Part shown: positions 1-57,636 of the stretch, in pieces
Numbering within the stretch: position 1 is the stretch's first letter
Layout of the letters: the number at the start of each line of letters is the position of its first letter
From: a virus
Taxonomy: Duplodnaviria > Caudoviricetes
IMG/VR virus record: IMGVR_UViG_3300030104_002283
Span: 1 to 57,636 of that record
Direction: 5' to 3' (one strand)
Length of the DNA stretch: 57,636 bases
Notes under the pieces: model-generated
The model's input: only the letters and a program-made list of their open reading frames with translations
Databases searched by the model: none
What the model was told of the DNA's origin: nothing
Program-made: the position numbers and the translations under genes

Positions 1-28
1 CACAGGGGGTTGTGATTGATTGATGCCC
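1..28. repeat. Terminal overlap with 57609-57636 (circular/permuted assembly)
   Basis: CACAGGGGGTTGTGATTGATTGATGCCC at 1-28 matches 57609-57636 with one mismatch (position 15). Confidence 0.92.
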
Positions 29-237
29 ATTAACATTTGTTCACGCATTGATGGAAGTGGTGGTGTTTTTTCATTAGATGCTACACGACCTTCATAGTCT
101 TTACGCATATCTTCTCTTCGTTGTATTTCAGACATAACTAAATACTGCGGAAACATACCAGTAGGATTAGTCATTTCATTTTGTAAATTACTATCTGGTA
201 AGCTTTTTAAATTATCTTCTAGTTGTATTATATTCAT
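1..237 (-). CDS. N-terminal part of the junction-spanning virion/ejection protein (continues in 56718..57611)
   Basis: ATG at 237 reads MNIIQLEDNLKSLPD...MGINQSQPPV without a stop and joins in frame to the GTG at 57611; fused product about 375 aa. Confidence 0.85.
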   Translation of the reverse strand, partial: MNIIQLEDNLKSLPDSNLQNEMTNPTGMFPQYLVMSEIQRREDMRKDYEGRVASNEKTPPLPSMREQMLMGINQSQPPV

Positions 238-258
238 GTATTAACCCTTTAATATTTG

Positions 259-1185
259 TTATCCCATTCCGCCTTGTAAAGCTTTGTATAAACCTAACCC
301 ACCTAAACCAAGACCTAACAACTGTTGTGTACCTGATGGACTAGGTGTGTATTGTGAAATTTGTGTTCCCGGTGTTACAGGTAAGCCTTGTAGTATTTGT
401 CCATAGAATCCTAGTTGTTGTCTTGGATAAGCTATTTGGTTTAAGAAATCTTTATAACCCATATCTAATCCAGCTTGTCTAAAGTTTCTTCCTACTTCTT
501 GTGCTTGTTGTGCTTGTGATAATCTATCAAAAGCTAATTTCTGTTGCATTGGAGCTTGTCTTCCTAAAAATTCTGCAGATGCTAATTGTTGTCTTGCAGC
601 ATTTAATTGATTAGCTCTATCTCTTTCAAACTGTTGTTGTGCTTGTGAAAAAGCATCTCTTTGTCCTCTAGCTTCTATATCGCCTAATTGTTGTCCTAAG
701 TTTCTTTCTCGTTCTGCTTGTAGTATAGCTTCACGATAACCACCTAAACCACCTGATTGTGCTGCTCTTGATTCTATTTGTTCTCCTGATATGTCAGATG
801 CTCTTTGTGCTTCTCGCTTTTCTATATCAGTTACTAGATTTTGAAATGGATTCATATACATACTAGCTATTCCACTATCAAATCTTTGTGGATTTACTAC
901 ACTTGTTCTAGCTAACTCTGATGCTTCTCCCATTTCTCTAGGTGCACCAGCTAATCCTAAGGCTGTTTGTCTAGCTGCTACTTGTTGTGCTTGTGGACTT
1001 TGTTCAGCTAATCTCTGACCTGTATAAGTTCTATAAGGATTTAAAGACTCATATTCAGTTCTACCTAATAACCTAGTAAAATATGGTGCAGCATATTCTG
1101 GTAAGTTAGTAGTTGTTTGTGTTACTTCTGTTTGTTGCGGTGCACTGCTGCTTTTTCCTTTACCCATTATTAAACCTCTTTTCAA
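259..1185 (-). CDS. Putative DNA ejection/pilot (internal virion) protein
   Basis: Gln/Ala-rich helical body, Gly-rich hydrophobic C-terminus (LLGLGLGGLGLY), position among internal virion genes; real start probably MGKGKS. Confidence 0.6.
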   Translation of the reverse strand: MKRGLIMGKGKSSSAPQQTEVTQTTTNLPEYAAPYFTRLLGRTEYESLNPYRTYTGQRLAEQSPQAQQVAARQTALGLAGAPREMGEASELARTSVVNPQRFDSGIASMYMNPFQNLVTDIEKREAQRASDISGEQIESRAAQSGGLGGYREAILQAERERNLGQQLGDIEARGQRDAFSQAQQQFERDRANQLNAARQQLASAEFLGRQAPMQQKLAFDRLSQAQQAQEVGRNFRQAGLDMGYKDFLNQIAYPRQQLGFYGQILQGLPVTPGTQISQYTPSPSGTQQLLGLGLGGLGLYKALQGGMG

Positions 1186-1639
1186 AAATTGTATAAGACT
1201 TTTCCCAATTAGATTTGCCTAGCCATTTCCACATACCATATCTAGCTGTGCACTCTATACCATCACACTTATTATCTTTAGCCCAAGCTTCTATTGTTTT
1301 TAAATAATTCCATGCCCAATCAGGTAAGTCTTCTCCACCTAAATATTGAACTGCAACTTTTTTACTATTAGGATAATAAACAAATTCAGTAGTAGCTGCA
1401 CCTACTATATCGTTATCTTCTTCTGTAAAAACTACCCAGAGTTGTTGCTCTGCTTGTTTAATAGAATTTTTTAAATAGTCTATAGTCCATCTTCCTTTAG
1501 ACCTTTTAACTGCTTTTTGTAAATATTTTTCTACATCATTCCAAATAGTTTCCATATAGTGATGAGGAACTAATGTAACAATATAATTATTATTTACTTT
1601 ATAATTATTATTTTCTTTTATCTGAGCTACATTATTCAT
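1160..1639 (-). CDS. GNAT-fold-like virion assembly protein
   Basis: LWVV...IVGAATTE...YLGG...IEAWAKDNKCDGIECTAR.G.WKWL pattern typical of acetyltransferase-like genes preceding ejection proteins. Confidence 0.5.
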   Translation of the reverse strand: MNNVAQIKENNNYKVNNNYIVTLVPHHYMETIWNDVEKYLQKAVKRSKGRWTIDYLKNSIKQAEQQLWVVFTEEDNDIVGAATTEFVYYPNSKKVAVQYLGGEDLPDWAWNYLKTIEAWAKDNKCDGIECTARYGMWKWLGKSNWEKSYTIFEKRFNNG

Positions 1640-4470
1640 TTAGGTAACACCTTTCCTTTATTTAATTCTTTTGGTTGTTTAGTAGTGTTAGTTCTTTCTT
1701 GTCTAACTCTATTTAATAATTCATCAAGTTCTTTTGCACCTGCATCAGAAGAGCCATCTCCTAATCCTGATACAACATCAGCTGGAACTATGTATTCACC
1801 GGGAGATACAGCTACACGCTGTTGACTTCCAATCATACCTAAAACTAAATCGTCCATACCTCCGCCCATGCCTTCTACTATACCTTGTGTTTGTGCAGTT
1901 CCATCAGAATTTAAAACTTGTTGTCTTATCATCATAAACATTTCATTACCATATTTTTCTATAAACATATCAATAACTTGTGTATTATTTGGAACTTCTC
2001 CTAATATAGCCATTTGCACTTCTCTTATTTCATCTGGGCTAGGTGTTAAACCTCCTGCTTGTAATTCAAATCCCATTTGTCTCACAGCATCTTTACCTTT
2101 TTCTGTTTTAGCTAAAGCTTGTAATCCTTTTGCATCATCAGGTATTTGTTTACCTTCTTCCATCGTAAATGGTAAATTGTTTCCTATAGGCAATCTTTCT
2201 ATAGACATAAAATCATCACGCATTGGTGGTGTTGGTAATTGTATAAAAGGATTTTCTATTACATTTACTGGCGGCGTTGGTGGTGGTGGAACTGGCGGTG
2301 GAACTACTGGTGGCACTACTAGCGGTGAAACTATTTGTGGTGCTACTGGTGGTGGTGTAAATGGTACAGATAATTCATTTGGCATTGGGGGAACTATTGT
2401 ATCCATTACCGGTGGTAGTGTTGATGGTAGTGTTGGTGGTACCATTAAACTTTCTGGTTCAAAAAAATCTTCTGAACGCCTAATACCCGGACCAAAACCT
2501 CTATCTTCTAATGGTATTCTTGGCATAGGCTCTGGCATAGGCATAGGCTCTGGCATTGGGGGAACTATTGTATCCATTACCGGTGGTAGTGCTGGTGGTA
2601 TAAATGGTACATCTTCTCCTAAAGGTTTAGGTGGTGCCATAGGTGGGGCTATAACTGCAGCTCTTAAACTTGGGTTGGGTTCTACCATAGACATAGGCAT
2701 ACCAATATCTCTCATATCATTACCCATTCTATCTATAGACATAAAATCATCACGCATTGGTGGCATAGGGTCTGTCATAGGTGTAATGTTTGGAGTGTAA
2801 GGTTGTGAATATAAATTACTCATATCTATATTTACAGGGTCAAACATAGGACCAAAGTCTCTTCTTTGTTCATTAAATCTATTATTAGGTTCCATCATGT
2901 CTATAAGACTTTGTTCTATTCTAGGATTACTTAACATATTAGCTGCTATATAAGGATTTATTCCACCTAAATCAAATCCTGTTTGTCCAAGAAAATTACC
3001 TAAACCTGTTAAAGATGAAGCACTTCTATTACCACCGGGTAAGTAATTAAACTCTGGGTCAATACCGGGTCTGTAATTAGCAGATGGTTTAAATTGCCCT
3101 GATGCTATAGGATTTCCTTCTGCATCTAACATAGCTGTGCCTGTCATTGGGTCTATTACAGGTACAGACTCTGCTGTTACTGGACCACTAAGTTGTTTAG
3201 GTGGTGTGTAATAAGCATCAAGACCACCAGACATAGCAGCTTCAAAACTACCTGTAGGTGGTGGTGGTGGCGGTTGTAATCTATCTATAGGTGGCGGTGG
3301 AAATCTAAGTTCATCTCTATCTTCTCTTGGTGGTCTTATTCTTGCTTTTCCGGGTAAAGAACTTACAGAAGTTAATGGTTCTTTATTTTGTGTTTCTCTT
3401 ATTTTATTAATATTTTCTAATTGTTGTTCTGGTGTATTTGCAACTCTTTTACCAAAAAAGTATTGAGGTATTTCTCCACCTTCTTTACCATAATAATAAG
3501 GACTACTCATTGGTATTTGTTCTGGATACATAGCCATTAATTCTTCTTGTTCTCTTATTTTTCCAAGCTCATAATCTTTCATAGCTTGTTCAAAATCTTC
3601 TTGTGCTTGTATAGTACCTCTAGTACCTTCACCTAAAGCTATTGGTAAAAATGAACTAGGTTTAGATAAACTTGATGCTAAATTACCTGCACCTGTTCCT
3701 AAACTAAATCCTTGTGAACCTTCTATTATAGCTCCTGTAGTTGGGTCTATAGTTCCCGGACTTTGAAATGCTTGTTTTAAATTTTGAAATAAAGTTGGGT
3801 TTTTTGCTGCTTCTCCTGCTACATTACTAGCAATAGGTGCAACATCATATGGTATATTTGCTACAGTTTTTGATACTGGGTCAACAAATGTTTGAGCTGC
3901 AGCTTGTTTAGCAGCACTTTCTTGAAGACTTTGAGCAACAATATTTTGTGCTTGTGTGTCTGAAAGCACATCAGTTATAGCAGCACCTGTATTTGTAATT
4001 GGTCCTGTTACTGCTCCTACACCACCTGTTGCTCCCGGAAGTCCTACTATATCATCTGCAGCAGATTGTAAGGCTTGTTGTGCTGCACCACTAGCTGCTT
4101 CTGTTCCTGCTTGAAGTCCTTGTGCTGCTGTTCCTGCACTTTGTAATGCACTACCCAAACCAAAACCTGTTATACCTGCTAATATTCCTTGTTTTAAATC
4201 TCCTGTTTGAACAGCAGTTGCTAAACCAGAACCTAATGCTCCTGCTGCTAAATTACCCATAGTTCCGCCAAGTAAAGCACTACCACCTAAAGAACCTAAT
4301 AGCGGTGCTAAAAAAGGTAAGAAAGCTTCAGGCTGTCCTGTTTGTGGATTTCTTGTTAATGGCATTACAGATGCTAACCCTTGCATTTCTACAGGATTAA
4401 CATGAAGTAACATATTATCGCCATAACGACCTTGTGCTGCTACATTTTGGGTTTGTTGTCTTATATCCAT
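1636..4470 (-). CDS. Internal virion/ejection protein with Pro/Met-rich low-complexity region
   Basis: N-terminal GRYGDNMLLHVNP..E / NPQTGQPEAF motif, Gly-rich hydrophobic segment, C-terminal G.GGGMDD...VSPGEYIVPADVVSGLGDGSS motif. Confidence 0.65.
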   Translation of the reverse strand: MDIRQQTQNVAAQGRYGDNMLLHVNPVEMQGLASVMPLTRNPQTGQPEAFLPFLAPLLGSLGGSALLGGTMGNLAAGALGSGLATAVQTGDLKQGILAGITGFGLGSALQSAGTAAQGLQAGTEAASGAAQQALQSAADDIVGLPGATGGVGAVTGPITNTGAAITDVLSDTQAQNIVAQSLQESAAKQAAAQTFVDPVSKTVANIPYDVAPIASNVAGEAAKNPTLFQNLKQAFQSPGTIDPTTGAIIEGSQGFSLGTGAGNLASSLSKPSSFLPIALGEGTRGTIQAQEDFEQAMKDYELGKIREQEELMAMYPEQIPMSSPYYYGKEGGEIPQYFFGKRVANTPEQQLENINKIRETQNKEPLTSVSSLPGKARIRPPREDRDELRFPPPPIDRLQPPPPPPTGSFEAAMSGGLDAYYTPPKQLSGPVTAESVPVIDPMTGTAMLDAEGNPIASGQFKPSANYRPGIDPEFNYLPGGNRSASSLTGLGNFLGQTGFDLGGINPYIAANMLSNPRIEQSLIDMMEPNNRFNEQRRDFGPMFDPVNIDMSNLYSQPYTPNITPMTDPMPPMRDDFMSIDRMGNDMRDIGMPMSMVEPNPSLRAAVIAPPMAPPKPLGEDVPFIPPALPPVMDTIVPPMPEPMPMPEPMPRIPLEDRGFGPGIRRSEDFFEPESLMVPPTLPSTLPPVMDTIVPPMPNELSVPFTPPPVAPQIVSPLVVPPVVPPPVPPPPTPPVNVIENPFIQLPTPPMRDDFMSIERLPIGNNLPFTMEEGKQIPDDAKGLQALAKTEKGKDAVRQMGFELQAGGLTPSPDEIREVQMAILGEVPNNTQVIDMFIEKYGNEMFMMIRQQVLNSDGTAQTQGIVEGMGGGMDDLVLGMIGSQQRVAVSPGEYIVPADVVSGLGDGSSDAGAKELDELLNRVRQERTNTTKQPKELNKGKVLPK
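2198..2763. repeat. Intragenic direct repeats (32 bp at 2198/2732; 41 bp at 2380/2551)
   Basis: Exact copies encoding PPMRDDFMSI and LPPVMDTIVPPMP. Confidence 0.85.
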
Positions 4471-4809
4471 TTATCTTTCCTCGGTTGTTTCACAACCAAA
4501 TATATTAAAACTCATATCTACTGCACTGGTATAAACTTTTATTACATCAGTTTGGTCAAGTGTTATACCTATTACAATACTTAATGAATCATTTGCTGCT
4601 ACAGATTTATCATAAAATAAAAATTGTTTATCATCTGCACCTGCCCCGCCAACATGAACACTTAATCTAAATGTTATTGCAGAGCCTGTTCTATTTGCAG
4701 CAACTATAGAACTTACTGTTGTTTGGGTTTTATCTGGTACAGTATAAAGCACTGTAGTAGTTGTAGCTGCTGGGTCAACTTGTCCTAATACTTTTAAACT
4801 ATCAGCCAC
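4471..4809 (-). CDS. Small beta-rich virion structural protein
   Basis: LYTVP..T.T.VSSIV.AN motif; tight coupling in the tail cluster. Confidence 0.55.
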   Translation of the reverse strand: MADSLKVLGQVDPAATTTTVLYTVPDKTQTTVSSIVAANRTGSAITFRLSVHVGGAGADDKQFLFYDKSVAANDSLSIVIGITLDQTDVIKVYTSAVDMSFNIFGCETTEER

Positions 4810-5005
4810 CTGTAACTCCCATTAATAAAAATTGATGTCTTCGCATAGCTTTACTGCTTACGCTATCTTGTTTTCTTTTAGCGTTACCTATATCTGAATT
4901 TATATCTTGAAAAGTTTGTTCTATTGTTCTTCTAGTAATAGATTCATTTAACTCTTCATATTCAGGAGTTGTTATAGGTAAAGGCACTGTACTTTTATCT
5001 GCCAT
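4802..5005 (-). CDS. Hypothetical virion protein
   Basis: Start/stop coupled with both neighbours. Confidence 0.55.
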   Translation of the reverse strand: MADKSTVPLPITTPEYEELNESITRRTIEQTFQDINSDIGNAKRKQDSVSSKAMRRHQFLLMGVTGG

Positions 5006-6873
5006 TATCTTTTACCATCTTGTCTTAATTCTAATCTTATATCACCTAATCGCCAACCAAAATTGCCAGTAGAGTTACTTACTCTTATTGCACTTTGTCT
5101 GCTTCTACCTCTAATATTTGCAAATGTAGAACTAGGTGTAACAGATGTTGTAGATAATGTAGATAAATCTTGTAAAGGATAATCTCTTCCTTTAATTATA
5201 AAATCAACTGTATTACCTGTATCAGATGATTTTCTAAATTCTAAATCTGGTATTAGTTTAGACATAAACATAAACTTTTCTCCTGCTGGGTCTAAATCAA
5301 AATCAGATGACTCTATAAAAGCAGTAAATCCATTACCATCTGCTAAACAACCAAACTCTTGATTATATAAATGATTTAATCCAGAATCATCATTTTTACT
5401 AGCAGCTATAGGATAGTCTAAACTATAAGCTGGGTTCCAAGCTGTTCTAACAAAACCATCGCTTGTTGTTCCTATACTCCAACTATTTTCTAAATAATTA
5501 TAAGTTACATATCTATCTATTTCTGTTGAACTAGCACTAGGATAAAACCAAATAATTTCATTATACTTAGGATTAGGTGCTGCAAAAACTTTATAAGCTT
5601 GTCCTTTATTAAAATCACTAAATATATAATCTAATACTGTACATGGTAATTTTTGTACTGAACCTGCATATTGATAAAAAGCTCCATCGTCCATAAAGTA
5701 AACTACTCCACCTGCAGTAGCTGCACCATTTGGAGATATTAAAGACATACCTGTTGCTATTTCATTAAAACTAAATATAAAAGGTTGCCCAACAAAACGC
5801 ATTGAAACTACACCTACATCTGTCCATATAAGTATTTCTTGTCTTGTTTGTAAACCACCTACTATTAAACTTCCTGTAGATAACCTTACACCACCAGCAG
5901 AATTTGTTGCTGTTGGTGTCCAATCTACTGCATTTTCTGCATCTGAAAATCTAACTAATAAAGGGTCAATGGTAGATGAGCCTATTGGATTACAACCTAA
6001 AGCTATAACATGGCGGTCAACATCTGACATTAATAATTGAGATACTGCTACTGGTGTATTACTTGCACCACTTCTGCTACTAGCTAATACTGCTCTTGTT
6101 TCTAAACCACTAGACTCGTCCCAGTAATATATAGGTCCACCTCTAGGTGCTGCTATTACATCATCTCCAAAATTATCTATTGTCCATAATCTTAATTGAT
6201 TATTTAAAGATACAGCTGTTGCAGAACCAAATGTTCCTGCACCCCATGTATCTACACCCCAACCAGTTGATGATACATATACATCTAATCCTACATTAAT
6301 TTGATAAGTGCCTACTGTAGAACTACCACCATTACCAGTATCACTACTGTTTGCAGTTACTTCAGTTCCGCTTGTATTTTTAGCTACAAATGTAAATGTA
6401 TTAGAAGTAGGTATAGAAACTATTTCATATTCTTGATTTAAAACTGCTGCTGTAATATTTCCACCTAAACTAGCAGCATCACTAAATGTAACAAAATCTC
6501 CTGCTACTGCACCATGAGAAGTATCAGTTGCTGTAATTGTTGAGCTACCATTAGTTGCTGCAAAAGTTACATCTCCTGCAGATGTTGTGCTTCTAATAGG
6601 AGTTATGTCGTTATAAGCATTTCCTTCTAACGCATAAAGTTTTTTATGTGTACCTAATATTTTATATTGACTTTGCTCTATATCTTTATATACATGAATT
6701 TTTCTGCAAGTTCCTATAAAAGTATTAGAAGAATATTTTTCCCAACCACCTATTTTTTCTGGTCTGCCTTTTCTAAATCTAATTTTATCAGCATCAAACC
6801 AACCATTTTCATTAGAATAATTAGTTCCTTCTTTATTTATTCCGGGTTTAAATTTAAACTTTGCAAACGGCAT
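5005..6873 (-). CDS. Tail nozzle/head-closure protein (P22 gp10/tubular B-like)
   Basis: 622-aa beta-rich protein with FKPGINKE, RFRKGRPEKIGGW, VRFSD.E, EIIWFYP and C-terminal WRLG..R...R.DG.R; precedes ejection genes. Confidence 0.65.
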   Translation of the reverse strand: MPFAKFKFKPGINKEGTNYSNENGWFDADKIRFRKGRPEKIGGWEKYSSNTFIGTCRKIHVYKDIEQSQYKILGTHKKLYALEGNAYNDITPIRSTTSAGDVTFAATNGSSTITATDTSHGAVAGDFVTFSDAASLGGNITAAVLNQEYEIVSIPTSNTFTFVAKNTSGTEVTANSSDTGNGGSSTVGTYQINVGLDVYVSSTGWGVDTWGAGTFGSATAVSLNNQLRLWTIDNFGDDVIAAPRGGPIYYWDESSGLETRAVLASSRSGASNTPVAVSQLLMSDVDRHVIALGCNPIGSSTIDPLLVRFSDAENAVDWTPTATNSAGGVRLSTGSLIVGGLQTRQEILIWTDVGVVSMRFVGQPFIFSFNEIATGMSLISPNGAATAGGVVYFMDDGAFYQYAGSVQKLPCTVLDYIFSDFNKGQAYKVFAAPNPKYNEIIWFYPSASSTEIDRYVTYNYLENSWSIGTTSDGFVRTAWNPAYSLDYPIAASKNDDSGLNHLYNQEFGCLADGNGFTAFIESSDFDLDPAGEKFMFMSKLIPDLEFRKSSDTGNTVDFIIKGRDYPLQDLSTLSTTSVTPSSTFANIRGRSRQSAIRVSNSTGNFGWRLGDIRLELRQDGKR

Positions 6874-6875
6874 AG

Positions 6876-7319
6876 TTATACCTCATGCCATTCTTTGCCT
6901 TCAAACAATAAGGCTTCTGCTTCTCTTCTTCTTATCAAACCTTGTAATACTTTACCACCTGCTTTATTCCATCTTTTTATTTGTGCAGGTACTCCATTAT
7001 AATCTTTATTATTTAATACTTTTAACAAAGTAGAGTTTTTTAAATTAGTTGGTCCAAGATTAAATGTCCATGATATAAGAGCATCAAATTGATTTTGTTC
7101 TAAATCTACTTCTACTAAATTATTTACAGCTTCTTCAAATACTTCTACATCTTCAAGTAATAACATATCTGCTCTTTCTTGTGATATTTCCATATCCATA
7201 GTTACACCATGAGTTGAGCCATATCCGATTGTAGGCACTCCTGCAGCACAGTGATACGCTTTAAGCTCACAACCCTCAAACTTTTTAATTAAAGACAAAC
7301 CCTCTTGTGATATTTTCAT
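6876..7319 (-). CDS. Endolysin, GH24 phage lysozyme
   Basis: LIKKFEG...C.AGVPTIGYG, QNQFDALIS..FNLG, GL..RR.AE; start moved to MKISQEG at 7319 (RBS GGAG upstream). Confidence 0.93.
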   Translation of the reverse strand: MKISQEGLSLIKKFEGCELKAYHCAAGVPTIGYGSTHGVTMDMEISQERADMLLLEDVEVFEEAVNNLVEVDLEQNQFDALISWTFNLGPTNLKNSTLLKVLNNKDYNGVPAQIKRWNKAGGKVLQGLIRRREAEALLFEGKEWHEV

Positions 7320-7320
7320 A

Positions 7321-7800
7321 CTATTCTCCTTTGTCGTTGGTGTGAGATGCTCCAAAATAGAACGAAATAATTGCACTTGCGAGTCCTCCTAAATAACCTA
7401 ACACTAAATTAATTAGTGCTTCTGAATTTTGTTCTGGTGGCTGTAGTGTTACTAAAAATATATAACCAAGAAATCCACCTATAGTAAATAAACCTATAAT
7501 TCTAGCTGTCCAATCTTTGCTAAACATACCTCTAGCATTTTGTTTATCAGCTACTTCTAACTTAAATACATCGACATCAAGTTCTTTCATCTGTACTTCA
7601 AACTCTTGTTCAGCTTTTTTAAGTTCTAACATTTGTTCTGGTGTAGCATTTTGAATCGCTTGTTGTATAGATTTTTGGTCATTAGATACACCTAATACTT
7701 CTGCTATTTTACCCATAGCCATTCCACCTAAAGGACCACTAATTGCTGTGCCTAATGTTGGTGCAACTGCACCTACTATATTTTTTAATAAACCTTTCAT
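7321..7800 (-). CDS. Putative holin (3TM/GTA-holin-like)
   Basis: N-terminal APTLGTA..GPLGG, two C-terminal hydrophobic helices ending FYFGAS; immediately upstream of the lysozyme. Confidence 0.65.
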   Translation of the reverse strand: MKGLLKNIVGAVAPTLGTAISGPLGGMAMGKIAEVLGVSNDQKSIQQAIQNATPEQMLELKKAEQEFEVQMKELDVDVFKLEVADKQNARGMFSKDWTARIIGLFTIGGFLGYIFLVTLQPPEQNSEALINLVLGYLGGLASAIISFYFGASHTNDKGE

Positions 7801-7807
7801 AAAACTC

Positions 7808-9562
7808 CTAATATACTGTATATATGTTAATTGGTTTTTCTTTACCTTTTACATAAATACTTTTTAATTCTTTTAATGTTATTGTATCAATAAAGTTTTT
7901 AACATTAATAGTGTTGTATCCTATAACAATATCTTCTCCAACTTCTTTGGTAGAACTTTCTAGCCTAGCAGCAAGGTTGACTGCATCTCCTATAGCTGAA
8001 TAATCAAACCTTGTATTACTACCCATATTTCCTATTACAGCTTCACCAGTATTAATTCCTATTCCTATATCAATACCTAAATTTGCTTTTTGCATTTCTT
8101 CTTTTATTTCTATAGCACATAACACAGCAGATGTTTCGTGATTTGGTAAATCTATTGGTGCATTAAATATTGCCATCATGGCATCTCCAATGTATTTATC
8201 TACCATACCGCCATACTTTTTAACTGCATCAGCTTGTATAGTTAAAGCTTTATTCATAATTTGTGTAACTTTTTCTGGCTCTAACTTTTCTGATAAACTT
8301 GTAAAACCTCTTACATCTGTAAAAAGAAAAGTACAATACTTTCTTTCTCCACCTAGTTTTAATAATTCTGGATTATCTTGTAATTGCTTTACTTGTCTTG
8401 GGTCTAAATAATGTTCAAATTGTTTTTTAATTTGTTGTCTTAATTTATATTGTTCTCTAAATCTTAAATAAAAAGCTATGCTACCTGTTATAAATTGAGA
8501 TATTAAACTCCAAGTAACATCTATTAATAAACCTTTTTGTATAAAGTAATATCCAATACTACCTGTAATAAACATAGATAATAAACTTAATACTATTCCC
8601 CATGTTATTCCAAAATAAAAAAGCACAAACCAAACAATAAGAACGCTTATTATAAATATTAACAAGTTAATACTTATTGCCCAGTCAGGTATATAAGGAC
8701 TATTTTCTATTAATATACTTTCTGCTAAAGCTGTTTGTATTTTATGTGGTTCTAACAATCCAACTGGAGTAGCAATTTGTGGCATTACACCATTAGCAGT
8801 AACACCTATAAAAACAAACTTACCATTTACATTCATTTCTTGTAAATCTGTTTGTGGTGTATCAACCCAACTAATCCACTTGCGACCAAGACTATCTGTT
8901 TTAACTGGTGGTATTCCTCTTATTGATATTTCTGATATACCATTATCATTAGTTTTTATAATATAAGTTTTAACACCAAATAAAGCTTTGTATATTTGTG
9001 TACCAAAACTAGGTATCCATTCGTCATTAGGTGTTTTAACTAATAAAGGTATTCTTCTTACTAATTGGTCAATATCAACGGGAGCAACGGCTAAACCTTC
9101 TAGTGAATTGGAGGATAGTAACGGCAGGTTTTCCTTTACTCCCGAAGAAATTATACCACCATTATTTTTTCCAAGTATAACTGTTCCAGTTGGTTTAGGA
9201 TAATTACCTTTACCATCTTCAAACATAGCTATAACAGATGGTGCATAACCTAAAGACCTTGCAAAACTTTCATCACCACCCATTCTATCTGGTTGTGGAA
9301 AAGATATAACCCAACCTACACCTAAAGCACCTTTACCTATAATATCTAATTGTATTTCTGCTAATCTTTGTCTAGGTAATGGATAACCACCTTCTCGTTC
9401 TACATCTTCTTCTGTAATATTAAGTATTACAAAATTACCTGATGGCTCTGGAGTTTTTATTAAACTATCAAATGTTTTTAATTTAATTATCTCAGTAGGT
9501 GTGCTTTGAAATAATAAAGGTAAACTAAGTAATATAAGTATAGGTAATATTAGTTTCTTCAT
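7808..9562 (-). CDS. CHASE2-domain membrane adenylate cyclase (class III)
   Basis: Periplasmic CHASE2-like region (YPLPR, D.D..VRRIPL), three TM helices, catalytic motifs FTDVRGFT, DKYIGDA.M, GNMGS..RFDY..IGDAVNLAARLE. Confidence 0.93.
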   Translation of the reverse strand: MKKLILPILILLSLPLLFQSTPTEIIKLKTFDSLIKTPEPSGNFVILNITEEDVEREGGYPLPRQRLAEIQLDIIGKGALGVGWVISFPQPDRMGGDESFARSLGYAPSVIAMFEDGKGNYPKPTGTVILGKNNGGIISSGVKENLPLLSSNSLEGLAVAPVDIDQLVRRIPLLVKTPNDEWIPSFGTQIYKALFGVKTYIIKTNDNGISEISIRGIPPVKTDSLGRKWISWVDTPQTDLQEMNVNGKFVFIGVTANGVMPQIATPVGLLEPHKIQTALAESILIENSPYIPDWAISINLLIFIISVLIVWFVLFYFGITWGIVLSLLSMFITGSIGYYFIQKGLLIDVTWSLISQFITGSIAFYLRFREQYKLRQQIKKQFEHYLDPRQVKQLQDNPELLKLGGERKYCTFLFTDVRGFTSLSEKLEPEKVTQIMNKALTIQADAVKKYGGMVDKYIGDAMMAIFNAPIDLPNHETSAVLCAIEIKEEMQKANLGIDIGIGINTGEAVIGNMGSNTRFDYSAIGDAVNLAARLESSTKEVGEDIVIGYNTINVKNFIDTITLKELKSIYVKGKEKPINIYTVY

Positions 9563-10753
9563 TTAATCACTTTGTCTTATAGTTATTACAGAATCTCCAC
9601 CACCATTGATTTTTACGATATTAGATATGCCATCTTGTATAAAAATAACTGTATATGAACCATTTGTATTAATATCTAATTTTACACTTTCACTTACACT
9701 TCTTTGTAATGTAATTATATCGCCTTGTATCAAAGTTGTAATTTGAGTATCAGGGTCTTTACCTAATAAAGTTCCAACAATTTGTGTTGATGTTGCTTCG
9801 GCTAACTGGTCTTCTTCTTCTTGTATATCTAATTCATCAAGAACATTTAATAAATCTTCTAAAAAATTTACATCTAAATAATTAATATCTAATTCTGTAA
9901 ACTCTAAACTATCTTCTTTAAGATAATCTTCTGCAAGATAATCTATATCTAAATCATTAAAATCTAATACACTATCTGTTTGTGAAGTTGTACTTTCTTC
10001 TTCTATTACATTTTCTTCTTTAGGTGGTGTAACAATTAACATATTGTCAATAATGTCTAAAGATAAATCTAATATAACAGGTTTAGTTGGAGCAGATTCA
10101 AATACACTAACTGTAGTTGCTTCATAGGGTTTGTTTAATATTACTGTTCCCATAGCTGTAACTACTTCTATTTCTCCACTAGAAAGTCCTAAAGCATCAG
10201 GTAATAAAATTATAAGGCTACGCCCTAGTTCATCAACTGTAGCCGTAAAATCAGTTCCTCGTATAGCTATATTTGCAGTTGGTGTTTTTAATTCTATGTT
10301 TTGTTTATCTATACGATTAAGATTACCCGTAATAAATCTAGCTGTACCAAGCCCAAAAGTAAGAGCCATTTTTGCTTTGCTTGGGTCTGGGTCATATATA
10401 TATTCGTCAATAAGTAATTGACTATGCTCTGTAAGTTTTACAGTAGAATCATCAAGAAATGTTATTGCCATTCTGCCATTAGTAGTAATAGCTTCGTCAT
10501 TACTTTGTATAGCAAATTTTAAATCTGCTTCATAAGATTTATCTCTTACTATTTGGGCATTACCATTTAGTTCAGATATATCTCCAATATCAACAGCTTG
10601 TGCTTGTACCTTGGTCGTTTTGAACAACGCACACAGTACCACTATTGCCAACAGATGTAATTTTAAGCCAATCTGAAACCAATGTTGAACTTTGTGTAAC
10701 ATTAAATGTTCTGCTGTTTCCTGTTTGGTCAAGATAGAAATATCCACCTGCAT
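9563..10753 (-). CDS. Secreted FecR-domain protein with acidic C-terminal region
   Basis: D.S.V.L.E.S.L.ID and TPTA.IAIRGTDF FecR-like motifs; true start likely downstream of 10753, before the hydrophobic LLAIVVL signal segment. Confidence 0.8.
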   Translation of the reverse strand: MQVDISILTKQETAEHLMLHKVQHWFQIGLKLHLLAIVVLCALFKTTKVQAQAVDIGDISELNGNAQIVRDKSYEADLKFAIQSNDEAITTNGRMAITFLDDSTVKLTEHSQLLIDEYIYDPDPSKAKMALTFGLGTARFITGNLNRIDKQNIELKTPTANIAIRGTDFTATVDELGRSLIILLPDALGLSSGEIEVVTAMGTVILNKPYEATTVSVFESAPTKPVILDLSLDIIDNMLIVTPPKEENVIEEESTTSQTDSVLDFNDLDIDYLAEDYLKEDSLEFTELDINYLDVNFLEDLLNVLDELDIQEEEDQLAEATSTQIVGTLLGKDPDTQITTLIQGDIITLQRSVSESVKLDINTNGSYTVIFIQDGISNIVKINGGGDSVITIRQSD

Positions 10754-11306
10754 ATCCGCTTCCTGTAAAGTTTACTGTGTTGCTATCTCCATCTACATCT
10801 ACATAGTTGGTTGCACCATCATAATTAATATCAAAATCAAATGTATTGCTATCGCCTTGTATAATCCAATCTAAATCTAATGTAGCTGCCAATGCAGATG
10901 TACCTGTATCTAAAGTAAAAGTATTAGAATTACCTGTTGTATCTACATTGTAATTAGAACTATCAATACCATAAGTATCTGTTGGGTCGCCTTGAATTGT
11001 AAATGTATTACTATCTCCATCAAATTCAAAAAATCCTGTAATACTATCTCCAAGAATATCTCCTAAAAATTTATTACTATTACCTATTTGATTAATGTCT
11101 AAAGTAAGATTTAAACCATCTAGGTCTAATGCTGTTAATGTTCCAGCTACAGAATTTAATCCGCCTATAATATTAGAATTACCTAATTGTTCTAAATCTA
11201 TATTTGCTGTTGCACCAGATTGGTCAACATATATTTCATTATCAGCCCCGTATATTGTCAATGCACTCAGCATCACAATCAGGCTCATTAATTTTAATTT
11301 CATCAT
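10590..11306 (-). CDS. Secreted curlin-like (CsgA/CsgB-like) beta-solenoid protein
   Basis: Signal peptide, then about 23-aa repeats with Q-x-G-x-x-N (EQLGNSN, NQIGNSN, IQGDSN, DQTGNS); directly after csgG-like gene; start set at MMKLKL. Confidence 0.7.
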   Translation of the reverse strand: MMKLKLMSLIVMLSALTIYGADNEIYVDQSGATANIDLEQLGNSNIIGGLNSVAGTLTALDLDGLNLTLDINQIGNSNKFLGDILGDSITGFFEFDGDSNTFTIQGDPTDTYGIDSSNYNVDTTGNSNTFTLDTGTSALAATLDLDWIIQGDSNTFDFDINYDGATNYVDVDGDSNTVNFTGSGYAGGYFYLDQTGNSRTFNVTQSSTLVSDWLKITSVGNSGTVCVVQNDQGTSTSC

Positions 11307-12096
11307 ATTCCCAGTAACCTCTTTCAATTCCTGTATAAATTATATTTAAAATACCTTTTTCTACTGCTTTTTGCAAAGCTATAGAAACACTTTCATTTTT
11401 TGCAATACCACCTTCCACTTCTACTAACTCTGTTCCAGTTTCAATAAAGCGAAAAATGTCTTGTGAAACATTTGTAGAGATAATACTTTTAGATACTAAA
11501 GTTTCTATTAATACTTCTCCAGTAGATACCGAAACTAATCTTAATGATATAGTAACTGAATCTTCTCTGTATTGTTTGCTAGTACCTATTCCTAAATATC
11601 TAGCACCTAATCCTCCAGATTTATTATTAGCTTCATAACTAATAACTCCACCTTCTATGATTAGTCCAGCAAATAATAAGGGTTTCATCTTATTATCTTC
11701 TTTAAATTCTTGTCTTGTGCTTCTTATTAACTGTCTTTCTTTAGTTAAGTTATCTAACCCAACTCTTTCTACTACTGTAAAAAAATTTCCATTTGATGCG
11801 TGTTTTAATGCTCTAATTAAAAAAGCTTCTGGAGCTTGTGTTATAGCTGTACTAAATAAAGCAAAAGAACTATTACTTTTTCTTTGTCCTGTTAAATCTC
11901 TAAAACTATTAGGATATATAGCTACTGAAGGTTTAATTTTTGCAGCAGGTAAATTTTTAAGTTCTTCAGATTGTAAATCTAATATTGCACTAGGTTCGAT
12001 ATTTTTTGTTAATGATAAATCTTTATTTTCATTTAATACAGCACAGCTAGAAAGTAAAATTACCGACAGGCAAAGAAATCGTTGTAATATTTCCAT
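11242..12096 (-). CDS. csgG: Curli secretion channel CsgG-like lipoprotein
   Basis: Lipobox LLSSC; F.DLTGQRK, FSTAITQ, F.VVERVGLDNLTKERQ.IR, PLLFAG.IIEGG, GG.GARYLGIG, YR.D.VT..LR.VSV.TGE. Confidence 0.92.
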   Translation of the reverse strand: MEILQRFLCLSVILLSSCAVLNENKDLSLTKNIEPSAILDLQSEELKNLPAAKIKPSVAIYPNSFRDLTGQRKSNSSFALFSTAITQAPEAFLIRALKHASNGNFFTVVERVGLDNLTKERQLIRSTRQEFKEDNKMKPLLFAGLIIEGGVISYEANNKSGGLGARYLGIGTSKQYREDSVTISLRLVSVSTGEVLIETLVSKSIISTNVSQDIFRFIETGTELVEVEGGIAKNESVSIALQKAVEKGILNIIYTGIERGYWEYDEIKINEPDCDAECIDNIRG

Positions 12097-12532
12097 CTTG
12101 GTCCCGTATAGTTAATGTTATTATTCCATCAACAACTTTGTATGTAATTGTATTTCCCTCTAGTGTTAGAGTTCCTTCTGTGCTTGGTGTTTCACCAAAT
12201 AAATTTTCTACAAGTTGTCTTGATAGTTGTGCGTAAATTCTTGATTCTAAATTTCTTATAAACCTAGCTAGTGTTGTATTTTCTTTATCTCTTTCTATTT
12301 GTTCTTGTAAAGCTTTTATTTCAGCTTTAAGTGCTTCTTTACGATTAAACTCTTGATTTTCAATAGTTAAATAATGTGCTGATGTACCTATTCCACTAAA
12401 GCTAGGATTTTTAAATTTAAAAACTATTTCATCTGCCCACAAAGGATTTGTTAAAATAACAAGAAAAAAGAAAATACTAAGCAATCCTGCTATTCTATAA
12501 ATCCAAATATTGTCAGTCTTTTCTCTGGTCAT
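12047..12532 (-). CDS. csgF: Curli assembly protein CsgF-like
   Basis: Signal peptide then EIVFKFKNPSFSG...L..EN; F..NLESRIYAQLS; immediately upstream of csgG. Confidence 0.8.
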   Translation of the reverse strand: MTREKTDNIWIYRIAGLLSIFFFLVILTNPLWADEIVFKFKNPSFSGIGTSAHYLTIENQEFNRKEALKAEIKALQEQIERDKENTTLARFIRNLESRIYAQLSRQLVENLFGETPSTEGTLTLEGNTITYKVVDGIITLTIRDQDGNITTISLPVGNFTF

Positions 12533-12863
12533 CTCTATTCGCTTTTGCTATTTTATTGCTATCTATAAGTTGTGGTATTCCTAAAATAGTTTTAATTAAA
12601 GTGTCTTGTCTTATAATTTCATTATCAAGACTTCTTATTCTATCTATTAATGCTACCAAAATACCATGTTGAGAATCAAGTTTTGTTCCGAGTCTTTCTT
12701 CTAATGCTGCTATCTGTCCTTCTACTTTTTCATCAACAGTATCTAATTTAGTTTCCATGCCATCAACAATACGCATAATTAGTTTATAAATAAACCAACC
12801 AAGACCTAATGCAGCAGCAATAGGAAAACCAACTTCTTGAATTAAAGTAACAGCCGATTCCAT
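12513..12863 (-). CDS. Single-TM coiled-coil membrane protein (holin-like)
   Basis: IQEVGFPIAA N-terminal TM followed by coiled coil. Confidence 0.5.
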   Translation of the reverse strand: MESAVTLIQEVGFPIAAALGLGWFIYKLIMRIVDGMETKLDTVDEKVEGQIAALEERLGTKLDSQHGILVALIDRIRSLDNEIIRQDTLIKTILGIPQLIDSNKIAKANRDDQRKD

Positions 12864-13243
12864 TAGTAATCACCCCAAACTTTTACTTTTTTTCCTCCAT
12901 AATATTCAACAGCATGACCTTCTTTAATTAATACTTGGCATATATCTCTGCCATCTTGTGTATAAGGTATGCCTAATATACGACCATATTTGCCTTTACC
13001 TAAAGATTTAATTTTAATATCTCCAATACAAAGTTCTTTTAATCTTTCTTTAGCAGCAAGACCTAATTTTTTTTCTGCTAAATCTCTAGTTCTACTTTCA
13101 GGTGTATCAATACCTGCAAGTCTGACACGCTGTTTATGAAGCTTTACATCAAAACCTAAATCAAGACAACAATCAAATGTGTCTCCATCTACTATTCTTT
13201 CTAGCGTAGCATTATAAACAAACGCATCAGGTGATTTAGCCAT
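12863..13243 (-). CDS. Thermonuclease (SNase-like) family nuclease
   Basis: IVDGDT, RVRLAGIDTPE, GKYGRIL, L...GHA motifs. Confidence 0.9.
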   Translation of the reverse strand: MAKSPDAFVYNATLERIVDGDTFDCCLDLGFDVKLHKQRVRLAGIDTPESRTRDLAEKKLGLAAKERLKELCIGDIKIKSLGKGKYGRILGIPYTQDGRDICQVLIKEGHAVEYYGGKKVKVWGDY

Positions 13244-13404
13244 TATTTTCTACTAGAACTTTTAACTCTTTTAGTAGTCCAGGCTTCATTTACATCTGGT
13301 GTAGATTTATCGTCAGCCACATAATGTCCTTTTTTGTTTCTAGTTCTTACTTTTACTTTTTCAGTACCAGTAACTTTGCTCCACATTTTTTCTAGCCAAC
13401 TCAT
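13243..13404 (-). CDS. Small hypothetical protein (53 aa, not in ORF track)
   Basis: MSWLEKMW...RNKKGHYVADDKSTPDVNEAW; start/stop overlap both neighbours. Confidence 0.7.
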   Translation of the reverse strand: MSWLEKMWSKVTGTEKVKVRTRNKKGHYVADDKSTPDVNEAWTTKRVKSSSRK

Positions 13405-13697
13405 TATTTACTTTCCTCTTCATCAGAATCTTGAATAGCGTCTGTTTGTTCATCTACGTTTTCTACAACTGTTTCTACTACATTAGATACTGAATCGCCA
13501 ACTGTATTTACAACAGCCCCAGCGTCATCAATTACAGCAGTTGTTATATTACCTGCTGTAGTAACTGTTGAATCTATCACGCTAGTAGTTAAATCTTTAC
13601 CGCCTTCTATAACTGCCCCTATACTTGCACATGAAGCTATAGAAACACCTAAGACTATAATTATTAAATGATGTTTAATTATTCTTGATATTTTCAT
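13404..13697 (-). CDS. Putative lipoprotein
   Basis: Basic N-terminus, hydrophobic stretch, lipobox IASC, acidic amphipathic repeats. Confidence 0.65.
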   Translation of the reverse strand: MKISRIIKHHLIIIVLGVSIASCASIGAVIEGGKDLTTSVIDSTVTTAGNITTAVIDDAGAVVNTVGDSVSNVVETVVENVDEQTDAIQDSDEEESK

Positions 13698-13698
13698 A

Positions 13699-13860
13699 TT
13701 ACTTGTCCTTTGCCTTTAGCACGTTTAATGCACACCAATCTATTACTTTGTATAAGTAACTAAACCAATGGTCATCTTTTGGAGTAGGTGTTATTGCTGC
13801 TATAACTGAAGCTATAGATATAATTGCAGTTACCCACATTAATATATTAAGTATCGTCAT
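13699..13860 (-). CDS. Small membrane protein (53 aa, not in ORF track)
   Basis: MTILNILMWVTAIISIASVIAAITPTPKDD...; fills the gap between ORFs. Confidence 0.7.
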   Translation of the reverse strand: MTILNILMWVTAIISIASVIAAITPTPKDDHWFSYLYKVIDWCALNVLKAKDK

Positions 13861-14095
13861 TTTTATCCTCCTCTGGATTATTTAAGACTTCATCTGCTTT
13901 TTGTTTAGCAGACTCTATAAATGCGTTTTGAAACACACTTAAACTGGCATTAACTTGGTCAAGTTCAAACTGTATGCGTTTTTGTTTATTTGTTAAATCT
14001 AGTATTTGACTATGAAAATATTGTTGTTCGCTTGTAAGCTCACTTACTTTAACTTCTTTATCATCAATCATTACCACTGGTTCTTGCGTAGTCAT
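13847..14095 (-). CDS. Hypothetical coiled-coil protein
   Basis: Tightly packed after the tail-fibre genes. Confidence 0.6.
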   Translation of the reverse strand: MTTQEPVVMIDDKEVKVSELTSEQQYFHSQILDLTNKQKRIQFELDQVNASLSVFQNAFIESAKQKADEVLNNPEEDKNDDT

Positions 14096-14096
14096 A

Positions 14097-14444
14097 TTAA
14101 GAACTTAATTTTTTAATTACAGATGTTGGTGTAATTTGTTGAGATATATTTGAATCTAATGATGCTTTCATAGCTTTAACTGTATCAGCAGTCAATGCAG
14201 TTTCTACCCAGCCTTGCACATCACTATTAGTAAGACTTGACCAATTTTTAAAACTAGATAAATCATCTGTGTTTAGATTTTGTGTGCCGTATGAACTAGC
14301 TGTTAAATTATTGCCATCACTATCTTTATTAGTGTTATCTGTAGCAGTTAATCTCCAATGCACGTTCCAAACTACATTTGATTTACCACTTTTTGTAGGG
14401 TATGTATCACAAGTTGTACAATCCCATGCGTAAGATATTGCCAT
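14097..14444 (-). CDS. Tail-fibre-associated small protein
   Basis: NVV.NVHWR, LT...V.GWV motifs; directly follows the tail fibre. Confidence 0.55.
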   Translation of the reverse strand: MAISYAWDCTTCDTYPTKSGKSNVVWNVHWRLTATDNTNKDSDGNNLTASSYGTQNLNTDDLSSFKNWSSLTNSDVQGWVETALTADTVKAMKASLDSNISQQITPTSVIKKLSS

Positions 14445-14445
14445 A

Positions 14446-16617
14446 TTATTCTCCTTTTAAAATGTTTATCTCAGATTGTAAGGCATCAATCTGTTCTTGT
14501 TGTTCTTGTATAGCTTTTATGAGTGGTGTTACTACTTTACTGTAATCCATTGAATAATAACCTTCTTCATTAACAACTACTGCATGTGGTATTAGTTTTT
14601 CAACTTCTTGTGCTATTAATCCATCTTGTATTTCACCACCATCTTTCCATTCAAAGTTTACTGGATTTAATTTATTAACAATTTCTAAACCTTTTGCTTC
14701 CCCTAAAATATTTTTATATCTTGCATCTGAACCTGTACCATAAGTTACTGTAGTATTGTTATAAGATACTTGGCTAACAGTTGAGCCACCATTTTCAAAT
14801 CTCAGTACATCCGAAGTAGCTGTTGTAGATGCTCTGTCAAAAAATACGGAACAAGCACCATCATCGTGATTTGGACTTATACTTAAAGAACCATCTGCTG
14901 CTAGAGTTGTTCCTCCAATAATTACATCTCCGTCATTACGGATTCTCATAGCTTCGCTTAAAGAATTATTATTACAAACTTCAAATACTAAAGCACTTTC
15001 TGTTGATGAGTCAGAGTTCCAACTACTAGCACCTTCACTCCTTATTCTAGCTGCATCTACTAAAGCGTTATTATCTGACCTTTCAGATATAAAAGTTATT
15101 GCAGAACCAAAACCACCAGCTTGTGAGTTTATTGCATCAAAACCTTGAGTATGGTTTGAAGCAACATGCGTATGACTTAATTCATCACCATTAATTTTAG
15201 CTATTTCATTAGTACCACTATTTCTAAATACAAAAAAGTTTGCTCTTAAATCAGCAGTTTCAAACGCACCAAATCCTGTTGTTATAAATTCCATTATAAC
15301 TTCACTTGTATTAGCTTTTATTTGAAATCCACCATTAGCACCATCATCCATAAACAAATAACCACCACTATTAGAGGTTGCTACATGGATTGGTTGGCTA
15401 GGACTGTTTGTACCAATCCCTATTCTTCCAGAATCAGTAATACGCATTCTTTCTGTACCAGCAGTTTTAAAAGCGTGATAAGGAGCTGCACCACTTTCTG
15501 TATCTTGTGCATCAAATACTACACCAGCATCTTGTTGACCACCACTAGCAGCAGTTTGTATTGATAAACCTCTGTTTGCATTAGCGTTACCAGTTATAAT
15601 TACTTGTTCTGAATTTACCGAGCCATTTATATGTAGTGGTGCATCAGGACTAGTCGTACCAATTCCAACATTAGCTGATGGACTTAAAATCAAATCTCCA
15701 TCACTTACAGTTATTACACCATTAGCTGCTCCTCCTGTACCTGTGTCAACGACTTGTAGTTTAAGTGAATCACCAGAAGCGGTATTTATGTTTACACCAA
15801 AGTCGCCACCTGTTGAAGATTTACAAACTATACCTTCGTTAAATGTGGCTCTACCTGCTTGAGACATATCAAGAGTAAGAGCAGTAACATCTGAGCCACC
15901 ATCATTACCTATAAATAATAAGTCTGCATCAGATGTAGAAGCAGTTATACTCGCATTACCACCTGCTAAAACTAAATCGGGAGTTGAATCTAAATTAAAT
16001 GTAATTCTATTTGTGCCACCATCTTTCATGCTTATTGTTGAGCCATCAGCATCAAAAATTATGTCTCCACCAACATCTAGTGTTAAATCGCCACTATCAG
16101 AAATAGTAGAGCCATCAATAGTTATATCATCAACTGTAAGTGTTGTAAGAGTTCCAAGACTTGTAATATTAGTTTGTGCTGCATCTGATACTTTTAAATT
16201 AGCAAAAGCATCTACCATAGCTGCACCAGAACCAGCTCCATCAGAATAAATAGCTTTCACTTCTCCTGCTGGTACAGTTACATTAGCACCACTACCTTGA
16301 GAAATAATTATGTTTTGTGAGCCTGATGTTCCGTTTTCTATAAACCAAAGCTTTGATACTGTATTAGGTCCTATAGTAATTGTACAAGCTGAATCTAAAG
16401 TACCTGTATATTTTAAATAAATACTTCTGCCGGGGTCTGTTGAACCATCAGCTATTGTAGTTGTATGTGTGTCTGCATTTGTAGTAATAGCTTCAGTGCC
16501 AAAGCTAAATGCTTCAGCTATTAATTCTAAATTAGTATTAGTACTTGTTCCCCAAGTTCCTGATTCATCACCAGTTGCTATTTCTTTTAGTCTTAAATCA
16601 TTTACATATGTTGCCAT
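14446..16617 (-). CDS. Tail fibre/spike with C-terminal peptidase S74 chaperone
   Basis: GTWG..TNTN head-binding N-terminus, NVGIGT.SP and ERMRI repeats, SDARYK...GLIAQEV...DY..V...LIKAIQE. Confidence 0.9.
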   Translation of the reverse strand: MATYVNDLRLKEIATGDESGTWGTSTNTNLELIAEAFSFGTEAITTNADTHTTTIADGSTDPGRSIYLKYTGTLDSACTITIGPNTVSKLWFIENGTSGSQNIIISQGSGANVTVPAGEVKAIYSDGAGSGAAMVDAFANLKVSDAAQTNITSLGTLTTLTVDDITIDGSTISDSGDLTLDVGGDIIFDADGSTISMKDGGTNRITFNLDSTPDLVLAGGNASITASTSDADLLFIGNDGGSDVTALTLDMSQAGRATFNEGIVCKSSTGGDFGVNINTASGDSLKLQVVDTGTGGAANGVITVSDGDLILSPSANVGIGTTSPDAPLHINGSVNSEQVIITGNANANRGLSIQTAASGGQQDAGVVFDAQDTESGAAPYHAFKTAGTERMRITDSGRIGIGTNSPSQPIHVATSNSGGYLFMDDGANGGFQIKANTSEVIMEFITTGFGAFETADLRANFFVFRNSGTNEIAKINGDELSHTHVASNHTQGFDAINSQAGGFGSAITFISERSDNNALVDAARIRSEGASSWNSDSSTESALVFEVCNNNSLSEAMRIRNDGDVIIGGTTLAADGSLSISPNHDDGACSVFFDRASTTATSDVLRFENGGSTVSQVSYNNTTVTYGTGSDARYKNILGEAKGLEIVNKLNPVNFEWKDGGEIQDGLIAQEVEKLIPHAVVVNEEGYYSMDYSKVVTPLIKAIQEQQEQIDALQSEINILKGE

Positions 16618-16631
16618 ATTTTATTCCTATA

Positions 16632-17390
16632 TTAAGCTACCTCTTCCCATTCTGGGTCTTGGGTAGTATTTATATTACTATAATTTGGTGTTTGTGTTGT
16701 AGATATACTACTGTAATTTGGAGTTTGACTATCATCTATTAAACCCCAAACATTTACTGTTTGTGTTTCTCCTGTAGCACTTACACCTGTTGGTAATGCA
16801 ATAGCTTTTGCTATTGTAGTTACCGAACCTAAACTTGTTGTTCCTGATAATCCAGTAACTGATATTATGTTTACACCTATGGTAGTTACTGTTCCTAATC
16901 CACTAGTTGCAGATAAACCTGTTGGAAATACTGTAGCTCCTGCAGAAACTGATTCATCACCAAGAGTTCCTACTGAAGCAGAACCAGATACACCTGTTAC
17001 TGCAGCACCTGCTGTTATAGCATTACCTAGTGCTGATGTACCTGCTAATCCAGTTACGGAAACATTTGCACTTGCTACAACTGTTTCATTTCCTAAAGCT
17101 GATGTACCTGAATTACCTGTAGCAGATATATTAGCTTTACCAATAACAGTTTCACTTCCAAGTGCTGATGTAGCACTAACTCCAGTTATACTAACTACAG
17201 CCTTTGCTACTACTGTTTCACTGCCAAGAGCAGTAGTTCCTGCAACTCCTGTAACAGATACTAAAGCTTTAGCTACTACACTTTCATCACCAAGAGCAGA
17301 TGTTGCACTAAGTCCTGTTACTGATACGGATACAGAGATTCCTCCCCATACATCAGAGCCCCATGTACCACGCCCCCAACCTACGGACAT
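16632..17390 (-). CDS. Gly/Ser/Thr/Val-rich repeat virion protein
   Basis: GWGR.TWG N-terminus, about ten 19-aa repeats VTG.SATSALG.E.V. Confidence 0.65.
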   Translation of the reverse strand: MSVGWGRGTWGSDVWGGISVSVSVTGLSATSALGDESVVAKALVSVTGVAGTTALGSETVVAKAVVSITGVSATSALGSETVIGKANISATGNSGTSALGNETVVASANVSVTGLAGTSALGNAITAGAAVTGVSGSASVGTLGDESVSAGATVFPTGLSATSGLGTVTTIGVNIISVTGLSGTTSLGSVTTIAKAIALPTGVSATGETQTVNVWGLIDDSQTPNYSSISTTQTPNYSNINTTQDPEWEEVA

Positions 17391-17394
17391 TTAT

Positions 17395-17826
17395 TTAAGC
17401 TATTCTTATAATAGCGTTTGATGCATCTGCTGTTGGAAATTGAATTGTAAAATCACCTGCTGTTGAGGTTTTATCTCCACCAAAAGCTAAAACAGCAACT
17501 GCTGGGTCTCCTGAAGCACTATCATTAAATATTAAAGCTCCATTAGCAGTTATGGTTGCAGTACTAAATGTTAAATCTGCAAAGTCAGTTAATGCAGTAG
17601 TACCTGAAGTTGATGGGTCAACTCTAGTTAGTTCGCCACCTTTAGCTGTATAACCTGTTCCGCTAACTTCATTAGAAGTTGTATATGCAGTTGTACTTGC
17701 ACCTAAAGATGCAGAGCTTGTGTATAGTGCTAGTTGAAAAGTACTACCACCACTATTTTTAAAATTGTGTACACCCTCTAATAATTCTTTTTTAAATGAG
17801 GTACACATAGCTTGTGAAATTGCCAT
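17395..17826 (-). CDS. Virion structural protein
   Basis: SFK.ELL.G.H, LALYT, NEV.GTGY.A.G, FG.DKTST.G.FTIQFP. Confidence 0.65.
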   Translation of the reverse strand: MAISQAMCTSFKKELLEGVHNFKNSGGSTFQLALYTSSASLGASTTAYTTSNEVSGTGYTAKGGELTRVDPSTSGTTALTDFADLTFSTATITANGALIFNDSASGDPAVAVLAFGGDKTSTAGDFTIQFPTADASNAIIRIA

Positions 17827-18116
17827 TAAAGTCTCCTTATAATATCAGCCATATCTTTATGACCTTGTTTTTGTAATAACCCTGCTACAGTAGCTCTATC
17901 ACTAGCTATAGCTTGTTTCATATATAATAAAACAACTTGTGTCATATTATCTTTAAATGCTTCTGCCTGTGCTTTAACCATAGGGTCTGCATTATCACTA
18001 ATACTAATAAGTCTATCTATTATTCTTTCAGTCCAATATTCAGGACTTAAACCTTTATTGTTAGTAGTTTTAACTGCTATATCGCCTATAGTTGTTTTTA
18101 CATCTACACTAAACAT
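17826..18116 (-). CDS. Hypothetical protein
   Basis: TAATG coupling at both ends. Confidence 0.6.
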   Translation of the reverse strand: MFSVDVKTTIGDIAVKTTNNKGLSPEYWTERIIDRLISISDNADPMVKAQAEAFKDNMTQVVLLYMKQAIASDRATVAGLLQKQGHKDMADIIRRL

Positions 18117-18757
18117 TATGTTCTTTGTACCCTTACAACATCATCTCTATAAGTATCTACAGTATTATCTCCTTCACCTAAAGTTTTTAATCTGGATATA
18201 GATTCCATGTATCTTTTTTCATATTGATTCATTAAATCCATATCTCCTTTCATATACATATATCCCTCTATTAAACAAGCATATAGCAAAGCATTTCTAG
18301 CATTTGTAGATAACCATGTTGTACCGCTATCTGCACCTGCTGTTATAGATGCTGGTCTATAAAAGTAATGTAACTCTACTGTAAAAGCTGCGTTAGGTGT
18401 TGGTCCTACTATAAAAGTTGTATCATCAAACAAAGCATAATGTTTTGGAATACCTGTTGTTGAAGCATTTGGATAAGCTTCTCTAATAAAGTTTACATCT
18501 TTAAATAATAAAAAAGATTGTTCACTAGAGTTTGTAATAGATAAAGAAAAATTATCTAAAAAATCTGTAGGAGTAGCTAAGTATTCACTACCAGAACTTA
18601 AATTACCAGAAACATTTTTTCTAAAATTAGGTAATCTTACTGTTTTTAATATTCTTTCTTCTGCTTGTTTAATTACATTATTTATATTAGAAACAAAACT
18701 TGTTTCTGTATTTTGTAAATAATCTTGTATTAAACTTTTTAACTCTGAAAATGTCAT
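18116..18757 (-). CDS. Putative head-tail adaptor
   Basis: I..AE.RI, G.P..YA, VGPTP...Y.Y.P, WL...A..ALLY..L.E. Confidence 0.6.
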   Translation of the reverse strand: MTFSELKSLIQDYLQNTETSFVSNINNVIKQAEERILKTVRLPNFRKNVSGNLSSGSEYLATPTDFLDNFSLSITNSSEQSFLLFKDVNFIREAYPNASTTGIPKHYALFDDTTFIVGPTPNAAFTVELHYFYRPASITAGADSGTTWLSTNARNALLYACLIEGYMYMKGDMDLMNQYEKRYMESISRLKTLGEGDNTVDTYRDDVVRVQRT

Positions 18758-18759
18758 TA

Positions 18760-18936
18760 TTATTTTCTCTTAGTATTTCTTTTAATAGTTTTTTTTCTTT
18801 TAGGTGCTTTTACTATACTTAATCTTTTTTGGTCTTTATTAATTTTTTCAAGTTTTTTAGCTTGTGCAGCATGTAATTTACTAGCTTTTTTTAAACCTTT
18901 AATTATTTCATTTAAGTCTTTTGTATAGTGAGCCAT
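18760..18936 (-). CDS. Small very basic protein (58 aa, not in ORF track)
   Basis: MAHYTKDLNEIIKGLKKASKLHAAQAKKLE...; shares a motif with 20861..21157. Confidence 0.75.
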   Translation of the reverse strand: MAHYTKDLNEIIKGLKKASKLHAAQAKKLEKINKDQKRLSIVKAPKRKKTIKRNTKRK

Positions 18937-18940
18937 ATTA

Positions 18941-19255
18941 TTATCCTATTGTTATTGTTACTTTACCTATTGCACCACGCATTATTAATCCAGTTCCAGT
19001 TACAGGGTTAAAACCAAATAACTCTCTTGAATCTGCTTCACCAGTATCAACTCTTGCATCATATAAAGTTTGCGGGTCTATAGTTGATATAAGGTTTACA
19101 TCTAGTTGTGGTTGGTCTGGGTCATAACAAGTATGACAAACTCTTAAACCATTTCTTACTTTGTTTTCTGTTTCATATCTAAGTTCATTTAACTTATAAG
19201 TAAATCCACACCTATCACAAATACCTAAAGCTTTTTTTCCTGCTGCATATGCCAT
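18941..19255 (-). CDS. Zinc-finger (CxxC...CxxC) protein
   Basis: ICDRCGF...VCHTCYD. Confidence 0.7.
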   Translation of the reverse strand: MAYAAGKKALGICDRCGFTYKLNELRYETENKVRNGLRVCHTCYDPDQPQLDVNLISTIDPQTLYDARVDTGEADSRELFGFNPVTGTGLIMRGAIGKVTITIG

Positions 19256-19257
19256 AA

Positions 19258-19950
19258 CTAAATGTGATTGTTAAAAGGAACAAATCTTACTGATGCTCTT
19301 TCTCTATCTGCATCACTAACATCATTCCATAATTCTTCATACTTTTGTTTTATTATAGGTAGTTTTTGTAAAGCATCATTGTTTTTACAAGCAATATTAT
19401 ATGCTAAACCATAAGTCATACATGGTAAATATCTTGTAGGTACAGCAGTATTGTTAGTTGCAACATTACCTGTATCTTCTATTTTTTTTACATAAAAATA
19501 TACTAATGTATATGTTTCATTACCATCTGGAGATGACCATAGTTTAATTGTTGGTGTGCTTATATTTCTATCAAAATAAAATAAACTTGGTTTACCTTTG
19601 TTTAGCTTATTAGATATGTGTGCATATTCACTTACAGATATTCTTCTAAGTGTTTGGTCAACTTGTTTATTTACATCACTAGCATCTGTTCTTATAAAAG
19701 CTTCTATTATATCTAACACATTACTATCTAATGTATAGTCTGATGTGCCTTCTGTTAATGTTTGTGTAGCTTCCTCTACACTAAAAAGATTTAAACCTCT
19801 GTTTTGCCATTCAAGAAATAATAAATCTAAAGCTCTTCTAGCTGTTTTATACTCATAGCCTGAACGCAATTCAAGTCCACATAACTCATATGCTTCCTCA
19901 ATAATATCACTTAAATCTAAGTTAAATGTAGTTGTTCCGCTTGTTGCCAT
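19258..19950 (-). CDS. Putative head-tail connector/tail tubular A-like protein
   Basis: MATSGT..F.LD, ARR.L.L...EW.NRG.N, G.P...Y.DR, P.R.LPC...GLAY. Confidence 0.6.
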   Translation of the reverse strand: MATSGTTTFNLDLSDIIEEAYELCGLELRSGYEYKTARRALDLLFLEWQNRGLNLFSVEEATQTLTEGTSDYTLDSNVLDIIEAFIRTDASDVNKQVDQTLRRISVSEYAHISNKLNKGKPSLFYFDRNISTPTIKLWSSPDGNETYTLVYFYVKKIEDTGNVATNNTAVPTRYLPCMTYGLAYNIACKNNDALQKLPIIKQKYEELWNDVSDADRERASVRFVPFNNHI

Positions 19951-20186
19951 TATCTATACCTTGCTGTTTTCTTTGCTATCTTTTTAGGTTGTTTTACAAA
20001 CTGTTTACCTTTTCTATTTCCTTTTGCTTTAGCTCTATTAGTAGCTGCTTTTTCAGATTTACTTAAAGCTTTCCATGCTTTGTCAGGTAAGTATCTTTTT
20101 TTTCCTTTACTCGGTTTTCCATCAGAAGTACGCCATTTTTGTTTACCCCAATCTTTTAAAGACCTTTGTGATTTTTTCAATGGCAT
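19950..20186 (-). CDS. Small very basic protein
   Basis: SLK.W.KQKWRT..GKPS; Lys/Arg-rich. Confidence 0.7.
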   Translation of the reverse strand: MPLKKSQRSLKDWGKQKWRTSDGKPSKGKKRYLPDKAWKALSKSEKAATNRAKAKGNRKGKQFVKQPKKIAKKTARYR

Positions 20187-20860
20187 TAGTCTTCCTCTTC
20201 AAAACCTTCACTATATAAATTATTAAATGTTATTTCAGGACTTAAATAACTTTCATGTGCTTCTGCTGAATGTAAATATTGTGATGGTGCAAAATCTGGT
20301 GGTCCTTCTCCCGTTATCCATAATGCAGGACTAGTAGCTCTTACTCTATTATTAGGTAGTGCTACAAAATTACCTTTCCATTTACAATCTTCAGTTATAT
20401 ATAACACATGACTTTGTTTATGTTGTGCAGGACAATCTGCTATAGAGTTACCTGTGTAATCTACAGTAAACATATATTTAGCACGATAAAAACCATTATC
20501 AATTTTTGCTATCCAAGGACTAGAGCTTACCCTGTCAATTACTACAACAGAATGATTTCTTGCTTCACAATCCCAAGGTTGTGCTAAATGGTCTTCCATT
20601 GGTTCTCCCCATTCTTCAGAAGGTATATCTGCTACTAAAGCTTGTATTGGCATACGAGCCCACATAGCTCCACCATGTACATCTTCATCATCATCACAAC
20701 CCGTAAAAACAACTTGAAATGATAATGACCTATCAGGTATTGTATTTACTGCCATAGCTATAGCATGTAAATATTCTCCATGATATTTTTCGTGATTTGC
20801 TGTAAATTCTTTTCTTACCCAGCATTTAAAGTAAGGTATATTACTAATTAAATAAGGCAT
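20186..20860 (-). CDS. Hypothetical phage protein
   Basis: Long coupled ORF with W/C/H-rich motifs (GAMWARMP, QPWDC, QHKQSH, ALPNNR). Confidence 0.7.
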   Translation of the reverse strand: MPYLISNIPYFKCWVRKEFTANHEKYHGEYLHAIAMAVNTIPDRSLSFQVVFTGCDDDEDVHGGAMWARMPIQALVADIPSEEWGEPMEDHLAQPWDCEARNHSVVVIDRVSSSPWIAKIDNGFYRAKYMFTVDYTGNSIADCPAQHKQSHVLYITEDCKWKGNFVALPNNRVRATSPALWITGEGPPDFAPSQYLHSAEAHESYLSPEITFNNLYSEGFEEED

Positions 20861-21157
20861 TTATTTATATCCTCCACCAGCTTTTTTATAAGCTTTAGCC
20901 ATCATTTGTGCTTTACGAGCAGACCATTGACCAGCTTTACCACCTTTAGTTCCAGCTTTTATTCTGTTAAATATTCTTTTACGCAATCCGGGTTTAGTAT
21001 AATTACCAGCTTCATTAACTCTACTTTTACTTTTTTTTCTAGTTTTACCACCTTTTTTAAATTCTATAGATTCTAAAGTTTTAGCTTGACCTGCATGTGT
21101 TTTACTAGCTTTTTTTAAACCTTTAATTACTTTGTTAATTTTTTGTGCTCTACTCAT
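20861..21157 (-). CDS. Small very basic protein
   Basis: NYTKP.LRKR, GQWSARKAQ...K.YK.AGGGYK. Confidence 0.7.
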   Translation of the reverse strand: MSRAQKINKVIKGLKKASKTHAGQAKTLESIEFKKGGKTRKKSKSRVNEAGNYTKPGLRKRIFNRIKAGTKGGKAGQWSARKAQMMAKAYKKAGGGYK

Positions 21158-21447
21158 TATTTTTTACCATGTAATTTTCTTATAGCTTCTTTACCTTTTT
21201 TAAATATATTTGCTACTTGTTTTTTACCCATAACCTTTGACCTTTGTTCTCCTACTGTAAGTATTTGAATTTTACGAGCAAATGGTTTTTTAATTTTTTT
21301 AACTTTAGCTACAGTTGCTCTAGCATCTGCAGGTGTAGCAAACTTAATACTAACTGTATCTTTAGGATTTTCGTCAGTATATAACCTACGACTAGAGCCT
21401 TTAGGTTTTTTTCCTGTTCCTACTTTTGGGTCTTTTTTGCTTCGCAT
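21157..21447 (-). CDS. Small very basic protein
   Basis: RRLYTDENPKDTV; coupled ORF. Confidence 0.7.
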   Translation of the reverse strand: MRSKKDPKVGTGKKPKGSSRRLYTDENPKDTVSIKFATPADARATVAKVKKIKKPFARKIQILTVGEQRSKVMGKKQVANIFKKGKEAIRKLHGKK

Positions 21448-21516
21448 TATTAATAATTTTATTTTTTTTTGATGCTGGTGCTTTTAAAGTACTTTGTCTA
21501 AACGCAGTTCTGGACA

Positions 21517-21810
21517 TTACCATTTTACTTTATCTGCCCAGTATGCAGCTGACATTTTACCTTTTCTAATATTTTTTCTATGTCTAGCTTTAAAAGACTT
21601 TCTTTTCATTTTCATTCTACGAGACTCACCCTTTTTAGGTTTACCTGCAGTCTTAGCACCTTTCTCGCCAAATCTAATAGTTTTTATTTTGTTGCCTTCT
21701 TTTGCAACAACTATATGAGATTTTTTAGGGTGGTTAGGGGTACGTTTTGGTTTGTTGTACCCACTAACACCTGCTCTCTTTAAACGAGAATCTTTGGTAG
21801 AACGGCTCAT
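21517..21810 (-). CDS. Small very basic protein
   Basis: YNKPKRTP.HPKKSH.V.A, IRFG, SF.ARH, SAAYWA.KVKW. Confidence 0.7.
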   Translation of the reverse strand: MSRSTKDSRLKRAGVSGYNKPKRTPNHPKKSHIVVAKEGNKIKTIRFGEKGAKTAGKPKKGESRRMKMKRKSFKARHRKNIRKGKMSAAYWADKVKW

Positions 21811-21819
21811 AGTTTATTA

Positions 21820-22029
21820 CTAAACTCTACCACCTATTTTCTTTTTAAGTATTTCATTAAAAGTTTTTGGCATAGCTCTAGTTTTAGCAGTTTTTCCACC
21901 TCGCATAGCTCTAGTTTTAGCAGTTTTTCCACCTCGCATAGTTCTAGTCTTGGCAGTCTTACCACCTCGCATAGTTTTAGTTTTGGTGTTTTTACCACCT
22001 TTCATAGTTTTAGTTTTTGATGTTTTCAT
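21820..22029 (-). CDS. Basic tandem-repeat peptide (11-aa unit MRGGKTAKTRA)
   Basis: 33-nt tandem repeats from 21871 onward. Confidence 0.7.
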   Translation of the reverse strand: MKTSKTKTMKGGKNTKTKTMRGGKTAKTRTMRGGKTAKTRAMRGGKTAKTRAMPKTFNEILKKKIGGRV

Positions 22030-22214
22030 TTTTTCACCTTTGGTTTTTTAGCTGGTTTTTTTGCAGCTGGTTTCTTTTTTGGTTTGAGTTCTTTAAGCAT
22101 AGCGTCAGCTTCTTTTGCTCTTAATGGTCCTGCTACTAATTCTTCGCCATTCCATATAACATAAGCTGGGTCGCCATTTTCAAAGTGCCCGTTTTCTTCT
22201 TTTTTAATTGTCAT
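22026..22214 (-). CDS. Small protein with histone H1-like Lys/Pro/Ala tail
   Basis: KPKKKPAAKKPAKKPKVKK. Confidence 0.65.
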   Translation of the reverse strand: MTIKKEENGHFENGDPAYVIWNGEELVAGPLRAKEADAMLKELKPKKKPAAKKPAKKPKVKK

Positions 22215-22222
22215 AGTTTCAC

Positions 22223-22627
22223 CTATTCGTAAATTTTAGTTAATACTAATATTATAGAGTATGCATCTCCGCTAGAATGACCAACAGTTGTAAAGTCAAT
22301 ATCTCCAGTTTTACCTGAACCTGCATTGTTAGGAATACCAGTAAATAAATCGTAATACTCATCACCTGTGCTATCTGCTGGTAATGGCATAGCTAATACA
22401 TTTGTACTAGCATCAAATTCAATATTTACTCTCATTCCTACACAAGCCCAATATATTCTTGATATTGTTACTGAAGTGCATGACTGCCCTAAACTATTAG
22501 CTTTTAGAGCAGACACATCAACTTTTTTTACTGCTGATTCACCAGTGCCATCACTAGCATTAGTAAACTTCATAATAGCAATTTTATCGCCATCTTGAAT
22601 AGTTTGTGAAGTTACTGTATCAGCCAT
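22223..22627 (-). CDS. Virion structural protein
   Basis: SDGTGES.V.KVDVSAL, TGDI.FTT; head cluster; RBS GGAG. Confidence 0.6.
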   Translation of the reverse strand: MADTVTSQTIQDGDKIAIMKFTNASDGTGESAVKKVDVSALKANSLGQSCTSVTISRIYWACVGMRVNIEFDASTNVLAMPLPADSTGDEYYDLFTGIPNNAGSGKTGDIDFTTVGHSSGDAYSIILVLTKIYE

Positions 22628-22636
22628 AATCTACTC

Positions 22637-23161
22637 CTATGCGTCAGAAAATGCTGGAACATCTGCACCTTCTTGATTACCCCAGATATACCAATTAGTA
22701 CTATCTTTAGCTAATATATTAATTTCAAACAAACCAAAGTCTGTAAGCGTTAATATAGAGTTAGAGTTACCATCTGAATATACAGAAACATTATCTGCAT
22801 TAGAATCTAAATGTACTATACCGCCTATATAGAAGTTAGTATTAGAACCAGTGCTAATAATTAAGTTTTCTGTTTCTTCTGCAGCACCACCATAAATTAA
22901 TTTAAAGTGAACACCTGCTGATGGGGAAGGTAATGTTAATGTACAGTTCGCTGATAAAGCAGGAACAACAGAAACTCTACCACCATGAGTAGTTGCTGTT
23001 AAAGAAATAGCTGTAGTGTCAGCTAAAGCTACAGGAGTAACTTGCATACCATCACCATTTAAAGTGAACTCTGTAGTTACAGCACCTGTAGTTGAATTTT
23101 TAGATACGACTTGGAAGCCGTTCTCGGACCTGACTGGTCCATTAAAGGTTGAATTAGCCAT
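22637..23161 (-). CDS. Capsid-associated/decoration protein
   Basis: MANSTFNGPVRSENGF N-terminus; first gene after the major capsid. Confidence 0.55.
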   Translation of the reverse strand: MANSTFNGPVRSENGFQVVSKNSTTGAVTTEFTLNGDGMQVTPVALADTTAISLTATTHGGRVSVVPALSANCTLTLPSPSAGVHFKLIYGGAAEETENLIISTGSNTNFYIGGIVHLDSNADNVSVYSDGNSNSILTLTDFGLFEINILAKDSTNWYIWGNQEGADVPAFSDA

Positions 23162-23183
23162 GTCTTTCTCCTAAAAGAAAATA

Positions 23184-23240
23184 TCTATCATCTTGGCAAA
23201 GTCTGCTAGGGCAGTTGATAGACAATTAATAAATCCCTAG
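23184..23240 (-). ncRNA. Pseudoknotted RNA element downstream of the capsid gene (Mu-gpT-DE-like)
   Basis: On the minus strand CTAGGG(23240-35) pairs with CCCTAG(23211-06) and TCTATCA(23222-16) with TGATAGA(23190-84) in H-type order; location matches the described Mu-like gpT downstream element. Confidence 0.6.
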
Positions 23241-23245
23241 TTACG

Positions 23246-23270
23246 AAAAAAGGGGAGCACAAGGCTCCCC
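23246..23270 (-). terminator. Rho-independent terminator after the major capsid gene
   Basis: GGGGAGC-5 nt-GCTCCCC hairpin followed by U6 on the minus strand. Confidence 0.85.
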
Positions 23271-23277
23271 ATCAAAT

Positions 23278-24216
23278 TTAGCTTGAACCCGGTGAGCCAT
23301 AAATACCAAGCGGGTCTGATACTCCAAATGAGTATCTTTCTCTAGCTTTGTATCTGACATTTCCGGTGTCAAAATCTCCGTCCATAGATGTTTCCATTCC
23401 GGTTCTGTTGAAATGTTTCATGCCGTTTGGAACATCAGTGATAATGAAGAAAGCATTAGTATCAGTAAGATAATGATTAATCATATATCCTTCTGGGAAA
23501 GACCCATTATTAGATATAGCATTAATATCATTATCAGATGTACCAACTCTAAATTGAGATTCTAAAAGTCTAGTTGCTGTAAACTGCAAAGCAGATGGAA
23601 CAATTAATCTTTTAGGTCTAGCTGCTATCTTCAAACCTCTTTGGTCTACGAAGTTACTGATATTAATAACAGCATCTTCTAAAGATGTTTCATTAAGGTC
23701 TGCAGCAGTAGCAGGTCTATTAGAGTTTTTACCTCCATTTACTAATGGGTGTCCGTCCCCACCAGTAACACCATCTCCATCTGCAGTAAATAAGTTTACT
23801 CCGTCTCCTGATTGGAAAGAATTTGTAAACCCATTATTGAGTGGAAAAGCAGCTTTAACTTGCTTAGTGTAAGCCATAGCTCTTGCTAATGCTTTAGTAT
23901 ATCGAGCAGAAAGTGAATCATAAAGGTTATCCTCTATTGCTTCCTCTGTAATCGCAAAACCTAAAGCGATGGTTTCATGGTTGTATCTAGCTGTAAAGCT
24001 TTCTTGTGCTGAATCATAAGTGATTGCTGCACCTTCATCTTTTACAACTGCTTGATTAAATCCACTTAACTGAACTTCTTCTTCAAAACTTCTATCAGAA
24101 TTTTCAGTTTCGTAAATCATAGTATGCTCATCTTCGTACTTTTCGTACTCCAATCCAAACAATGCGTTTAGTCCGGGTAGGAGTTCTTTTAACATTTGTG
24201 CTCTTGAAATAGCCAT
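23278..24216 (-). CDS. Major capsid protein (Mu gpT-like, HK97 fold)
   Basis: MAISRAQ..KEL.PGLNALFGLEY, EEA.EDNLY, DFDTGN.RYKARERYSFG.SD; strong codon bias; terminator follows. Confidence 0.88.
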   Translation of the reverse strand: MAISRAQMLKELLPGLNALFGLEYEKYEDEHTMIYETENSDRSFEEEVQLSGFNQAVVKDEGAAITYDSAQESFTARYNHETIALGFAITEEAIEDNLYDSLSARYTKALARAMAYTKQVKAAFPLNNGFTNSFQSGDGVNLFTADGDGVTGGDGHPLVNGGKNSNRPATAADLNETSLEDAVINISNFVDQRGLKIAARPKRLIVPSALQFTATRLLESQFRVGTSDNDINAISNNGSFPEGYMINHYLTDTNAFFIITDVPNGMKHFNRTGMETSMDGDFDTGNVRYKARERYSFGVSDPLGIYGSPGSS

Positions 24217-24232
24217 AATTTATTCTCCTATA

Positions 24233-24811
24233 TTAAACGCCTGTTGTATTGGTTAATTGATGTCCTGCGTTAAAGACAACAATAACATCTGTAAATGAGT
24301 CGCCAACTGCACTATCAGGTCCGTTTACGAACTCAATAATTTTAACTGGCAAAGTATTGGTTGTTGCAATCGTACTGCTATCAACAGCATTTTTGCTTCG
24401 ACCTATACTTGTACTACCTGCTGTTTGAACAACAGCAGCATTGTTTCCTAATGCTGTTTGTGCTAATGAAGCATCACCTTGCATTTGCATTTCAACAAAA
24501 GGGTCATCAACAACATACGCACTAATATCACTTGCACTTGTAGATGCTGGATATGTTTGTGAGAATGTTAATTGGTTTGTATTTGGGTCAGTGTATGACA
24601 CACCTACAAATACTCCTACTGGAGTACAAGCTGTAGTTCCTGTGTCTTTTTCGACAGTACCAGAACTGACAAGCTTTACAAAATCTCCGTAGAATATAGC
24701 AGTGCCGTAACCGGAAGCTATCTTGTAATGTCTAACTTTTCCTGTAAAAGAGCCATTAGAACTAAGACAACCTACTGGTTCTGCACCCATTGGGGTAGCT
24801 GAAGCAGCCAT
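24233..24811 (-). CDS. Capsid cement/decoration protein
   Basis: IF.GD.V, GVF.G..YTD, AYVVDDP; directly upstream of the MCP. Confidence 0.6.
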   Translation of the reverse strand: MAASATPMGAEPVGCLSSNGSFTGKVRHYKIASGYGTAIFYGDFVKLVSSGTVEKDTGTTACTPVGVFVGVSYTDPNTNQLTFSQTYPASTSASDISAYVVDDPFVEMQMQGDASLAQTALGNNAAVVQTAGSTSIGRSKNAVDSSTIATTNTLPVKIIEFVNGPDSAVGDSFTDVIVVFNAGHQLTNTTGV

Positions 24812-24863
24812 ATAATTCTCCTAAAATTTTTAAAAGAGGGCTTCTAGCTAAATTATTATTTAG

Positions 24864-25343
24864 TTATTTGCCACCAAATGAGGTTCTCGTTTTGCGGTCT
24901 GGTTTTAACATAGGCATACGAGGGTCATTTTCTTTTAAATAGTTATTATCAACGGCTTCCATTTGTTCTCTTGCAACTTTTCTGTAGTATTCATCTCTTT
25001 GTTCCATTAACTCTCTAGGAGCTTTACAAAGTAATAAACCGCCTACTTCCATGTTGCCTTTCTCAGCCCATTCAGAATCCACATCACAAACTAAATGTAA
25101 TTCAGGGTGGTCCTCTGCTCTAACAGGTTCCCAACCTTCTCTAAATTTAGAACTAACATTTACATTATTAGGTTTTCCTAATATTGATGTAGCTATCCAC
25201 CTAAATACCCAGCCATCTTGCGGTGTTGGATTAGGTAGTTTTGATTGTGGCTCCCAAGGTTGAGTTCTTTTTTCAGACTCTCTGGATTCCGATTCTCTTG
25301 CAGCTCTTGTAACTTCTTCAGTTACATTTTCATTATCAGCCAT
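24864..25343 (-). CDS. Head-module hypothetical protein
   Basis: FRWI, REGWEPV, GGLLLCK; start set at MADNEN (RBS GGAGG). Confidence 0.7.
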   Translation of the reverse strand: MADNENVTEEVTRAARESESRESEKRTQPWEPQSKLPNPTPQDGWVFRWIATSILGKPNNVNVSSKFREGWEPVRAEDHPELHLVCDVDSEWAEKGNMEVGGLLLCKAPRELMEQRDEYYRKVAREQMEAVDNNYLKENDPRMPMLKPDRKTRTSFGGK

Positions 25344-26391
25344 TCTGCACCTCCTTGGCGAGTTGTTTGGCATATTGTTCTGGTGTTAAACCCAAACGCC
25401 TTGCGAGAGCAACTTGGGTTCCTGTCAACTGTACTTTGCGTGGCATAGCACCATTGTTTCTTGTCGCTGGTGCTACAACATTCGATGGTTTTTTGGAAAT
25501 CACAGTTTCAACAACTTCTTCGTTGCCGACAGATATTTCTTCTTCTCCAAAAAATTCAGGAAATTTTCCACGCATACGCTTGTCAACTTCCTGATAATAC
25601 TGGTCGCTAGTAGGATATATGCCCTCATCTTGTATTAGAGTTTCATGTAGCCCATAAGCATAACCAGTCATGTCTTTATGTTCTTTATTTCCAAACCAAG
25701 TATTTTTTTGCAACCACTCTACTGCCTTTGGGTCAGGTGGAGTGTGTTGTTGTACTGGTTGTGGTTGTTGTGCAACATTTTGTTGTTGCATTTGTTGCAT
25801 TTGCTGTTGTCTAGCTTCTGTTTGCTGTTGATAGTAGTTTAATTTTTCGTTAGCACTTTTTGCATCTACTTGTGCAGATAAAATCTTTTCATTAGCAGCT
25901 AACATTTTATCTGTATCACCAGCTTCATAAGCTTCTTTAAATTCAGCTTTACCCTGCTCTAATTCTGCAGTAGCTTTAGCTGATATTTGTCCAAGTAAAG
26001 CTTCTTCTCCTTTGTTAATTAAAGCAGATAATCTTTTATTTTCATCTTGGATTTTTTGAGCATAACCAACGGCTTCATCTCTTAATTTTTCTGAAGCTTC
26101 TTTAGCTCGTCTTTCTTCGTGATAGTCGTATTTAATTTTATCAATTCTTTTTTGGACTTTTTCACTAATACCATCTATTTCTTCTTCAACTCCATCAGTT
26201 GTAGTTTTTACTTTAGGTGGTCTTCTATCCTCTGCAGGTCTATCATCTATAACTTCTACTTGAAGTTCATCTGTAGATTCTACTTTGGGTTCTTTTTCAA
26301 AGGTGGTTTTAACACCAAAGAACTTTTCTTCTTTAGAAGATTGCGGTGCTTGTTCCGTAACTTCTTGATTTGCTGTAGTATTTTCACTCAT
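25336..26391 (-). CDS. Capsid scaffolding protein
   Basis: Acidic coiled coil, PDPKA..W...N.WFG, C-terminal V.LT..QVA.A.RLG.T.EQYA. Confidence 0.7.
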   Translation of the reverse strand: MSENTTANQEVTEQAPQSSKEEKFFGVKTTFEKEPKVESTDELQVEVIDDRPAEDRRPPKVKTTTDGVEEEIDGISEKVQKRIDKIKYDYHEERRAKEASEKLRDEAVGYAQKIQDENKRLSALINKGEEALLGQISAKATAELEQGKAEFKEAYEAGDTDKMLAANEKILSAQVDAKSANEKLNYYQQQTEARQQQMQQMQQQNVAQQPQPVQQHTPPDPKAVEWLQKNTWFGNKEHKDMTGYAYGLHETLIQDEGIYPTSDQYYQEVDKRMRGKFPEFFGEEEISVGNEEVVETVISKKPSNVVAPATRNNGAMPRKVQLTGTQVALARRLGLTPEQYAKQLAKEVQNG

Positions 26392-26392
26392 A

Positions 26393-26794
26393 TTAAATTA
26401 CCTTTACAATACCTCTAGGGTCTTCGACAACAGCTTCTACACTGTCATCATTAATTAAACGAAATTCTTTTCCATGTACTTTAAATCTAGTACCTGAATA
26501 AGAACGCATAATAATCCAATCGCCCTTTTCACAATAAGGACCATTTGGAAATCTTTTTTTATCTTGATAACAGTCATCTCCCATATCCAGAATAAAACCA
26601 CAAATAGAACCAACTTCTTCAACTTGTAATGTTTGTGAAGCTTTGATAATTCCACCTTTTGTTTGTTCTTCTGGCTCTGGTAGAGCTATTAAGATTTTGT
26701 AACCTTTTGGTATTGGTAATTGTTTTGCTGTTCTTTCTTCAACTTGTTTAGTTTTTTGTTGACGATTTGTAACAACTTTTGCAGGTTTAGTCAT
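26393..26794 (-). CDS. groES: Co-chaperonin GroES-like
   Basis: P.GYKIL, TKGGII, GD.I....YSGT..K..G.E.R.INDD.V.AVV. Confidence 0.8.
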   Translation of the reverse strand: MTKPAKVVTNRQQKTKQVEERTAKQLPIPKGYKILIALPEPEEQTKGGIIKASQTLQVEEVGSICGFILDMGDDCYQDKKRFPNGPYCEKGDWIIMRSYSGTRFKVHGKEFRLINDDSVEAVVEDPRGIVKVI

Positions 26795-26834
26795 ATTTTT
26801 CTCCTTGCACTAGATTAAGGTCTAGGTCCTTGCG

Positions 26835-27035
26835 TCATTGTTGACGATTTGCTATTTCCTGTAGGTCGAGTATATCTCTTTCTACTATAGCGAGTCCAGC
26901 AATTACACCTGTTAAATGTCTGTACTCTTCAAAATTTTTGCACCCACCACCTGATAGATGGTCAGCGTGTTCGTTCATATGTTCTCTAATTTTTTTTCTT
27001 AGAGCATCTATAAAATTTGTATCTGATGCAGCCAT
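26835..27035 (-). CDS. Small head-module protein
   Basis: L..G....EEYR...G.I.GL motif after the portal. Confidence 0.65.
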   Translation of the reverse strand: MAASDTNFIDALRKKIREHMNEHADHLSGGGCKNFEEYRHLTGVIAGLAIVERDILDLQEIANRQQ

Positions 27036-29473
27036 TAATCTTCTTTATCTAATAAAGTCTCCGCTATATCTTTGCCTATCTTAGCACCTTCTATGCGTTC
27101 TTTACTAGATATTTTTGCATTATCTGACGCAGCATCATAACCAATCTTAGCACCAGCTATTCGTTCTTGTGATGCTATTCTTTCTTTTTCTATCTCTTCG
27201 TTGGCTTTTGCTTTTTGTAAATCAAGTGCTATTCGTTCTGCATCTGCTTTCATTTTTCTTTGTACTTCAGCTTCTCTAATAGCTAGTTCTTTTTCTCTTT
27301 GTTGTATTACAGGGTCTTCTAGTTTTTCGTTTATTTCTTCTGCTCTTTCTTCTGCTTTACTTCCAGCTAATACTCTTTCTGCAGCTTCAGATACCAGTTC
27401 TGATAAACGCAATTCAATATCTTCTGGTAGCGGTTCATCAGGTGGTGGTAATGGAGCACCAAGTTGTTTTTCAATTTCTTTACGATATTGAAAGGCAATA
27501 TGCTCTGTTACATGGTCTGTAAATGCAGCTAAAATTCTGGAAGCATTTGGACTTTGCCCAATCATTTCTCGCATTTTTGGGTCTTCCATAGCAGACATAT
27601 GAACTTTAATATGTGCTTCATGGTCTTGATAAATAAATGCTTTAACAGGTTTACCATTAAGTAGATTCATATTTTCTGATACAGGGTCTGTTGGTGCTAT
27701 TTCAGTTTCAAGCGGTACAATCTTATCTGCATCTTGAATACCTAGTACATCTAACATTTGTCTGTGTAACTCTTGCATATTATACAGTTCAGGAGCTTGT
27801 GTAGATAACTGTAAAGCTGCTTGATACTGCATAATTTTTTGTGCCTTAGTAGAAGCGTTAGGGTCTGATACAGGTACTACATCTACTCTGCCATCAAAAT
27901 CTTCTTTTAAAAGTTCTTTACCTTTTATTTGATAAGGATATTCTGTTGGACCAAAATCAAATATTATTCTTGATAGTATTCTTAACTCATGCTTCATAGA
28001 ATTGTGTATTCTTGATTGCACTGCACCTATAACTTTTAAAGACCTTTCTAATAAAGCAAGTGTTGTACCTACAGGAGCTTGGCTACTCATGTCAGATACT
28101 TTTAAATCAGCTAGTGAAGCAAATCTTCTACCTTCTTCTACTAAGTTTTGTAACAAAGTATATAAAGTTCCTGATGGTTCTTTGTAAGGTAAGAATGTAA
28201 TATTGTCTTTAATTGCACCACCGGGTACATCAACATCTCTAAACTCACCCGGCATAATAGGAGTATCATCTCCTTTAATTCTTAGTCCTCTGGATTTTAA
28301 ACCGCCCGGTAAATTAGATAATGTACCAGCATCTACTAGCTGTCTTAATAAACTTGTAGCAGATTTAGATATACCGCCTATCAAATGTATTAGTCCAAAT
28401 CCATAAAATCCTAAACCCGGTAAATATTGATAGTGAACATAATGTTCTCTTTTCTTTTTCATAGGGTCATCTTCTAAATAATTCCTACGAATAGCTAAGA
28501 TAACTCCAGATTGTAAATCTAAAGTTACTACATAAGGCAAGGCTATGCCTGTTATTTTACCATCTTTTCTATCTTCAAAACCTTTAATATCAAGCTCTAC
28601 TTGCATTTCAAGTATGGTATGTCTTTGGTCATTTTCGTAACTTTGACTAGAACCTGTAAGTTCGTTGTATTTAGATTGTATATTGTTTAGTTCATCACTA
28701 GGAGCTTGTAGCTCAACATCTCTATAAAATCCTATAACTTGTAGCTTTCTAACATCATTAGTTGCTTTTTTCATTACATGAGTTGCTCTTTCACAAGTGC
28801 TTAAATCAGATGCACCATAGCTAACTACAAAATCTTCAGCAGGAACAAACATACTTGCAGGTCTGCCTAAACTTGGGTCGTAATATATTTTTCTAAATGC
28901 AGAACCAGCTAGTGGTAAATTAAATAATAACTTTTCTGTTTCTGTTCTGTACTCACTCATTTTTTCTGTGAGTAAATAGTTTAGATAATCTTTAACTCTT
29001 TCAGACTGTTGTTGTTTTTCTGCATCTATTTCGCCAACAATCTTTGTATCTACAGGACCTTTAGCTGGAAATATTTCACTTACACATTCAGCTTGAAAAC
29101 GCACTACAGATTCTGTTAATAAAGGGTGAAACACACCACAAGCACCCTGCCAAGGCAGAGTTCTTTCTTCAATTTTTAAACCTAGTTGGTCTAATCCTTT
29201 AGTATATGTATCTTCCCAGTCTTTTCTTGATTCTTTGTCTGCATTGAAATAACTTACAAGTTCACTAGATAGTAGCTGTAGTTCAGCTTCTTCCATAAAC
29301 TCCGCAATATTATCATCAAAGTTTGGTGTGCCTAATTCAGCACCATCATCAAAATCTATAATTAAACCACCATCTTCTGTTGCTATTGCAACTTCATCAG
29401 GGTTAGTTACTAAAACTTCAACAGGAGAATCTTTGTATTTTTTTTCTGGGGTTTGTAATGGTTTTTCTGCCAT
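27035..29473 (-). CDS. Portal protein
   Basis: 812 aa directly after TerL; SR..W...Y..GL, FP..GPV.T, Y.PG.GFYG.GL, LVDAGTLSNLP. Confidence 0.85.
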   Translation of the reverse strand: MAEKPLQTPEKKYKDSPVEVLVTNPDEVAIATEDGGLIIDFDDGAELGTPNFDDNIAEFMEEAELQLLSSELVSYFNADKESRKDWEDTYTKGLDQLGLKIEERTLPWQGACGVFHPLLTESVVRFQAECVSEIFPAKGPVDTKIVGEIDAEKQQQSERVKDYLNYLLTEKMSEYRTETEKLLFNLPLAGSAFRKIYYDPSLGRPASMFVPAEDFVVSYGASDLSTCERATHVMKKATNDVRKLQVIGFYRDVELQAPSDELNNIQSKYNELTGSSQSYENDQRHTILEMQVELDIKGFEDRKDGKITGIALPYVVTLDLQSGVILAIRRNYLEDDPMKKKREHYVHYQYLPGLGFYGFGLIHLIGGISKSATSLLRQLVDAGTLSNLPGGLKSRGLRIKGDDTPIMPGEFRDVDVPGGAIKDNITFLPYKEPSGTLYTLLQNLVEEGRRFASLADLKVSDMSSQAPVGTTLALLERSLKVIGAVQSRIHNSMKHELRILSRIIFDFGPTEYPYQIKGKELLKEDFDGRVDVVPVSDPNASTKAQKIMQYQAALQLSTQAPELYNMQELHRQMLDVLGIQDADKIVPLETEIAPTDPVSENMNLLNGKPVKAFIYQDHEAHIKVHMSAMEDPKMREMIGQSPNASRILAAFTDHVTEHIAFQYRKEIEKQLGAPLPPPDEPLPEDIELRLSELVSEAAERVLAGSKAEERAEEINEKLEDPVIQQREKELAIREAEVQRKMKADAERIALDLQKAKANEEIEKERIASQERIAGAKIGYDAASDNAKISSKERIEGAKIGKDIAETLLDKED

Positions 29474-29481
29474 CTAATCTC

Positions 29482-30969
29482 CTAATAATAATTGGCTTCT
29501 CTAGGCGGTAAATCTTCTTCATCTTCGTCAGAGTGTAGAGGAATAAAACCACCTTGTCTAAATCTTATTAATGCTTGGGTTGATGAGTCAACTAAATCGT
29601 CATGGTCTCCAGACGGAAAAGAAGCAAACTCTTCTATAACTTCTTCTGCAAACTTTCTATCAGGTGCCCAAACAATACCAGATGCAAACAAATCAGCAAC
29701 AGCATTAACCCTTGCTATTTTGTCATTACCACGACTAGGCGTATATTCTGATACGGGTATTCCCATTTGCCTAAGTTCAAAGATTAAAGGCATACCTGCA
29801 GCTTTAGCTTCTACAATAAAAGCTTCTGGTTGCCAACTTTGATACATTTCAAAAGCTTTCTTTTTTAATTCTGGAAACTCTAGTCGTTCTTTATACGCAT
29901 CTAACAAAATTAAATTGGGTTGTGTTACACCTGTATCATCAGGTTGGTAAAACACACCCCATGTTGTACACGCAGAGTAGTCAGAACGCTGTGTCTTTAA
30001 AAAAGCTGTATCCCATGACTGAATAATAAAGTCGCATTGTGGGGGATTATCGTACTCCCACTCACGCCACCATTCTCGTTTTATAATTGCAGACTCTTCT
30101 GCAGTAGGATTTTGTTGGTATTGTGCAGACCACTTAGATAAAGGTAGTTCTGCTCGTAGCTTTTCTAGTTCTTTTATATCCCAAAACTCTTGCCACAAGC
30201 TTTTACCTGATGGCAATATTGCAGGAAACTCTATAACTTTCCAATCATCAACACCTTCTCGTTGTGCTGAAGACTTTAGTATTTGCCCAGTCAGGTCCCG
30301 TTTGTGCCATCTTGTCATAACAATAATAATCGCACCACCGGGCTGCAGACGCTGACGGGGACCAGATGTATAGTATTCATACACCTTGTCAAACACAGAG
30401 GGGTCATTACTTTGTCCCTCTTGTTCTGAATGTGGGTCATCTATGATAAGCAAGTCTGCACCTTTACCGGTTACAGCACCGCCTACACCAATCGCAAAGT
30501 ACTCTCCGCCTTTGTTTGTATTCCAACGACCAGCAGCTTTACTGTCAGCTTGTAAACCCACACCATCAAAAACTTTTTTAAAATCTGCAGAACCAACAAG
30601 GTTTCTAACCTTACGACCAAAACCCACAGCAAGTTCTGCAGTGTGAGCCACTTGGATTATCTTCTTTTCTGGAAAGCAGCCTAAAAACCAAGCGGGTAAT
30701 AGATAAGAAGCAAACTCTGATTTAGTATGTCTAGGGGGCATATTTATAATCAATCGTTTTAACTTGCCATTTTTAACATCATTGAAAGCATCAGACATAA
30801 TCTTATGATGATAACCCTCAATAAAGGCAGCCCACATTTCTTTAACAAAAGAAAGAAAGTTATCAGAACAATCCTCTCTGCGTTTAGCAGATTCATATTG
30901 GGACAAAAGTTCTAATAGGTCTTTCTGTTGTTCGGGGGGAAGTTTGTTTATCTTATCAATATCAAACAT
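29482..30969 (-). CDS. terL: Terminase large subunit
   Basis: INMPPRHTKSE, IIDDP, MTRW...DL.G, SWDTA....DYSA, FP.G.HDDLVD. Confidence 0.95.
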   Translation of the reverse strand: MFDIDKINKLPPEQQKDLLELLSQYESAKRREDCSDNFLSFVKEMWAAFIEGYHHKIMSDAFNDVKNGKLKRLIINMPPRHTKSEFASYLLPAWFLGCFPEKKIIQVAHTAELAVGFGRKVRNLVGSADFKKVFDGVGLQADSKAAGRWNTNKGGEYFAIGVGGAVTGKGADLLIIDDPHSEQEGQSNDPSVFDKVYEYYTSGPRQRLQPGGAIIIVMTRWHKRDLTGQILKSSAQREGVDDWKVIEFPAILPSGKSLWQEFWDIKELEKLRAELPLSKWSAQYQQNPTAEESAIIKREWWREWEYDNPPQCDFIIQSWDTAFLKTQRSDYSACTTWGVFYQPDDTGVTQPNLILLDAYKERLEFPELKKKAFEMYQSWQPEAFIVEAKAAGMPLIFELRQMGIPVSEYTPSRGNDKIARVNAVADLFASGIVWAPDRKFAEEVIEEFASFPSGDHDDLVDSSTQALIRFRQGGFIPLHSDEDEEDLPPREANYY

Positions 30970-31060
30970 AGTTTGCGGTACCTTTAAGTTCTACTGGAGT
31001 AAGTAAATAGTAGAGGAGTAAATTATGAATAACTAAGTATAAAGATACCGCAAAACTTTC

Positions 31061-31134
31061 TAGTATATTACTAGTTCTAGTAATAATACTATATAAACTA
31101 AAATCTAGTGTATTACTCTCTAGTAAATCACTAG
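31061..31134. repeat. Two adjacent inverted repeats upstream of terL
   Basis: TAGTATATTACTAG-TT-CTAGTAATA(A)TACTA (31061-91) and CTAGTGTATTACT-CTCT-AGTAAATCACTAG (31105-34). Confidence 0.65.
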
Positions 31135-31163
31135 GGGCAATATACCCTATTATGAACATGGTT

Positions 31164-31418
31164 TCATATCTTCACAGATTCGTCAATAGTTTTTTCAACT
31201 TTTTTAAAAGGACTGTTTCTAGTGCTCATCACTGTACGCCATCTATTAGGTTGCATAGTAACCCAACCACCATCTTTAAGTCTATGTATCATAGCGTGTA
31301 TAGTGCTCTTAGAAGATAAACCTAATGCGTCAGCTAAAGCATCAAGACTAGGACCGCAGCCAAACTCTTCCCAGTATTCTTCTATGGTTTCTAAAAGTTT
31401 TAATTGTTTACTTGTCAT
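31164..31418 (-). CDS. LexA-like DNA-binding domain protein (no protease domain)
   Basis: MT.KQ..LL..I.......G..PS...LA..LGL.SKST.H.....L...G. Confidence 0.8.
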   Translation of the reverse strand: MTSKQLKLLETIEEYWEEFGCGPSLDALADALGLSSKSTIHAMIHRLKDGGWVTMQPNRWRTVMSTRNSPFKKVEKTIDESVKI

Positions 31419-31587
31419 AATATATATCCCCCCCCTGTATGGGACCCTAGAACATTATACGAACATTCCTATAAAAACGCAATATGTAAGTTAGTCAGAA
31501 ATAAAAAAGGGGTACCCCCCTATGAAAATTATGAAATTATATGTACAAAATAGTATGTACCCTAGACACACAAAAATTTTTATATGC

Positions 31588-31608
31588 GGGGGGTGGGGAG
31601 GGGTGGGG
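31588..31608 (+). other. Potential G-quadruplex
   Basis: GGGGGG-T-GGGG-A-GGGG-T-GGGG in an AT-rich intergenic region. Confidence 0.55.
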
Positions 31609-31648
31609 TTAATCCATATGGAAAAAGGGTTTTGCTGATAGTGAGTAC

Positions 31649-32119
31649 TTACTTGTTAAACATTGATTGTATCTTCTGTTCTAACTCTAACCTTATCTCA
31701 TCTGATGATTTATTGCTTGTGGTTGTTTCTAGTCTTTCAGTGAACAGTGCCACCTCTGACACTTTGCCTAGCAGTTCCAATGCCCTTATCCTAGATGCTT
31801 CGTTGTTCTCTGTATTCAATGCTTCTTTCTGTAGCTGTTCCAACACCATCTGTCTAAGAGATAGCCCTGTAGTGGAAGCATACTCACTCTTACGCCTTAA
31901 TCCTTGCTTTACCCTTTGGGATACCTTGGGGCTACTCATAAGCTTAGATGCTTCTGTCCATATGCTACTATCTTTCATATTCTCTGTGCTGTATGCGTTG
32001 CGATAACTCTCACTTGCTGTCATACCTGATAAGACCCCTTGAACAAATTTTTCTTGCTTGGGAGTAAGCCCTGATATGTTAGTTATATTATCCTTGTTAT
32101 TCTTGTCTTTATTGCTCAT
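31649..32119 (-). CDS. terS: Terminase small subunit
   Basis: LTPKQEKF......G...SE.YR.AY, EAS.L...PKV..R, RIRALELLGK. Confidence 0.82.
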   Translation of the reverse strand: MSNKDKNNKDNITNISGLTPKQEKFVQGVLSGMTASESYRNAYSTENMKDSSIWTEASKLMSSPKVSQRVKQGLRRKSEYASTTGLSLRQMVLEQLQKEALNTENNEASRIRALELLGKVSEVALFTERLETTTSNKSSDEIRLELEQKIQSMFNK

Positions 32120-32255
32120 ATCTATGTATTAATCTATTAATATTTAAAATTATTTTGATAGTGCTTACTATCACTGCAGTCCTATTATACGCTTACTTCG
32201 TAAGCAACAACAACTATGTTAACGAACATTTGTAGTAAATAATTACACTTTTTTA

Positions 32256-32284
32256 TTGACACGATACCCCACATAAACTAACAT
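32256..32284 (+). promoter_or_regulatory. Sigma70-type early promoter
   Basis: TTGACA (32256-61), 17-nt spacer, TAACAT (32279-84) at the strand divergence point. Confidence 0.75.
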
Positions 32285-32286
32285 AC

Positions 32287-32730
32287 GCAGTGTTGAGGGA
32301 TTGATGAGACCCAAAAAAGCGAAGAAAAAGTAGCTAACTCCCCTTTCCAAGACACCCATAACGAGACATCTAGTTCTCCTTGAAGTTGGGCTTCGCAACG
32401 AAGCAAAACGATTTGGGTTGCCTAGAGCAACACAAGGTATCGGGGAGACAAACAGAACGGGCTAAACTGGAAATGCCTATCGTGAAAAATCCGAGCATCA
32501 AGCTTTTGTGCGTTTATCCAGTATCCCGACAGTGTTGCCTTTGATGGTTCAATACCGATTTTGCGGAGAATGTAGCGGTTCTACCCTTGATTGAGTTTTT
32601 AAAACTGGCTTAGTGTCCTACTGAACATGGAACGGGGTGTAGCAGTAAAAGTGCTAATTCTGATGGTGTAGCAAAGTCTTTCTCTAGGGGCTAAAAGGTG
32701 TTGTGTGTAGTCAGAAAATCCCATGCTGTT
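32287..32730 (+). ncRNA. Large structured non-coding RNA candidate
   Basis: No ORF of 60 aa or more, GC-enriched, begins just after the promoter, with many nested complementary segments including 5'/3' end pairing GGGATT/AATCCC. Confidence 0.65.
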
Positions 32731-32769
32731 GTGAGTTTTTTGCTTATGTATTAACGATTTAATATTTGA

Positions 32770-32825
32770 TTATGTCCTTGAATTAACAAGCTGAACGAGT
32801 ATCCGCAAGGGTACAAGAAACATAA
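32770..32825 (+). ncRNA. Hammerhead ribozyme 1 (type III, variant core)
   Basis: TTATGT-C / CTTG-aattaa-CAAG / CTGAACGA / GTATCC-gcaa-GGGTAC / aa-GAA-ACATAA; predicted cut after GUC (32776). Confidence 0.75.
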
Positions 32826-32835
32826 CGGAGAAAAT

Positions 32836-33234
32836 ATGAGTTTTAATACAGCATACATAACAACATCAAGACATGGTACAAAAGATTATACGAATGGGCT
32901 TGATGAGATAGTAATTTCAAAAGAGATAGATTGGAACGATGACAATAGAAAAGATGAATTGGTATTTGGGAAATACTATGCTACTAAAGAAGAAGATAAG
33001 AATAATAAAAATCTTTATAAATTAGAGTATAGAAGTCAATTTGGCTTTGTTTTAAAGCCATATAACGAACATAGACCAAATTTAATTGGGGCTATGAATA
33101 ATGGAGTAATTGCTGAAGTACCATTTGATATTTGTAAACAATTAAAAGCATTTGTTGGTTATCCAATATCTAAATATATGCCTGTTCACGATAGATATGA
33201 AACGCAAAAACAGTACGATATGAATTTCAGATAA
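32836..33234 (+). CDS. Early hypothetical protein
   Basis: RBS GGAG at 32827; C-terminal P.HDRYET..QY. Confidence 0.75.
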   Translation: MSFNTAYITTSRHGTKDYTNGLDEIVISKEIDWNDDNRKDELVFGKYYATKEEDKNNKNLYKLEYRSQFGFVLKPYNEHRPNLIGAMNNGVIAEVPFDICKQLKAFVGYPISKYMPVHDRYETQKQYDMNFR

Positions 33235-33296
33235 ACCTATTGATAAGCAACACAGAAAGGTGGCGAAAACAAGGGCTGTATGTCCTTGTTCTAGGT
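33235..33296 (+). ncRNA. Hammerhead ribozyme 2 (type I, U3-A8 core)
   Basis: ACCTA / TTGATAA / GC-aa-CAC-agaaag-GTG-GC / GAA / AACAAGGGC-tgtat-GTCCTTGTT / C / TAGGT; cut after UUC (33291). Confidence 0.85.
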
Positions 33297-33324
33297 AATT
33301 ATATTAATTTTTATAGGAGTAAAT

Positions 33325-33513
33325 ATGAGTGAATTTAATCAAGTAAAATACTTAAAGAAATGTTTGAAAGAAGCAAGAGGAAAATTAGCATATGCAGTTA
33401 TGGAAGATATGTCTGATTTTATAATCAAAAGCTGTGAAGATTCTTGTAAAGCAATTGCTGAAGCATTAGAAGATGCTAAATTTTTAGAAAGTAGAAAAGC
33501 GGATTTTGAATAA
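33325..33513 (+). CDS. Early hypothetical protein
   Basis: RBS AGGAG; lies between two hammerheads. Confidence 0.7.
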   Translation: MSEFNQVKYLKKCLKEARGKLAYAVMEDMSDFIIKSCEDSCKAIAEALEDAKFLESRKADFE

Positions 33514-33526
33514 TATCAAGATTTAA

Positions 33527-33587
33527 ACCTATTGATAAGCAACACAGAAAGGTGGCGAAAAAGCGGACACTTGTTCGCTTTCTAGGT
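33527..33587 (+). ncRNA. Hammerhead ribozyme 3 (type I, U3-A8 core)
   Basis: Same 38-nt 5' half as ribozyme 2 but a different, still paired stem III (AAAGCGGAC-actt-GTTCGCTTT); cut after UUC (33582). Confidence 0.85.
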
Positions 33588-33607
33588 AAATTTTTAAAGG
33601 AGTAAAA

Positions 33608-33790
33608 ATGAAAGCAAATATTTATAAAATTAAATCAAAACAATTTAAGGTTTTTAATGGTATGACCATCAAGGCTTTAAATCCAGCAGAAGCGAAACAA
33701 GAGTTTAAAAATCTTGTTCAGCTTGAAACTAACGAGGTTGTGAAAAGCAATCAATTTAAAATTACGCTGAAATATGCGGGGGTAAATTAA
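33608..33790 (+). CDS. Early hypothetical protein
   Basis: RBS AAGGAG. Confidence 0.7.
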   Translation: MKANIYKIKSKQFKVFNGMTIKALNPAEAKQEFKNLVQLETNEVVKSNQFKITLKYAGVN

Positions 33791-33792
33791 AT

Positions 33793-34095
33793 ATGAAACA
33801 AAGTATAAATGAATATCAATTTAGAGATGCCTTTCATAAGATGGGTAGAGGAGAACAATTTTCATATGATGGGCTTAAAGCTTTATATGATTATTTAGAA
33901 CAGCTAGGAGATAACACGGGCGAAGAAATAGAACTAGATGTTATCGCCTTATGTTGTGAGTATGCCGAATATCAATGTCTTGAGGACTTTCAAAAAGATT
34001 ATGGGAAACGACATTACAAATCTATTGAAGATATAGAAGAACGAACAACAGTTATACAATGTGGTTTGGTCGGATTTATCATTCAACAATTTTAA
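33793..34095 (+). CDS. Early hypothetical protein
   Basis: F...F....R..QFSY.GL.AL.DYLE, ELDVIALCC.Y. Confidence 0.75.
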   Translation: MKQSINEYQFRDAFHKMGRGEQFSYDGLKALYDYLEQLGDNTGEEIELDVIALCCEYAEYQCLEDFQKDYGKRHYKSIEDIEERTTVIQCGLVGFIIQQF

Positions 34096-34112
34096 TTAAA
34101 TAAGGAGTAAGT

Positions 34113-34307
34113 ATGGAAAAGAGAATAATTGTAAGACCTGAAAATGTATATGGAAGAACTTTGTATTATCCAGTTTGTGATATTTCAAAAATGTTCTTGA
34201 AGATACAAGGCGGTAAGACATTATCATTCGATACTATCAGCGTTTTAGCAGATGCTGATTTTAATATCGAAGTGGAAGCGATAATGCCAAAACTTCATAA
34301 TAATTAA
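34113..34307 (+). CDS. Early hypothetical protein
   Basis: RBS TAAGGAG; NVYG....YP.C...K.F....G.KTL. Confidence 0.7.
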   Translation: MEKRIIVRPENVYGRTLYYPVCDISKMFLKIQGGKTLSFDTISVLADADFNIEVEAIMPKLHNN

Positions 34308-34308
34308 T

Positions 34309-34367
34309 AAAGCGGGGGGCTATGGTTTATCCGTAAGCTTTCATATTGGCTGTAGCCCCTTTGCTTT
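34309..34367 (+). other. Long GU-rich hairpin (terminator or RNase III-type site)
   Basis: AAAGCGGGGGGCTATGG pairs with CTGTAGCCCCTTTGCTTT. Confidence 0.5.
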
Positions 34368-34391
34368 CCTGATAGTAAGTACTTACTTTTA

Positions 34392-34446
34392 ATACTGTCC
34401 TACAATATTGGTAATTGTAGCTGAATGAGATACCACGAAACAGTAT
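34392..34446 (+). ncRNA. Hammerhead ribozyme 4 (type III, minimal stem II, loop-loop pseudoknot)
   Basis: ATACTGT-C / CTACAAT-attggta-ATTGTAG / CTGAATGA / G-atacca-C / GAA-ACAGTAT; loop I TGGTA complementary to loop II TACCA; cut after GUC (34399). Confidence 0.85.
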
Positions 34447-34485
34447 ATTGTTTAGAAATATTAATTTGTTTCTATTGGAGTAATT

Positions 34486-34608
34486 ATGAAATTATTTAAT
34501 GATTTCAAAAAATTTCTTTCTGACATGAGAGGGTTAGAAAGATTTAACTGGTATGTATTGAAGCCTTTGGCTTTAATATTTGTATTAATAGCTTTTAGCA
34601 TTTTTTAG
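34486..34608 (+). CDS. 40-aa membrane peptide (not in ORF track)
   Basis: RBS GGAG; MKLFNDFKKFLSDMRGLERFNWYVLKPLALIFVLIAFSIF. Confidence 0.6.
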   Translation: MKLFNDFKKFLSDMRGLERFNWYVLKPLALIFVLIAFSIF

Positions 34609-34622
34609 GAGTAAGTAAAAAT

Positions 34623-35624
34623 ATGAAAGCAAAACAATTAGAAAAAAGCTTAGAGAAGTTAATCTCTATTAAACAGCCCTGTTTCATATGGGGCGGTGTT
34701 GGTGTGGGTAAATCAGAGATTGTCCACAAAGTAGCTAAAGATATGGGCTATAGGATTGAAGATGTAAGAGTTGCATTGTTAGACCCTGTAGACCTTAGAG
34801 GTGTGCCTAGTGTTGAAGATGGAAGAACTGTTTTTAATCCGCCTGTATTTTTACCTACTGATGAACAGCCTAAAACATTGTTGTTTCTTGATGAACTTCC
34901 GCAAGGCAGTCCATCTGTACAGAACGCATTGTTTCAGCTAATCAAGGATAGAAAACTTGGCGAGTACACATTACCTAAAGATACTGTAATAGTTAGTGCG
35001 GGTAATAGAGTACAAGACAAGGCGGGGGCTAACAGAGTTAATACCGCTTTGGGAGATAGGTTTGTTCACTTGAACTTAGATGTATGCCATCAAGAATGGA
35101 TTGACTGGGGCATTAAAACTAAGAAGATAAAACAAGAAGTATTATCCTTTATCTCTTGGCAAGGCGAAGATTATTTATATCACTTTGATAAAAATGCTTC
35201 AGTCAATGCAACGCCTAGAGCATGGGAATATACAAGTAATGTATTGGCTACTGACCCTGATAAAGACATAGAGCAAGAACTTTATGCGGGTATTATTGGC
35301 GAGGGTATAGCCCCTGAATTTATAGCATTTGTTAGAAGATTTAGGAACTTACCTAGTGTTGATGTTCTGTTAAAAAATCCTGAAGATATTTTACAAGACT
35401 TAGAACTTAAATCAGACATGATTTATATGATTGTTGGTGTTCTAGCAAAAAATATGAATAAGGATAATATCCAAAAGTACTATGAATTTCTAAGAGATAC
35501 GCAAGATATTCAAGATGAGTTTTTAGTTATGGCTATGACTATGGCTACAGCTAGAGATGAAAGCTTGAAGAAAACAAAAACATATATTGATTATGAAATT
35601 GATTATCAAGATATTGGGGCTTAA
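34623..35624 (+). CDS. MoxR-like AAA+ ATPase
   Basis: Walker A GGVGVGKS, DLRG.P, Walker B LFLDE, AGNR, AL.DRF, TPR.W. Confidence 0.9.
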   Translation: MKAKQLEKSLEKLISIKQPCFIWGGVGVGKSEIVHKVAKDMGYRIEDVRVALLDPVDLRGVPSVEDGRTVFNPPVFLPTDEQPKTLLFLDELPQGSPSVQNALFQLIKDRKLGEYTLPKDTVIVSAGNRVQDKAGANRVNTALGDRFVHLNLDVCHQEWIDWGIKTKKIKQEVLSFISWQGEDYLYHFDKNASVNATPRAWEYTSNVLATDPDKDIEQELYAGIIGEGIAPEFIAFVRRFRNLPSVDVLLKNPEDILQDLELKSDMIYMIVGVLAKNMNKDNIQKYYEFLRDTQDIQDEFLVMAMTMATARDESLKKTKTYIDYEIDYQDIGA

Positions 35625-35666
35625 CAGCCCCTTGTCTATTAACCCATTAATATTTAAGGAGAAACT

Positions 35667-36548
35667 ATGGCTCAATTAAGAGACAAAGCATTATTGATTG
35701 AACTTCATTTGAAGAAATGGAGTGGAGTAAAAACTGATAAATCATTAAGAGATGAATTAGCTAATAATCATTCTATTGATGAGACTAGAATTTCAGTCAA
35801 CAAAAAACTAACTAACAGCCCTATCTTGAAAAAAATCAAAAAGATTGATGGCAAGATAAGAACTGAATGTATCTATAGCGGGGCGGGTTATAGCGGTTAT
35901 TGTTTGGCTTGGGATAATCAAGGTACTTATCTATTACCCATTGAATTAAAAGATAAGTTTGAAAGAGACTTCGTTGGTTGGCAGAACGAAAGAGAAAAAT
36001 TAGTAAAAGATTTTGTTAAACAATATGACAATATTATTGCAGAAGCTAAGACTGATTTAGGAACTACTTTTAATATTGATGATTTTCCTAGTAGAGATGA
36101 GATAGAAGATTTATTTGAGTGTAGCATCTTAAAGAAACCTATCCCATCAAGTAATGATATTAGAGTTAATCTTCCCGCCAGTGAGATAGCAGAGTTAAAA
36201 GCAAATGCTAAAGCTGAAGAAGATGCGAAGATGCAAAAGATAACTGGGGCAGTTGTTGATAAGGTTCAAGGTGTATGTAAACACTTTGCAGATAAGATTG
36301 ATAGCGGAGAAACATTTAGAGATAAAACTGTTGATAAGCTTATTGAACTTTGCGAAGTGCTACCCGCATTGAATATAAATGGAGATGCAAATATTCAGTC
36401 AGCACATCAAAAAGCTATGGATACTTTTCATGGTAAAGATATAACAGCAGATAAAGTTAGAAATGATAAAGAGTTAGCTAAAGAATTATCTAATACAGCT
36501 AAAGATATTGTTTCTGATTTAGATACTAAAGGGGGTTATTTTGACTAA
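35667..36548 (+). CDS. DUF3150-like helical protein
   Basis: W...K.DK, L.W...G..LLP, LG..FN..D.P, L..LN...D; lies between AAA and VWA-peptidase genes. Confidence 0.55.
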   Translation: MAQLRDKALLIELHLKKWSGVKTDKSLRDELANNHSIDETRISVNKKLTNSPILKKIKKIDGKIRTECIYSGAGYSGYCLAWDNQGTYLLPIELKDKFERDFVGWQNEREKLVKDFVKQYDNIIAEAKTDLGTTFNIDDFPSRDEIEDLFECSILKKPIPSSNDIRVNLPASEIAELKANAKAEEDAKMQKITGAVVDKVQGVCKHFADKIDSGETFRDKTVDKLIELCEVLPALNINGDANIQSAHQKAMDTFHGKDITADKVRNDKELAKELSNTAKDIVSDLDTKGGYFD

Positions 36549-37743
36549 CGATATTGATAAAAAAGCAAAAAACATAATGACTAAAGCTAGGGTTCATTTG
36601 TTAAAAAATAATCCTTTTTATGGAAAACTTGCTATGGATTTAGATTTTGTTGAAAGCAAAAAGTTTGACACTATGGCGGTTGATGGACAGAGAATATTCT
36701 ATAACCCTGACTTTGTGCATAAGATTACTTTTCTTGAAACAGTTGGAGTGATAGCCCATGAGGTACTTCATGTTGTCTTTAAACATCATTTGCGTAGGAA
36801 CGACAGAGACCCTTTCTATTGGAATGTTGCGGGAGACTATATCATCAATTACATTTTAAATGATGAGGGCTTTATGCTTCCTGAGGGTGGCTTACTTGAC
36901 TATTCTTACAAGGGTTCTACTACCGAGAAAGTATATGAAGATGTCTATAAAGAAAGCGATAAGCAAGATGCTAATACTGATGGCGGAGACAATACATCTG
37001 ATAGTGAAGATGATGAAAGAAAATCTTTATCTAAAAGAATGTGGGGCGAAGTCATAGATGCAGTCATTGAAGAAGTTGAGGGTGTATCTAACGAAGAACA
37101 AATAGAAAAGTTAGAACAAGAAATAAACGCTAAAGTCATTGATGCAACGCAAGTATCTAAGACTATGGGTAAAGGTGGAGATGCTTTTAAATCTATTATG
37201 GATATGGTTAGAACGCAGTCTGTATCTTGGGAAGAAGTGTTAGGTAATTTAATATTAGATAAGACTACTTCTAACGATTATAACTTTAATACACCTAACA
37301 GAAGATATGTATATCAAGATATGTACTTACCATCTGTTGAGAAAAAGCCTAACCCTAAAGGTGTGATTGCTCTTGATATTAGCGGGAGTGTAGATAAAGA
37401 AACTATGGCTATGATGCAAGATGCAGTGAATAACATTGTTCCTGTTGCTAACTTTGAAGAACTAACAATTCTTTATTGTGATGATTGCATAAGGCAAGTT
37501 GATACATTTCATGGTGGAGAAGAAGTTGAGTTGGATTATATTCGTGGTGGCGGAACAGACTTTGAGCCTGTATTCAAATATATAGATAAGGAACTTGATA
37601 ACGAGGTTGCTTTTCTTGTTTACCTAACTGATGGGTGGTGTTGGGATATACCTAGTGAGCCTGAATATCCTGTGATATGGGCGACAACGGACACTGACCA
37701 TTACTTTAAGGATAAATTTGGAGAGGTTGTTTATGTTGAATAA
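36541..37743 (+). CDS. DUF2201-type metallopeptidase + VWA protein
   Basis: T.AVDG..I.YNP.F, HEVLH, WN.A.D..IN; MIDAS DISGS, GGGTDF.P.F, YLTDG. Confidence 0.88.
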   Translation: MTNDIDKKAKNIMTKARVHLLKNNPFYGKLAMDLDFVESKKFDTMAVDGQRIFYNPDFVHKITFLETVGVIAHEVLHVVFKHHLRRNDRDPFYWNVAGDYIINYILNDEGFMLPEGGLLDYSYKGSTTEKVYEDVYKESDKQDANTDGGDNTSDSEDDERKSLSKRMWGEVIDAVIEEVEGVSNEEQIEKLEQEINAKVIDATQVSKTMGKGGDAFKSIMDMVRTQSVSWEEVLGNLILDKTTSNDYNFNTPNRRYVYQDMYLPSVEKKPNPKGVIALDISGSVDKETMAMMQDAVNNIVPVANFEELTILYCDDCIRQVDTFHGGEEVELDYIRGGGTDFEPVFKYIDKELDNEVAFLVYLTDGWCWDIPSEPEYPVIWATTDTDHYFKDKFGEVVYVE

Positions 37744-37779
37744 CCTATTTATTAACACATTAATATTTATAAATAAGGA

Positions 37780-38046
37780 GTGAGTATGAAAAATAAGTAT
37801 TTAATAATTAGCAAAAGAAATGGAGACTTAGGTATTAACAAAGATGGATTTGTTCAATATCGTAATTTTTCTGATGAGCCATTAGTGATGGTGGTTGAAG
37901 AAGAAACTCCATTCACAAAACAAGATGCATTTAATGAGTTTGCATCTATGGTAGAAACTACAGAAGAAAGAAAATTAAATATTAACCATTTTAATATTTT
38001 CAGTGGGGCTGACATTGATGATATTAAATATTACTGGGGGGCTTAG
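37780..38046 (+). CDS. Hypothetical protein
   Basis: RBS TAAGGAG. Confidence 0.65.
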   Translation: MSMKNKYLIISKRNGDLGINKDGFVQYRNFSDEPLVMVVEEETPFTKQDAFNEFASMVETTEERKLNINHFNIFSGADIDDIKYYWGA

Positions 38047-38047
38047 A

Positions 38048-38743
38048 ATGAATAAAGAAAAACTAAAAAAGATAGCAGACAAGTTTGTTATGGAAAGAGA
38101 ACAAGAGCAGTTGGAATATCCTGTTGAGGATTATTCCGCAGACAAAGTTATTCTTTATCACGGAACTAATACAGATAACCTTGATAAGATACTTGAAGAT
38201 GGGCTGTATCCTAGAGGAAACAACGAGGGTAATTGGGAACATACCATACGCAGTAGAAATGATATGGTATATCTAACGAACTCTTACGCAGTTTACTTTG
38301 CTATGTGTTCAATACCTAAAGATAGCAAGGCAAGTCCTGTAGTCCTAGAAGTAGAGGTTGATACAAAAAGTCTTTACCCTGATGAAGATTTTATGGAACA
38401 AGCCACAAGAAATAATGCTATGTGGCAAGATTATTTTATGTCTATTGGACATGAAGATATGACAGCTAGAACCGAATACTTTAGAGATAACATATCTGAA
38501 TTTCAAGATGATTATACTAACAGTTTAAAGCATCTAGGTAATGCCTGTTATTTTGGGGAGATTAAACCTGAAAGCATCAAAAGATATTCTGTCTTAGATG
38601 TTGGTAAAGTTTGGGAACATTCTGACCCGACAATAACTTTAATGAATTATAAAATTTTAGGTAGCAAATATAGAAAGCTATCCAAAAAATTAATGTGGGA
38701 AGAACCCCTATCTATTAACCAAGTAATATTTAATAAGGAGTAA
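38048..38743 (+). CDS. ADP-ribosyltransferase-fold protein (Tpt1/KptA-like H-G-T motif)
   Basis: LYHGT....L..IL..GL.P, VYLT...A..FA, PVVLEV.V; start set at MNKEK. Confidence 0.6.
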   Translation: MNKEKLKKIADKFVMEREQEQLEYPVEDYSADKVILYHGTNTDNLDKILEDGLYPRGNNEGNWEHTIRSRNDMVYLTNSYAVYFAMCSIPKDSKASPVVLEVEVDTKSLYPDEDFMEQATRNNAMWQDYFMSIGHEDMTARTEYFRDNISEFQDDYTNSLKHLGNACYFGEIKPESIKRYSVLDVGKVWEHSDPTITLMNYKILGSKYRKLSKKLMWEEPLSINQVIFNKE

Positions 38744-38745
38744 TT

Positions 38746-39072
38746 ATGTATTTAGTAAATAATAACAACGAACTTTTGCAAGAGATGATTGAATCTAATA
38801 TGCAGACTTGTAATCAAATCTATACGCAAATAGATAGAACGCCTAAGAAAAAAAGTGATGCTGACTTTATGTTAGTTAAATCATTTAATACTTTGGTTGA
38901 ACTAAATCAAATGGCTTTAGATATTCTATATCCTGAACGACATAATAGCGGAGACATACCTAAACCTAAACACTTGGTATTCAAGCAGACACATACTGAT
39001 AACGAAGATGTAGTTGAGATAGTAGAAGTAGAAGCTGAAACTTTAAAACAAGAATTTAACTGGGAGAAGTAA
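38746..39072 (+). CDS. Hypothetical protein
   Basis: RBS TAAGGAG. Confidence 0.65.
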   Translation: MYLVNNNNELLQEMIESNMQTCNQIYTQIDRTPKKKSDADFMLVKSFNTLVELNQMALDILYPERHNSGDIPKPKHLVFKQTHTDNEDVVEIVEVEAETLKQEFNWEK

Positions 39073-39233
39073 TGAGTAGATTATTAACAGATATTAAACA
39101 CTGTGAAGATTGCGGGTGTAAAACAAATGAATTATATCTTACACCTGATGGAGAAATACTATGTGCTGACTGTGAAGCAGACTACAACGAAGAAGTAATA
39201 AAAAAAATAAATGGACATAATGGAGAAGAATGA
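39072..39233 (+). CDS. 53-aa zinc-finger protein (not in ORF track)
   Basis: CEDCG...LCADC; TAATG coupling. Confidence 0.65.
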   Translation: MSRLLTDIKHCEDCGCKTNELYLTPDGEILCADCEADYNEEVIKKINGHNGEE

Positions 39234-39258
39234 TGGAAAAATGGAGTGAAAAATAAAC

Positions 39259-39978
39259 ATGGAATATAAATACCCTATTGAAACTCATAACAGCGTGGGA
39301 TTTAAAAATACATCTGACTTTAATAACGAAGCTTTTAATGATTATCTACATCAAGATAGACAAAATAATAGAAGTGGATATTTAACTTGCAGTTATGATG
39401 AGTTGAAAAACCTTTTAGGTAATCCAATAAAACTATCAGCTAATTTTATGTATCCTGAAACAGTTAAAAAAATGCAAGAATTATTTTGGAAAGATACTAA
39501 TTACTTTCACTATCAATCGAGAGGTAAAGATTATTTTTTATCTGATGTGATTTGGTTTGTTAATCTTACTGACTATAAATATAAAGGCAGAAAAAATGCT
39601 GACTGGTTTACTATAAGAAACTTTGGTAATGGTATGAACATGGAAAGATTTTTAAAGAAAAACCATGCAAGATATTCTCATATTCATAGAAAAATGACTG
39701 ATGCTTTTGAAGATAAAGTAGCGTATCTAAAAGATTATTATTCTAGGTACGCATCTGACAGCAAAACTTATGACAATGGATTTAATTCAGCTTCCATATG
39801 GTTAGACAAAATTATAAAAGACTTAGACAACGGGATACCTAACTATAATCCTGTTAAAACTAAAGACAATATTAACTGGTTAATATCTAAGTATGTATAT
39901 CATGGAGACCAAACTTATAGAGAGATGAGTGATACACAACAGATATTAAATTATTACTTAGAGGAGAATAGAACATGA
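39259..39978 (+). CDS. Hypothetical protein
   Basis: Long ORF; GYL..SY.EL..LLG.P. Confidence 0.65.
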   Translation: MEYKYPIETHNSVGFKNTSDFNNEAFNDYLHQDRQNNRSGYLTCSYDELKNLLGNPIKLSANFMYPETVKKMQELFWKDTNYFHYQSRGKDYFLSDVIWFVNLTDYKYKGRKNADWFTIRNFGNGMNMERFLKKNHARYSHIHRKMTDAFEDKVAYLKDYYSRYASDSKTYDNGFNSASIWLDKIIKDLDNGIPNYNPVKTKDNINWLISKYVYHGDQTYREMSDTQQILNYYLEENRT

Positions 39979-40163
39979 GTAATCAACATAACGAACAAGC
40001 TTTTGAAAAAGTAATGCAACAAGTAGAGCAAGATGATTCAAAAGGTTTGCTAGAAGAAGAAGTGCAATATGTTTCTAGTAGATATGGATTGCACGAAGAT
40101 GATGATAGAGATGAAATATTATTTCATATCGCAGAATCATTATATGAAAACCATTATATATAA
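39975..40163 (+). CDS. Hypothetical acidic protein
   Basis: RBS GAGGAG; ATGA overlap. Confidence 0.65.
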   Translation: MSNQHNEQAFEKVMQQVEQDDSKGLLEEEVQYVSSRYGLHEDDDRDEILFHIAESLYENHYI

Positions 40164-40174
40164 GGAGTAAAAAA

Positions 40175-40357
40175 ATGGATAAAGAAAATTTAATTATAAA
40201 AATACAAAAGGATATAGTGGAAGCTGAAGCTATGTTAAAAGAAGCTAAAGATGAACTACAAAAACAACAAGACACATTGTTTTGTTTGAGAGTAGAAGCT
40301 AATACTCTTATTGAGGAAGCTAATAGCCTACCTAACGGAGTGAATGATGCAAACTAA
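40175..40357 (+). CDS. Hypothetical coiled-coil protein
   Basis: RBS TAAGGAG. Confidence 0.65.
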   Translation: MDKENLIIKIQKDIVEAEAMLKEAKDELQKQQDTLFCLRVEANTLIEEANSLPNGVNDAN

Positions 40358-40523
40358 AACAGCTTTTAAAAAACCAATAGTAAGTAAGAACTACTTTACA
40401 ATTCGTATGCCTGATGATTTGCGTAAGCAAATACAAACTGAAGCTGATAAGAATTATAGAAGTTTATCTTCGCAAATAATCTTTATGCTTCAACGACAGA
40501 TTGAACAGCATAATGACAAGTAG
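40347..40523 (+). CDS. Arc-like ribbon-helix-helix DNA-binding protein (not in ORF track)
   Basis: FTIRMPDDLRKQIQTEADKNYRSLSSQIIFML matches the Arc pattern; RBS GGAG. Confidence 0.8.
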   Translation: MQTKTAFKKPIVSKNYFTIRMPDDLRKQIQTEADKNYRSLSSQIIFMLQRQIEQHNDK

Positions 40524-41007
40524 TTTTTGTGTTATCTAAATTAGAATGATACAAGCGATTTGATATTTGGTGTAGCCCCCTTTTCAAGAGAGCCATATCA
40601 GATTGCTTGTTGATTTCTTTATTATCACTAATCACTTTAATAACAAAATGACCGATATGTTTTTTATCTTTTCTAAACATATTGGTTATTTGTTTTAATC
40701 TCATTGACTTTAGTAATCTGTAAGATGATTGCTTTTCATCACTAGACCTACCCGCAAGAGACAAATTAATCCCACCCTGTCCTAATATCCCTGACTTAAA
40801 ACATACATACAAAACAAACTGACCCGCATTATATTCTTTATCATCTATTAACGAGTTAATATATAACTTATCTATGATATTTTCTGTGGTGTTTCTACAT
40901 CTAAGATACTTTGTACCTAAATCTTCTATCACAAAAGTTCCATGTTGATGCAGAAACTTAGTGCCTAAGTCAGTCGATTTAAAAGTCAAAGTCGTACCTT
41001 TCATCAA
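40483..41007 (-). CDS. Hypothetical protein downstream of primase-helicase
   Basis: ORF overlapping the helicase stop; ID.L.....I....Y.AG. Confidence 0.55.
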   Translation of the reverse strand: MMKGTTLTFKSTDLGTKFLHQHGTFVIEDLGTKYLRCRNTTENIIDKLYINSLIDDKEYNAGQFVLYVCFKSGILGQGGINLSLAGRSSDEKQSSYRLLKSMRLKQITNMFRKDKKHIGHFVIKVISDNKEINKQSDMALLKRGLHQISNRLYHSNLDNTKTTCHYAVQSVVEA

Positions 41008-42733
41008 AGTTAATCTGTGTCATATCAGAATATACCCCCGTTGGTACATCATAGTCTAACATGGTTTGCCCCTGTTTACCTATCCATTTAAACCTACACT
41101 TCCAACAGTTTACAGATACCATATTATTTTCTTCTCTGTGTACTGTGATACCCACATCAGCTTTAGAAAACCACGAAGCAGAACCGCTAATATTATATCC
41201 AGTTGGTACTGGTATATTGCCTTTGCTATCGGGGTAAAGTTTCATTGGGTGTGCTACAAAAAATACATGGACATCATGTGCTTTCGCATACTGGGAAACT
41301 TTAGTAAGCATACGAGATATGCTATCAGTTTCGCTAAAACTTCTATCCATATCAATATAGTTGTACGGGTCTATTACAATACCTCTACAGCCCATCTGTC
41401 TTACAGCCCCTATACCTTTCTCTATGATACTATCTATCGTAGGATTTTCCCCGCCTGTAAAATCAATAAACAAAAAATGTTCTTCAACAAATCTAAGTGC
41501 GTTGTCTCTTTCATCTTCTGTCATGCGTTGAGTTGAACCACTAAAGAAAGATTTACCCACATACTTTTCTACAAGCTTTGCAATATGCAAGTCGGGTGGA
41601 TTTTCAAAACTACAGATAGCAAACTTCCAATCTTCATTTCTTGCTAAGTTAATCATAAGTTGGTCTATGAACTCTGACTTACCCGAACTGGGGATACCTG
41701 TGATGATACTCAGTTGTCCACCTGCAATTCTAAATAACTCATCTACATTATTAAAACCTGTGGATATGCCTGTCATAAAACCCTTATCGTACAATTCAAC
41801 AACACTGTTCTCGTAATGACTACTCTTATACAGAGAAGATAGAGGATATGGCTTGGCATTGTTTACAGCTTTTTGCAGTTTCTCTTTCCCCCCTTTTAAC
41901 AAACATTCATTTGCATCTTTGTATTCATGGGGTATTTCAGCTAGGAACACTTTATTTTTTCCAATTCGTCTAGCTAATTCTTCTGTTAAAGCTTTCCCGC
42001 TTTCATCATTATCACAACATAAAACAATTTTTTTAATAGCGTCTAACTTTTCTGCTACTTCCCACACATAACTAAACTTCTTATCTTCCTCTGGAGATAT
42101 TTTATTATTAGATACTTTCATTACAGCCCCATTGGGTACTGATACAGCACAATCTATACCCGCTTCATACAGTGCAAGTGCATCTAACTCTCCCTCACAA
42201 ATAACTATTAAGTCGTTAATATTTAATTTATCAAATCCAAATAAACTTCTTGAAGCCCCATCTTGGGTAAAACTTTTTCCATCTATGCTACGCCATTTAA
42301 CGGCTTGTAGTTTGCCGTTCACATGATAGGGAAAGCCTATCGCTTCCTTAGTGCCTACCCCATTAAACCCTCTTTCTTCCCATAAAATCCCATATTTTTT
42401 TGCAGTATCCTCTGAAATGCCCCTAGATTTAAGGAATTGTTTTTGTGTTTGTTTTATAGTACCTCCGGCTGTGTTTTTTACTTCGGGTTCTTTCAACACA
42501 GCTATAGGTTTTGTTTTTTTTGATGTGAAGTTAGTTGGTTGTTTGTTCATGTTTACTGCCCCTTGTAGTTGGCAGTGCCAACAATGATATAAAATTTTAT
42601 CCCCATCTCTTGTAAGAGAGAGGGTCTTTTCGTGTTTCTTTTTTCGCATATGACTACAAGATGGACAGACTAACCTTTTGTTTTGTCCATCATCTAAGTA
42701 TTCATCATTGATAATGTGTTCTTGGATTTGCAT
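40979..42733 (-). CDS. Primase-helicase (T7 gp4/Twinkle-like)
   Basis: Zn finger CPSC...CWHC, TOPRIM ICEGELDAL, SVPNGA, DND..G, KDANE; Walker A TGIPSSGKS, IDP, VAHP, GSA.W. Confidence 0.93.
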   Translation of the reverse strand: MQIQEHIINDEYLDDGQNKRLVCPSCSHMRKKKHEKTLSLTRDGDKILYHCWHCQLQGAVNMNKQPTNFTSKKTKPIAVLKEPEVKNTAGGTIKQTQKQFLKSRGISEDTAKKYGILWEERGFNGVGTKEAIGFPYHVNGKLQAVKWRSIDGKSFTQDGASRSLFGFDKLNINDLIVICEGELDALALYEAGIDCAVSVPNGAVMKVSNNKISPEEDKKFSYVWEVAEKLDAIKKIVLCCDNDESGKALTEELARRIGKNKVFLAEIPHEYKDANECLLKGGKEKLQKAVNNAKPYPLSSLYKSSHYENSVVELYDKGFMTGISTGFNNVDELFRIAGGQLSIITGIPSSGKSEFIDQLMINLARNEDWKFAICSFENPPDLHIAKLVEKYVGKSFFSGSTQRMTEDERDNALRFVEEHFLFIDFTGGENPTIDSIIEKGIGAVRQMGCRGIVIDPYNYIDMDRSFSETDSISRMLTKVSQYAKAHDVHVFFVAHPMKLYPDSKGNIPVPTGYNISGSASWFSKADVGITVHREENNMVSVNCWKCRFKWIGKQGQTMLDYDVPTGVYSDMTQINFDERYDFDF

Positions 42734-42790
42734 ACTTACTCCTTTTAGGTTTATACTATTTATTCTAGTGAATAACTAATATTAAATATA

Positions 42791-42819
42791 TAGTGTATTA
42801 CTAATCTAGTAATATACTA
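42791..42819. repeat. Inverted repeat upstream of primase-helicase
   Basis: TAGTGTATTACT-AATCT-AGTAATATACTA; same arm as the 31061/31105 repeats. Confidence 0.65.
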
Positions 42820-43086
42820 ATCATTCAAATTTTCTCTTTGCCAAACAGTAGCTGATATAGAGGAAATAATATCTTCAGATAATTTCTTTTTGTTTTTGGC
42901 ATTTAATAAGCCTAATAAAGATTGTCTTATTGTATGAGGTTGAATACCAACAATACTGCAAACTTCAATAAATTCTTTTGATGTAATCCAATCAACAGCA
43001 TCTTCGTATTTCCTTTTATTATTACTGGCAATATCTCTGATGGCTTGGATAATCACTGATAGATAAATTTCTTTTAGTTTATTCAT
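42817..43086 (-). CDS. Hypothetical protein
   Basis: VI.QA..D......DA..W....F..VC...G. Confidence 0.65.
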   Translation of the reverse strand: MNKLKEIYLSVIIQAIRDIASNNKRKYEDAVDWITSKEFIEVCSIVGIQPHTIRQSLLGLLNAKNKKKLSEDIISSISATVWQRENLND

Positions 43087-43109
43087 AAAAAAATAATTTT
43101 AAATTCATA

Positions 43110-43137
43110 TTGTATTTAATAATAAAATTCATATAAT
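43110..43137 (+). promoter_or_regulatory. Candidate sigma70 promoter for the recombination operon
   Basis: TTGTAT-16 nt-TATAAT in a divergent intergenic region. Confidence 0.45.
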
Positions 43138-43174
43138 AACAAGTAGTAAGTAAATAAATTGAGGACTTAATTTT

Positions 43175-43426
43175 ATGCAATATAAAATCGAAGATAACAT
43201 TCCCATACCATCTATAACTAGAAAGCCTAGAGACAACGCATTGTTAAACGCATTATCTAGCCTAGAAGTTGGACAGTCTTTTGTTATACCTATACCTAAA
43301 GATGGAACTACTGAAGTTCATAAGGTTAGAAACAAATTAAACTATACAAGACTAAAGCTTCCAAAAGATTTTGAATTTACTACAAGAGAAATAGGTTTAG
43401 GTATTAGGGTATGGCGAACACAATAA
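43175..43426 (+). CDS. Small putative DNA-binding protein
   Basis: IE.NIPIP, LEVGQSF..P, F.TR....G.RVWR. Confidence 0.6.
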   Translation: MQYKIEDNIPIPSITRKPRDNALLNALSSLEVGQSFVIPIPKDGTTEVHKVRNKLNYTRLKLPKDFEFTTREIGLGIRVWRTQ

Positions 43427-44292
43427 CCAACAAATATAATTTACCACAGACTTTAGTAAACCTTGCTGAAAGCAGAGATTATTCTAGGGGTAATTCACAT
43501 AGAAGTATTACTCAATTAATTGATGCCCCGCAAATATCAGTACTAAGAATGATTAACGAGAACAGAATTACTGAAGATGTGGTTGATACTTTTTGGGCTA
43601 ATCTTGGTTCGGCATTACATCACATTACAGAGAAAGGGGCAGATGATAAACACTTAGTTGAAGAAAGGTTGTTTGTAGATGTAGAGGACTGGATTATATC
43701 AGGGGCTATAGATGTACAGAGACTAGAAGATGATAACTCTATTACGATTATGGATTATAAGTTTACGAGTGTTTGGGCTGTAAGAAATCCTAAATTGGAC
43801 TGGGAACGACAATTAAATTGCTATGCTTATTTAGTAGAAGCAAATAAAAAAGTAAAGATTAAAGAATTACAAATCATTTGTTTCTTACGAGACTGGAATA
43901 GAAACAACGCTAAAAGAGATATGAATTACCCACAACAGCAGATAGTAGTTGTGCCTATAAAACTATGGGATTTTGAAGAACGAAGTAAGTATGTAGCTGA
44001 TAGGGTTAGAACGCATCAAGAAGCCCTACAAGACTACATGAATGGAAAAGACATGGCAGAGTGTACCTTTGAGGAAATGTGGAAAAGAGAGGACACATAC
44101 GCAGTTAAGAAAAAGAAAAACAAAAGGGCATTAAAAGTGTTTGAAATTGAAACAGATGCGAAAGAGTTTGCAAAAGAAAAGGGAGAGGAGTACGAAGTAG
44201 AATATAGAGAGGGAGTTGCTGTTAGATGTGAGGATAACTACTGCAAAGTTAATCAATGGTGTCCTCAATATCAACAAGTATTAAAGGGTTAA
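43411..44292 (+). CDS. PD-(D/E)xK exonuclease
   Basis: LG.A.H, E.R, ISG.ID, I.DYK.T, QLN.YA; C-terminal Cys cluster. Confidence 0.85.
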   Translation: MANTITNKYNLPQTLVNLAESRDYSRGNSHRSITQLIDAPQISVLRMINENRITEDVVDTFWANLGSALHHITEKGADDKHLVEERLFVDVEDWIISGAIDVQRLEDDNSITIMDYKFTSVWAVRNPKLDWERQLNCYAYLVEANKKVKIKELQIICFLRDWNRNNAKRDMNYPQQQIVVVPIKLWDFEERSKYVADRVRTHQEALQDYMNGKDMAECTFEEMWKREDTYAVKKKKNKRALKVFEIETDAKEFAKEKGEEYEVEYREGVAVRCEDNYCKVNQWCPQYQQVLKG

Positions 44293-44297
44293 TATTT

Positions 44298-44525
44298 ATG
44301 GTAAATGAAATAGAGAGAAAGATTTTAGGTTTTATGCAGTTGTTATCAAAAGAAAACTTACCGCACATAAAAGTTGTGATGGAAGATGATAGGACTGTAT
44401 CAATACAAGATTATTCAAATGTGATTGTGAGAACAACACAGATGAGTTTTGACCAGTTTGTATCTACTGATACGAAACTTTTAATTCAAATAGCGAGGAG
44501 TATGCAAAATGAAAAAAGAAGTTGA
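44298..44525 (+). CDS. Hypothetical protein
   Basis: Fills the operon; start set at MVNEIE. Confidence 0.5.
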   Translation: MVNEIERKILGFMQLLSKENLPHIKVVMEDDRTVSIQDYSNVIVRTTQMSFDQFVSTDTKLLIQIARSMQNEKRS

Positions 44526-45183
44526 ACAAGTTGTTAAGTCTGAAAACGATTTAACTTTTAAAGAAATATGGGATAAATTGAGTGCGATTGATGTATCTGA
44601 ATATACAGAGCAAAAGATGAACTTAACTTATTTATCTTGGGCTAGAGCAGTAATGCTTGTGTCTAATGTTTATGAGATGAAGTACAAGTTTTGTGATATT
44701 AACGGACTACCTTATAGGTTGTTGCCTGATGGTAGTGCAGAAGTTATTACAGAAATAACTATAGGCAAACACAAAAGACAGATGGCTTTACCCATCATGG
44801 ATTACAAAAACAATCCTGTTAAAGATATAGATGCAAGACAGTTGAATGACAATCGCATGAGATGTCTTGTTAAAAACTTAGCCATGTTTGGTTTAGGCAT
44901 GAGTGTATTTGCACAATGGGATAATCATTTACCATCTGAAGAAAAAGATAAAAAGCCTGATGTTAAAGACAAACATGATGAAGCTTGGGCTAAGTTGTTT
45001 GCTGAAAGCATGGAACTATTAATCAAGAAATCTAAAACAGTTAGTGATTTAACAAGTCTATATACTAACGATACCAACAAACCGCAGTTTAATATTTTAA
45101 AAGAAAGATATGCAGATATATCTGATGAGATATTAAATAAATTTAAACTAAAGAAAACAGAACTAGAAAATAAGGAGAACTAA
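44509..45183 (+). CDS. Sak/DUF1071-like single-strand annealing protein
   Basis: LTYLSWA.A, LP.MD..N, N...RCLVK..A.FGLG. Confidence 0.8.
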   Translation: MKKEVEQVVKSENDLTFKEIWDKLSAIDVSEYTEQKMNLTYLSWARAVMLVSNVYEMKYKFCDINGLPYRLLPDGSAEVITEITIGKHKRQMALPIMDYKNNPVKDIDARQLNDNRMRCLVKNLAMFGLGMSVFAQWDNHLPSEEKDKKPDVKDKHDEAWAKLFAESMELLIKKSKTVSDLTSLYTNDTNKPQFNILKERYADISDEILNKFKLKKTELENKEN

Positions 45184-45184
45184 T

Positions 45185-45538
45185 ATGTCTGATTTTAGAA
45201 ATGAAAAACCAAAACAAGTTTGCTACATCTACAAGAATGGATTTAAGAGCAACGACAAACAGCCTGACTTTAAATCAACAATAAAGATTACACCTGACTT
45301 CTTACAGCAGATGGTAAATTTTATTAAGAATGATGGTAGGGTTGAAAAGGGAGTTGATATTTCAGTTGCCATGTGGAACAGAATATCGAACAACGAAAAG
45401 AAAACTGAATACTATTACACTGTTCTTGAAATAGATGATTACCAATTAAAAAAAGAAATGGCATCTCAACAAGCAATAGATAGTGTTAATGCAGAAAGCA
45501 GTGATAAGTTTGAAGATGATGAACAAATCCCGTTCTAG
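45185..45538 (+). CDS. Single-stranded DNA-binding protein
   Basis: K...KQPD....I, A.W, acidic C-terminal EDDEQIPF; follows the annealing protein. Confidence 0.7.
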   Translation: MSDFRNEKPKQVCYIYKNGFKSNDKQPDFKSTIKITPDFLQQMVNFIKNDGRVEKGVDISVAMWNRISNNEKKTEYYYTVLEIDDYQLKKEMASQQAIDSVNAESSDKFEDDEQIPF

Positions 45539-45628
45539 CATAGAAAGAAGAAGAATACCTAAACACCTTAGACATTTATCCGATAAGGTATTAAAAGCAT
45601 TGTTCTATTTATTTAGAGATAAGTTTTA

Positions 45629-45865
45629 ATGTCTAAGGGTAGTAGAGATAGAACTAAAAACAGAGATAAGTTTAAAGAAAACTTTGATAAGATTTTTAGT
45701 AGAAAAAAAACAGACATAACTAAACTAAAAAATGTATGGGAAGAAACATCTTCTAAAAAATGTGTTAGTTGTGATAAGAAATATCCTAGTGATTACTTTC
45801 CAACAAAACAAAAAGCATACAAAGTTTTTAGATTAGATATTTGTAAGGAATGTTATAAAAAATAA
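45629..45865 (+). CDS. Zinc-binding hypothetical protein
   Basis: MSKGSR.R, CVSC...CKEC. Confidence 0.6.
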   Translation: MSKGSRDRTKNRDKFKENFDKIFSRKKTDITKLKNVWEETSSKKCVSCDKKYPSDYFPTKQKAYKVFRLDICKECYKK

Positions 45866-46170
45866 TGACAGAAAGAACAAGAGATAAAAGATATTTAGCT
45901 TATGTCAGAAGAAGCGGTTGTTTAGTCTGTGGCAAAAAAGAAGTTGATGCACACCACCTAAGACATTCACAGCCTAGAGGTTGGGGATTAAAGAGTGGCG
46001 ACCAGTGGGCAGTGCCTTTGTGCAGAGAACATCACATGGATTGTCATAGAACTGGTAAAGAAGCTAGATGGTGGGCTATGCATGGTATAGATGCTATCGC
46101 ATGGGCTGAAATGAATTACATGGTATATGGAGAATACACAAGTCAAGAGGAGAATGAAGAAGATGAGTAA
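45865..46170 (+). CDS. DUF968/HNH-like nuclease
   Basis: YL..VR...CLVCG....DAHH....G.G.K..D...VPLC..HH...H..G. Confidence 0.78.
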   Translation: MTERTRDKRYLAYVRRSGCLVCGKKEVDAHHLRHSQPRGWGLKSGDQWAVPLCREHHMDCHRTGKEARWWAMHGIDAIAWAEMNYMVYGEYTSQEENEEDE

Positions 46171-46366
46171 AACTTATAGAGTATATACAAAGTGGGTTGG
46201 TTATTCTGAAATAGAAGTTGAAGCCAAGTCTAAAGAAGAAGCTGGGGAAAAAGTATTAGATGGAGATTACTCTATGTTTAGGGAAGCTTCTACAGGTGGC
46301 GACCTTGATTATGGATTTGATAATGAAGAAATTACAGACATAGAAGTAATAAAAGATGATAGCTGA
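46163..46366 (+). CDS. Small acidic protein (DpnD/PcfM-like)
   Basis: Y.V.......IEVEA.S.EEA; start set at MSKTY. Confidence 0.55.
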   Translation: MSKTYRVYTKWVGYSEIEVEAKSKEEAGEKVLDGDYSMFREASTGGDLDYGFDNEEITDIEVIKDDS

Positions 46367-46457
46367 TATTCTAACAGTGTTAATGTATTTAGGTGGTATA
46401 TATATTGTGGCAACAATGATGTACTTAATTATTAAAGATGAAATAGATAAGAGGTAA
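46356..46457 (+). CDS. 33-aa membrane peptide (not in ORF track)
   Basis: MIADILTVLMYLGGIYIVATMMYLIIKDEIDKR; fills the gap. Confidence 0.5.
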   Translation: MIADILTVLMYLGGIYIVATMMYLIIKDEIDKR

Positions 46458-46458
46458 T

Positions 46459-46644
46459 ATGACAATTAAAGTAAAAGAAACTTGGACTGAAATAGTAGAA
46501 CGAGAAAATATTATTGAAGTAGATAGTATGGAAGAAGCTTGGAACAAAGAAATTAATTTAGGAGAGGGAGAGTTAGTTTCAATAGAACTTGATACTAATT
46601 CTATTGGATATGAAATAATAGAGGAGATAGATAATGGATTATGA
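46459..46644 (+). CDS. Small acidic protein similar to 46163..46366
   Basis: IEVDSMEEA motif; RBS GAGG. Confidence 0.6.
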   Translation: MTIKVKETWTEIVERENIIEVDSMEEAWNKEINLGEGELVSIELDTNSIGYEIIEEIDNGL

Positions 46645-47089
46645 AAACCAAATTAAGAAAGCAACAATTAACTTTGAAGCTGTCAAACTTACCATGCGAC
46701 AAGACAAGCACGGATTTATATTAACGCTATCAGTACACCCTGATGATGTTCCTGAAAGTTTATTTAGGGATTGGGTTGGCTCTAGGTATCAAGTTGCTAT
46801 GGTTCAATTAGATGATAATGAAGAACCTATAGTGCCAAAAGAAAAGACAGAGGGCGAAAGAGCAGTAGCGAGGGCGGGTTTAATGTGTAAAGATACTGAC
46901 TTTCAGGATTTTGTTGCACAGAAATGCGGATTTCAGCAAGGAGTTTCTACTGAATTTGGCGAAAAAGAAACATCTGTATATGTAAGAGACTTCATTGGAG
47001 TTGAAAGTAGAAAAGAATTAATGGACAACAAGGAAGCTAGAGAGAAGCTTCGTGAACTTATAGACCAATTCAGCGAAGAATGGTTGTAG
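46634..47089 (+). CDS. Hypothetical protein
   Basis: FEA.K....Q, VHPD..P, VGSRY, AG..C....F, G..SR.EL..N. Confidence 0.7.
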   Translation: MDYENQIKKATINFEAVKLTMRQDKHGFILTLSVHPDDVPESLFRDWVGSRYQVAMVQLDDNEEPIVPKEKTEGERAVARAGLMCKDTDFQDFVAQKCGFQQGVSTEFGEKETSVYVRDFIGVESRKELMDNKEAREKLRELIDQFSEEWL

Positions 47090-47376
47090 AGGAGAAGCCT
47101 ACTAATAAAGAAAGATGGTGGGCTTGGCATAAGAAAAATCCTAAAGTGTGGGTATTGTTTCAGAAGTTTACCTTTGAAGCTATCCGTTCAGGTAGGAAAC
47201 ATTACTCTCACTGGGCTGTAATGCAACGCATTAGATGGGAAACAGATGTCAACACTAAGGGCGATTGCTTCAAAATATCCAACGACTTTATCTGCTACTA
47301 TGCAAGATACTTTATTCACACCTATCCACAACACGGAGACTTCTTTAGAATTAGACCTTTAAAAGAAGAAAAATAA
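47080..47376 (+). CDS. Hypothetical protein
   Basis: H..NP.V...F, IRW, FKI.N.....YAR. Confidence 0.7.
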   Translation: MVVEEKPTNKERWWAWHKKNPKVWVLFQKFTFEAIRSGRKHYSHWAVMQRIRWETDVNTKGDCFKISNDFICYYARYFIHTYPQHGDFFRIRPLKEEK

Positions 47377-47410
47377 ACCAGCAAAATTTCGCAGCGTCCA
47401 CCCCAGAAAT

Positions 47411-47444
47411 AAAAACAAAAAAACAAAACCCCGTAAATACGGGG
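47411..47444 (-). terminator. Rho-independent terminator at the convergence point
   Basis: CCCCGTA-AA-TACGGGG (47429-44) followed by a long U-rich tract on the minus strand. Confidence 0.75.
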
Positions 47445-47563
47445 CTGTAAGCTATGCGATAAAAAAAATTCTTAATCCTTCGATTACTTTGTTCCTATTC
47501 CAACATTACCTGAACTATCAATACGCATTCTTGTAGCTCAAACAAATATTAACGCTTTAATAT

Positions 47564-50500
47564 TTATCTTACTACAGCTTTGTCTCCCAAGCCTTGTAAA
47601 TATTCTTTTCTTCTTCTCATTATTTGTTCTGCTCTTAAATAATCATTTTTTTGTTCTGCTATGCTATCTAATCTAATTCTTTTTTCTTCTGAAGAAAGAG
47701 TTGAACTATTTATTATTGATGCTTCTGCGGTTCTAAATTCTTTTAATTCATCAGCGACTTTTTGTAATTCTTTTTGCAATCTTTTTAAATCTCTCATGTA
47801 TTCTATTTTGTATTCATCTGTTAAACCTTTTGCAAACTTGTCTCTTTTTTCTATGTTATCTTCTATTACTCTAAATGTATTTATTGTGTCATCTACATCT
47901 TTCTTTAGATTATAAAATTGGTTTTCATAATTACTTCCCTCTTTTGGTAAAAGAAATCTACCTATTACTGGAAGTTGGTCAACGCCAAATTTTACTCTTT
48001 CCGCATCTGTTAAACCCTCTCTTAAAACACTATCTGTTGCTATCATTAAATAACTTCCTAATGTTCCTGTATAACCTCTAACAAGATTTTCTACATACAA
48101 AGGGCTAATGTTTAACTCATCTCCTATTACTTTAGAAAGAGTATCTGTTTGTGGTCTATAACCCGCATCATCAGTTCCTTTTAAATAGTCAGGCACTATT
48201 TGTCTGCCTGTAAACAAATCATAGTTAGCAAAGTTTTCTACAAGAGGGTCAACAGCCGTTGGTAATGTTAAAGAGAAAGTATGTCTTGTCATTTTTTTAA
48301 TTCTTTTAGCAACATCTTCTCCTGCTACATCATCTGCAAAATAAGATGTAAGCCGTTCGGGAACAGTCATACTAATTAGTCCGACTTCAAAAGGTTTAGG
48401 TATTACTAATGGAAAACCGCCTGTTATTTTTTTGCTTCCGGGTATAATTAAATAGTTATCTTTTATTTCATCAGGTGCTTCTTCATATTCTTCTGAATCT
48501 CTAACTAAAAAATAATATCCGGGCATCATAGCCATTATTGTTGCTAGTCTTAACCACACACTTTTTGTTCTTTTTGATGGACTTAAACCTCTACCTATTC
48601 CATATCTTCCTGTTAAACCTCTATAAAAAACATCTAGTCCTTGTAGCCTAGGATTTAAAAACATTGTCATTTGTTGATATGTTTGAAAAGCTTTATTGTT
48701 ACCACGCCTTGTAAAGTTTAAAACTTCTAATGCTTGATAAATTGCTTCAGCTTCGTTGCCTGTTCTTTTTAATGTATCTTTATATACAGCAACTCTAGTA
48801 GCAGCATCTGTTATAGCTGTACCTTGTCCTAGTATATCCCATAAACCAGTTACTAAATCTATAGGAAACATATAAATTTTTTCTGCTGTTGGTCTTTCAC
48901 TTTTAAAAGCATTTTTATAGTAACCATCAATAAGACTTTGTGTGCTATCTATTTCTCTTATACCTTTGTCATAGCCTGTTATTATTCCTGCATTTTTTAA
49001 TTTAACAAACTCTTCTGGAAGTCTGCCGGTAATCATTCCTTTAGCTATCCTAAAAGTTTCTGCTACTGAAGAAATCACTGGTATATAATTAGCACCACTT
49101 AAAGTATAAGCAGATAATGAATCTCTTAATATTTGTGCAATCCAAAAAGCAGGAGCTCTTGTTATTAAATCACTAACAAATCTTTTAGTTCCTCTTGCTA
49201 TATTCATAAGAAGATTCATAGGTGCATAATCAGCTTCTGACATTACATTCATTGAATAATATAACATTGGGTCATCTATTTTAAAGTTTGTATTTTTTCC
49301 TTTAACTCTTATAGTAATTACATCTGGTCCTTTAACATTACCTTTAACTTGTTTAGCTACTTCTAAATCTATAAGATTACGCATTACTCTATTAGCTGCT
49401 ACATTTTTCATACCTAAATTTATAGCTGCTCTTAAATTGTTTGTAATGCCAGTAATAGGGTCAACAATATCTTTTGTTTCACTACCTTTAGCTTTTTGAA
49501 ATGGAGTTATAGATAAACCTTGAAATATTTTTGGTCCTTTAAATCCTTCCATTCCTTCTAGCGGTCTATAAAAAGGAATGTAATCTGAATTTGCTAACCA
49601 TGTTTCTGCTGTCTTTGCATCTAATACACCAGTATCAACTAAAAATTGAACTGTATGTTCATTAGTTCTATTGTACTCATCAATCATAGTTTGTACTTCA
49701 GGATAATCTTGTAATACTTGTTTAGCTTTTTTTCTATCGGCTGCTGTTACTTTTACTTTCCTACCTTCTTTATTAAATCTTGTTTCTCTTTTAACTCTTT
49801 GTACTGCTTGGAAAGCCCAAAGTAAATTAGGATTTTTATAAGCTGGTGCAAATATATCAGCAAAAGGTAAAACAGGTTTACCATCTATTTGTGATATATC
49901 AGTTACATAAGTGTATCCTTTATCTTTATCATAACGAGGAAAACCTCTTATGAAAGATTGCATAAATATATCTCCTGACCTATCAGAAAAATATAAAGCT
50001 GCACCTGCTGACATACTAGCAAGTAACATTTGGTCTCCGTATTTATTTTTTTTACCTGCTTTAACATCTGTTAATGCTAATCTTCCATACCTATCTGCTA
50101 TTTGTTCTCTAACTTTCATACCAAATTCTTTGGTAGCATCAATAGGTTTAAAGCCTTCTAATACAAGTTGACCAATAGTTTTACTTTCAATAGTGTCATC
50201 TCTTACTGTTAAATTTTCTATTAACTCTTCAGCATTTTGATTTAAAGGATTTTTATTTTTATTAAATGAATACTTTAATTTAATATCATTTGGTATGTCA
50301 TTAATAATAGAATCTACATCTGCATTAGTTTCAGATGTACTATTTTTAATTTCTTTTTGTGCTTCTATTGCTGCGGATACAGCACTAGGCGATGCATTAG
50401 TATTTATTACAGGAATTAAACCTGCTGCTATAGAGTTTTGTTCTTGTTCTTTTGCAGTTTGGATATTTTCTTTATCTTGTTCACTAAGTTCCGGTTGTTC

Positions 50501-53500
50501 TTCCGAGCTTCCTCTTCTGCTTCTGCTTCTATTTCTATCAACGATTCTATCGTCCTGAAATAATTGGGCGGTATCTTCTTCGACAATTTCTTCTCCTAAT
50601 TTTTTAGTGTTATTAATATAAGTAAAACCAACATTAGGTGTTGCTGTTCTTTTTACATAATCTTTTAATGCATTGTAACTATCTTTTACTTTATTATCTA
50701 TTGATACTAAATAATCAACAGATACAAACCTTCCTGTTTCACCAAATCTAGTAATAGCTCTTACTATAGCTTGATTTATATTAGCATCTGGATAAACAAT
50801 ATCTACTTTATATCCTCTGCTTTGCAAATCTTGCATTATATATTTAATTTTACTTATATCTGGTTGCCTACGATTATTAGTTTTACCTGCAACTTTAGGT
50901 ATTATTATATTTGCACCTTCTTCTATAAATTGTTTTTGAATTTCAGCAGCAATATATTTTGAAAATTTATGTGTAGCATTAGCTCCTATACCATTTTTAT
51001 ATTCAGGCATTTGTTTTTTAGCATCATCAGCATCAACTATTGCATAACCTTTTCTTGCAGCTATATTTTCAGCAAATGTTGACTTACCTGTAGCTGGTGG
51101 TCCAATTATTATGACTGCTTTTTTATCGTATTTTAAATTACCTTTTGCATATTCTGTGGCTATGTCTGTTAACTCAGGAATCATTTCATTCATTCTTTTG
51201 TTTCTTTGAGCTTCAGTTAAATTATCATAAACATCAGGTATAGCTAATGCTTCATTTTGCATAGCTAACATAGCTGGGTGATTTACTAAAGCATACATAT
51301 CATCTGCATTTATATTATCATTTTGATATTGCGGTTCGTTTGCTAACAAAATTAAATCTGCTTTTGCATCTAACAACTCTTGTCTAGTTAAAGTTTTTAT
51401 TTGCTCTTGTGGAACATTAAAATTTCCAGATGTTATAGTTTGAGTATCACCTTGTATTATTATTCTATCTCTTTGAATTTTATTTACATCTTGTAAGTGT
51501 GTAGTTAAAACTTGTTTACCTGTAGTATCTCCATAATCATCTATTAAAAAGTTTGTTGGTATTAAAAGTTCTTGTTCTCTTATATAGTTATATCTATCGG
51601 CATATAAATTATTTGCATCACCAAGCATAGACTCACCCCTATATAAAGCGTTCATATTTACTGCTATAGCTTCTTTAGGTAAAAGATATTTTTTAACATT
51701 GTAGCCATACTTAGCTATATCTTCTGGTCTGCCTTCTGCTCTAAGTAATTGTCTTCCAAATTCTTCTAATGTTACATTTGGTTCTATTGTTCCATCTTGT
51801 TTTCTTTTGTAATAAAGTTCCTCTATTCTTTCATTTCTTCTTAGTAAATTTTGTCCAAAAGATTCTGCTATAAATTTATTAGTTGTTGTAGGTATTAATT
51901 GATAACTGTCATCTATACGACTTCCTCTGTACACAACTATTTCTTCAGGAAATAATTTTATAGATTCTTGTGTAACAAAATCTATACCATCAGAAATTTC
52001 TTGTGCTTGTACTACAGATAAATTTGGAAATCCAAAACCATAATGAAACAATCCTTGATTTTTTCTATTGCCTGTTAATTGTTTCACAAAAGCTTTAGCT
52101 CCTAAAGTCATTAATGGTGCTATATATTCTGAACCTTCTCCTCTTCCATCTTTTAAAAATTCTTTTATAGGCGGTGGTATTGATGCAACAGTTCCATATA
52201 AGTTTCTAAAGTATCCTTCTAATGTAGGTGCACCTGATTGTTCTTCTAGTGTTGCTTTTACATCATCAATTAATCTACCATTTGTTTCTCTTAAAGAGTA
52301 TTTTAAATTACCCAATTCAGGCGGGTCTTCTACAAAAGATGTTGAGACTGTTTTTTTATTATCATTTGATTTTACTAACAGATTTGGATTATTAGTATTT
52401 TCTAAAACTAAAGTTTTATGTCTTTCAGATAATTCGTTATCACCAAATATATTATTTAATTTTTGTGTAATGCTTGAACCATCTCCAGTAATATATTCAG
52501 GTTTTTGACTAAATATAAAATTAGAACCTAGTAATAATGGATTTAATAATATAGCTTGTGGTTTAAATAAAACAGGAGTTATGTATTGGTCGTATTCATT
52601 TTGTTTATTTGGTCCTACATTATTGCCTATATATTTTTGGTATTTTTGTTGAGTTATAAATGGGCTTTCTATTCTTTTACTTGCATCATTTATATTATTA
52701 TATACAGTTAAAGTATCCATACCTTTAGCTACATCTGTTTCTCCTATTGCAAAACCGACATAATAATCACTATCTGAAAGTTTTCTAAATTTATATTCTG
52801 CAAATGTAGCTTTACTATTTGGTGTTATGTTATTTGCTTGTAAATATTCTTGTGTTGTTGCAAATAAAAGTTGACTACTTTTTGCAATTTTAAAATCAAG
52901 GTTATTATAATTTATATCATTAAAATTACTTGTTTCTCTTAGTTTATTATTTTTATCTTTAATTATATTTGTTAAAGTTTTTTGAAAACCATCTAACTTT
53001 ATTAAAGGATTTGTAGCATTATTAACTTGTCTTTTATAAACATCTAATACTATATTTTGAATATTTGTATCTATTACAGGACTCCATTCTCTAAATTTTC
53101 TATCGGTTTCAAATGGTCTTGTATTACCTATTTGTTCTTCTAGTTTATTTTCAATTTGTTGTTCAGTTAAACTAAATGCAAGACTTGGCTCATCAGATAC
53201 TGGCGGTTTAGGTTTAATATTAAGAGGTGTTGATTGTTGTAACTGTTGTAATTCTTGTGTAGTTCTTATTGTTCCTCTTGGTCTAGCTGCTATTTCTCCT
53301 GTTACAGCAGCTTCTAAAATATCTCCAGCTGATTTATATTTAGTTTTAAATACAGCGTTTGCTAATCCTTTAAAAAAATTAGATGTTTTTTGTAATGCGT
53401 TTCTAGGTCTGCCAGTTATTTTTTTTGGATTATTAATATAATCTTCAAACATAAAAGCTATTGCTTCATCTACAAAATCAAATTCACTGGTATATCCCGG

Positions 53501-56500
53501 TTTACCTTCATACCTGTCTAAAGCTTCTTCGTAATAAGTTTTACCATCTTTTCTTATTTTAGTTTTAGCAAAATTTTCTAAAGCATTTATTTCTTGTGCC
53601 GTAAATAAATCAGCTTGTCTTAAAGCGTGCCAACTTTCATGTCCTAAAGTTTGAGATATATTTTGTAAAAACTTTTTAGCTCCATTTTTTTCAGATAAAA
53701 CATTTAAGTCTGCTTTATCTAAAGATAAAAGTATTTCATTTGCTGCTCTATCAAATACACCATCAGCTTGACTAAAATTTATATTATCTCTATTTTTTAC
53801 TCTATCTAAAAAAGTAGTAAATTTTAATTTAGTTTCCGGTAAATTAAGTTTATCTGATAACTTTATAATTTCTTGTTGTACTGTTTCTATTGCTTCATTT
53901 AAACTTGTTTCTACTAGCGGTCTTAAACTTCCATCAAAATTATATTTTCTATTAGAAGTACCTGTAAATTTAAAATCGTTATCTAAATAACCAGCAGTTA
54001 CAAATGTTTGTCTTAAATTTTCTGCAGCTTTTTTATTTAAACCTGTTGAGTCTTGTATGTTTTTTATAGAAACTTTTTTGCCCACATCTATTTTTTCTAA
54101 GCCTTCTAAAGCTATTGAATAATCATTTATGTTGTAAGCTGTAGCACTTAAATCTAATAATTTTGTTTCTGTATTTGCTTTGGGTAGTCTATTAAAAAAA
54201 GAATATAATAATCTTTTTTGAGGTAGCCCCATTTTATTTATATCTGTTTCAGCTACTAATCTATTTGCTACATATTTAAAAGCATTTGAATCTACAGTAT
54301 CAATTATGTTTAAGTCTTTTAATAAACTGTTAAATGTTTTTTTAGAAAAAGACTTTTGTTTAACTTCGCTAAAATTATTTTGTTCGGTTTGATATTTTAA
54401 AACTTTATTAAATTCTGTTGGAGTTAAAAATTCTTTTAATGTATTTGCATTTACTAATGGATTAAATTTTTGAATCTCTTTTATTTCTGTTAAAGTTTCT
54501 TCTGATATATTTAAAGTTTTTAAATCGTCAATATGTATATCTAATAAATAAGAATTATTTATGTTATCTACAAAATCTAATATTAAATTATTATCTGCAT
54601 CTACATTTTGTTCTATAGCTTTTTCTTGCGACCATTGAATTTCTGCTATCATATTAGAACGCTTTTGCAATTCTGTTAAAACATCTACAGCATATTGTTG
54701 GTCTTTATATCTAGCAACTTCATTTTCATTTAAGTCTGTTATAACAAAATCACCATTTTCATCTGGTAAAATATTTCCTTGTTTATCAAAACGACTTTTA
54801 AAATAATTATTACTTTCTACACCAGAATTTTTTTCTATAATTCTTACAATATTAAAATTATTATCTTGTAATATTTGGTCAGCTTCTAATACTGCAGGAG
54901 TAAAACCTGTATAATTTTTAAAATTTTCTTCTTGTTCAAAAACTAATCTTTGTGCTTCAATAGAAATTTGTGCTGGGTTTGCATCAGGATTTAATTGTTG
55001 TATTCTTTGAAACTCTTTTTTTATTTTAGCTTCTATCTCTTTTCTATATGGGTCCTCTACTGGTAAACCATTTAATTTATCTCTATAATCTTTAACTGCC
55101 CTAATTCTATCTTCATATAATTCTTTTTGTCTTTTTGATTTATTAGTTGTATAAGCAGAAGTAAGTTGTGCTACAGGCACTTCAACAACTGAAAATCCAA
55201 ACTCTCCAACAACTTCTAAAGCAACATCTCCTATTCTTATTTGCTCTCCTTCTTCTAAAGTAGAAAGTTGTGCAAAGTATTCTCCTGCTCCACCTAATGT
55301 TCCTTGTAATGGAGCTTGAACTAAACTATTAATTAAATGTCTTGATGCATTATCTTTTATTGTATCTTTTGCAAATATAGTTCCTCTTGATGGAGCTATA
55401 ACTTTAGGAGCTAATTTAAAAGCTGCAGCATCAAACGCACCAATAAAGACTCCTCTTTTTATTACATATTGTCTAAGTCTTTTTCTGTTATCGTCTTCAT
55501 TTAAAAAAGCTACAACAGCTTTTTCATCATTTATATCTACACCATTTTTTCTTAAAAACTCTGTAGCTGAATATACAGTATCTACTGAACCAGAAGCTAT
55601 ACCTGTAGCTATAGAACCAGCTGTATAACTTCTTGTTAACATACTTGTGCCAACACCTGCAGATAAAGAAATACCCATTGGTACCAAACTAGAAGCTACA
55701 GTTTGTTTCACGATGCCAGTAAAATCAGATAACAATATATCTACTGCTTCTTCTGTGCTTTCAGCTTCTGCAAATGCTTTAAATGTTTCAGAAGTTTTTA
55801 CATTTTGTTGTTTACTTATTGCACTAGCTATTTCTTCATTAGCTATTTCTTGCGACCTTAATAATCCAAAAGGGGGTATTCTTTTACCATCATATATAAA
55901 ATCCATTGGGTAAGTTCCATACAAACCACCATCAGTAATACCACCATATTCTCTGTTTCTATATTCTTCTTCTCCTATTTTGCTAATTCTTTCTAAATCT
56001 ATTTTTGTATCTTTGTCTGTTTTATTACCTAGTGTATAAGGAGTTATTGTGCTTATATCAACACCATCGTATTTTCTTCCGTAAATTATTTGTTGTAAAT
56101 AATCTATTCGTTCTCTGTCTTCTTTAGTTTTATTTACTTTATTATTTATTTCTTGTAGTTCTTTTTTTATTTTTACTATAAGTTCTTCATTTCTAATTTT
56201 TTCTTTTTGAAAAGCTATTTCACCAAAAAATTTTTGTGCACCTGATTCAGTTATAGTATCAGTTACTCCTGTTTCTTCTCCAAAAAAAGATGGACTTGCT
56301 TCTTTTTCTTCTTCAGTAAATTTTCTTTGTGGACCTTGTGTAGCTCTTTTATATATGGAAGGTATTAAATCTGTTGCTACATATTTAATATTTTCTAAAC
56401 CTTGTGTTATTGCAGATGTATTTAGACCGGGCATAGGAGAAAAATCTCCAACTCCTAATGCAGAAAGTGCAGCTAATTTATCTCCTGCAGAAACATCATC

Positions 56501-56725
56501 TGATTCGAGTAAATCAGTAATGCCAAATTGGGTTTGAGGTTCGATTTGGGGTTGGGTTTGGGGTTGGGTTTGGGATTGAGATTGGGGTAATGTAATGGAA
56601 TCTTTAGAAAATTTTATAGGTTCAACATTATTATAATATTGTTCCCATTTTTTAATATCTTCATCTGTTGCATTATCAGGCAACTCATGGGTAATATTAT
56701 CATTTGTTGTAATATATTTAGGCAT
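47564..56725 (-). CDS. Giant polyvalent virion/ejection protein (metallopeptidase, ART-like, zeta-toxin-like kinase, LPD38-like)
   Basis: 3053 aa; HESWH; VYRG...TTT...A..FG...EQE; IIGPPATGKST...VDAD..K..MPEY; C-terminal NF.R.G, PKPFE.G, ENLVRGYTG..G. Confidence 0.75.
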   Translation of the reverse strand: MPKYITTNDNITHELPDNATDEDIKKWEQYYNNVEPIKFSKDSITLPQSQSQTQPQTQPQIEPQTQFGITDLLESDDVSAGDKLAALSALGVGDFSPMPGLNTSAITQGLENIKYVATDLIPSIYKRATQGPQRKFTEEEKEASPSFFGEETGVTDTITESGAQKFFGEIAFQKEKIRNEELIVKIKKELQEINNKVNKTKEDRERIDYLQQIIYGRKYDGVDISTITPYTLGNKTDKDTKIDLERISKIGEEEYRNREYGGITDGGLYGTYPMDFIYDGKRIPPFGLLRSQEIANEEIASAISKQQNVKTSETFKAFAEAESTEEAVDILLSDFTGIVKQTVASSLVPMGISLSAGVGTSMLTRSYTAGSIATGIASGSVDTVYSATEFLRKNGVDINDEKAVVAFLNEDDNRKRLRQYVIKRGVFIGAFDAAAFKLAPKVIAPSRGTIFAKDTIKDNASRHLINSLVQAPLQGTLGGAGEYFAQLSTLEEGEQIRIGDVALEVVGEFGFSVVEVPVAQLTSAYTTNKSKRQKELYEDRIRAVKDYRDKLNGLPVEDPYRKEIEAKIKKEFQRIQQLNPDANPAQISIEAQRLVFEQEENFKNYTGFTPAVLEADQILQDNNFNIVRIIEKNSGVESNNYFKSRFDKQGNILPDENGDFVITDLNENEVARYKDQQYAVDVLTELQKRSNMIAEIQWSQEKAIEQNVDADNNLILDFVDNINNSYLLDIHIDDLKTLNISEETLTEIKEIQKFNPLVNANTLKEFLTPTEFNKVLKYQTEQNNFSEVKQKSFSKKTFNSLLKDLNIIDTVDSNAFKYVANRLVAETDINKMGLPQKRLLYSFFNRLPKANTETKLLDLSATAYNINDYSIALEGLEKIDVGKKVSIKNIQDSTGLNKKAAENLRQTFVTAGYLDNDFKFTGTSNRKYNFDGSLRPLVETSLNEAIETVQQEIIKLSDKLNLPETKLKFTTFLDRVKNRDNINFSQADGVFDRAANEILLSLDKADLNVLSEKNGAKKFLQNISQTLGHESWHALRQADLFTAQEINALENFAKTKIRKDGKTYYEEALDRYEGKPGYTSEFDFVDEAIAFMFEDYINNPKKITGRPRNALQKTSNFFKGLANAVFKTKYKSAGDILEAAVTGEIAARPRGTIRTTQELQQLQQSTPLNIKPKPPVSDEPSLAFSLTEQQIENKLEEQIGNTRPFETDRKFREWSPVIDTNIQNIVLDVYKRQVNNATNPLIKLDGFQKTLTNIIKDKNNKLRETSNFNDINYNNLDFKIAKSSQLLFATTQEYLQANNITPNSKATFAEYKFRKLSDSDYYVGFAIGETDVAKGMDTLTVYNNINDASKRIESPFITQQKYQKYIGNNVGPNKQNEYDQYITPVLFKPQAILLNPLLLGSNFIFSQKPEYITGDGSSITQKLNNIFGDNELSERHKTLVLENTNNPNLLVKSNDNKKTVSTSFVEDPPELGNLKYSLRETNGRLIDDVKATLEEQSGAPTLEGYFRNLYGTVASIPPPIKEFLKDGRGEGSEYIAPLMTLGAKAFVKQLTGNRKNQGLFHYGFGFPNLSVVQAQEISDGIDFVTQESIKLFPEEIVVYRGSRIDDSYQLIPTTTNKFIAESFGQNLLRRNERIEELYYKRKQDGTIEPNVTLEEFGRQLLRAEGRPEDIAKYGYNVKKYLLPKEAIAVNMNALYRGESMLGDANNLYADRYNYIREQELLIPTNFLIDDYGDTTGKQVLTTHLQDVNKIQRDRIIIQGDTQTITSGNFNVPQEQIKTLTRQELLDAKADLILLANEPQYQNDNINADDMYALVNHPAMLAMQNEALAIPDVYDNLTEAQRNKRMNEMIPELTDIATEYAKGNLKYDKKAVIIIGPPATGKSTFAENIAARKGYAIVDADDAKKQMPEYKNGIGANATHKFSKYIAAEIQKQFIEEGANIIIPKVAGKTNNRRQPDISKIKYIMQDLQSRGYKVDIVYPDANINQAIVRAITRFGETGRFVSVDYLVSIDNKVKDSYNALKDYVKRTATPNVGFTYINNTKKLGEEIVEEDTAQLFQDDRIVDRNRSRSRRGSSEEQPELSEQDKENIQTAKEQEQNSIAAGLIPVINTNASPSAVSAAIEAQKEIKNSTSETNADVDSIINDIPNDIKLKYSFNKNKNPLNQNAEELIENLTVRDDTIESKTIGQLVLEGFKPIDATKEFGMKVREQIADRYGRLALTDVKAGKKNKYGDQMLLASMSAGAALYFSDRSGDIFMQSFIRGFPRYDKDKGYTYVTDISQIDGKPVLPFADIFAPAYKNPNLLWAFQAVQRVKRETRFNKEGRKVKVTAADRKKAKQVLQDYPEVQTMIDEYNRTNEHTVQFLVDTGVLDAKTAETWLANSDYIPFYRPLEGMEGFKGPKIFQGLSITPFQKAKGSETKDIVDPITGITNNLRAAINLGMKNVAANRVMRNLIDLEVAKQVKGNVKGPDVITIRVKGKNTNFKIDDPMLYYSMNVMSEADYAPMNLLMNIARGTKRFVSDLITRAPAFWIAQILRDSLSAYTLSGANYIPVISSVAETFRIAKGMITGRLPEEFVKLKNAGIITGYDKGIREIDSTQSLIDGYYKNAFKSERPTAEKIYMFPIDLVTGLWDILGQGTAITDAATRVAVYKDTLKRTGNEAEAIYQALEVLNFTRRGNNKAFQTYQQMTMFLNPRLQGLDVFYRGLTGRYGIGRGLSPSKRTKSVWLRLATIMAMMPGYYFLVRDSEEYEEAPDEIKDNYLIIPGSKKITGGFPLVIPKPFEVGLISMTVPERLTSYFADDVAGEDVAKRIKKMTRHTFSLTLPTAVDPLVENFANYDLFTGRQIVPDYLKGTDDAGYRPQTDTLSKVIGDELNISPLYVENLVRGYTGTLGSYLMIATDSVLREGLTDAERVKFGVDQLPVIGRFLLPKEGSNYENQFYNLKKDVDDTINTFRVIEDNIEKRDKFAKGLTDEYKIEYMRDLKRLQKELQKVADELKEFRTAEASIINSSTLSSEEKRIRLDSIAEQKNDYLRAEQIMRRRKEYLQGLGDKAVVR

Positions 56726-57611
56726 TTAAAAGTTTAATTGTGTCATTAAAATTTTGAACTGATTGACCAACTACTCCACCGGAATAATAACCTTGTTCAA
56801 AACCTAAATAACCTTGGTATAACTCATCAGTCTTTGCTTGTATTGCTTGTATTTTATATTTTTTTCTATTTTCGTCAGTATCTTCTAAATTATTATCTAT
56901 TAAATAATTAGTTAAATCTGAAAAACTAAAATCTTTTGCAGCAAGATTATATAATGATTTTCTAAAAGCTGATTCTGTATCTTTTGGAGAAGCTTTTGTT
57001 ATACTATTTCTTAATAAAACTTTATCTTCATCAGATAAGTCTGGATTTTTTTCTATATATTCTAATATTTTTATTTGTGAAGGTTTATTTACTCCTTTCA
57101 TATAGTCTGCACTATCTTTTTTACTTAATATATTTGTTCGTTTTTCTAATGTGTCTCCTAATCGTTTAACATCAAGAGAAGATTTTTTAAGTTCTAGTTC
57201 TGTTAATTTATCTTTTTTTGCAGATATAGATTTATTAGTTGCATCTAAGCTACTTATAGTTTTTTCTAAACTTTCTCCTAATTCTTTTGGTGTAGCTGAT
57301 GTAGCTACTCCAATACCTGCTCTTAAAAGAGCCATACCTTGTCCAAACTCTCTTTCCTCTCTTATTCTTTCAGGTTGTTCTGCCATTAATTGTTCATAAA
57401 GAGATTGTTCTTTTTCTTCTAATGATGCTAGTTTTTTTAAATAATCTTCATATTCTTTATCGTACTGATTGGGTACTCCCATTCCAACATTCATACCTAC
57501 AACTCCGCCACCATACATAGGCATAACATCAGGACCAGCAGACATAGCCGGTGGTATTGGTGCTCCTTGTGGTTGAGCTGGTAGTAATCCTGCTATGCCG
57601 CTGTCCTGCAC
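56718..57611 (-). CDS. C-terminal part of the junction-spanning virion/ejection protein
   Basis: In frame with 1..237 across the terminal overlap. Confidence 0.8.
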   Translation of the reverse strand: MQDSGIAGLLPAQPQGAPIPPAMSAGPDVMPMYGGGVVGMNVGMGVPNQYDKEYEDYLKKLASLEEKEQSLYEQLMAEQPERIREEREFGQGMALLRAGIGVATSATPKELGESLEKTISSLDATNKSISAKKDKLTELELKKSSLDVKRLGDTLEKRTNILSKKDSADYMKGVNKPSQIKILEYIEKNPDLSDEDKVLLRNSITKASPKDTESAFRKSLYNLAAKDFSFSDLTNYLIDNNLEDTDENRKKYKIQAIQAKTDELYQGYLGFEQGYYSGGVVGQSVQNFNDTIKLLNA

Positions 57612-57636
57612 AGGGGGTTGTGTTTGATTGATGCCC
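57609..57636. repeat. Terminal overlap with 1-28
   Basis: 27/28 identity to the first 28 nt. Confidence 0.92.

Follow-up and report, generated by a model that had tools for sequence, protein, structure and literature searches.

Organisation of the locus

The stretch of DNA analysed here (hereafter, the window) spans the whole 57,636 nt of the viral record IMGVR_UViG_3300030104_002283. It is a complete 57.6-kb marine phage that is a distant relative of the HTVC023P/HTVC027P-type pelagiphages, and the locus described below is the head of its non-structural (early) operon, with the following features:

31649-32119, minus strand: terS (small terminase gene)
32256-32284, plus strand: sigma-70-type promoter, TTGACA-17 nt-TAACAT (10 of 12 matches), transcription start inferred near 32289-32291
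32289-32776, plus strand: leader RNA without coding signal, about 488 nt when counted to the predicted cut of site 1
32297-32722, plus strand: core fold of the leader (426 nt, about 21 helices, 118 predicted pairs)
32770-32825, plus strand: site 1, hammerhead-like fold of type III (class B), core CUGA-A-C-GA with AA inserted before GAAA, predicted to be cut after C32776
32836-33234, plus strand: ORF, 132 aa, no family
33235-33296, plus strand: site 2, type I hammerhead of class A, core UUGAUAA (U3/A8), predicted to be cut after C33291
33325-33513, plus strand: ORF, 62 aa, no family
33527-33587, plus strand: site 3, type I hammerhead of class A, core UUGAUAA (U3/A8), predicted to be cut after C33582
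33608-33790, plus strand: ORF, 60 aa
33793-34095, plus strand: ORF, 100 aa, phrog_9974
34113-34307, plus strand: ORF, 64 aa
34309-34367, plus strand: strong terminator-like hairpin with an A-tract on one side and a U-rich tail on the other (-29.3 kcal/mol, z = -2.59)
34371-34386, plus strand: palindromic motif GATAGTAAGTACTTAC, candidate protein-binding site
34392-34446, plus strand: site 4, type III hammerhead of class C with an inserted A6a (CUGAAUGA), predicted to be cut after C34399
34486-34608, plus strand: ORF, 40 aa
34623-35624, plus strand: MoxR/AAA_5-type ATPase

The leader sits in the divergent gap beside terS, and the 40-aa ORF and the ATPase gene are the first conserved genes past the ribozyme array. 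A preliminary description of this DNA had named one consensus promoter, in agreement with the number of matching positions and with the same placement of the promoter in relatives, where it is found in two differing sequence versions and, in all subgroups of the leader (see below), directly upstream of it. The promoter is the top scorer among 11 promoter-like sites in a scan of 31500-36000, a number which is not above that of shuffled sequences (16.1 +/- 4.3). The palindromic motif GATAGTAAGTACTTAC recurs at 31637-31652 (plus strand) and 32157-32172 (minus strand), with six matches at up to three mismatches versus 1.12 expected.

With respect to the wider setting, a DNA similarity search with 32200-34500 gave no match among 50,697 phage records, and the words noncoding, ribozyme, hammerhead and intergenic are absent from the main text of papers on HTVC023P-type pelagiphages. 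A 3053-aa protein considered as a virion RNA polymerase was dropped from consideration, as Pfam assigns LPD38 and Zeta_toxin/AAA domains to it and no polymerase.

Fold and conservation of the leader RNA

The stretch of about 480 nt behind the promoter had been described as free of ORFs and as folded. Neither statement needs revision as such: the longest stop-free frames in 11 homologues comprise 28 to 82 codons and differ between sequences, the variable columns are distributed evenly over the three codon phases (29/29/28) and hence lack periodicity, and covariation identifies the stretch as a real structured RNA, which single-sequence folding does not (MFE -118 kcal/mol versus -125.7 +/- 6.0 kcal/mol for shuffles, z = +1.27).

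The core fold is closed by the pairing of GGGAUU (32297-32302) with AAUCCC (32717-32722), the longest-range of its helices bridge distances of up to about 400 nt, and its invariant motifs include GCCUAGAGC (32420-32428), GAAAAAUCCG (32484-32493) and UCUCUAGGGGCUAA (32681-32694). Of the leader's invariant parts, the loop CCUAGAG is the complement of the stretch CUCUAGG, and CUAG is complementary to itself. In an alignment of 17 sequences from four subgroups with a mean identity of 69%, 53 of the 118 pairs are changed on both sides, in contrast to 8-26 with slid partners and 35.6 +/- 3.0 after shuffling, and none of 500 shuffles reaches the observed number. Likewise, 92.0% of cells are paired, compared to 39-44% with slid partners. 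G-U pairs account for 238 of 1519 cells, and pairing declines from 99.3% to 84.0% when the opposite strand is read. Cross-validation, with the structure taken from four sequences and seven others tested, was weak: 155 changed cells were kept and 87 broken, which is barely above the slid controls except for double changes (31 versus 1-8). When relative L029 was compared with a first structure, based on a MAFFT alignment that was later replaced by the wider one, 19 double changes were kept and 41 pairs broken. A switch between leader and site 1, in which a helix GACAU/AUGUC joined the site-1 substrate strand to the leader, was abandoned because this helix was not retained after the divergent subgroups had been added.

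At gathering score, the leader matches none of the Rfam models, including ROOL, GOLLD, OLE, RNase P, 6S, tmRNA, riboswitches and introns; a search with 501 nt returned only three noise-level matches (E 4-6), ARAGORN found no tRNA or tmRNA, and an RNase P-like reading of two leader motifs was dropped for want of a model match. A 22-mer of the leader has no match in genome contigs. A BLAST search of ten viral records with the leader was negative for all ten; however, as the phage G010 among them carries a homologue detectable by nhmmer, this result is uninformative. The nhmmer profile, applied to seven whole phage genomes, matched in G010 only. The leader is an RNA family without an Rfam match and looks new.

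In a seawater RNA library two contigs lie on the leader (32312-32501 and 32479-32664), although these data are contigs of one run (X1) from which ends and strand cannot be read. The same run has no contig on 32724-34600 and is therefore silent on the cut sites and on mRNA levels.

The four hammerhead-like sites

A descriptor scan together with MFE folds reproduces all four predicted cuts (after 32776, 33291, 33582 and 34399). The MFE folds form a three-way junction at sites 1 to 3 and stems I and III only at site 4, and the descriptor parse accommodates all four sites in the three-helix topology. The cuts lie in intergenic gaps upstream of an RBS, as had been proposed, with a GGAG-type RBS and an ATG following within 50-85 nt or less, and blocks of homology between relatives end at these ribozyme/RBS linkers. 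What had been called four complete three-stem hammerheads on one strand are indeed four folds on the plus strand, but to call them complete is an overstatement, all cores being variant. The strict hammerhead consensus core occurs in none of the four, the deviations being U3/A8, an extra A and an AA insertion: sites 1 and 4 read CUGA-A-N-GA with one A inserted after A6, and site 1 alone has a second insertion, AA between stem II and G12. In all copies of the sites' classes, A15.1-U16.1 is kept and position 17 is never a G.

General tests do not single out these sites. The comparison with Rfam hammerhead models that had been suggested earlier (RF00008, RF00163 and RF02275-7) yields no match at gathering thresholds in the whole window, so that none of the four sites is called, nor does any hammerhead appear within 32100-34700 when the limit is relaxed to E<=10. 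The relaxed descriptor on its own is not above chance either, with six matches in the window where 30 shuffles gave 3.7 on average (range 0-8); the additional matches at 40406-40512 (plus strand) and 42797-42883 (minus strand) look like chance. As Rfam is silent, and as the descriptor count and the leader MFE are within the range of shuffles, the support beyond chance comes from the relatives, in which the stems covary and the elements are kept at cassette borders.

Class A (sites 2 and 3) was compared in 16 distinct copies from 12 sources. Of its cells, 96.7% are paired versus 30-45% with slid partners, and 8 of 19 pairs are changed on both sides. The C3-G8 position is CG in 13 copies, UA in three and unpaired in none, without intermediates; the core carries three unrelated stem III hairpins among the copies, and H17 is C, A or U and never G. 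Sites 2 and 3 are identical in their 5' 38 nt and differ in their stem III hairpins. The U3-A8 copies (two in the window, one in relative L003) may share a single origin and have spread by gene conversion. Against Rfam, a canonical class A copy in relative L005 scores only 13.6 bits, with a partial match to the wrong type. The exact class A pattern occurs at 17 viral loci, in contrast to one match in 185,579 species genomes, which lies inside a G + C-rich coding sequence and was dismissed as chance; a class A model search of Pelagibacter phage HTVC027P found no class A hammerhead.

For class C (site 4), 11 distinct sequences are available from four leader subgroups and a more distant phage (a 73%-TerL relative). 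Here 12 of 19 pairs are changed on both sides, compared to 0-2 with slid partners, and 96.2% of cells are paired. Site 4 has a stem II of 1 bp and a loop I/loop II pseudoknot UGGUA/UACCA, of which one pair covaries (GC in eight sequences, AU in three). The core CUGAAUGAG is invariant, with A6a present in all 11 sequences. When 81 nt were searched, RF00008 aligned with site 4 from end to end at 17.9 bits versus a cut-off of 48.5, the extra A being an insertion. The 11 distinct sequences of class B (site 1) are 100% paired and 2 of 17 pairs covary, and site 1 has no Rfam hammerhead match even in a 76-nt search; it is the weakest-supported of the four. The covarying stems, the switch from C3-G8 to U3-A8 without intermediates, the invariant A15.1-U16.1 and the absence of G at position 17 support the four sites as hammerhead-type elements under selection.

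Proposed transcript processing, alternatives and known systems

The hairpin at 34309-34367 (tail UUUGCUUU) follows the last small gene and precedes site 4. It is conserved in L003 and L005 and is absent from the list of a simple terminator scan because its loop is longer than the limit of that scan. The claim that a single transcript is cut by all four sites thus went too far: with the hairpin upstream of it, site 4 may have read-through RNA or a transcript of its own as its substrate.

The leader occurs both with and without a ribozyme behind it. In the window's subgroup, site 1 follows the leader in all 16 close relatives that are long enough, and subgroup 4 carries a different hammerhead-like element there. 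However, 11 of 26 distinct leader copies lack a ribozyme between the leader and the first RBS or gene, namely all six distinct copies of subgroup 2 and all five copies of subgroup 3 with enough sequence, and in these two subgroups the fold reaches the first RBS within about 25-45 nt. Release of the leader by a ribozyme is therefore lineage-specific, and the free ncRNA of the preliminary description does not hold as a general trait of this RNA.

Our overall proposal, which we consider probable, is that of an early-operon head with a structured leader, a self-cleaving array and a freed leader. The host RNA polymerase would start at the near-consensus promoter and first transcribe the leader of about 490 nt, with site 1, as a putative variant type III hammerhead, directly 3' of it in the window's lineage; sites 2 and 3 (predicted type I, covarying U3-A8) would follow after two gene cassettes, and site 4 would lie ahead of the ATPase module. 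Self-cleavage would then release the leader, leaving it with a 2',3'-cyclic phosphate end, and cut the polycistronic RNA into short mRNAs whose 5'-OH would lie a few tens of nt before the RBS, and the freed leader could be a stable early RNA serving as a scaffold or decoy. The analysis itself shows the promoter match, the lack of coding signal, and the folds with their covariation and their conservation at cassette borders; that the operon is transcribed as a single unit and cleaved, what becomes of the ends and what the leader might do is what we infer. As to the leader itself, we lean slightly towards regarding its 426-nt core as the type of a new class of structured RNA, large and ornate, which stands at the head of the early operon in a widespread group of marine pelagiphage-like phages and which in one lineage has been freed by a recruited, doubly variant hammerhead.

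It is possible, if rather doubtful, that the fold of about 430 nt is instead a cis-acting 5' leader of the early operon and not a free RNA, the site-1 hammerhead being late, lineage-specific and dispensable. Such a leader might serve as a sensor, as an element for processive antitermination or for the modification of RNA polymerase, or as a cap that stabilises the mRNA. The proximity of the ribozyme-free fold to the first RBS in subgroups 2 and 3 is what such a leader would show, as is the 5'/3' closing helix next to the expression region, which resembles that of aptamer domains, and the terminator-like hairpin further downstream would be a possible target for antitermination. The consistent presence of a ribozyme in the window's subgroup and the different element at the equivalent spot in subgroup 4 argue in the other direction, as do the contigs of the RNA library on the leader, the absence of a match to Rfam riboswitch or leader families, and a size of 426 nt that is unusually large for a cis element. 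That the conservation of the ORF-free 490 bp should have nothing to do with RNA and should reflect a DNA-level element, such as an origin of replication or a site for packaging adjacent to the gene for the small terminase, is very improbable: while the divergent gap adjoining terS and the palindromic motifs nearby would suit it, many covarying pairs are G-U and would be A-C mismatches on the opposite strand, the promoter is conserved directly upstream in every subgroup, and helices extend over up to about 400 nt.

Another alternative, which we deem unlikely, concerns the hammerhead-like elements, which might be dead or nearly so and be kept as linkers of ribozyme relic and RBS for the exchange of cassettes by homologous recombination. 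All four cores being non-consensus, the silence of Rfam, the identical 38-nt 5' parts of sites 2 and 3 and the breaks in homology at the linkers would be in line with this, and decayed copies do exist (L014:351-402, with remnants in L003 and L029). In addition, A6a is described as low-activity in the part of Perreault et al. 2011 (PMC3088659) available to us, which, however, reports U3-A8 ribozymes to be active. Moreover, compensatory changes preserve all three stems, C3-G8, which is relevant only to the catalytic core, switches to U3-A8 without mixed states, at site 4 the pseudoknot covaries and the core is the same in four subgroups and the 73%-TerL relative, and linkers for recombination would need neither A15.1-U16.1 nor a non-G at position 17. 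Given the low activity measured in 2011 for the only natural A6a variant examined, any cleavage at sites 1 and 4 may likewise be slow.

In comparison with known systems, the proposed processing is analogous in its working to that of phage T7, of which the window is not a member. In T7, host RNase III cuts the early polycistronic RNA at intergenic hairpins into individual mRNAs with 5'-phosphate and 3'-OH ends, i.e., by a host protein enzyme, whereas the RNA considered here would cleave itself, which yields 5'-OH and cyclic phosphate ends. ROOL and GOLLD are multi-helix non-coding RNAs of several hundred nucleotides found in phages and prophages, whose function is unknown. The leader resembles them as a large multi-helix phage RNA; unlike them, it has about 430 nt, matches no Rfam family in sequence or structure (the ROOL and GOLLD models were among those searched), and is located at the very start of an early operon after a sigma-70 promoter, with a hammerhead next to it in one lineage. 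A small self-cleaving ribozyme beside a phage non-coding RNA, where it is able to set an RNA end, is also known from the theta ribozymes adjoining phage tRNA genes, which, according to the portion of that article at hand (Nat Commun 2024, PMC10879173), differ in being HDV-like, in accompanying tRNAs and in occurring in gut phages.

The closest counterparts are found in Perreault et al. 2011, whose accessible text (PMC3088659) describes multiple hammerheads flanking prophage genes, with processing of long phage transcripts to mRNAs of gene length as the proposed role, demonstrates in vitro cleavage for three hammerhead arrays, and reports the natural core variants U3-A8 (active) and A6a (rare, low activity). 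As arrays and both variants were thus described in 2011, the array part is a known phage habit and not, as had been thought, an undescribed architecture. Common to both are several same-strand hammerheads in intergenic gaps of phage operons with variable gene content between them, loop I/loop II pseudoknots and a stem II of down to 1 bp; sites 2 and 3 share U3-A8, and sites 1 and 4 the one extra A after A6, with the published variants. Unlike those arrays, as far as this text goes, the present one is headed by a large structured leader, has variant cores at all four sites, and belongs to marine phages and not to prophages of cultured bacteria; also, in contrast to the rare A6a published there, the insertion is fixed in a whole subclass here (11 of 11 in class C). 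For the AA insertion before G12 of site 1, and for the layout of leader plus ribozymes, the literature search found no description. The array is hence a new example of a known arrangement, while the large leader RNA looks new; of the earlier interpretation, hammerhead-type elements and a structured RNA remain, whereas the undescribed array, the single transcript and the free ncRNA are unsupported or overstated.

A 2019 review, in the part available, calls the roles of self-cleaving ribozymes in bacteria largely elusive; for the biological role of hammerheads in bacteria and phages, this phage family is a useful test case. As its ribozymes occupy fixed positions that can be compared across many genomes, recovered from metagenomes and viromes of the ocean, testable predictions can be made for the mapping of RNA ends in marine metatranscriptomes, and the subclass with fixed A6a, an insertion thought to be detrimental, is a natural case for the tolerance of the core. 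The large structured RNA, with and without a 3' ribozyme, is a new candidate among the few large non-coding RNAs of unknown function. If the leader is indeed such a class of RNA, the occurrence of the same RNA in tethered and in ribozyme-released forms would be a natural experiment on cis versus trans action of a big phage RNA.

Genome setting and relatives

The window is the entire IMG/VR virus record (57,636 bp, rated complete). The structural and packaging genes are encoded on the minus strand, left of 32119. To the right, on the plus strand, are the non-structural genes, amongst them those for a MoxR-type ATPase, a DUF2201 metallopeptidase/VWA protein, a Sak annealing protein and a PD-(D/E)XK nuclease; a primase-helicase also belongs to this right-hand group but is encoded on the minus strand. 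The leader RNA and the hammerhead array are located at the divergent junction of both gene blocks.

Features at the junction
29482-30969, minus: terL, packaging gene
31649-32119, minus: terS, packaging gene
31637-31652 (plus), 32157-32172 (minus), 34371-34386 (plus): palindromic motif GATAGTAAGTACTTAC and close variants
32256-32284: promoter TTGACA-17-TAACAT
32770-32825, plus: site 1, type III, predicted cut after C32776
33235-33296, plus: site 2, type I, predicted cut after C33291
33527-33587, plus: site 3, type I, predicted cut after C33582
34309-34367: strong terminator-like hairpin separating the last small gene from site 4, preceded by an A-tract and followed by a U-rich tail, -29.3 kcal/mol
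34392-34446, plus: site 4, type III, predicted cut after C34399

By TerL the closest cultured phages are 023Pt_psg01 (56.9% aa) and the Pelagibacter phages HTVC027P (55.7%) and HTVC023P (54.0%), and the relatives found stem from marine metagenomes and viromes; SAR11 as the host is a weak guess. One relative was retrieved via the ATPase, and 15 metagenome and 5 viral loci via two invariant leader words; after removal of 7 contained duplicates, 17 oriented segments including the window were compared. Scans for the canonical core of class A (the class of sites 2 and 3) and for a pair of leader motifs separated by a gap of variable length yielded 17 and 21 viral loci, respectively, and seven whole phage genomes were added.

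Elsewhere in the window, a 3053-aa ORF (47564-56725, minus) has LPD38 (large polyvalent protein) and Zeta_toxin/AAA_33 kinase-like domains, by which an assignment as RNA polymerase was rejected; it resembles the polyvalent proteins found on phages and conjugative elements. The product of 38003-38743 (plus) is possibly an ADP-ribosyltransferase-like early protein, its match to the PARP catalytic domain being weak (24.9 bits, below the Pfam cut-off of 26.7).

The four hammerhead-like sites

Sequence reading, folding and a descriptor scan all agree on the four elements and cut sites of the preliminary description, and a GGAG-type RBS lies downstream of every predicted cut. The consensus core is present in none of them: sites 2 and 3 read UUGAUAA and sites 1 and 4 (classes B and C, respectively) CUGA-A-N-GA, with AA between stem II and G12 in site 1 and a stem II of one pair in site 4. 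The proposed Rfam check returned no hammerhead match for sites 1-4 at thresholds; in a very short search site 4 aligned end to end with RF00008 (17.9 bits, the extra A as an insertion), and site 1 had no Rfam hammerhead match even there. Since, in addition, the relaxed hammerhead descriptor was no better than shuffles (6 matches vs a mean of 3.7), the case for ribozymes rests on the relatives.

For class A, a covariance model trained on 14 copies recovered 16 distinct ones, from 12 sources. In the model-fitted alignment 96.7% of cells are paired; the value drops to 30-45% when partners are slid, and double-sided changes occur in 8 of 19 pairs. At the tertiary pair C3-G8, 13 copies have CG and three have UA, with no mixed state; natural U3-A8 covariation was reported, with prior proof of activity cited, by Perreault et al. 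(2011, PMC3088659). The UA copies are sites 2 and 3 of the window and a third in the relative locus L003; they may stem from one event, as sites 2 and 3 share an identical 38-nt 5' part. The core carries at least three unrelated stem III hairpins, position 17 is C, A or U, and in more distant phages stem II of class A is combined with different stems I and III.

For class C, the close group provides 3 covarying pairs in 5 sequences. Once copies from further leader subgroups and from the phage G002, whose TerL is 73% identical, are included, 12 of 19 pairs are doubly changed amongst 11 distinct sequences (0-2 when slid), including one pseudoknot pair (GC in 8 sequences, AU in 3). The inserted pseudoknot pair of G002, UGGCUA/UAGCCA, can be read directly from its sequence. 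Since the core CUGAAUGAG is invariant in these 11 sequences, across subgroups and G002, A6a is a fixed trait of a conserved subclass, whereas PMC3088659 has one A6a variant, of low activity; that paper also describes stems II as short as one pair and reports pseudoknots between loops I and II as frequent. In the relative locus L066 (minus strand), a class-C-like type III fold lies about 60-125 nt past the leader motif with the core CUUUGAAGA where CUGAAUGA is expected; it represents another core variant or else a dead copy.

Class B pairs in 100% of cells in 11 distinct sequences; covariation is limited to two pairs and, in each of these, to one sequence, and its variable core position (C, U or A) is consistent with N7. 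Because of its two core insertions and the missing model match, site 1 has the weakest case for being a ribozyme. No description of its second insertion was found in the literature searched.

The leader RNA and its downstream junction

The promoter of the preliminary description is the best sigma-70 match within 31500-36000, a region in which matches of this kind show no overall enrichment. Downstream of it comes a folded stretch with no credible ORF from about 32289 to 32835. The consensus leader fold (17 sequences, 69% mean identity) has 118 pairs in 21 helices, with 92.0% of cells paired (39-44% when slid), 53 doubly changed pairs (8-26 slid, 35.6 +/- 3.0 in shuffles) and 240 doubly changed cells (81.5 in shuffles). 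Several helices, one spanning about 390 nt, show three to five pair types, and the ends are closed by GGGAUU (32297-32302) with AAUCCC (32717-32722). RNAalifold on the close group gave 140 pairs, 23 with double changes, counted in the same 11 sequences from which the fold was derived; cross-validation of the fold was weak, and the MFE of the window's leader was not below shuffles (z = +1.27). Variable columns lack codon phase (29/29/28), and from the G-U share of 238/1519 cells it follows that the fold belongs to the plus-strand RNA. Two seawater metatranscriptome contigs (190 and 189 nt) fall on 32312-32501 and 32479-32664; they come from one public RNA run, which as contigs is blind to RNA ends and expression level. 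The invariant motifs GCCUAGAGC (hairpin loop, 32420-32428) and UCUCUAGGGG (32681-32690) have a 7-nt complementarity, and CUAG within them is self-complementary; they could form a tertiary contact or a dimerisation site.

The motif-pair scan revealed four leader subgroups, differing by hairpin insertions and many substitutions. The expectation of the same layout in relatives holds for the close ones, in which class B directly follows the leader in 16 of the 16 reaching that far, but not throughout: of 29 distinct leader copies, 26 have enough downstream sequence to judge, and a ribozyme follows in 15 and is absent in 11. Class B is present in all 14 judgeable copies of the window's subgroup, the sole subgroup 4 copy (L066) has the class-C-like fold with the aberrant core, and in six copies of subgroup 2 and five of subgroup 3 an RBS follows the leader directly, at a distance of no more than about 25-45 nt. 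The subgroup 2 junction resembles a class A 3' end minus the body, which suggests, as far as sequence goes, that the ribozyme was lost there; class A and C hammerheads further downstream are kept in the subgroups lacking one after the leader. G002 has at the same place (L061:1448-1786, minus strand) an ORF-poor leader of about 335 nt (MFE z = -2.30; a 44-codon ORF without obvious RBS) with no detectable similarity to that of the window, followed by a class-C-like hammerhead.

Transcription by the host polymerase would begin near 32290 and the leader would then fold, to be freed in this lineage by the site 1 cut after 32776. It is tentatively regarded as a stable early RNA that is set free and serves as a scaffold or decoy; a leader acting in cis seems somewhat less likely.

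Proposed transcript processing and cassette borders

After cuts at sites 2 and 3 the ribozyme body would stay attached to the 3' end of the preceding mRNA, and the following mRNA would start with a short 5'-OH leader; after a cut at site 4 the ATPase-module RNA would carry the body at its 5' end. Hammerhead cleavage produces 5'-OH and 2',3'-cyclic phosphate ends, which here might alter decay or translation. The elements themselves are confirmed, and their interpretation is partly supported. The hairpin 34309-34367, terminator-like in both directions and conserved in the relative loci L003 and L005, falls within the supposed single transcript. As this hairpin and the palindromic motif precede site 4, the latter may process read-through or a second transcript instead of the RNA of sites 1-3. 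The motif (6 matches at up to 3 mismatches vs 1.12 expected) has its sites past terS, within the divergent promoter gap and immediately ahead of site 4. It occurs also in relatives (L005 about 2905-2925) and may serve as an operator or as a promoter element specific to the phage.

When the window is compared with L003, L005 and others, homology is broken at ribozyme-plus-RBS linkers with differing genes in between, in agreement with the non-constant gene identities in hammerhead arrays described in PMC3088659. RBS linker and ribozyme form a conserved cassette border. A AATTTTTATAGGAGTAAATATGA-type RBS linker is repeated after ribozymes at 33306-33328, 33589-33611 and 34467-34489. Decayed copies, namely a class A element without core and stem II at L014:351-402 (minus) and a mere post-cleavage UAGGUAA linker at L003 about 3340-3352 and L029 about 1855-1870, point to gain and loss at these borders.

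Other, unrelated marine phage genomes also have 3-4 canonical hammerheads grouped into arrays over 1-4 kb, and arrays of this kind appear common in ocean viromes.

Hammerhead arrays elsewhere
G004 (phage genome), 5585-9857
L026, 8535-11428
G006 (phage genome), 58596-59677
L032, 1433-5606

PMC3088659 already offers precedents for the array, for U3-A8 and A6a, and for the minimal stem II and the pseudoknot, and the ribozymes are therefore new representatives of a known kind. Of the architecture presented as undescribed, the array is thus known, but neither the leader, which matches no Rfam family, nor its pairing with a ribozyme was found in Rfam or the literature searched (main texts, largely from open journals). 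Theta ribozymes, reported beside phage tRNAs, provide an earlier instance of a ribozyme adjoining a phage non-coding RNA. The large leader RNA is the most novel component of the locus.

What the first reader, a model, noticed from the sequence alone, without database searches (positions are those of the whole stretch)
32287..32730. Unrecognised ~450-nt multi-domain structured RNA next to terS
Nested pairings read directly: GGGATT(32297-302)/AATCCC(32717-22) extended by GCAGTGT/ATGCTGT; CCCCT(32340)/AGGGG(32686); AAGAC(32349)/GTCTT(32676); ACCC(32354)/GGGT(32635); TTCTCC-T-TGAAGTTGG(32374-89)/CCGATTTTG-C-GGAGAA(32555-70); hairpin GCTTCG-caa-CGAAGC; GCAACAC(32427)/GTGTTGC(32532); TCGGG(32440)/CCCGA(32525); ACTGG-AAATGC(32466-76)/GCGTTT-at-CCAGT(32510-22). 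All are mutually compatible, several contain G-U pairs (pointing to RNA rather than DNA structure), and the region is richer in GC than the rest of the genome. The promoter would define the 5' end and hammerhead 1 the 3' end. Large phage-associated ncRNAs (GOLLD, ROOL) are known, but I cannot assign this one. Decoy, anti-defence or scaffold roles are speculation.
Basis: partly seen in the sequence, partly recalled or inferred. Interest (0 to 1): 0.85.

Follow-up and report, generated by a model that had tools for sequence, protein, structure and literature searches.

The report
New pseudoknotted RNA in marine phages
A roughly 435-base stretch beside the phage's DNA-packaging genes encodes a conserved, intricately folded RNA that matches no catalogued RNA family; its function is unknown, and large RNAs of this kind are rarely found.

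Summary
Window ~32290-32725 (+) lies in a 716-nt ORF-free gap between terS (minus strand) and the rightward genes, directly behind a sigma70-like promoter (32256-32284). I collected 30 distinct homologues in four clades from marine viral and metagenome contigs. A revised model of 104 base pairs is 90.3% paired. Sixty of its pairs change on both sides, against 39.6±2.8 in shuffles and 9-26 in shifted registers. The fold has a pseudoknotted core, a three-way junction, a dispensable arm, and a 3' hairpin. The invariant loop of that hairpin can pair with two 5' elements. Folding energy is no better than shuffles (z = +0.62). No Rfam family matches in any clade. The first downstream gene differs between clades, which argues against a gene-specific leader. 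Contigs from four marine metatranscriptome studies lie on the RNA. All 20 phage loci with TerL at least 85% identical and enough flank carry it; more distant relatives show none in the DNA held. Its function is unknown. My best reading is an early phage RNA that acts in its own right.

The parts
32256..32284 (+). Sigma70-like promoter (TTGACA, 17-nt spacer, TAACAT). The inferred transcription start is about 32290, roughly 7 nt before helix P1.
   Evidence: 10 of 12 matches. In one search, 30 of 30 homologues have a 7-11 of 12 match at a fixed distance from the RNA. The start site is inferred, not measured.
32290..32725 (+). The conserved structured RNA as a whole, about 435 nt. Conservation between clades ends after AAUCCCA (32717-32723).
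   Evidence: Alignments; pair counts; nhmmer.
32297..32348 (+). 5' domain. P1 is 32297-32300 with 32345-32348. The P1a hairpin is 32306-32308 with 32338-32340; its A-rich loop is a 22-23-nt insertion found only in clade A. CCCU at 32341-32344 is the 5' strand of PK1.
   Evidence: P1 is 100% paired and 3 of 4 pairs change on both sides (GGGA/UUCC, AAAG/CUUU, UUGA/UUGA, GGGG/CUCU). P1a is 100% paired.
32361..32483 (+). Core, nested part. Hb is 32361-32364 with 32480-32483. It encloses the three-way junction Pc (32373-32383 with 32440-32449) and Hd (32459-32462 with 32475-32478).
   Evidence: Hb is 100% paired with 3 of 4 pairs covarying, and Hd is 100% paired with 3 of 4 covarying. Pc has 6 of 10 pairs with changes on both sides; part of it is misaligned in clade B.
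32385..32409 (+). Hairpin hpA (32385-32395 with 32399-32409) with a CAA loop and the invariant sequence UCGCAA.
   Evidence: 6 of 9 pairs change on both sides. The outer part is shifted in the MAFFT alignment, so its pairing percentage is underestimated.
32413..32435 (+). Hairpin hpB (32413-32421 with 32427-32435) with the conserved loop CCUAGAG. The loop bases at 32424-32427 form the 5' strand of PK2.
   Evidence: 98.3% paired, 5 of 8 pairs change on both sides. The loop and its partner are listed.
32466..32522 (+). He (32466-32471 with 32517-32522), a pseudoknot helix that crosses Hd and Hb. Its long loop holds GAAAAAUCCG (32484-32493), hairpin hpC (32493-32496 with 32502-32505) and UUGUGCGUUUA (32506-32516).
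   Evidence: He is 100% paired with 6 of 6 pairs changing on both sides. hpC is 95.8% paired with 3 of 4.
32523..32638 (+). Long arm. Hf is 32523-32528 with 32633-32638 and Hg is 32532-32536 with 32624-32628. The distal part is Hn (32546-32549 with 32603-32606), Ho (32554-32560 with 32589-32596) and Hp (32565-32571 with 32578-32585, loop GUAGCG).
   Evidence: Hf and Hg are complementary in 29 of 29 sequences long enough, in several different sequence versions. The arm spans 83-87 nt in clades A-C and 32-35 nt in clade D, so the distal part is dispensable.
32640..32716 (+). 3' domain. Hairpin q is 32640-32644 with 32652-32656 and is the site of clade-specific inserted hairpins. The long hairpin comprises Hh (32658-32664 with 32710-32716) and Hj (32671-32674 with 32701-32704), with the GGUGUA/GUGUA tract between them.
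   Evidence: Hh is 97.9% paired with 4 of 7 pairs changing on both sides, and Hj is 96.1% with 2 of 4. By eye, four versions of Hj occur across the clades.
32681..32694 (+). Invariant loop block UCUCUAGGGGCUAA. AGGG (32686-32689) pairs with CCCU (32341-32344) to form PK1. CUCU (32682-32685) pairs with the hpB loop to form PK2.
   Evidence: PK1 is 100% paired but invariant in 28 of 28 sequences, so it carries no covariation information. PK2: in clade D both the loop (UAGAG to UUGAG or UGAG) and the block (CUCUA to CUCAG) change and stay complementary. That is one evolutionary event, with a one-base shift of register.
32717..32723 (+). Conserved 3' tail AAUCCCA. Its pairing partner is not identified.
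32770..32825 (+). Hammerhead-like three-way junction between the RNA and the first ORF, present in clade A only. It is not shown to be a ribozyme.
   Evidence: Read by eye. The stems are kept in clade A. The core carries one extra base (CUGAA-Y-GA) and two extra A before GAA. No Rfam hammerhead hit appears at E up to 10.
31649..32119 (-). terS, the divergent neighbour. It is context and not part of the RNA.
   Evidence: Pfam Terminase_2, E 6.5e-09.

Best explanation
This is a gene for a structured non-coding RNA of about 435 nt, belonging to a family not in Rfam. The phages that carry it are marine podovirus-like phages whose nearest cultured relatives are pelagiphages.

How it is made. The host sigma70 RNA polymerase starts about 7 nt before the first helix and transcribes away from terS, at the head of the rightward gene block.

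How it folds. The RNA has four parts.
1. A 5' clamp (P1 and P1a) presents the sequence CCCU.
2. In the core, Hb and Hd stack on one continuous 3' strand. Hb encloses the three-way junction Pc/hpA/hpB. He crosses Hb and Hd as an H-type pseudoknot, and its loop carries invariant single strands (GAAAAAUCCG, UGUGCGUUUA).
3. A long arm (Hf, Hg) has a distal part that can be lost.
4. A 3' hairpin (Hh, a G-U tract, Hj) carries the invariant loop UCUCUAGGGGCUAA. This loop can pair with both CCCU and the hpB loop, which would tie the 5', core and 3' parts into one compact body.

What it most likely does. I think it acts as an RNA in its own right, such as a scaffold, decoy or catalytic RNA made early in infection. 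I think it is less likely to be a switch for one particular gene. It would be co-transcribed with the downstream genes. In some clades it may be separated from them by 3' processing.

Shown: conservation, strand, secondary structure, the He pseudoknot, the promoter-like site and its fixed position, and presence in RNA libraries.
Inferred: the transcription start, the 3' end, PK1 and PK2, early timing, action in trans, and any processing.
For: Homologues.
- There are 30 distinct sequences in 4 clades.

Structure.
- The revised structure of 104 pairs is 90.3% paired, against 77.6% in shuffles and 41-48% in registers slid by 1-3 columns.
- 60 pairs change on both sides, against 39.6±2.8 in shuffles (0 of 500 reach it) and 9-26 in slid registers.
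- The covariation score is 0.382, against 0.185 in shuffles and at most 0.123 in slid registers.
- He has 6 of 6 pairs covarying and crosses Hb and Hd, each with 3 of 4 covarying.
- Hf and Hg are complementary in 29 of 29 sequences, in several unrelated sequence versions.

Strand.
- Invariant G-U pairs occur on the + strand, for example columns 249/262 with GU in 29 of 30 and columns 281/403 with UG in 24.

Not protein-coding.
- Stop-free stretches are 91 codons or fewer and are not conserved in frame. Indels are not multiples of three.

Promoter.
- It is kept in position in 30 of 30 sequences although its sequence differs.

Not a gene-specific leader.
- The first downstream ORFs of 6 homologues are 10-24% identical to the window's.
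- No terminator-like site is found.

RNA libraries.
- Seven contigs from 4 metatranscriptomic runs of 4 studies lie on 32312-32787 at 85-99% likeness.

Linkage to the phage lineage.
- 20 of 20 loci with TerL at least 85% identical and at least 1,500 nt of upstream flank carry the RNA.
Against: - Folding energy is no better than shuffles.
- The RNA sits exactly where a 5' leader would sit. In clades B and C a ribosome-binding site and ATG follow within about 20-45 nt with no terminator, so it need not be a separate molecule.
- The contigs in RNA libraries cannot show strand, ends or level, and DNA can be present in such libraries.
- The sequences fall into four clades only, so the number of independent compensatory events is well below the number of covarying cells. 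PK1 never varies, and PK2 rests on one event.
- MAFFT misaligns clades C and D between columns 296 and 440. The distal arm (Hn, Ho, Hp) is therefore supported mainly by clades A and B.
- Nothing points to a partner, substrate or activity.
Confidence: 0.5

Rival explanations
1. It is a cis-acting 5' leader of the rightward operon. The same fold would work only on its own transcript. It might protect the mRNA 5' end, set translation of the first genes, or sense a host signal, as a very large riboswitch or leader would.
For: - It lies between a promoter and the first ORF in all four clades.
- No terminator-like site is found.
- In clades B and C the ribosome-binding site and ATG follow within about 20-45 nt.
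- One RNA-library contig runs from inside the RNA to 32787, past its conserved end.
Against: - The first downstream ORF is unrelated between clades, at 10-24% identity.
- Conservation stops sharply at 32723, before the ribosome-binding site.
- No conserved element that would sequester the Shine-Dalgarno sequence or terminate transcription was found.
- No riboswitch or leader family matches.
- By my recollection, the conserved core of about 300-435 nt is larger than any known riboswitch aptamer.
Confidence: 0.3
2. It belongs to a replication origin. Either the transcript primes DNA synthesis, like ColE1 RNA II or the R-loop origins of phage T4 (both recalled), or the + strand folds as single-stranded DNA.
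For: - The cumulative GC skew reaches its minimum at 32001-32400.
- A strong promoter fires into a structured region of about 440 nt.
Against: - The skew switch coincides with the switch of gene orientation, which explains it on its own terms.
- Nothing downstream of the structure is conserved between clades.
- The primase/helicase gene lies about 8 kb away, at 40979-42733.
- Invariant tandem G-U pairs and pseudoknots suit RNA better than DNA.
Confidence: 0.07
3. The reader's fully nested fold, closed by a 5'/3' helix (GCAGTGT..GGGATT with AATCCC..ATGCTGT), is the functional structure.
For: All 71 pairs form in the window. GGGATT/AATCCC is 92% paired across 30 sequences.
Against: - Overall it is 79.2% paired with 25 covarying pairs, against 20.2 in shuffles (16 of 500 shuffles reach it).
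- Seven of its 12 helices are only 52-80% paired.
- In L002, L005 and L177 the GGGA strand changes together with 32345-48, not with AAUCCC.
Confidence: 0.05
4. There is no functional RNA. The conservation reflects DNA-level regulatory sites or a missed small protein gene.
For: The adjacent 135 nt (32120-32255) is also highly conserved and carries inverted repeats that look like operators.
Against: - Compensatory changes occur in 60 of 104 pairs, with controls.
- No frame stays open across the clades.
- Indels are out of frame.
Confidence: 0.02

Closest known systems
Large 'ornate' bacterial and phage non-coding RNAs of unknown function (GOLLD, ROOL, OLE)
   Same: It is over 400 nt, multi-domain and pseudoknotted, with many invariant unpaired bases. 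It is phage-borne and its function is unknown. I saw GOLLD and ROOL described as ornate RNAs that form homo-oligomers only in the search listing and abstract of PMC12286853.
   Different: It matches none of their Rfam models. It is smaller. The window has no tRNA genes; the tRNA neighbourhood of GOLLD and ROOL is my recollection. It was found only in one lineage of marine phages.
Large ribozymes with a pseudoknotted core (group I introns, RNase P RNA)
   Same: The order of strands (Hb 5', junction domain, He 5', Hb 3', hairpin hpC, He 3') recalls the P3-P7-P8 arrangement of group I introns, which I cite from memory. Conserved joining strands surround the pseudoknot.
   Different: No Rfam hit appears at E up to 10. 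There are no flanking exons, because a promoter lies directly upstream and terS is on the other strand. Both hairpins lie inside Pc, unlike P4-P6. Hd has no counterpart. No catalytic activity is shown.
Riboswitches and other structured 5' leaders
   Same: It lies between a promoter and the first ORF.
   Different: The downstream gene is not conserved. No expression platform is found. No family matches. It is much larger.
phi29 packaging RNA (pRNA)
   Same: It is a phage-encoded structured RNA, and here it lies next to the packaging genes terS and terL.
   Different: By my recollection pRNA is about 120-174 nt and belongs to protein-primed phages that lack terS. No Rfam match was found. This RNA is transcribed away from the packaging genes, together with genes of another module.
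Candidate structured RNAs of viruses from IMG/VR (Fremin, Bhatt and Kyrpides 2023, PMC10690425)
   Same: They come from the same data source and from the same kind of screen, covariation in intergenic regions.
   Different: Section 2.1, which I read, gives lengths of 29-151 nt, so the whole RNA is not described there. Their lists are in supplements that I could not see, so single hairpins of this RNA may be among them.

Membership tests
Any Rfam 15 family (including GOLLD, ROOL, OLE, HEARO, RNase P, group I and II introns, tmRNA, pRNA, riboswitches) | A score at or above the family's gathering threshold against its covariance model | tested here: not met
   There were 0 hits in the 57,636-nt window and 0 in five homologous loci of clades A-D, 38,289 nt in all. 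With E up to 10, only unrelated matches of 9.8-19.6 bits appeared.
Large ornate phage-associated ncRNAs (a kind, not a homologous family) | Over 400 nt, with several domains, pseudoknots and covariation support, and non-coding | tested here: met
Large ornate phage-associated ncRNAs (a kind, not a homologous family) | Homo-oligomeric assembly | not testable with these tools
   This needs native gels, SEC-MALS or cryo-EM. PK1 and PK2 could in principle form between molecules; covariation cannot tell.
Group I intron | Interrupts a gene and has flanking exons with a P1 splice-site helix | tested here: not met
   A promoter lies directly upstream. The only upstream gene, terS, is on the other strand.
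Group I intron | P3-P7 pseudoknot with P8 between, and a P4-P6 domain | tested here: inconclusive
   Hb, He and hpC have that strand order. However, hpA and hpB both lie inside Pc, and Hd is an extra helix. The comparison is from memory, not from a model.
Riboswitch or gene-specific cis-regulatory leader | Consistent association with one downstream gene family | tested here: not met
   The first downstream ORFs are 10-24% identical between clades.
Riboswitch or gene-specific cis-regulatory leader | An expression platform, either a terminator or a helix that sequesters the ribosome-binding site | tested here: not met
   No terminator-like site is found in 31900-33400. Conservation ends before the ribosome-binding site.
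Hammerhead ribozyme (the element at 32770-32825, not the large RNA) | Core CUGANGA ... GAAA with three stems and an NUH cleavage site | tested here: not met
   In the window the three stems and GUC are present. The core reads CUGAA-C-GA and has AA inserted before GAA. No hammerhead model scores at E up to 10. In the clade D version (L211) I read CUGAAGA and GAAA by eye, with a U-U pair closing stem II. It also scores with no Rfam hammerhead model.

The most novel reading that the evidence does not exclude
The RNA is a new class of large functional RNA made by abundant marine phages. It could be a ribozyme built on the Hb/Hd/He pseudoknot and its invariant joining strands. Alternatively it could be a self-assembling RNA-only particle like ROOL or GOLLD. 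In that case the 'long-range' pairings PK1 and PK2 would form between neighbouring molecules rather than within one.
Probability: 0.15. Interest if true: 0.92.

Novelty: new variant of a known kind. Interest (0 to 1): 0.72.

Why it matters
- By my recollection, structured RNAs above 400 nt with a pseudoknotted core and many invariant unpaired bases are rare, and most that are understood turned out to be ribozymes or parts of large machines.
- This one is carried by every sampled member of a lineage of marine phages related to pelagiphages. It matches no catalogued family, and sequences matching it occur in ocean metatranscriptome libraries from four studies.
- It gives RNA biologists a compact, well-defined target with natural deletion variants: the clade D arm and the clade-specific inserts.
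- It shows that marine phages, too, encode elaborate RNAs.
- The practical lesson for this scan is that the energy-versus-shuffle test would have thrown the finding away, while the hand-drawn fold was mostly wrong. Only homologues settled both questions.

Tried and rejected
- Energy test: no signal on either strand. I did not take this as evidence against structure.
- RNAalifold on 13 and on 23 sequences gave partly different, purely nested folds. I used them only as leads.
- GenBank phages, blastn 'distant' mode with the 716-nt gap: no match.
- Genome contigs motif scan: the 4 stretches found gave no nhmmer hit, so they are chance matches.
- More distant relatives gave no nhmmer or covariance-model hit. 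These were the terS loci L018-L034 at 40-55% identity, the TerL loci L218-L267 at 73-81%, and Pelagibacter phage HTVC027P (L268). This covers only the flanks held. Gene order differs in those phages, so absence from the phages themselves is not proven.
- mafft-qinsi was not usable. As a result, clades C and D remain misaligned in columns 296-440 of alignment A5.
- A scan for further covarying short helices among unpaired conserved blocks found nothing convincing. The partner of AAUCCCA remains unknown.
- Read laying: the four RNA runs show no cover on terS or on the ORFs after 32836. Three contigs start at 32312-32313. These are assembled contigs from runs that were picked using this very stretch. 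The missing cover and the common start therefore cannot be used as evidence about level or ends.
- Cobalamin-riboswitch idea, prompted by the MoxR-like ATPase and VWA-like genes downstream: no such family scores.
- IscB/omega-RNA idea: the 400-aa protein that PHROGs calls an HNH endonuclease is a DUF2201 metallopeptidase/VWA-like protein by Pfam, and it lies 3.8 kb away.
- Literature: five searches found no description of this RNA. They were 'pelagiphage' with 'structured RNA', 'HTVC027P' (55), large structured RNA/phage/covariation/marine (71), GOLLD/ROOL/bacteriophage (75), and 'pelagiphage' with 'noncoding RNA' (91). Term searches inside PMC9599517 and PMC12753301 for intergenic, noncoding, ribozyme and similar words gave 0 occurrences.

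Full report
**Setting.** The window is a complete virus record of 57,636 bp. The finding lies in a 716-nt gap without sizeable ORFs (32120-32835). On the minus strand to its left are terS (31649-32119, Pfam Terminase_2, E 6.5e-09), a small LexA-like DNA-binding protein and terL. To its right, on the + strand, come small ORFs of unknown function. After them come a MoxR-like AAA ATPase, a DUF3150 protein and a DUF2201 metallopeptidase/VWA-like protein. The nearest cultured phages by TerL are Pelagibacter phages HTVC027P and HTVC023P and two uncultured-type records, at 54-57% identity. The window contains no tRNA genes.

**Checking the observation.** The region is richer in G+C than its surroundings. 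A promoter-like site, TTGACA-17-TAACAT, sits at 32256-32284. Chance is not excluded by energy, however. The + strand folds at -115.2 kcal/mol against -118.65±5.58 for shuffles, z = +0.62, and 73 of 100 shuffles fold at least as well. The minus strand gives z = -0.53. Rfam gives nothing at gathering thresholds and only unrelated weak matches at E up to 10.

**Homologues.**
- A terS search in IMG/VR gave 33 loci. Fourteen of them carry a homologue of the gap, with nhmmer E of 1e-52 or lower over query positions 1 to about 612.
- Motif scans followed: three in viral contigs, one in metagenomes and one in genome contigs. Filtering by nhmmer added more sequences. Of the 24 metagenome stretches, 22 were true hits. 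Of the 4 genome-contig stretches, none was.
- TerL is far more conserved than the RNA: 87% identity between the window and L160. A TerL search followed by nhmmer uncovered a fourth, more divergent clade.
- In total there are 30 distinct sequences: clade A (the window and 13 others), clade B (9), clade C (1 distinct sequence on several contigs) and clade D (6).
- All 20 loci with TerL at least 85% identical and at least 1,500 nt of upstream flank carry the RNA.
- None of the 20 loci with TerL 73-81% identical and the same flank length does. Nor do HTVC027P or the distant terS loci, by nhmmer or by a covariance model of the core. This holds only within the DNA held.

**The fold.** It has 25 pairs with changes on both sides, against 20.2±2.3 in shuffles (on 13 sequences). 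Starting from helices that stay complementary across clades, I derived a different model of 104 pairs. That model is 90.3% paired, against 77.6% in shuffles and 41-48% when partners are slid by 1-3 columns. Sixty of its pairs change on both sides, against 39.6±2.8 in shuffles (0 of 500 reach it) and 9-26 in slid registers. Its covariation score is 0.382, against 0.185 and at most 0.123. The slid registers keep the relatedness of the sequences, so this signal is not a by-product of phylogeny.

Individual helices (window coordinates are under 'parts'):
- P1, Hb, Hd and He are 100% paired, with 3 of 4, 3 of 4, 3 of 4 and 6 of 6 pairs covarying.
- hpB, hpC, Hh and Hj are 96-98% paired.
- He crosses Hd and Hb, so the core is an H-type pseudoknot.
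- Hf and Hg are complementary in 29 of 29 sequences long enough, in several unrelated versions. For three sequences (L176, L211, L214) the script reported another place first.
- The distal arm (Hn, Ho, Hp) is absent in clade D, where the Hg strands lie 32-35 nt apart instead of 83-87 nt.
- Clade A has a 22-23-nt A-rich insert in the P1a loop. Clades B, C and D have their own inserted hairpins near hairpin q.

- ACTGG/CCAGT survives as He.
- The top of the GCTTCG hairpin survives as hpA.
- CCCCT/AGGGG survives as PK1, which is invariant.
- The closing helix GGGATT/AATCCC fails. In L002, L005 and L177 the 5' strand becomes UUGA or AAAG and the compensating change occurs at 32345-48, while AAUCCC stays unchanged.
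- The 15-pair helix, GCAACAC/GTGTTGC and TCGGG/CCCGA are replaced by Pc, hpB and Hf/Hg.

**Long-range contacts.** The most conserved block, UCUCUAGGGGCUAA (32681-32694), lies in the 26-nt loop of the 3' hairpin. AGGG can pair with CCCU of the 5' domain (PK1). This pairing forms in 28 of 28 sequences but never varies, so it says nothing either way. CUCU(A) can pair with the hpB loop UAGAG (PK2). In clade D both sides change, to UUGAG or UGAG and to CUCAG, and remain complementary with a one-base shift. This is one event, which is suggestive but not proof.

**Strand, coding and promoter.** Many invariant G-U pairs on the + strand would be C-A mismatches on the other strand. No frame stays open, and indels are out of frame. 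All 30 sequences have a 7-11 of 12 sigma70-like match whose -10 hexamer ends 32-34 nt upstream of CCCCU. In clade A, which has the insert, the distance is 53-55 nt. The hexamers and the spacer themselves differ between sequences. The structure therefore begins a few bases after the inferred start site.

**What follows the RNA.** Conservation between clades ends at AAUCCCA (32717-32723). In clades B and C a ribosome-binding site and ATG follow within about 20-45 nt. Clade A has a U-tract followed by a hammerhead-like three-way junction at 32770-32825. Its stems are kept, but its core has extra bases. Clade D has an element that I read by eye as close to a type III hammerhead. No Rfam hammerhead model scores on either element. 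No terminator-like site is found. The first downstream ORFs are unrelated between clades, at 10-24% identity.

**Expression.** Fifteen public runs hold parts of the stretch, and 11 of them are on record as RNA. I laid four metatranscriptomic runs from four studies on 31000-34000. Seven of their contigs (151-254 nt, 85-99% alike) lie on 32312-32787. An eighth lies on 31189-31224 and has loose ends. These are assembled contigs. They show that the sequence occurs in RNA libraries of seawater, but they cannot show its strand, ends or level.

**Interpretation.** The evidence establishes a conserved, pseudoknotted RNA family that is linked to one phage lineage and placed at the head of the rightward genes. 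What it does is not established.
- I put 0.5 on an RNA that works in its own right. The reasons are the many invariant unpaired strands around a pseudoknot, the non-conserved downstream gene, the sharp 3' limit of conservation, and the optional processing-like elements.
- I put 0.3 on a cis-acting leader of the operon.
- I put 0.07 on an origin or primer role. The GC-skew minimum lies here, but it coincides with the switch of gene orientation.

**Novelty.** Rfam 15 has no match for any clade. Five literature searches and term searches inside two pelagiphage papers found no description. The IMG/VR-wide screen of Fremin et al. reports candidates of 29-151 nt only (section 2.1). Its lists are in supplements that I could not open, so single hairpins of this RNA may already be listed there.

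Noticed in passing
window 32120-32255: The 135 nt between the terS start codon and the RNA's promoter are almost invariant across clades A and B. They carry three short inverted repeats: 32157-62 with 32167-72, 32191-96 with 32200-05, and 32216-20 with 32225-29. They look like operator or promoter elements for the leftward packaging genes, perhaps for the LexA-like protein at 31164-31418.
   Followed up: no
window 32263-32278 and the same place in the loci: The promoter spacer reads CCCCAC in most of clade A. It reads the reverse complement, GTGGGG or GTGGTG, in clades B, C and D and in the L005-type members of clade A. The same short word therefore occurs in either orientation at the same place.
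   Followed up: no
window 32770-32825; L211 minus strand about 1693-1627: Hammerhead-like three-way junctions lie between the RNA and the first ORF in clades A and D only. The clade D version reads CUGAAGA ... GAAA with an AUA cleavage triplet and a U-U pair closing stem II. The window's version has one extra base in CUGANGA and two extra A before GAA. Rfam scores neither.
   Followed up: partly
window 34623-37743: Three genes lie in a row: a MoxR-like AAA ATPase (333 aa), a DUF3150 protein (293 aa, below Pfam's cut-off) and a DUF2201 metallopeptidase/VWA-like protein (400 aa). PHROGs labels the last of these an HNH endonuclease.
   Followed up: partly
window 38003-38743: A 246-aa protein has a weak match, below Pfam's cut-off, to the poly(ADP-ribose) polymerase catalytic domain (E 1.6e-05).
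   Followed up: no
L008 2595-2772 (minus strand): One clade B member has a 6-nt insertion in the otherwise invariant hpB loop. It keeps the UAGAG bases proposed to form PK2.
   Followed up: no
window 33240-33300: A second GAAA ... hairpin ... UC arrangement lies between the 132-aa ORF and the next ORF. By eye its core does not fit CUGANGA, and Rfam gives no hit in 31900-33400.
   Followed up: partly

Follow-up and report, generated by a model that had tools for sequence, protein, structure and literature searches.

The early gene block

The window analysed here is a complete IMG/VR virus record of 57,636 bp (IMGVR_UViG_3300030104_002283) from an uncultured marine phage. By large terminase, the nearest phages are the Pelagibacter phages HTVC027P and HTVC023P (54-56% identity), and marine metagenome runs contain the phage. 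Structural and packaging genes on the minus strand end with the terminase subunits and are followed by a promoter-like site, a leader and a block of plus-strand genes. The order in this block of early/replication genes is ORFs of 132, 62, 60, 100 and 64 aa, an ATPase, a DUF3150-like gene (a weak, sub-threshold assignment) and an HNH endonuclease. Neither PHROG nor Pfam gives a match for the 132-aa ORF. The first two spacers of the block, which measure about 95 nt, are occupied by the elements that are the subject of this study, two hammerhead motifs on either side of the 62-aa ORF (Table 1).

Table 1. Features of the hammerhead locus, in coordinates of the window. Cleavage sites and RNA products are predicted.
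Feature	Position	Strand	Details
Best sigma-70-like promoter match	32256-32284	+	TTGACA, 17 nt, TAACAT; 10/12 consensus
132-aa ORF	32836-33234	+	TAA stop at 33232-33234 is the conserved UAA, hammerhead model positions 1-3
Hammerhead 1, type I	33235-33296	+	Predicted cut 33291/33292; C17 = 33291
Hammerhead 1, stem I	33235-33239 with 33292-33296	+	
Hammerhead 1, core U3-A9	33240-33246	+	UUGAUAA; G12-A14 at 33265-33267
Hammerhead 1, stem II	33247-33264	+	
Hammerhead 1, stem III	33268-33290	+	
291-nt RNA from double cleavage (predicted)	33292-33582	+	5'-OH UAGGU, leader, GGAG, 62-aa ORF, hammerhead 2 body
3' end of the 291-nt RNA (predicted)	33582	+	C17; 2',3'-cyclic phosphate, from established hammerhead chemistry
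62-aa ORF	33325-33513	+	Between both hammerheads; GGAG ahead; start 33 nt past predicted cut of hammerhead 1
Hammerhead 2, type I	33527-33587	+	Predicted cut 33582/33583; C17 = 33582
Hammerhead 2, stem I	33527-33531 with 33583-33587	+	
Hammerhead 2, core	33532-33538	+	UUGAUAA; G12-A14 at 33557-33559
Hammerhead 2, stem II	33539-33556	+	
Hammerhead 2, stem III	33560-33581	+	
60-aa ORF	33608-33790	+	Start 25 nt past predicted cut of hammerhead 2

The transcript bearing both hammerheads presumably starts at the promoter-like site, a match that weighs little because the region holds 10 promoter consensus matches against 13.0 expected from shuffles. The leader that follows (32285-32830, plus strand; about 550 nt) contains no ORF longer than 54 aa and exceeds its flanks in G+C content. 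It is about 92% conserved in a related phage and is covered by contigs from other marine samples. Rfam gave no match to this leader, which folds no more stably than shuffles do (z +1.13). A repeated leader/ribosome-binding module, AATTTTTATAGGAGTAAATATGA and its variants, precedes several of the small early genes, whether or not a hammerhead is present, and lies on the plus strand at 33306-33328, 33589-33611 and 34467-34489.

Two type I hammerhead motifs

The original prediction proposed twin type I hammerheads with a U3-A8 core, and the sequence features on which it was built are all in place. An identical 38-nt segment is present exactly at 33232-33269 and 33524-33561 and at no third place in the record; its 29-nt core part occurs only at both copies and had 0 matches in 100 shuffles. 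The sequence TCTAGGT closes both copies after their variable hairpins (33290-33296 and 33581-33587). These stem III hairpins differ from each other and stay fully paired, as had been claimed, through three double (compensatory) and two single changes when the hairpins are aligned in register. The core UUGAUAA, described as CUGAUGA with the C3-G8 pair swapped for U3-A8, holds all hammerhead core positions. The fragment that would be excised is indeed 291 nt long and carries the 62-aa ORF together with its GGAG.

Minimum free energy (MFE) and centroid predictions both fold each copy into a three-way junction (z -2.74 and -2.69). Stem I has 5 bp (ACCUA/UAGGU), stem II has 2+3 bp (GC-AA-CAC/GUG-GC, with an AA bulge) and stem III has 9 bp, of which the first is an A-U pair. 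The segments UUGAUAA, GAA and C remain unpaired at the junction. The reverse strands of both copies do not give such a three-way junction fold. In their core positions and in their three-way fold, both elements are type I hammerhead motifs.

Two other places in the window bear a partial likeness to the motif. A 13-nt exact copy of the motif start (UAAACCUAUUGAU) lies at 50087-50150 on the minus strand, inside an ORF of 3053 aa (47564-56725, minus strand) that is itself very large for a 57.6-kb phage. UAGGUA follows about 45 nt later, and there is neither a GAAA core nor a stem III (E 0.39-0.42); given the missing GAAA core and the position within an ORF, this likeness is probably due to chance. 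The sub-threshold candidate at 37863-37923 (plus strand), which contains CUGAUGAG and also lies within an ORF without a GAAA core, was rejected as a chance match.

Specificity of the motif and curated models

A strict alignment-free descriptor of type I hammerheads was run over both strands of the 57.6-kb record and finds exactly the two sites. It requires positions 3 and 8 of the core to pair, GAAA to follow stem II without a gap, A15.1-U16.1, a residue other than G at H17 and a stem I that closes directly. By comparison, 200 locally shuffled records give a mean of 0.305 loose matches and of 0.005 matches with stems this long. Curated models behave differently. Over the whole window Rfam reports nothing at gathering score, and around the site at E<=10 it reports no hammerhead family, only chance-level rows of non-hammerhead families. 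At the same E value, RF00163 (Hammerhead_1; gathering score 34 bits) has no match in the record and RF03152 (RAGATH-1-hammerhead; gathering score 56.3 bits) has none in the window. A canonical relative of the two copies (contig L188) aligns with RF03152 over its full length at 35.2 bits (E 8.7e-05), below that gathering score, and nine contigs of the family described below yield no Rfam hammerhead at gathering score.

The covariance model of this family (R2), run with filters off, scores copy 2 at 82.6 bits (E 4e-24) and copy 1 at 76.4 bits (E 4.5e-22), and the next-best match in the record reaches only 16.1 bits. We conclude that the copies represent hammerheads of a family that curated models under-detect.

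A hammerhead family in marine metagenomes

Scans of viral contigs with the exact 29-mer and with a pattern fixing stem II returned a single relative, IMGVR_UViG_3300025127_000047. A looser scan (TTGATAAGC N{6,26} GCGAAA; at least 116 stretches) added to this known relative (contig L003) three weak, chance-like descriptor matches among the stretches listed. Protein searches were similarly unproductive: the 132-aa ORF led to no related locus, and the ATPase only to the one known relative. The family came into view in metagenomes, where the pattern TGATRAGCAAC N{4,14} GTGGCGAAA matched 97 stretches; it fixes stem II and GAAA, leaves position 3 free and admits R at position 8. Two covariance models were built, R1 from the U3-A8 copies and R2 from the whole family, most members of which are canonical. 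Model R1 gives 86 matches in 67 of 98 sources, all marine contigs, and these matches comprise 58 distinct sequences.

Stem II and loop II are nearly invariant in the family (GCAACACUGAAAGGUGGC), a conservation that is partly by construction for stem II and partly forced for the GAAA-containing loop II, given that members were gathered with a pattern that fixes stem II. Several R1 matches do have other stem II sequences, beyond the reach of that pattern. The A residues that flank stem I are kept in 54 of the 58 distinct sequences at each of columns 2 and 3, in 42 at column 117 and in 49 at column 118. These flanks and loop II were considered for a tertiary contact between stem I and stem II elements, of the kind that speeds cleavage, and no such contact could be demonstrated. 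No family member was found at E<=0.1 in the four isolated phages nearest by large terminase (HTVC027P, HTVC023P, 023Pt_psg01 and DSL-LC04; about 54-57% identity), and GenBank phages gave no blastn match to a canonical copy. A scan of GTDB genomes produced seven stretches that score at most 28 bits with R2, and these were dismissed as pattern-driven chance matches.

Individual contigs add some observations of their own. Two decayed or truncated remnants, at 353-401 of L189 (minus strand) and 573-626 of L204 (plus strand), keep stem III and the leader but have lost the core and stem II, from which it follows that family copies are sometimes lost. Contig L158 carries, on its minus strand, a U3-A8 and a C3-G8 copy side by side at 400-469 and 891-961, and in the second of these stem II is interrupted by a long insertion, which folds into an additional hairpin; similar but different insertions occur in L213 (580-667) and L181 (404-491). 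In L171, a Pistol ribozyme at 1024-1097 (plus strand; RF02679, 64.3 bits, which exceeds the gathering score) precedes a family hammerhead at 3715-3783 by about 2.6 kb, an arrangement that fits the known clustering of self-cleaving ribozymes.

Covariation and core conservation

In the alignment of the 58 distinct sequences, which is fitted to the model and so leans towards its structure, 98.9% of 1033 cells are standard pairs, compared with 70.8% in shuffles. Sliding the 3' partners out of register leaves 30-41% paired. Changes on both sides affect 15 of the 19 pairs, and none of 500 shuffles reaches the values of the family. Double changes are seen in all 5 pairs of stem I and in 8 of the 9 pairs of stem III. 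Stem I alone occurs as ACCUA/UAGGU, AUACU/AGUAU, ACCAA/UUGGU, ACCCU/AGGGU, UUCCA/UGGAA and other variants. The strict descriptor, which needs no alignment, accepts 50 of the 58 distinct sequences; the eight failures are three truncated or decayed copies and five with a mismatch beside A15.1-U16.1.

Two other approaches recover less of the structure. MAFFT followed by RNAalifold on 25 diverse members finds stem II only; since the length-variable stem III is misaligned in this procedure, the result is not evidence against stems I and III. Likewise, the single-sequence MFE structure is a three-way junction in 29 of the 58 members, as expected for a stem I that has 5 bp and is rich in A and U. Taken together, the comparative data strongly support an assignment of these elements as type I hammerheads with a compensated U3-A8 core and a covarying stem III.

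With parts of the core fixed by the scan pattern (position 3 being free and position 8 restricted to R), U4, G5, A13, A14 and A15.1 are invariant in all 58 distinct rows, A6, A9 and G12 are kept in 57 and U16.1 is kept in 56. Residue H17, at the predicted cut, is C in 50 rows, A in four, U in two and G in one, the remaining row being cut off at a contig end. These patterns bear on the proposal that the elements are not ribozymes at all and that a repeated intergenic terminator, protein-binding site or RNase target happens to resemble a hammerhead. Such a proposal could draw on the silence of the Rfam hammerhead models over the window copies and on stem III, a stable hairpin of terminator-like appearance, but a terminator scan flags neither hairpin, no T-run follows them, and a mere hairpin would leave unexplained both the long-range stem I, which covaries at every pair, and the unpaired residues kept at hammerhead positions across 58 variants. 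With the chance expectation per record as low as the shuffles indicate (0.005), we regard this explanation as extremely improbable.

Genomic syntax and gene mosaicism

The position of the hammerheads relative to genes follows a regular syntax. The stop codon of the upstream gene supplies model positions 1-3 as TAA in 44 of the 86 family matches and lies one base earlier in nine; in seven of the 86 the upstream ORF stops at the UGA within the core. Downstream, an ORF of 30 aa or more begins 22-40 nt past the cut in 64 of the 86 matches. Two or three copies flank single genes in 18 of the 67 sources, of which 12 are non-duplicate arrangements, and the spacing between copies (291-882 nt) fits one ORF plus about 95 nt where this was checked.

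The genes themselves vary. The 80 downstream ORFs fall into 36 clusters, and the hammerhead type of copy 2 stands ahead of 7 different gene clusters and that of copy 1 ahead of at least six. Homologues of the 62-aa ORF come after hammerheads of other stem III types in L158/L198 and L156/L214, so this small ORF is a genuine and mobile gene. Those of the 60-aa ORF come after the same hammerhead type in L188, L155/L157 and L189.

Comparison of the gene content between the repeats with that of relatives, which had been suggested as a check, reveals that this content is not constant. The homology with the related phage is collinear, at 91.6% over 11 kb, up to the hammerhead and resumes at 34103. 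The related phage has one hammerhead, closest to copy 2 and downstream of its homologue of the 132-aa ORF, and is without the 292-bp unit that bears the 62-aa gene; a different gene follows its hammerhead. One more gene stands ahead of its 132-aa homologue and is followed by the UAGGUAA leader as well, here with no ribozyme. In other samples, DNA contigs have joints at the conserved leader sequences behind hammerheads and at the repeated leader/ribosome-binding module. The suggestion that the repeats serve as exchange points for early genes thus finds backing in the homology break at the hammerhead, in the variety of downstream clusters and in these contig joints, and at the level of observed mosaicism it is supported that the repeats may mark such points.

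The U3-A8 core

Positions 3 and 8 are C-G in 54 of the 58 distinct rows and U-A in four, and mixed pairs are absent (0 of 58). Of the four U3-A8 rows, two come from the window, one from the related phage and one from L158/L198, which has a third stem III type; the TARA scaffold L200 is identical and repeats the window. In most matches with the stem III types of the window copies, the core is the canonical CUGAUGA (11 of 14 matches of the copy 2 type, 6 of 8 of the copy 1 type). Since the four U3-A8 rows may stem from one or two events that were spread by recombination, they do not amount to four independent tests of the swap. Near-identical relatives that share stem III and have the canonical core provide a natural matched pair with which the cost of the swap could be measured.

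Activity of U3-A8 cores is said to be context-dependent, to judge from the title of a study cited by Perreault et al. The cleavage rate of the U3-A8 copies may be below that of their canonical relatives. A rival reading is that the copies are slow or inactive descendants of active ribozymes and that what matters now is their DNA, as boundary sequences for the recombination of early-gene cassettes. The U3-A8 core is indeed a minority state, degenerate remnants of the family exist (L189:353-401 and L204), mosaic breakpoints coincide with the elements, and the 38-nt identity between the copies suggests recent gene conversion. Against this reading, the two partners of the pair have changed jointly, no C-A or U-G intermediate occurs in the 58 rows, and the other core positions and the three stems are intact at both sites of the window as well as in L158/L198 and the related phage. 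The claim that the swap is known to retain activity is moreover borne out by Perreault et al. 2011 (PMC3088659), who report natural U3-A8 covariation and activity in vitro of variants of this kind. On balance, descent into inactivity seems unlikely.

Probable processing of the early transcript

We consider it probable (about 0.75) that the two elements are genuine self-cleaving ribozymes that process the early polycistronic transcript, and that their conserved DNA marks points at which gene cassettes are exchanged. Each hammerhead would fold as the polycistronic transcript is made and would cut it after C17, and the cuts would split the transcript into single-gene mRNAs. Hammerhead cleavage leaves 5'-OH and 2',3'-cyclic phosphate ends, the kind that RtcB joins. 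The downstream mRNA would consequently begin with a 5'-OH and a UAGGUAA leader of 25 or 33 nt that includes a Shine-Dalgarno sequence. For the upstream mRNA, the 3' end would be a compactly folded hammerhead that starts right behind the stop codon and terminates in a 2',3'-cyclic phosphate. The motif, covariation, syntax and mosaicism are observed; cleavage inside cells, the rate that the U3-A8 core allows and any influence on mRNA stability or translation are inferred.

At the level of DNA, short homologies for the exchange of cassettes between related phages would be supplied by each conserved half of the motif together with the leader behind it. Exchange at conserved motif halves would explain why the 5' 38 nt are identical in the two copies. 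The proposed processing has a precedent: Perreault et al. 2011 (PMC3088659) suggest that clustered prophage hammerheads process long transcripts into single-gene mRNAs.

A proposed circular coding RNA

The original prediction went beyond cleavage and proposed that the excised 291 nt could be joined head to tail, through the reverse reaction or host RtcB, to give a circular message from which the 62-aa protein is translated. Its structural premise holds, in that both copies have the same stem I, the termini of the fragment rebuild a complete hammerhead, and these termini are paired in both the MFE and the centroid structure predicted for the 291-nt RNA (z -2.37). The product ends expected of hammerheads are also suitable for RtcB, and stem I is common to all copies of a contig in 11 of the 12 non-duplicate multi-copy sources. 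Against these points, the termini pair in the MFE structure of only 5 of 12 comparable cassettes, the phage is without an RtcB or RNA_ligase domain, and a 5-bp stem I rich in A and U is a weak clamp. Duplication and recombination would account equally well for a stem I that is identical throughout a genome.

Perreault et al. 2011 (PMC3088659) state that circular or spliced products of clustered phage hammerheads were sought and none detected (data not shown there). A literature search on phage hammerheads, RtcB and circular RNA found, in titles and abstract openings, no report of a phage-encoded circular mRNA. A circularised coding RNA would be compatible with the sequence, which speaks weakly for it, and we hold it to be quite improbable. 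A broader version, in which a stem I shared genome-wide would let excised single-gene RNAs close on themselves or join another cassette, with the 291-nt RNA becoming a circular mRNA, is very improbable. If circularisation did take place, a DNA phage would be making an exonuclease-resistant circular message that encodes a 62-aa protein.

Comparison with known systems

The locus resembles retrozymes and viroid-like hammerhead circular RNAs in that two hammerheads with a compatible stem I bound a unit, the ends of whose monomer rebuild the ribozyme, and in that the predicted ends are of the kind joined by RtcB-type ligases. According to de la Pena et al. (PMC7229834, PMC7761336), retrozymes and viroid-like circular RNAs are non-coding and eukaryotic and replicate or retrotranspose through circular RNA. 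Unlike these, the present unit is a protein-coding cassette with a ribosome-binding site in the operon of a dsDNA phage. It is not a non-coding self-replicating unit of the retrozyme type, and the corresponding units of its relatives hold different, ordinary ORFs.

With RF03152 and RF00163 the family shares the type I topology, a 5-bp stem I after an A-rich stretch, a long stem III and a CUGAUGA...GAAA core. The upstream hairpin of RAGATH-1 (RF03152), in contrast, is not evident before copy 1. Members of the family may already stand in the alignments of Perreault et al. 2011 or in the description of RAGATH-1 (Weinberg 2017).

The closest counterparts are the prophage and phage hammerheads of Perreault et al. 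2011. These too form clusters, on the coding strand and around single genes or short gene blocks of varying identity, and U3-A8 covariation occurs naturally among them. The present family differs from these clusters in coming from uncultured marine phage contigs, in its near-invariant stem II and loop II, in its stem I of 5 bp between conserved A residues and in its built-in stop codon. Both U3-A8 cores in nature and gene-flanking phage hammerheads are thus already in print, and the locus is not a new kind of element. What the window offers is a clean natural example of the core swap from C3-G8 to U3-A8. Around it stands a sizeable hammerhead family in marine pelagiphage-like viruses, missed by Rfam thresholds, whose 58 sequences could seed a better model. 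Its regular syntax, in which a stop codon sits in the motif, the predicted cut comes 22-40 nt ahead of the next gene's start and each cassette holds a single gene, makes the role of clustered phage hammerheads testable.
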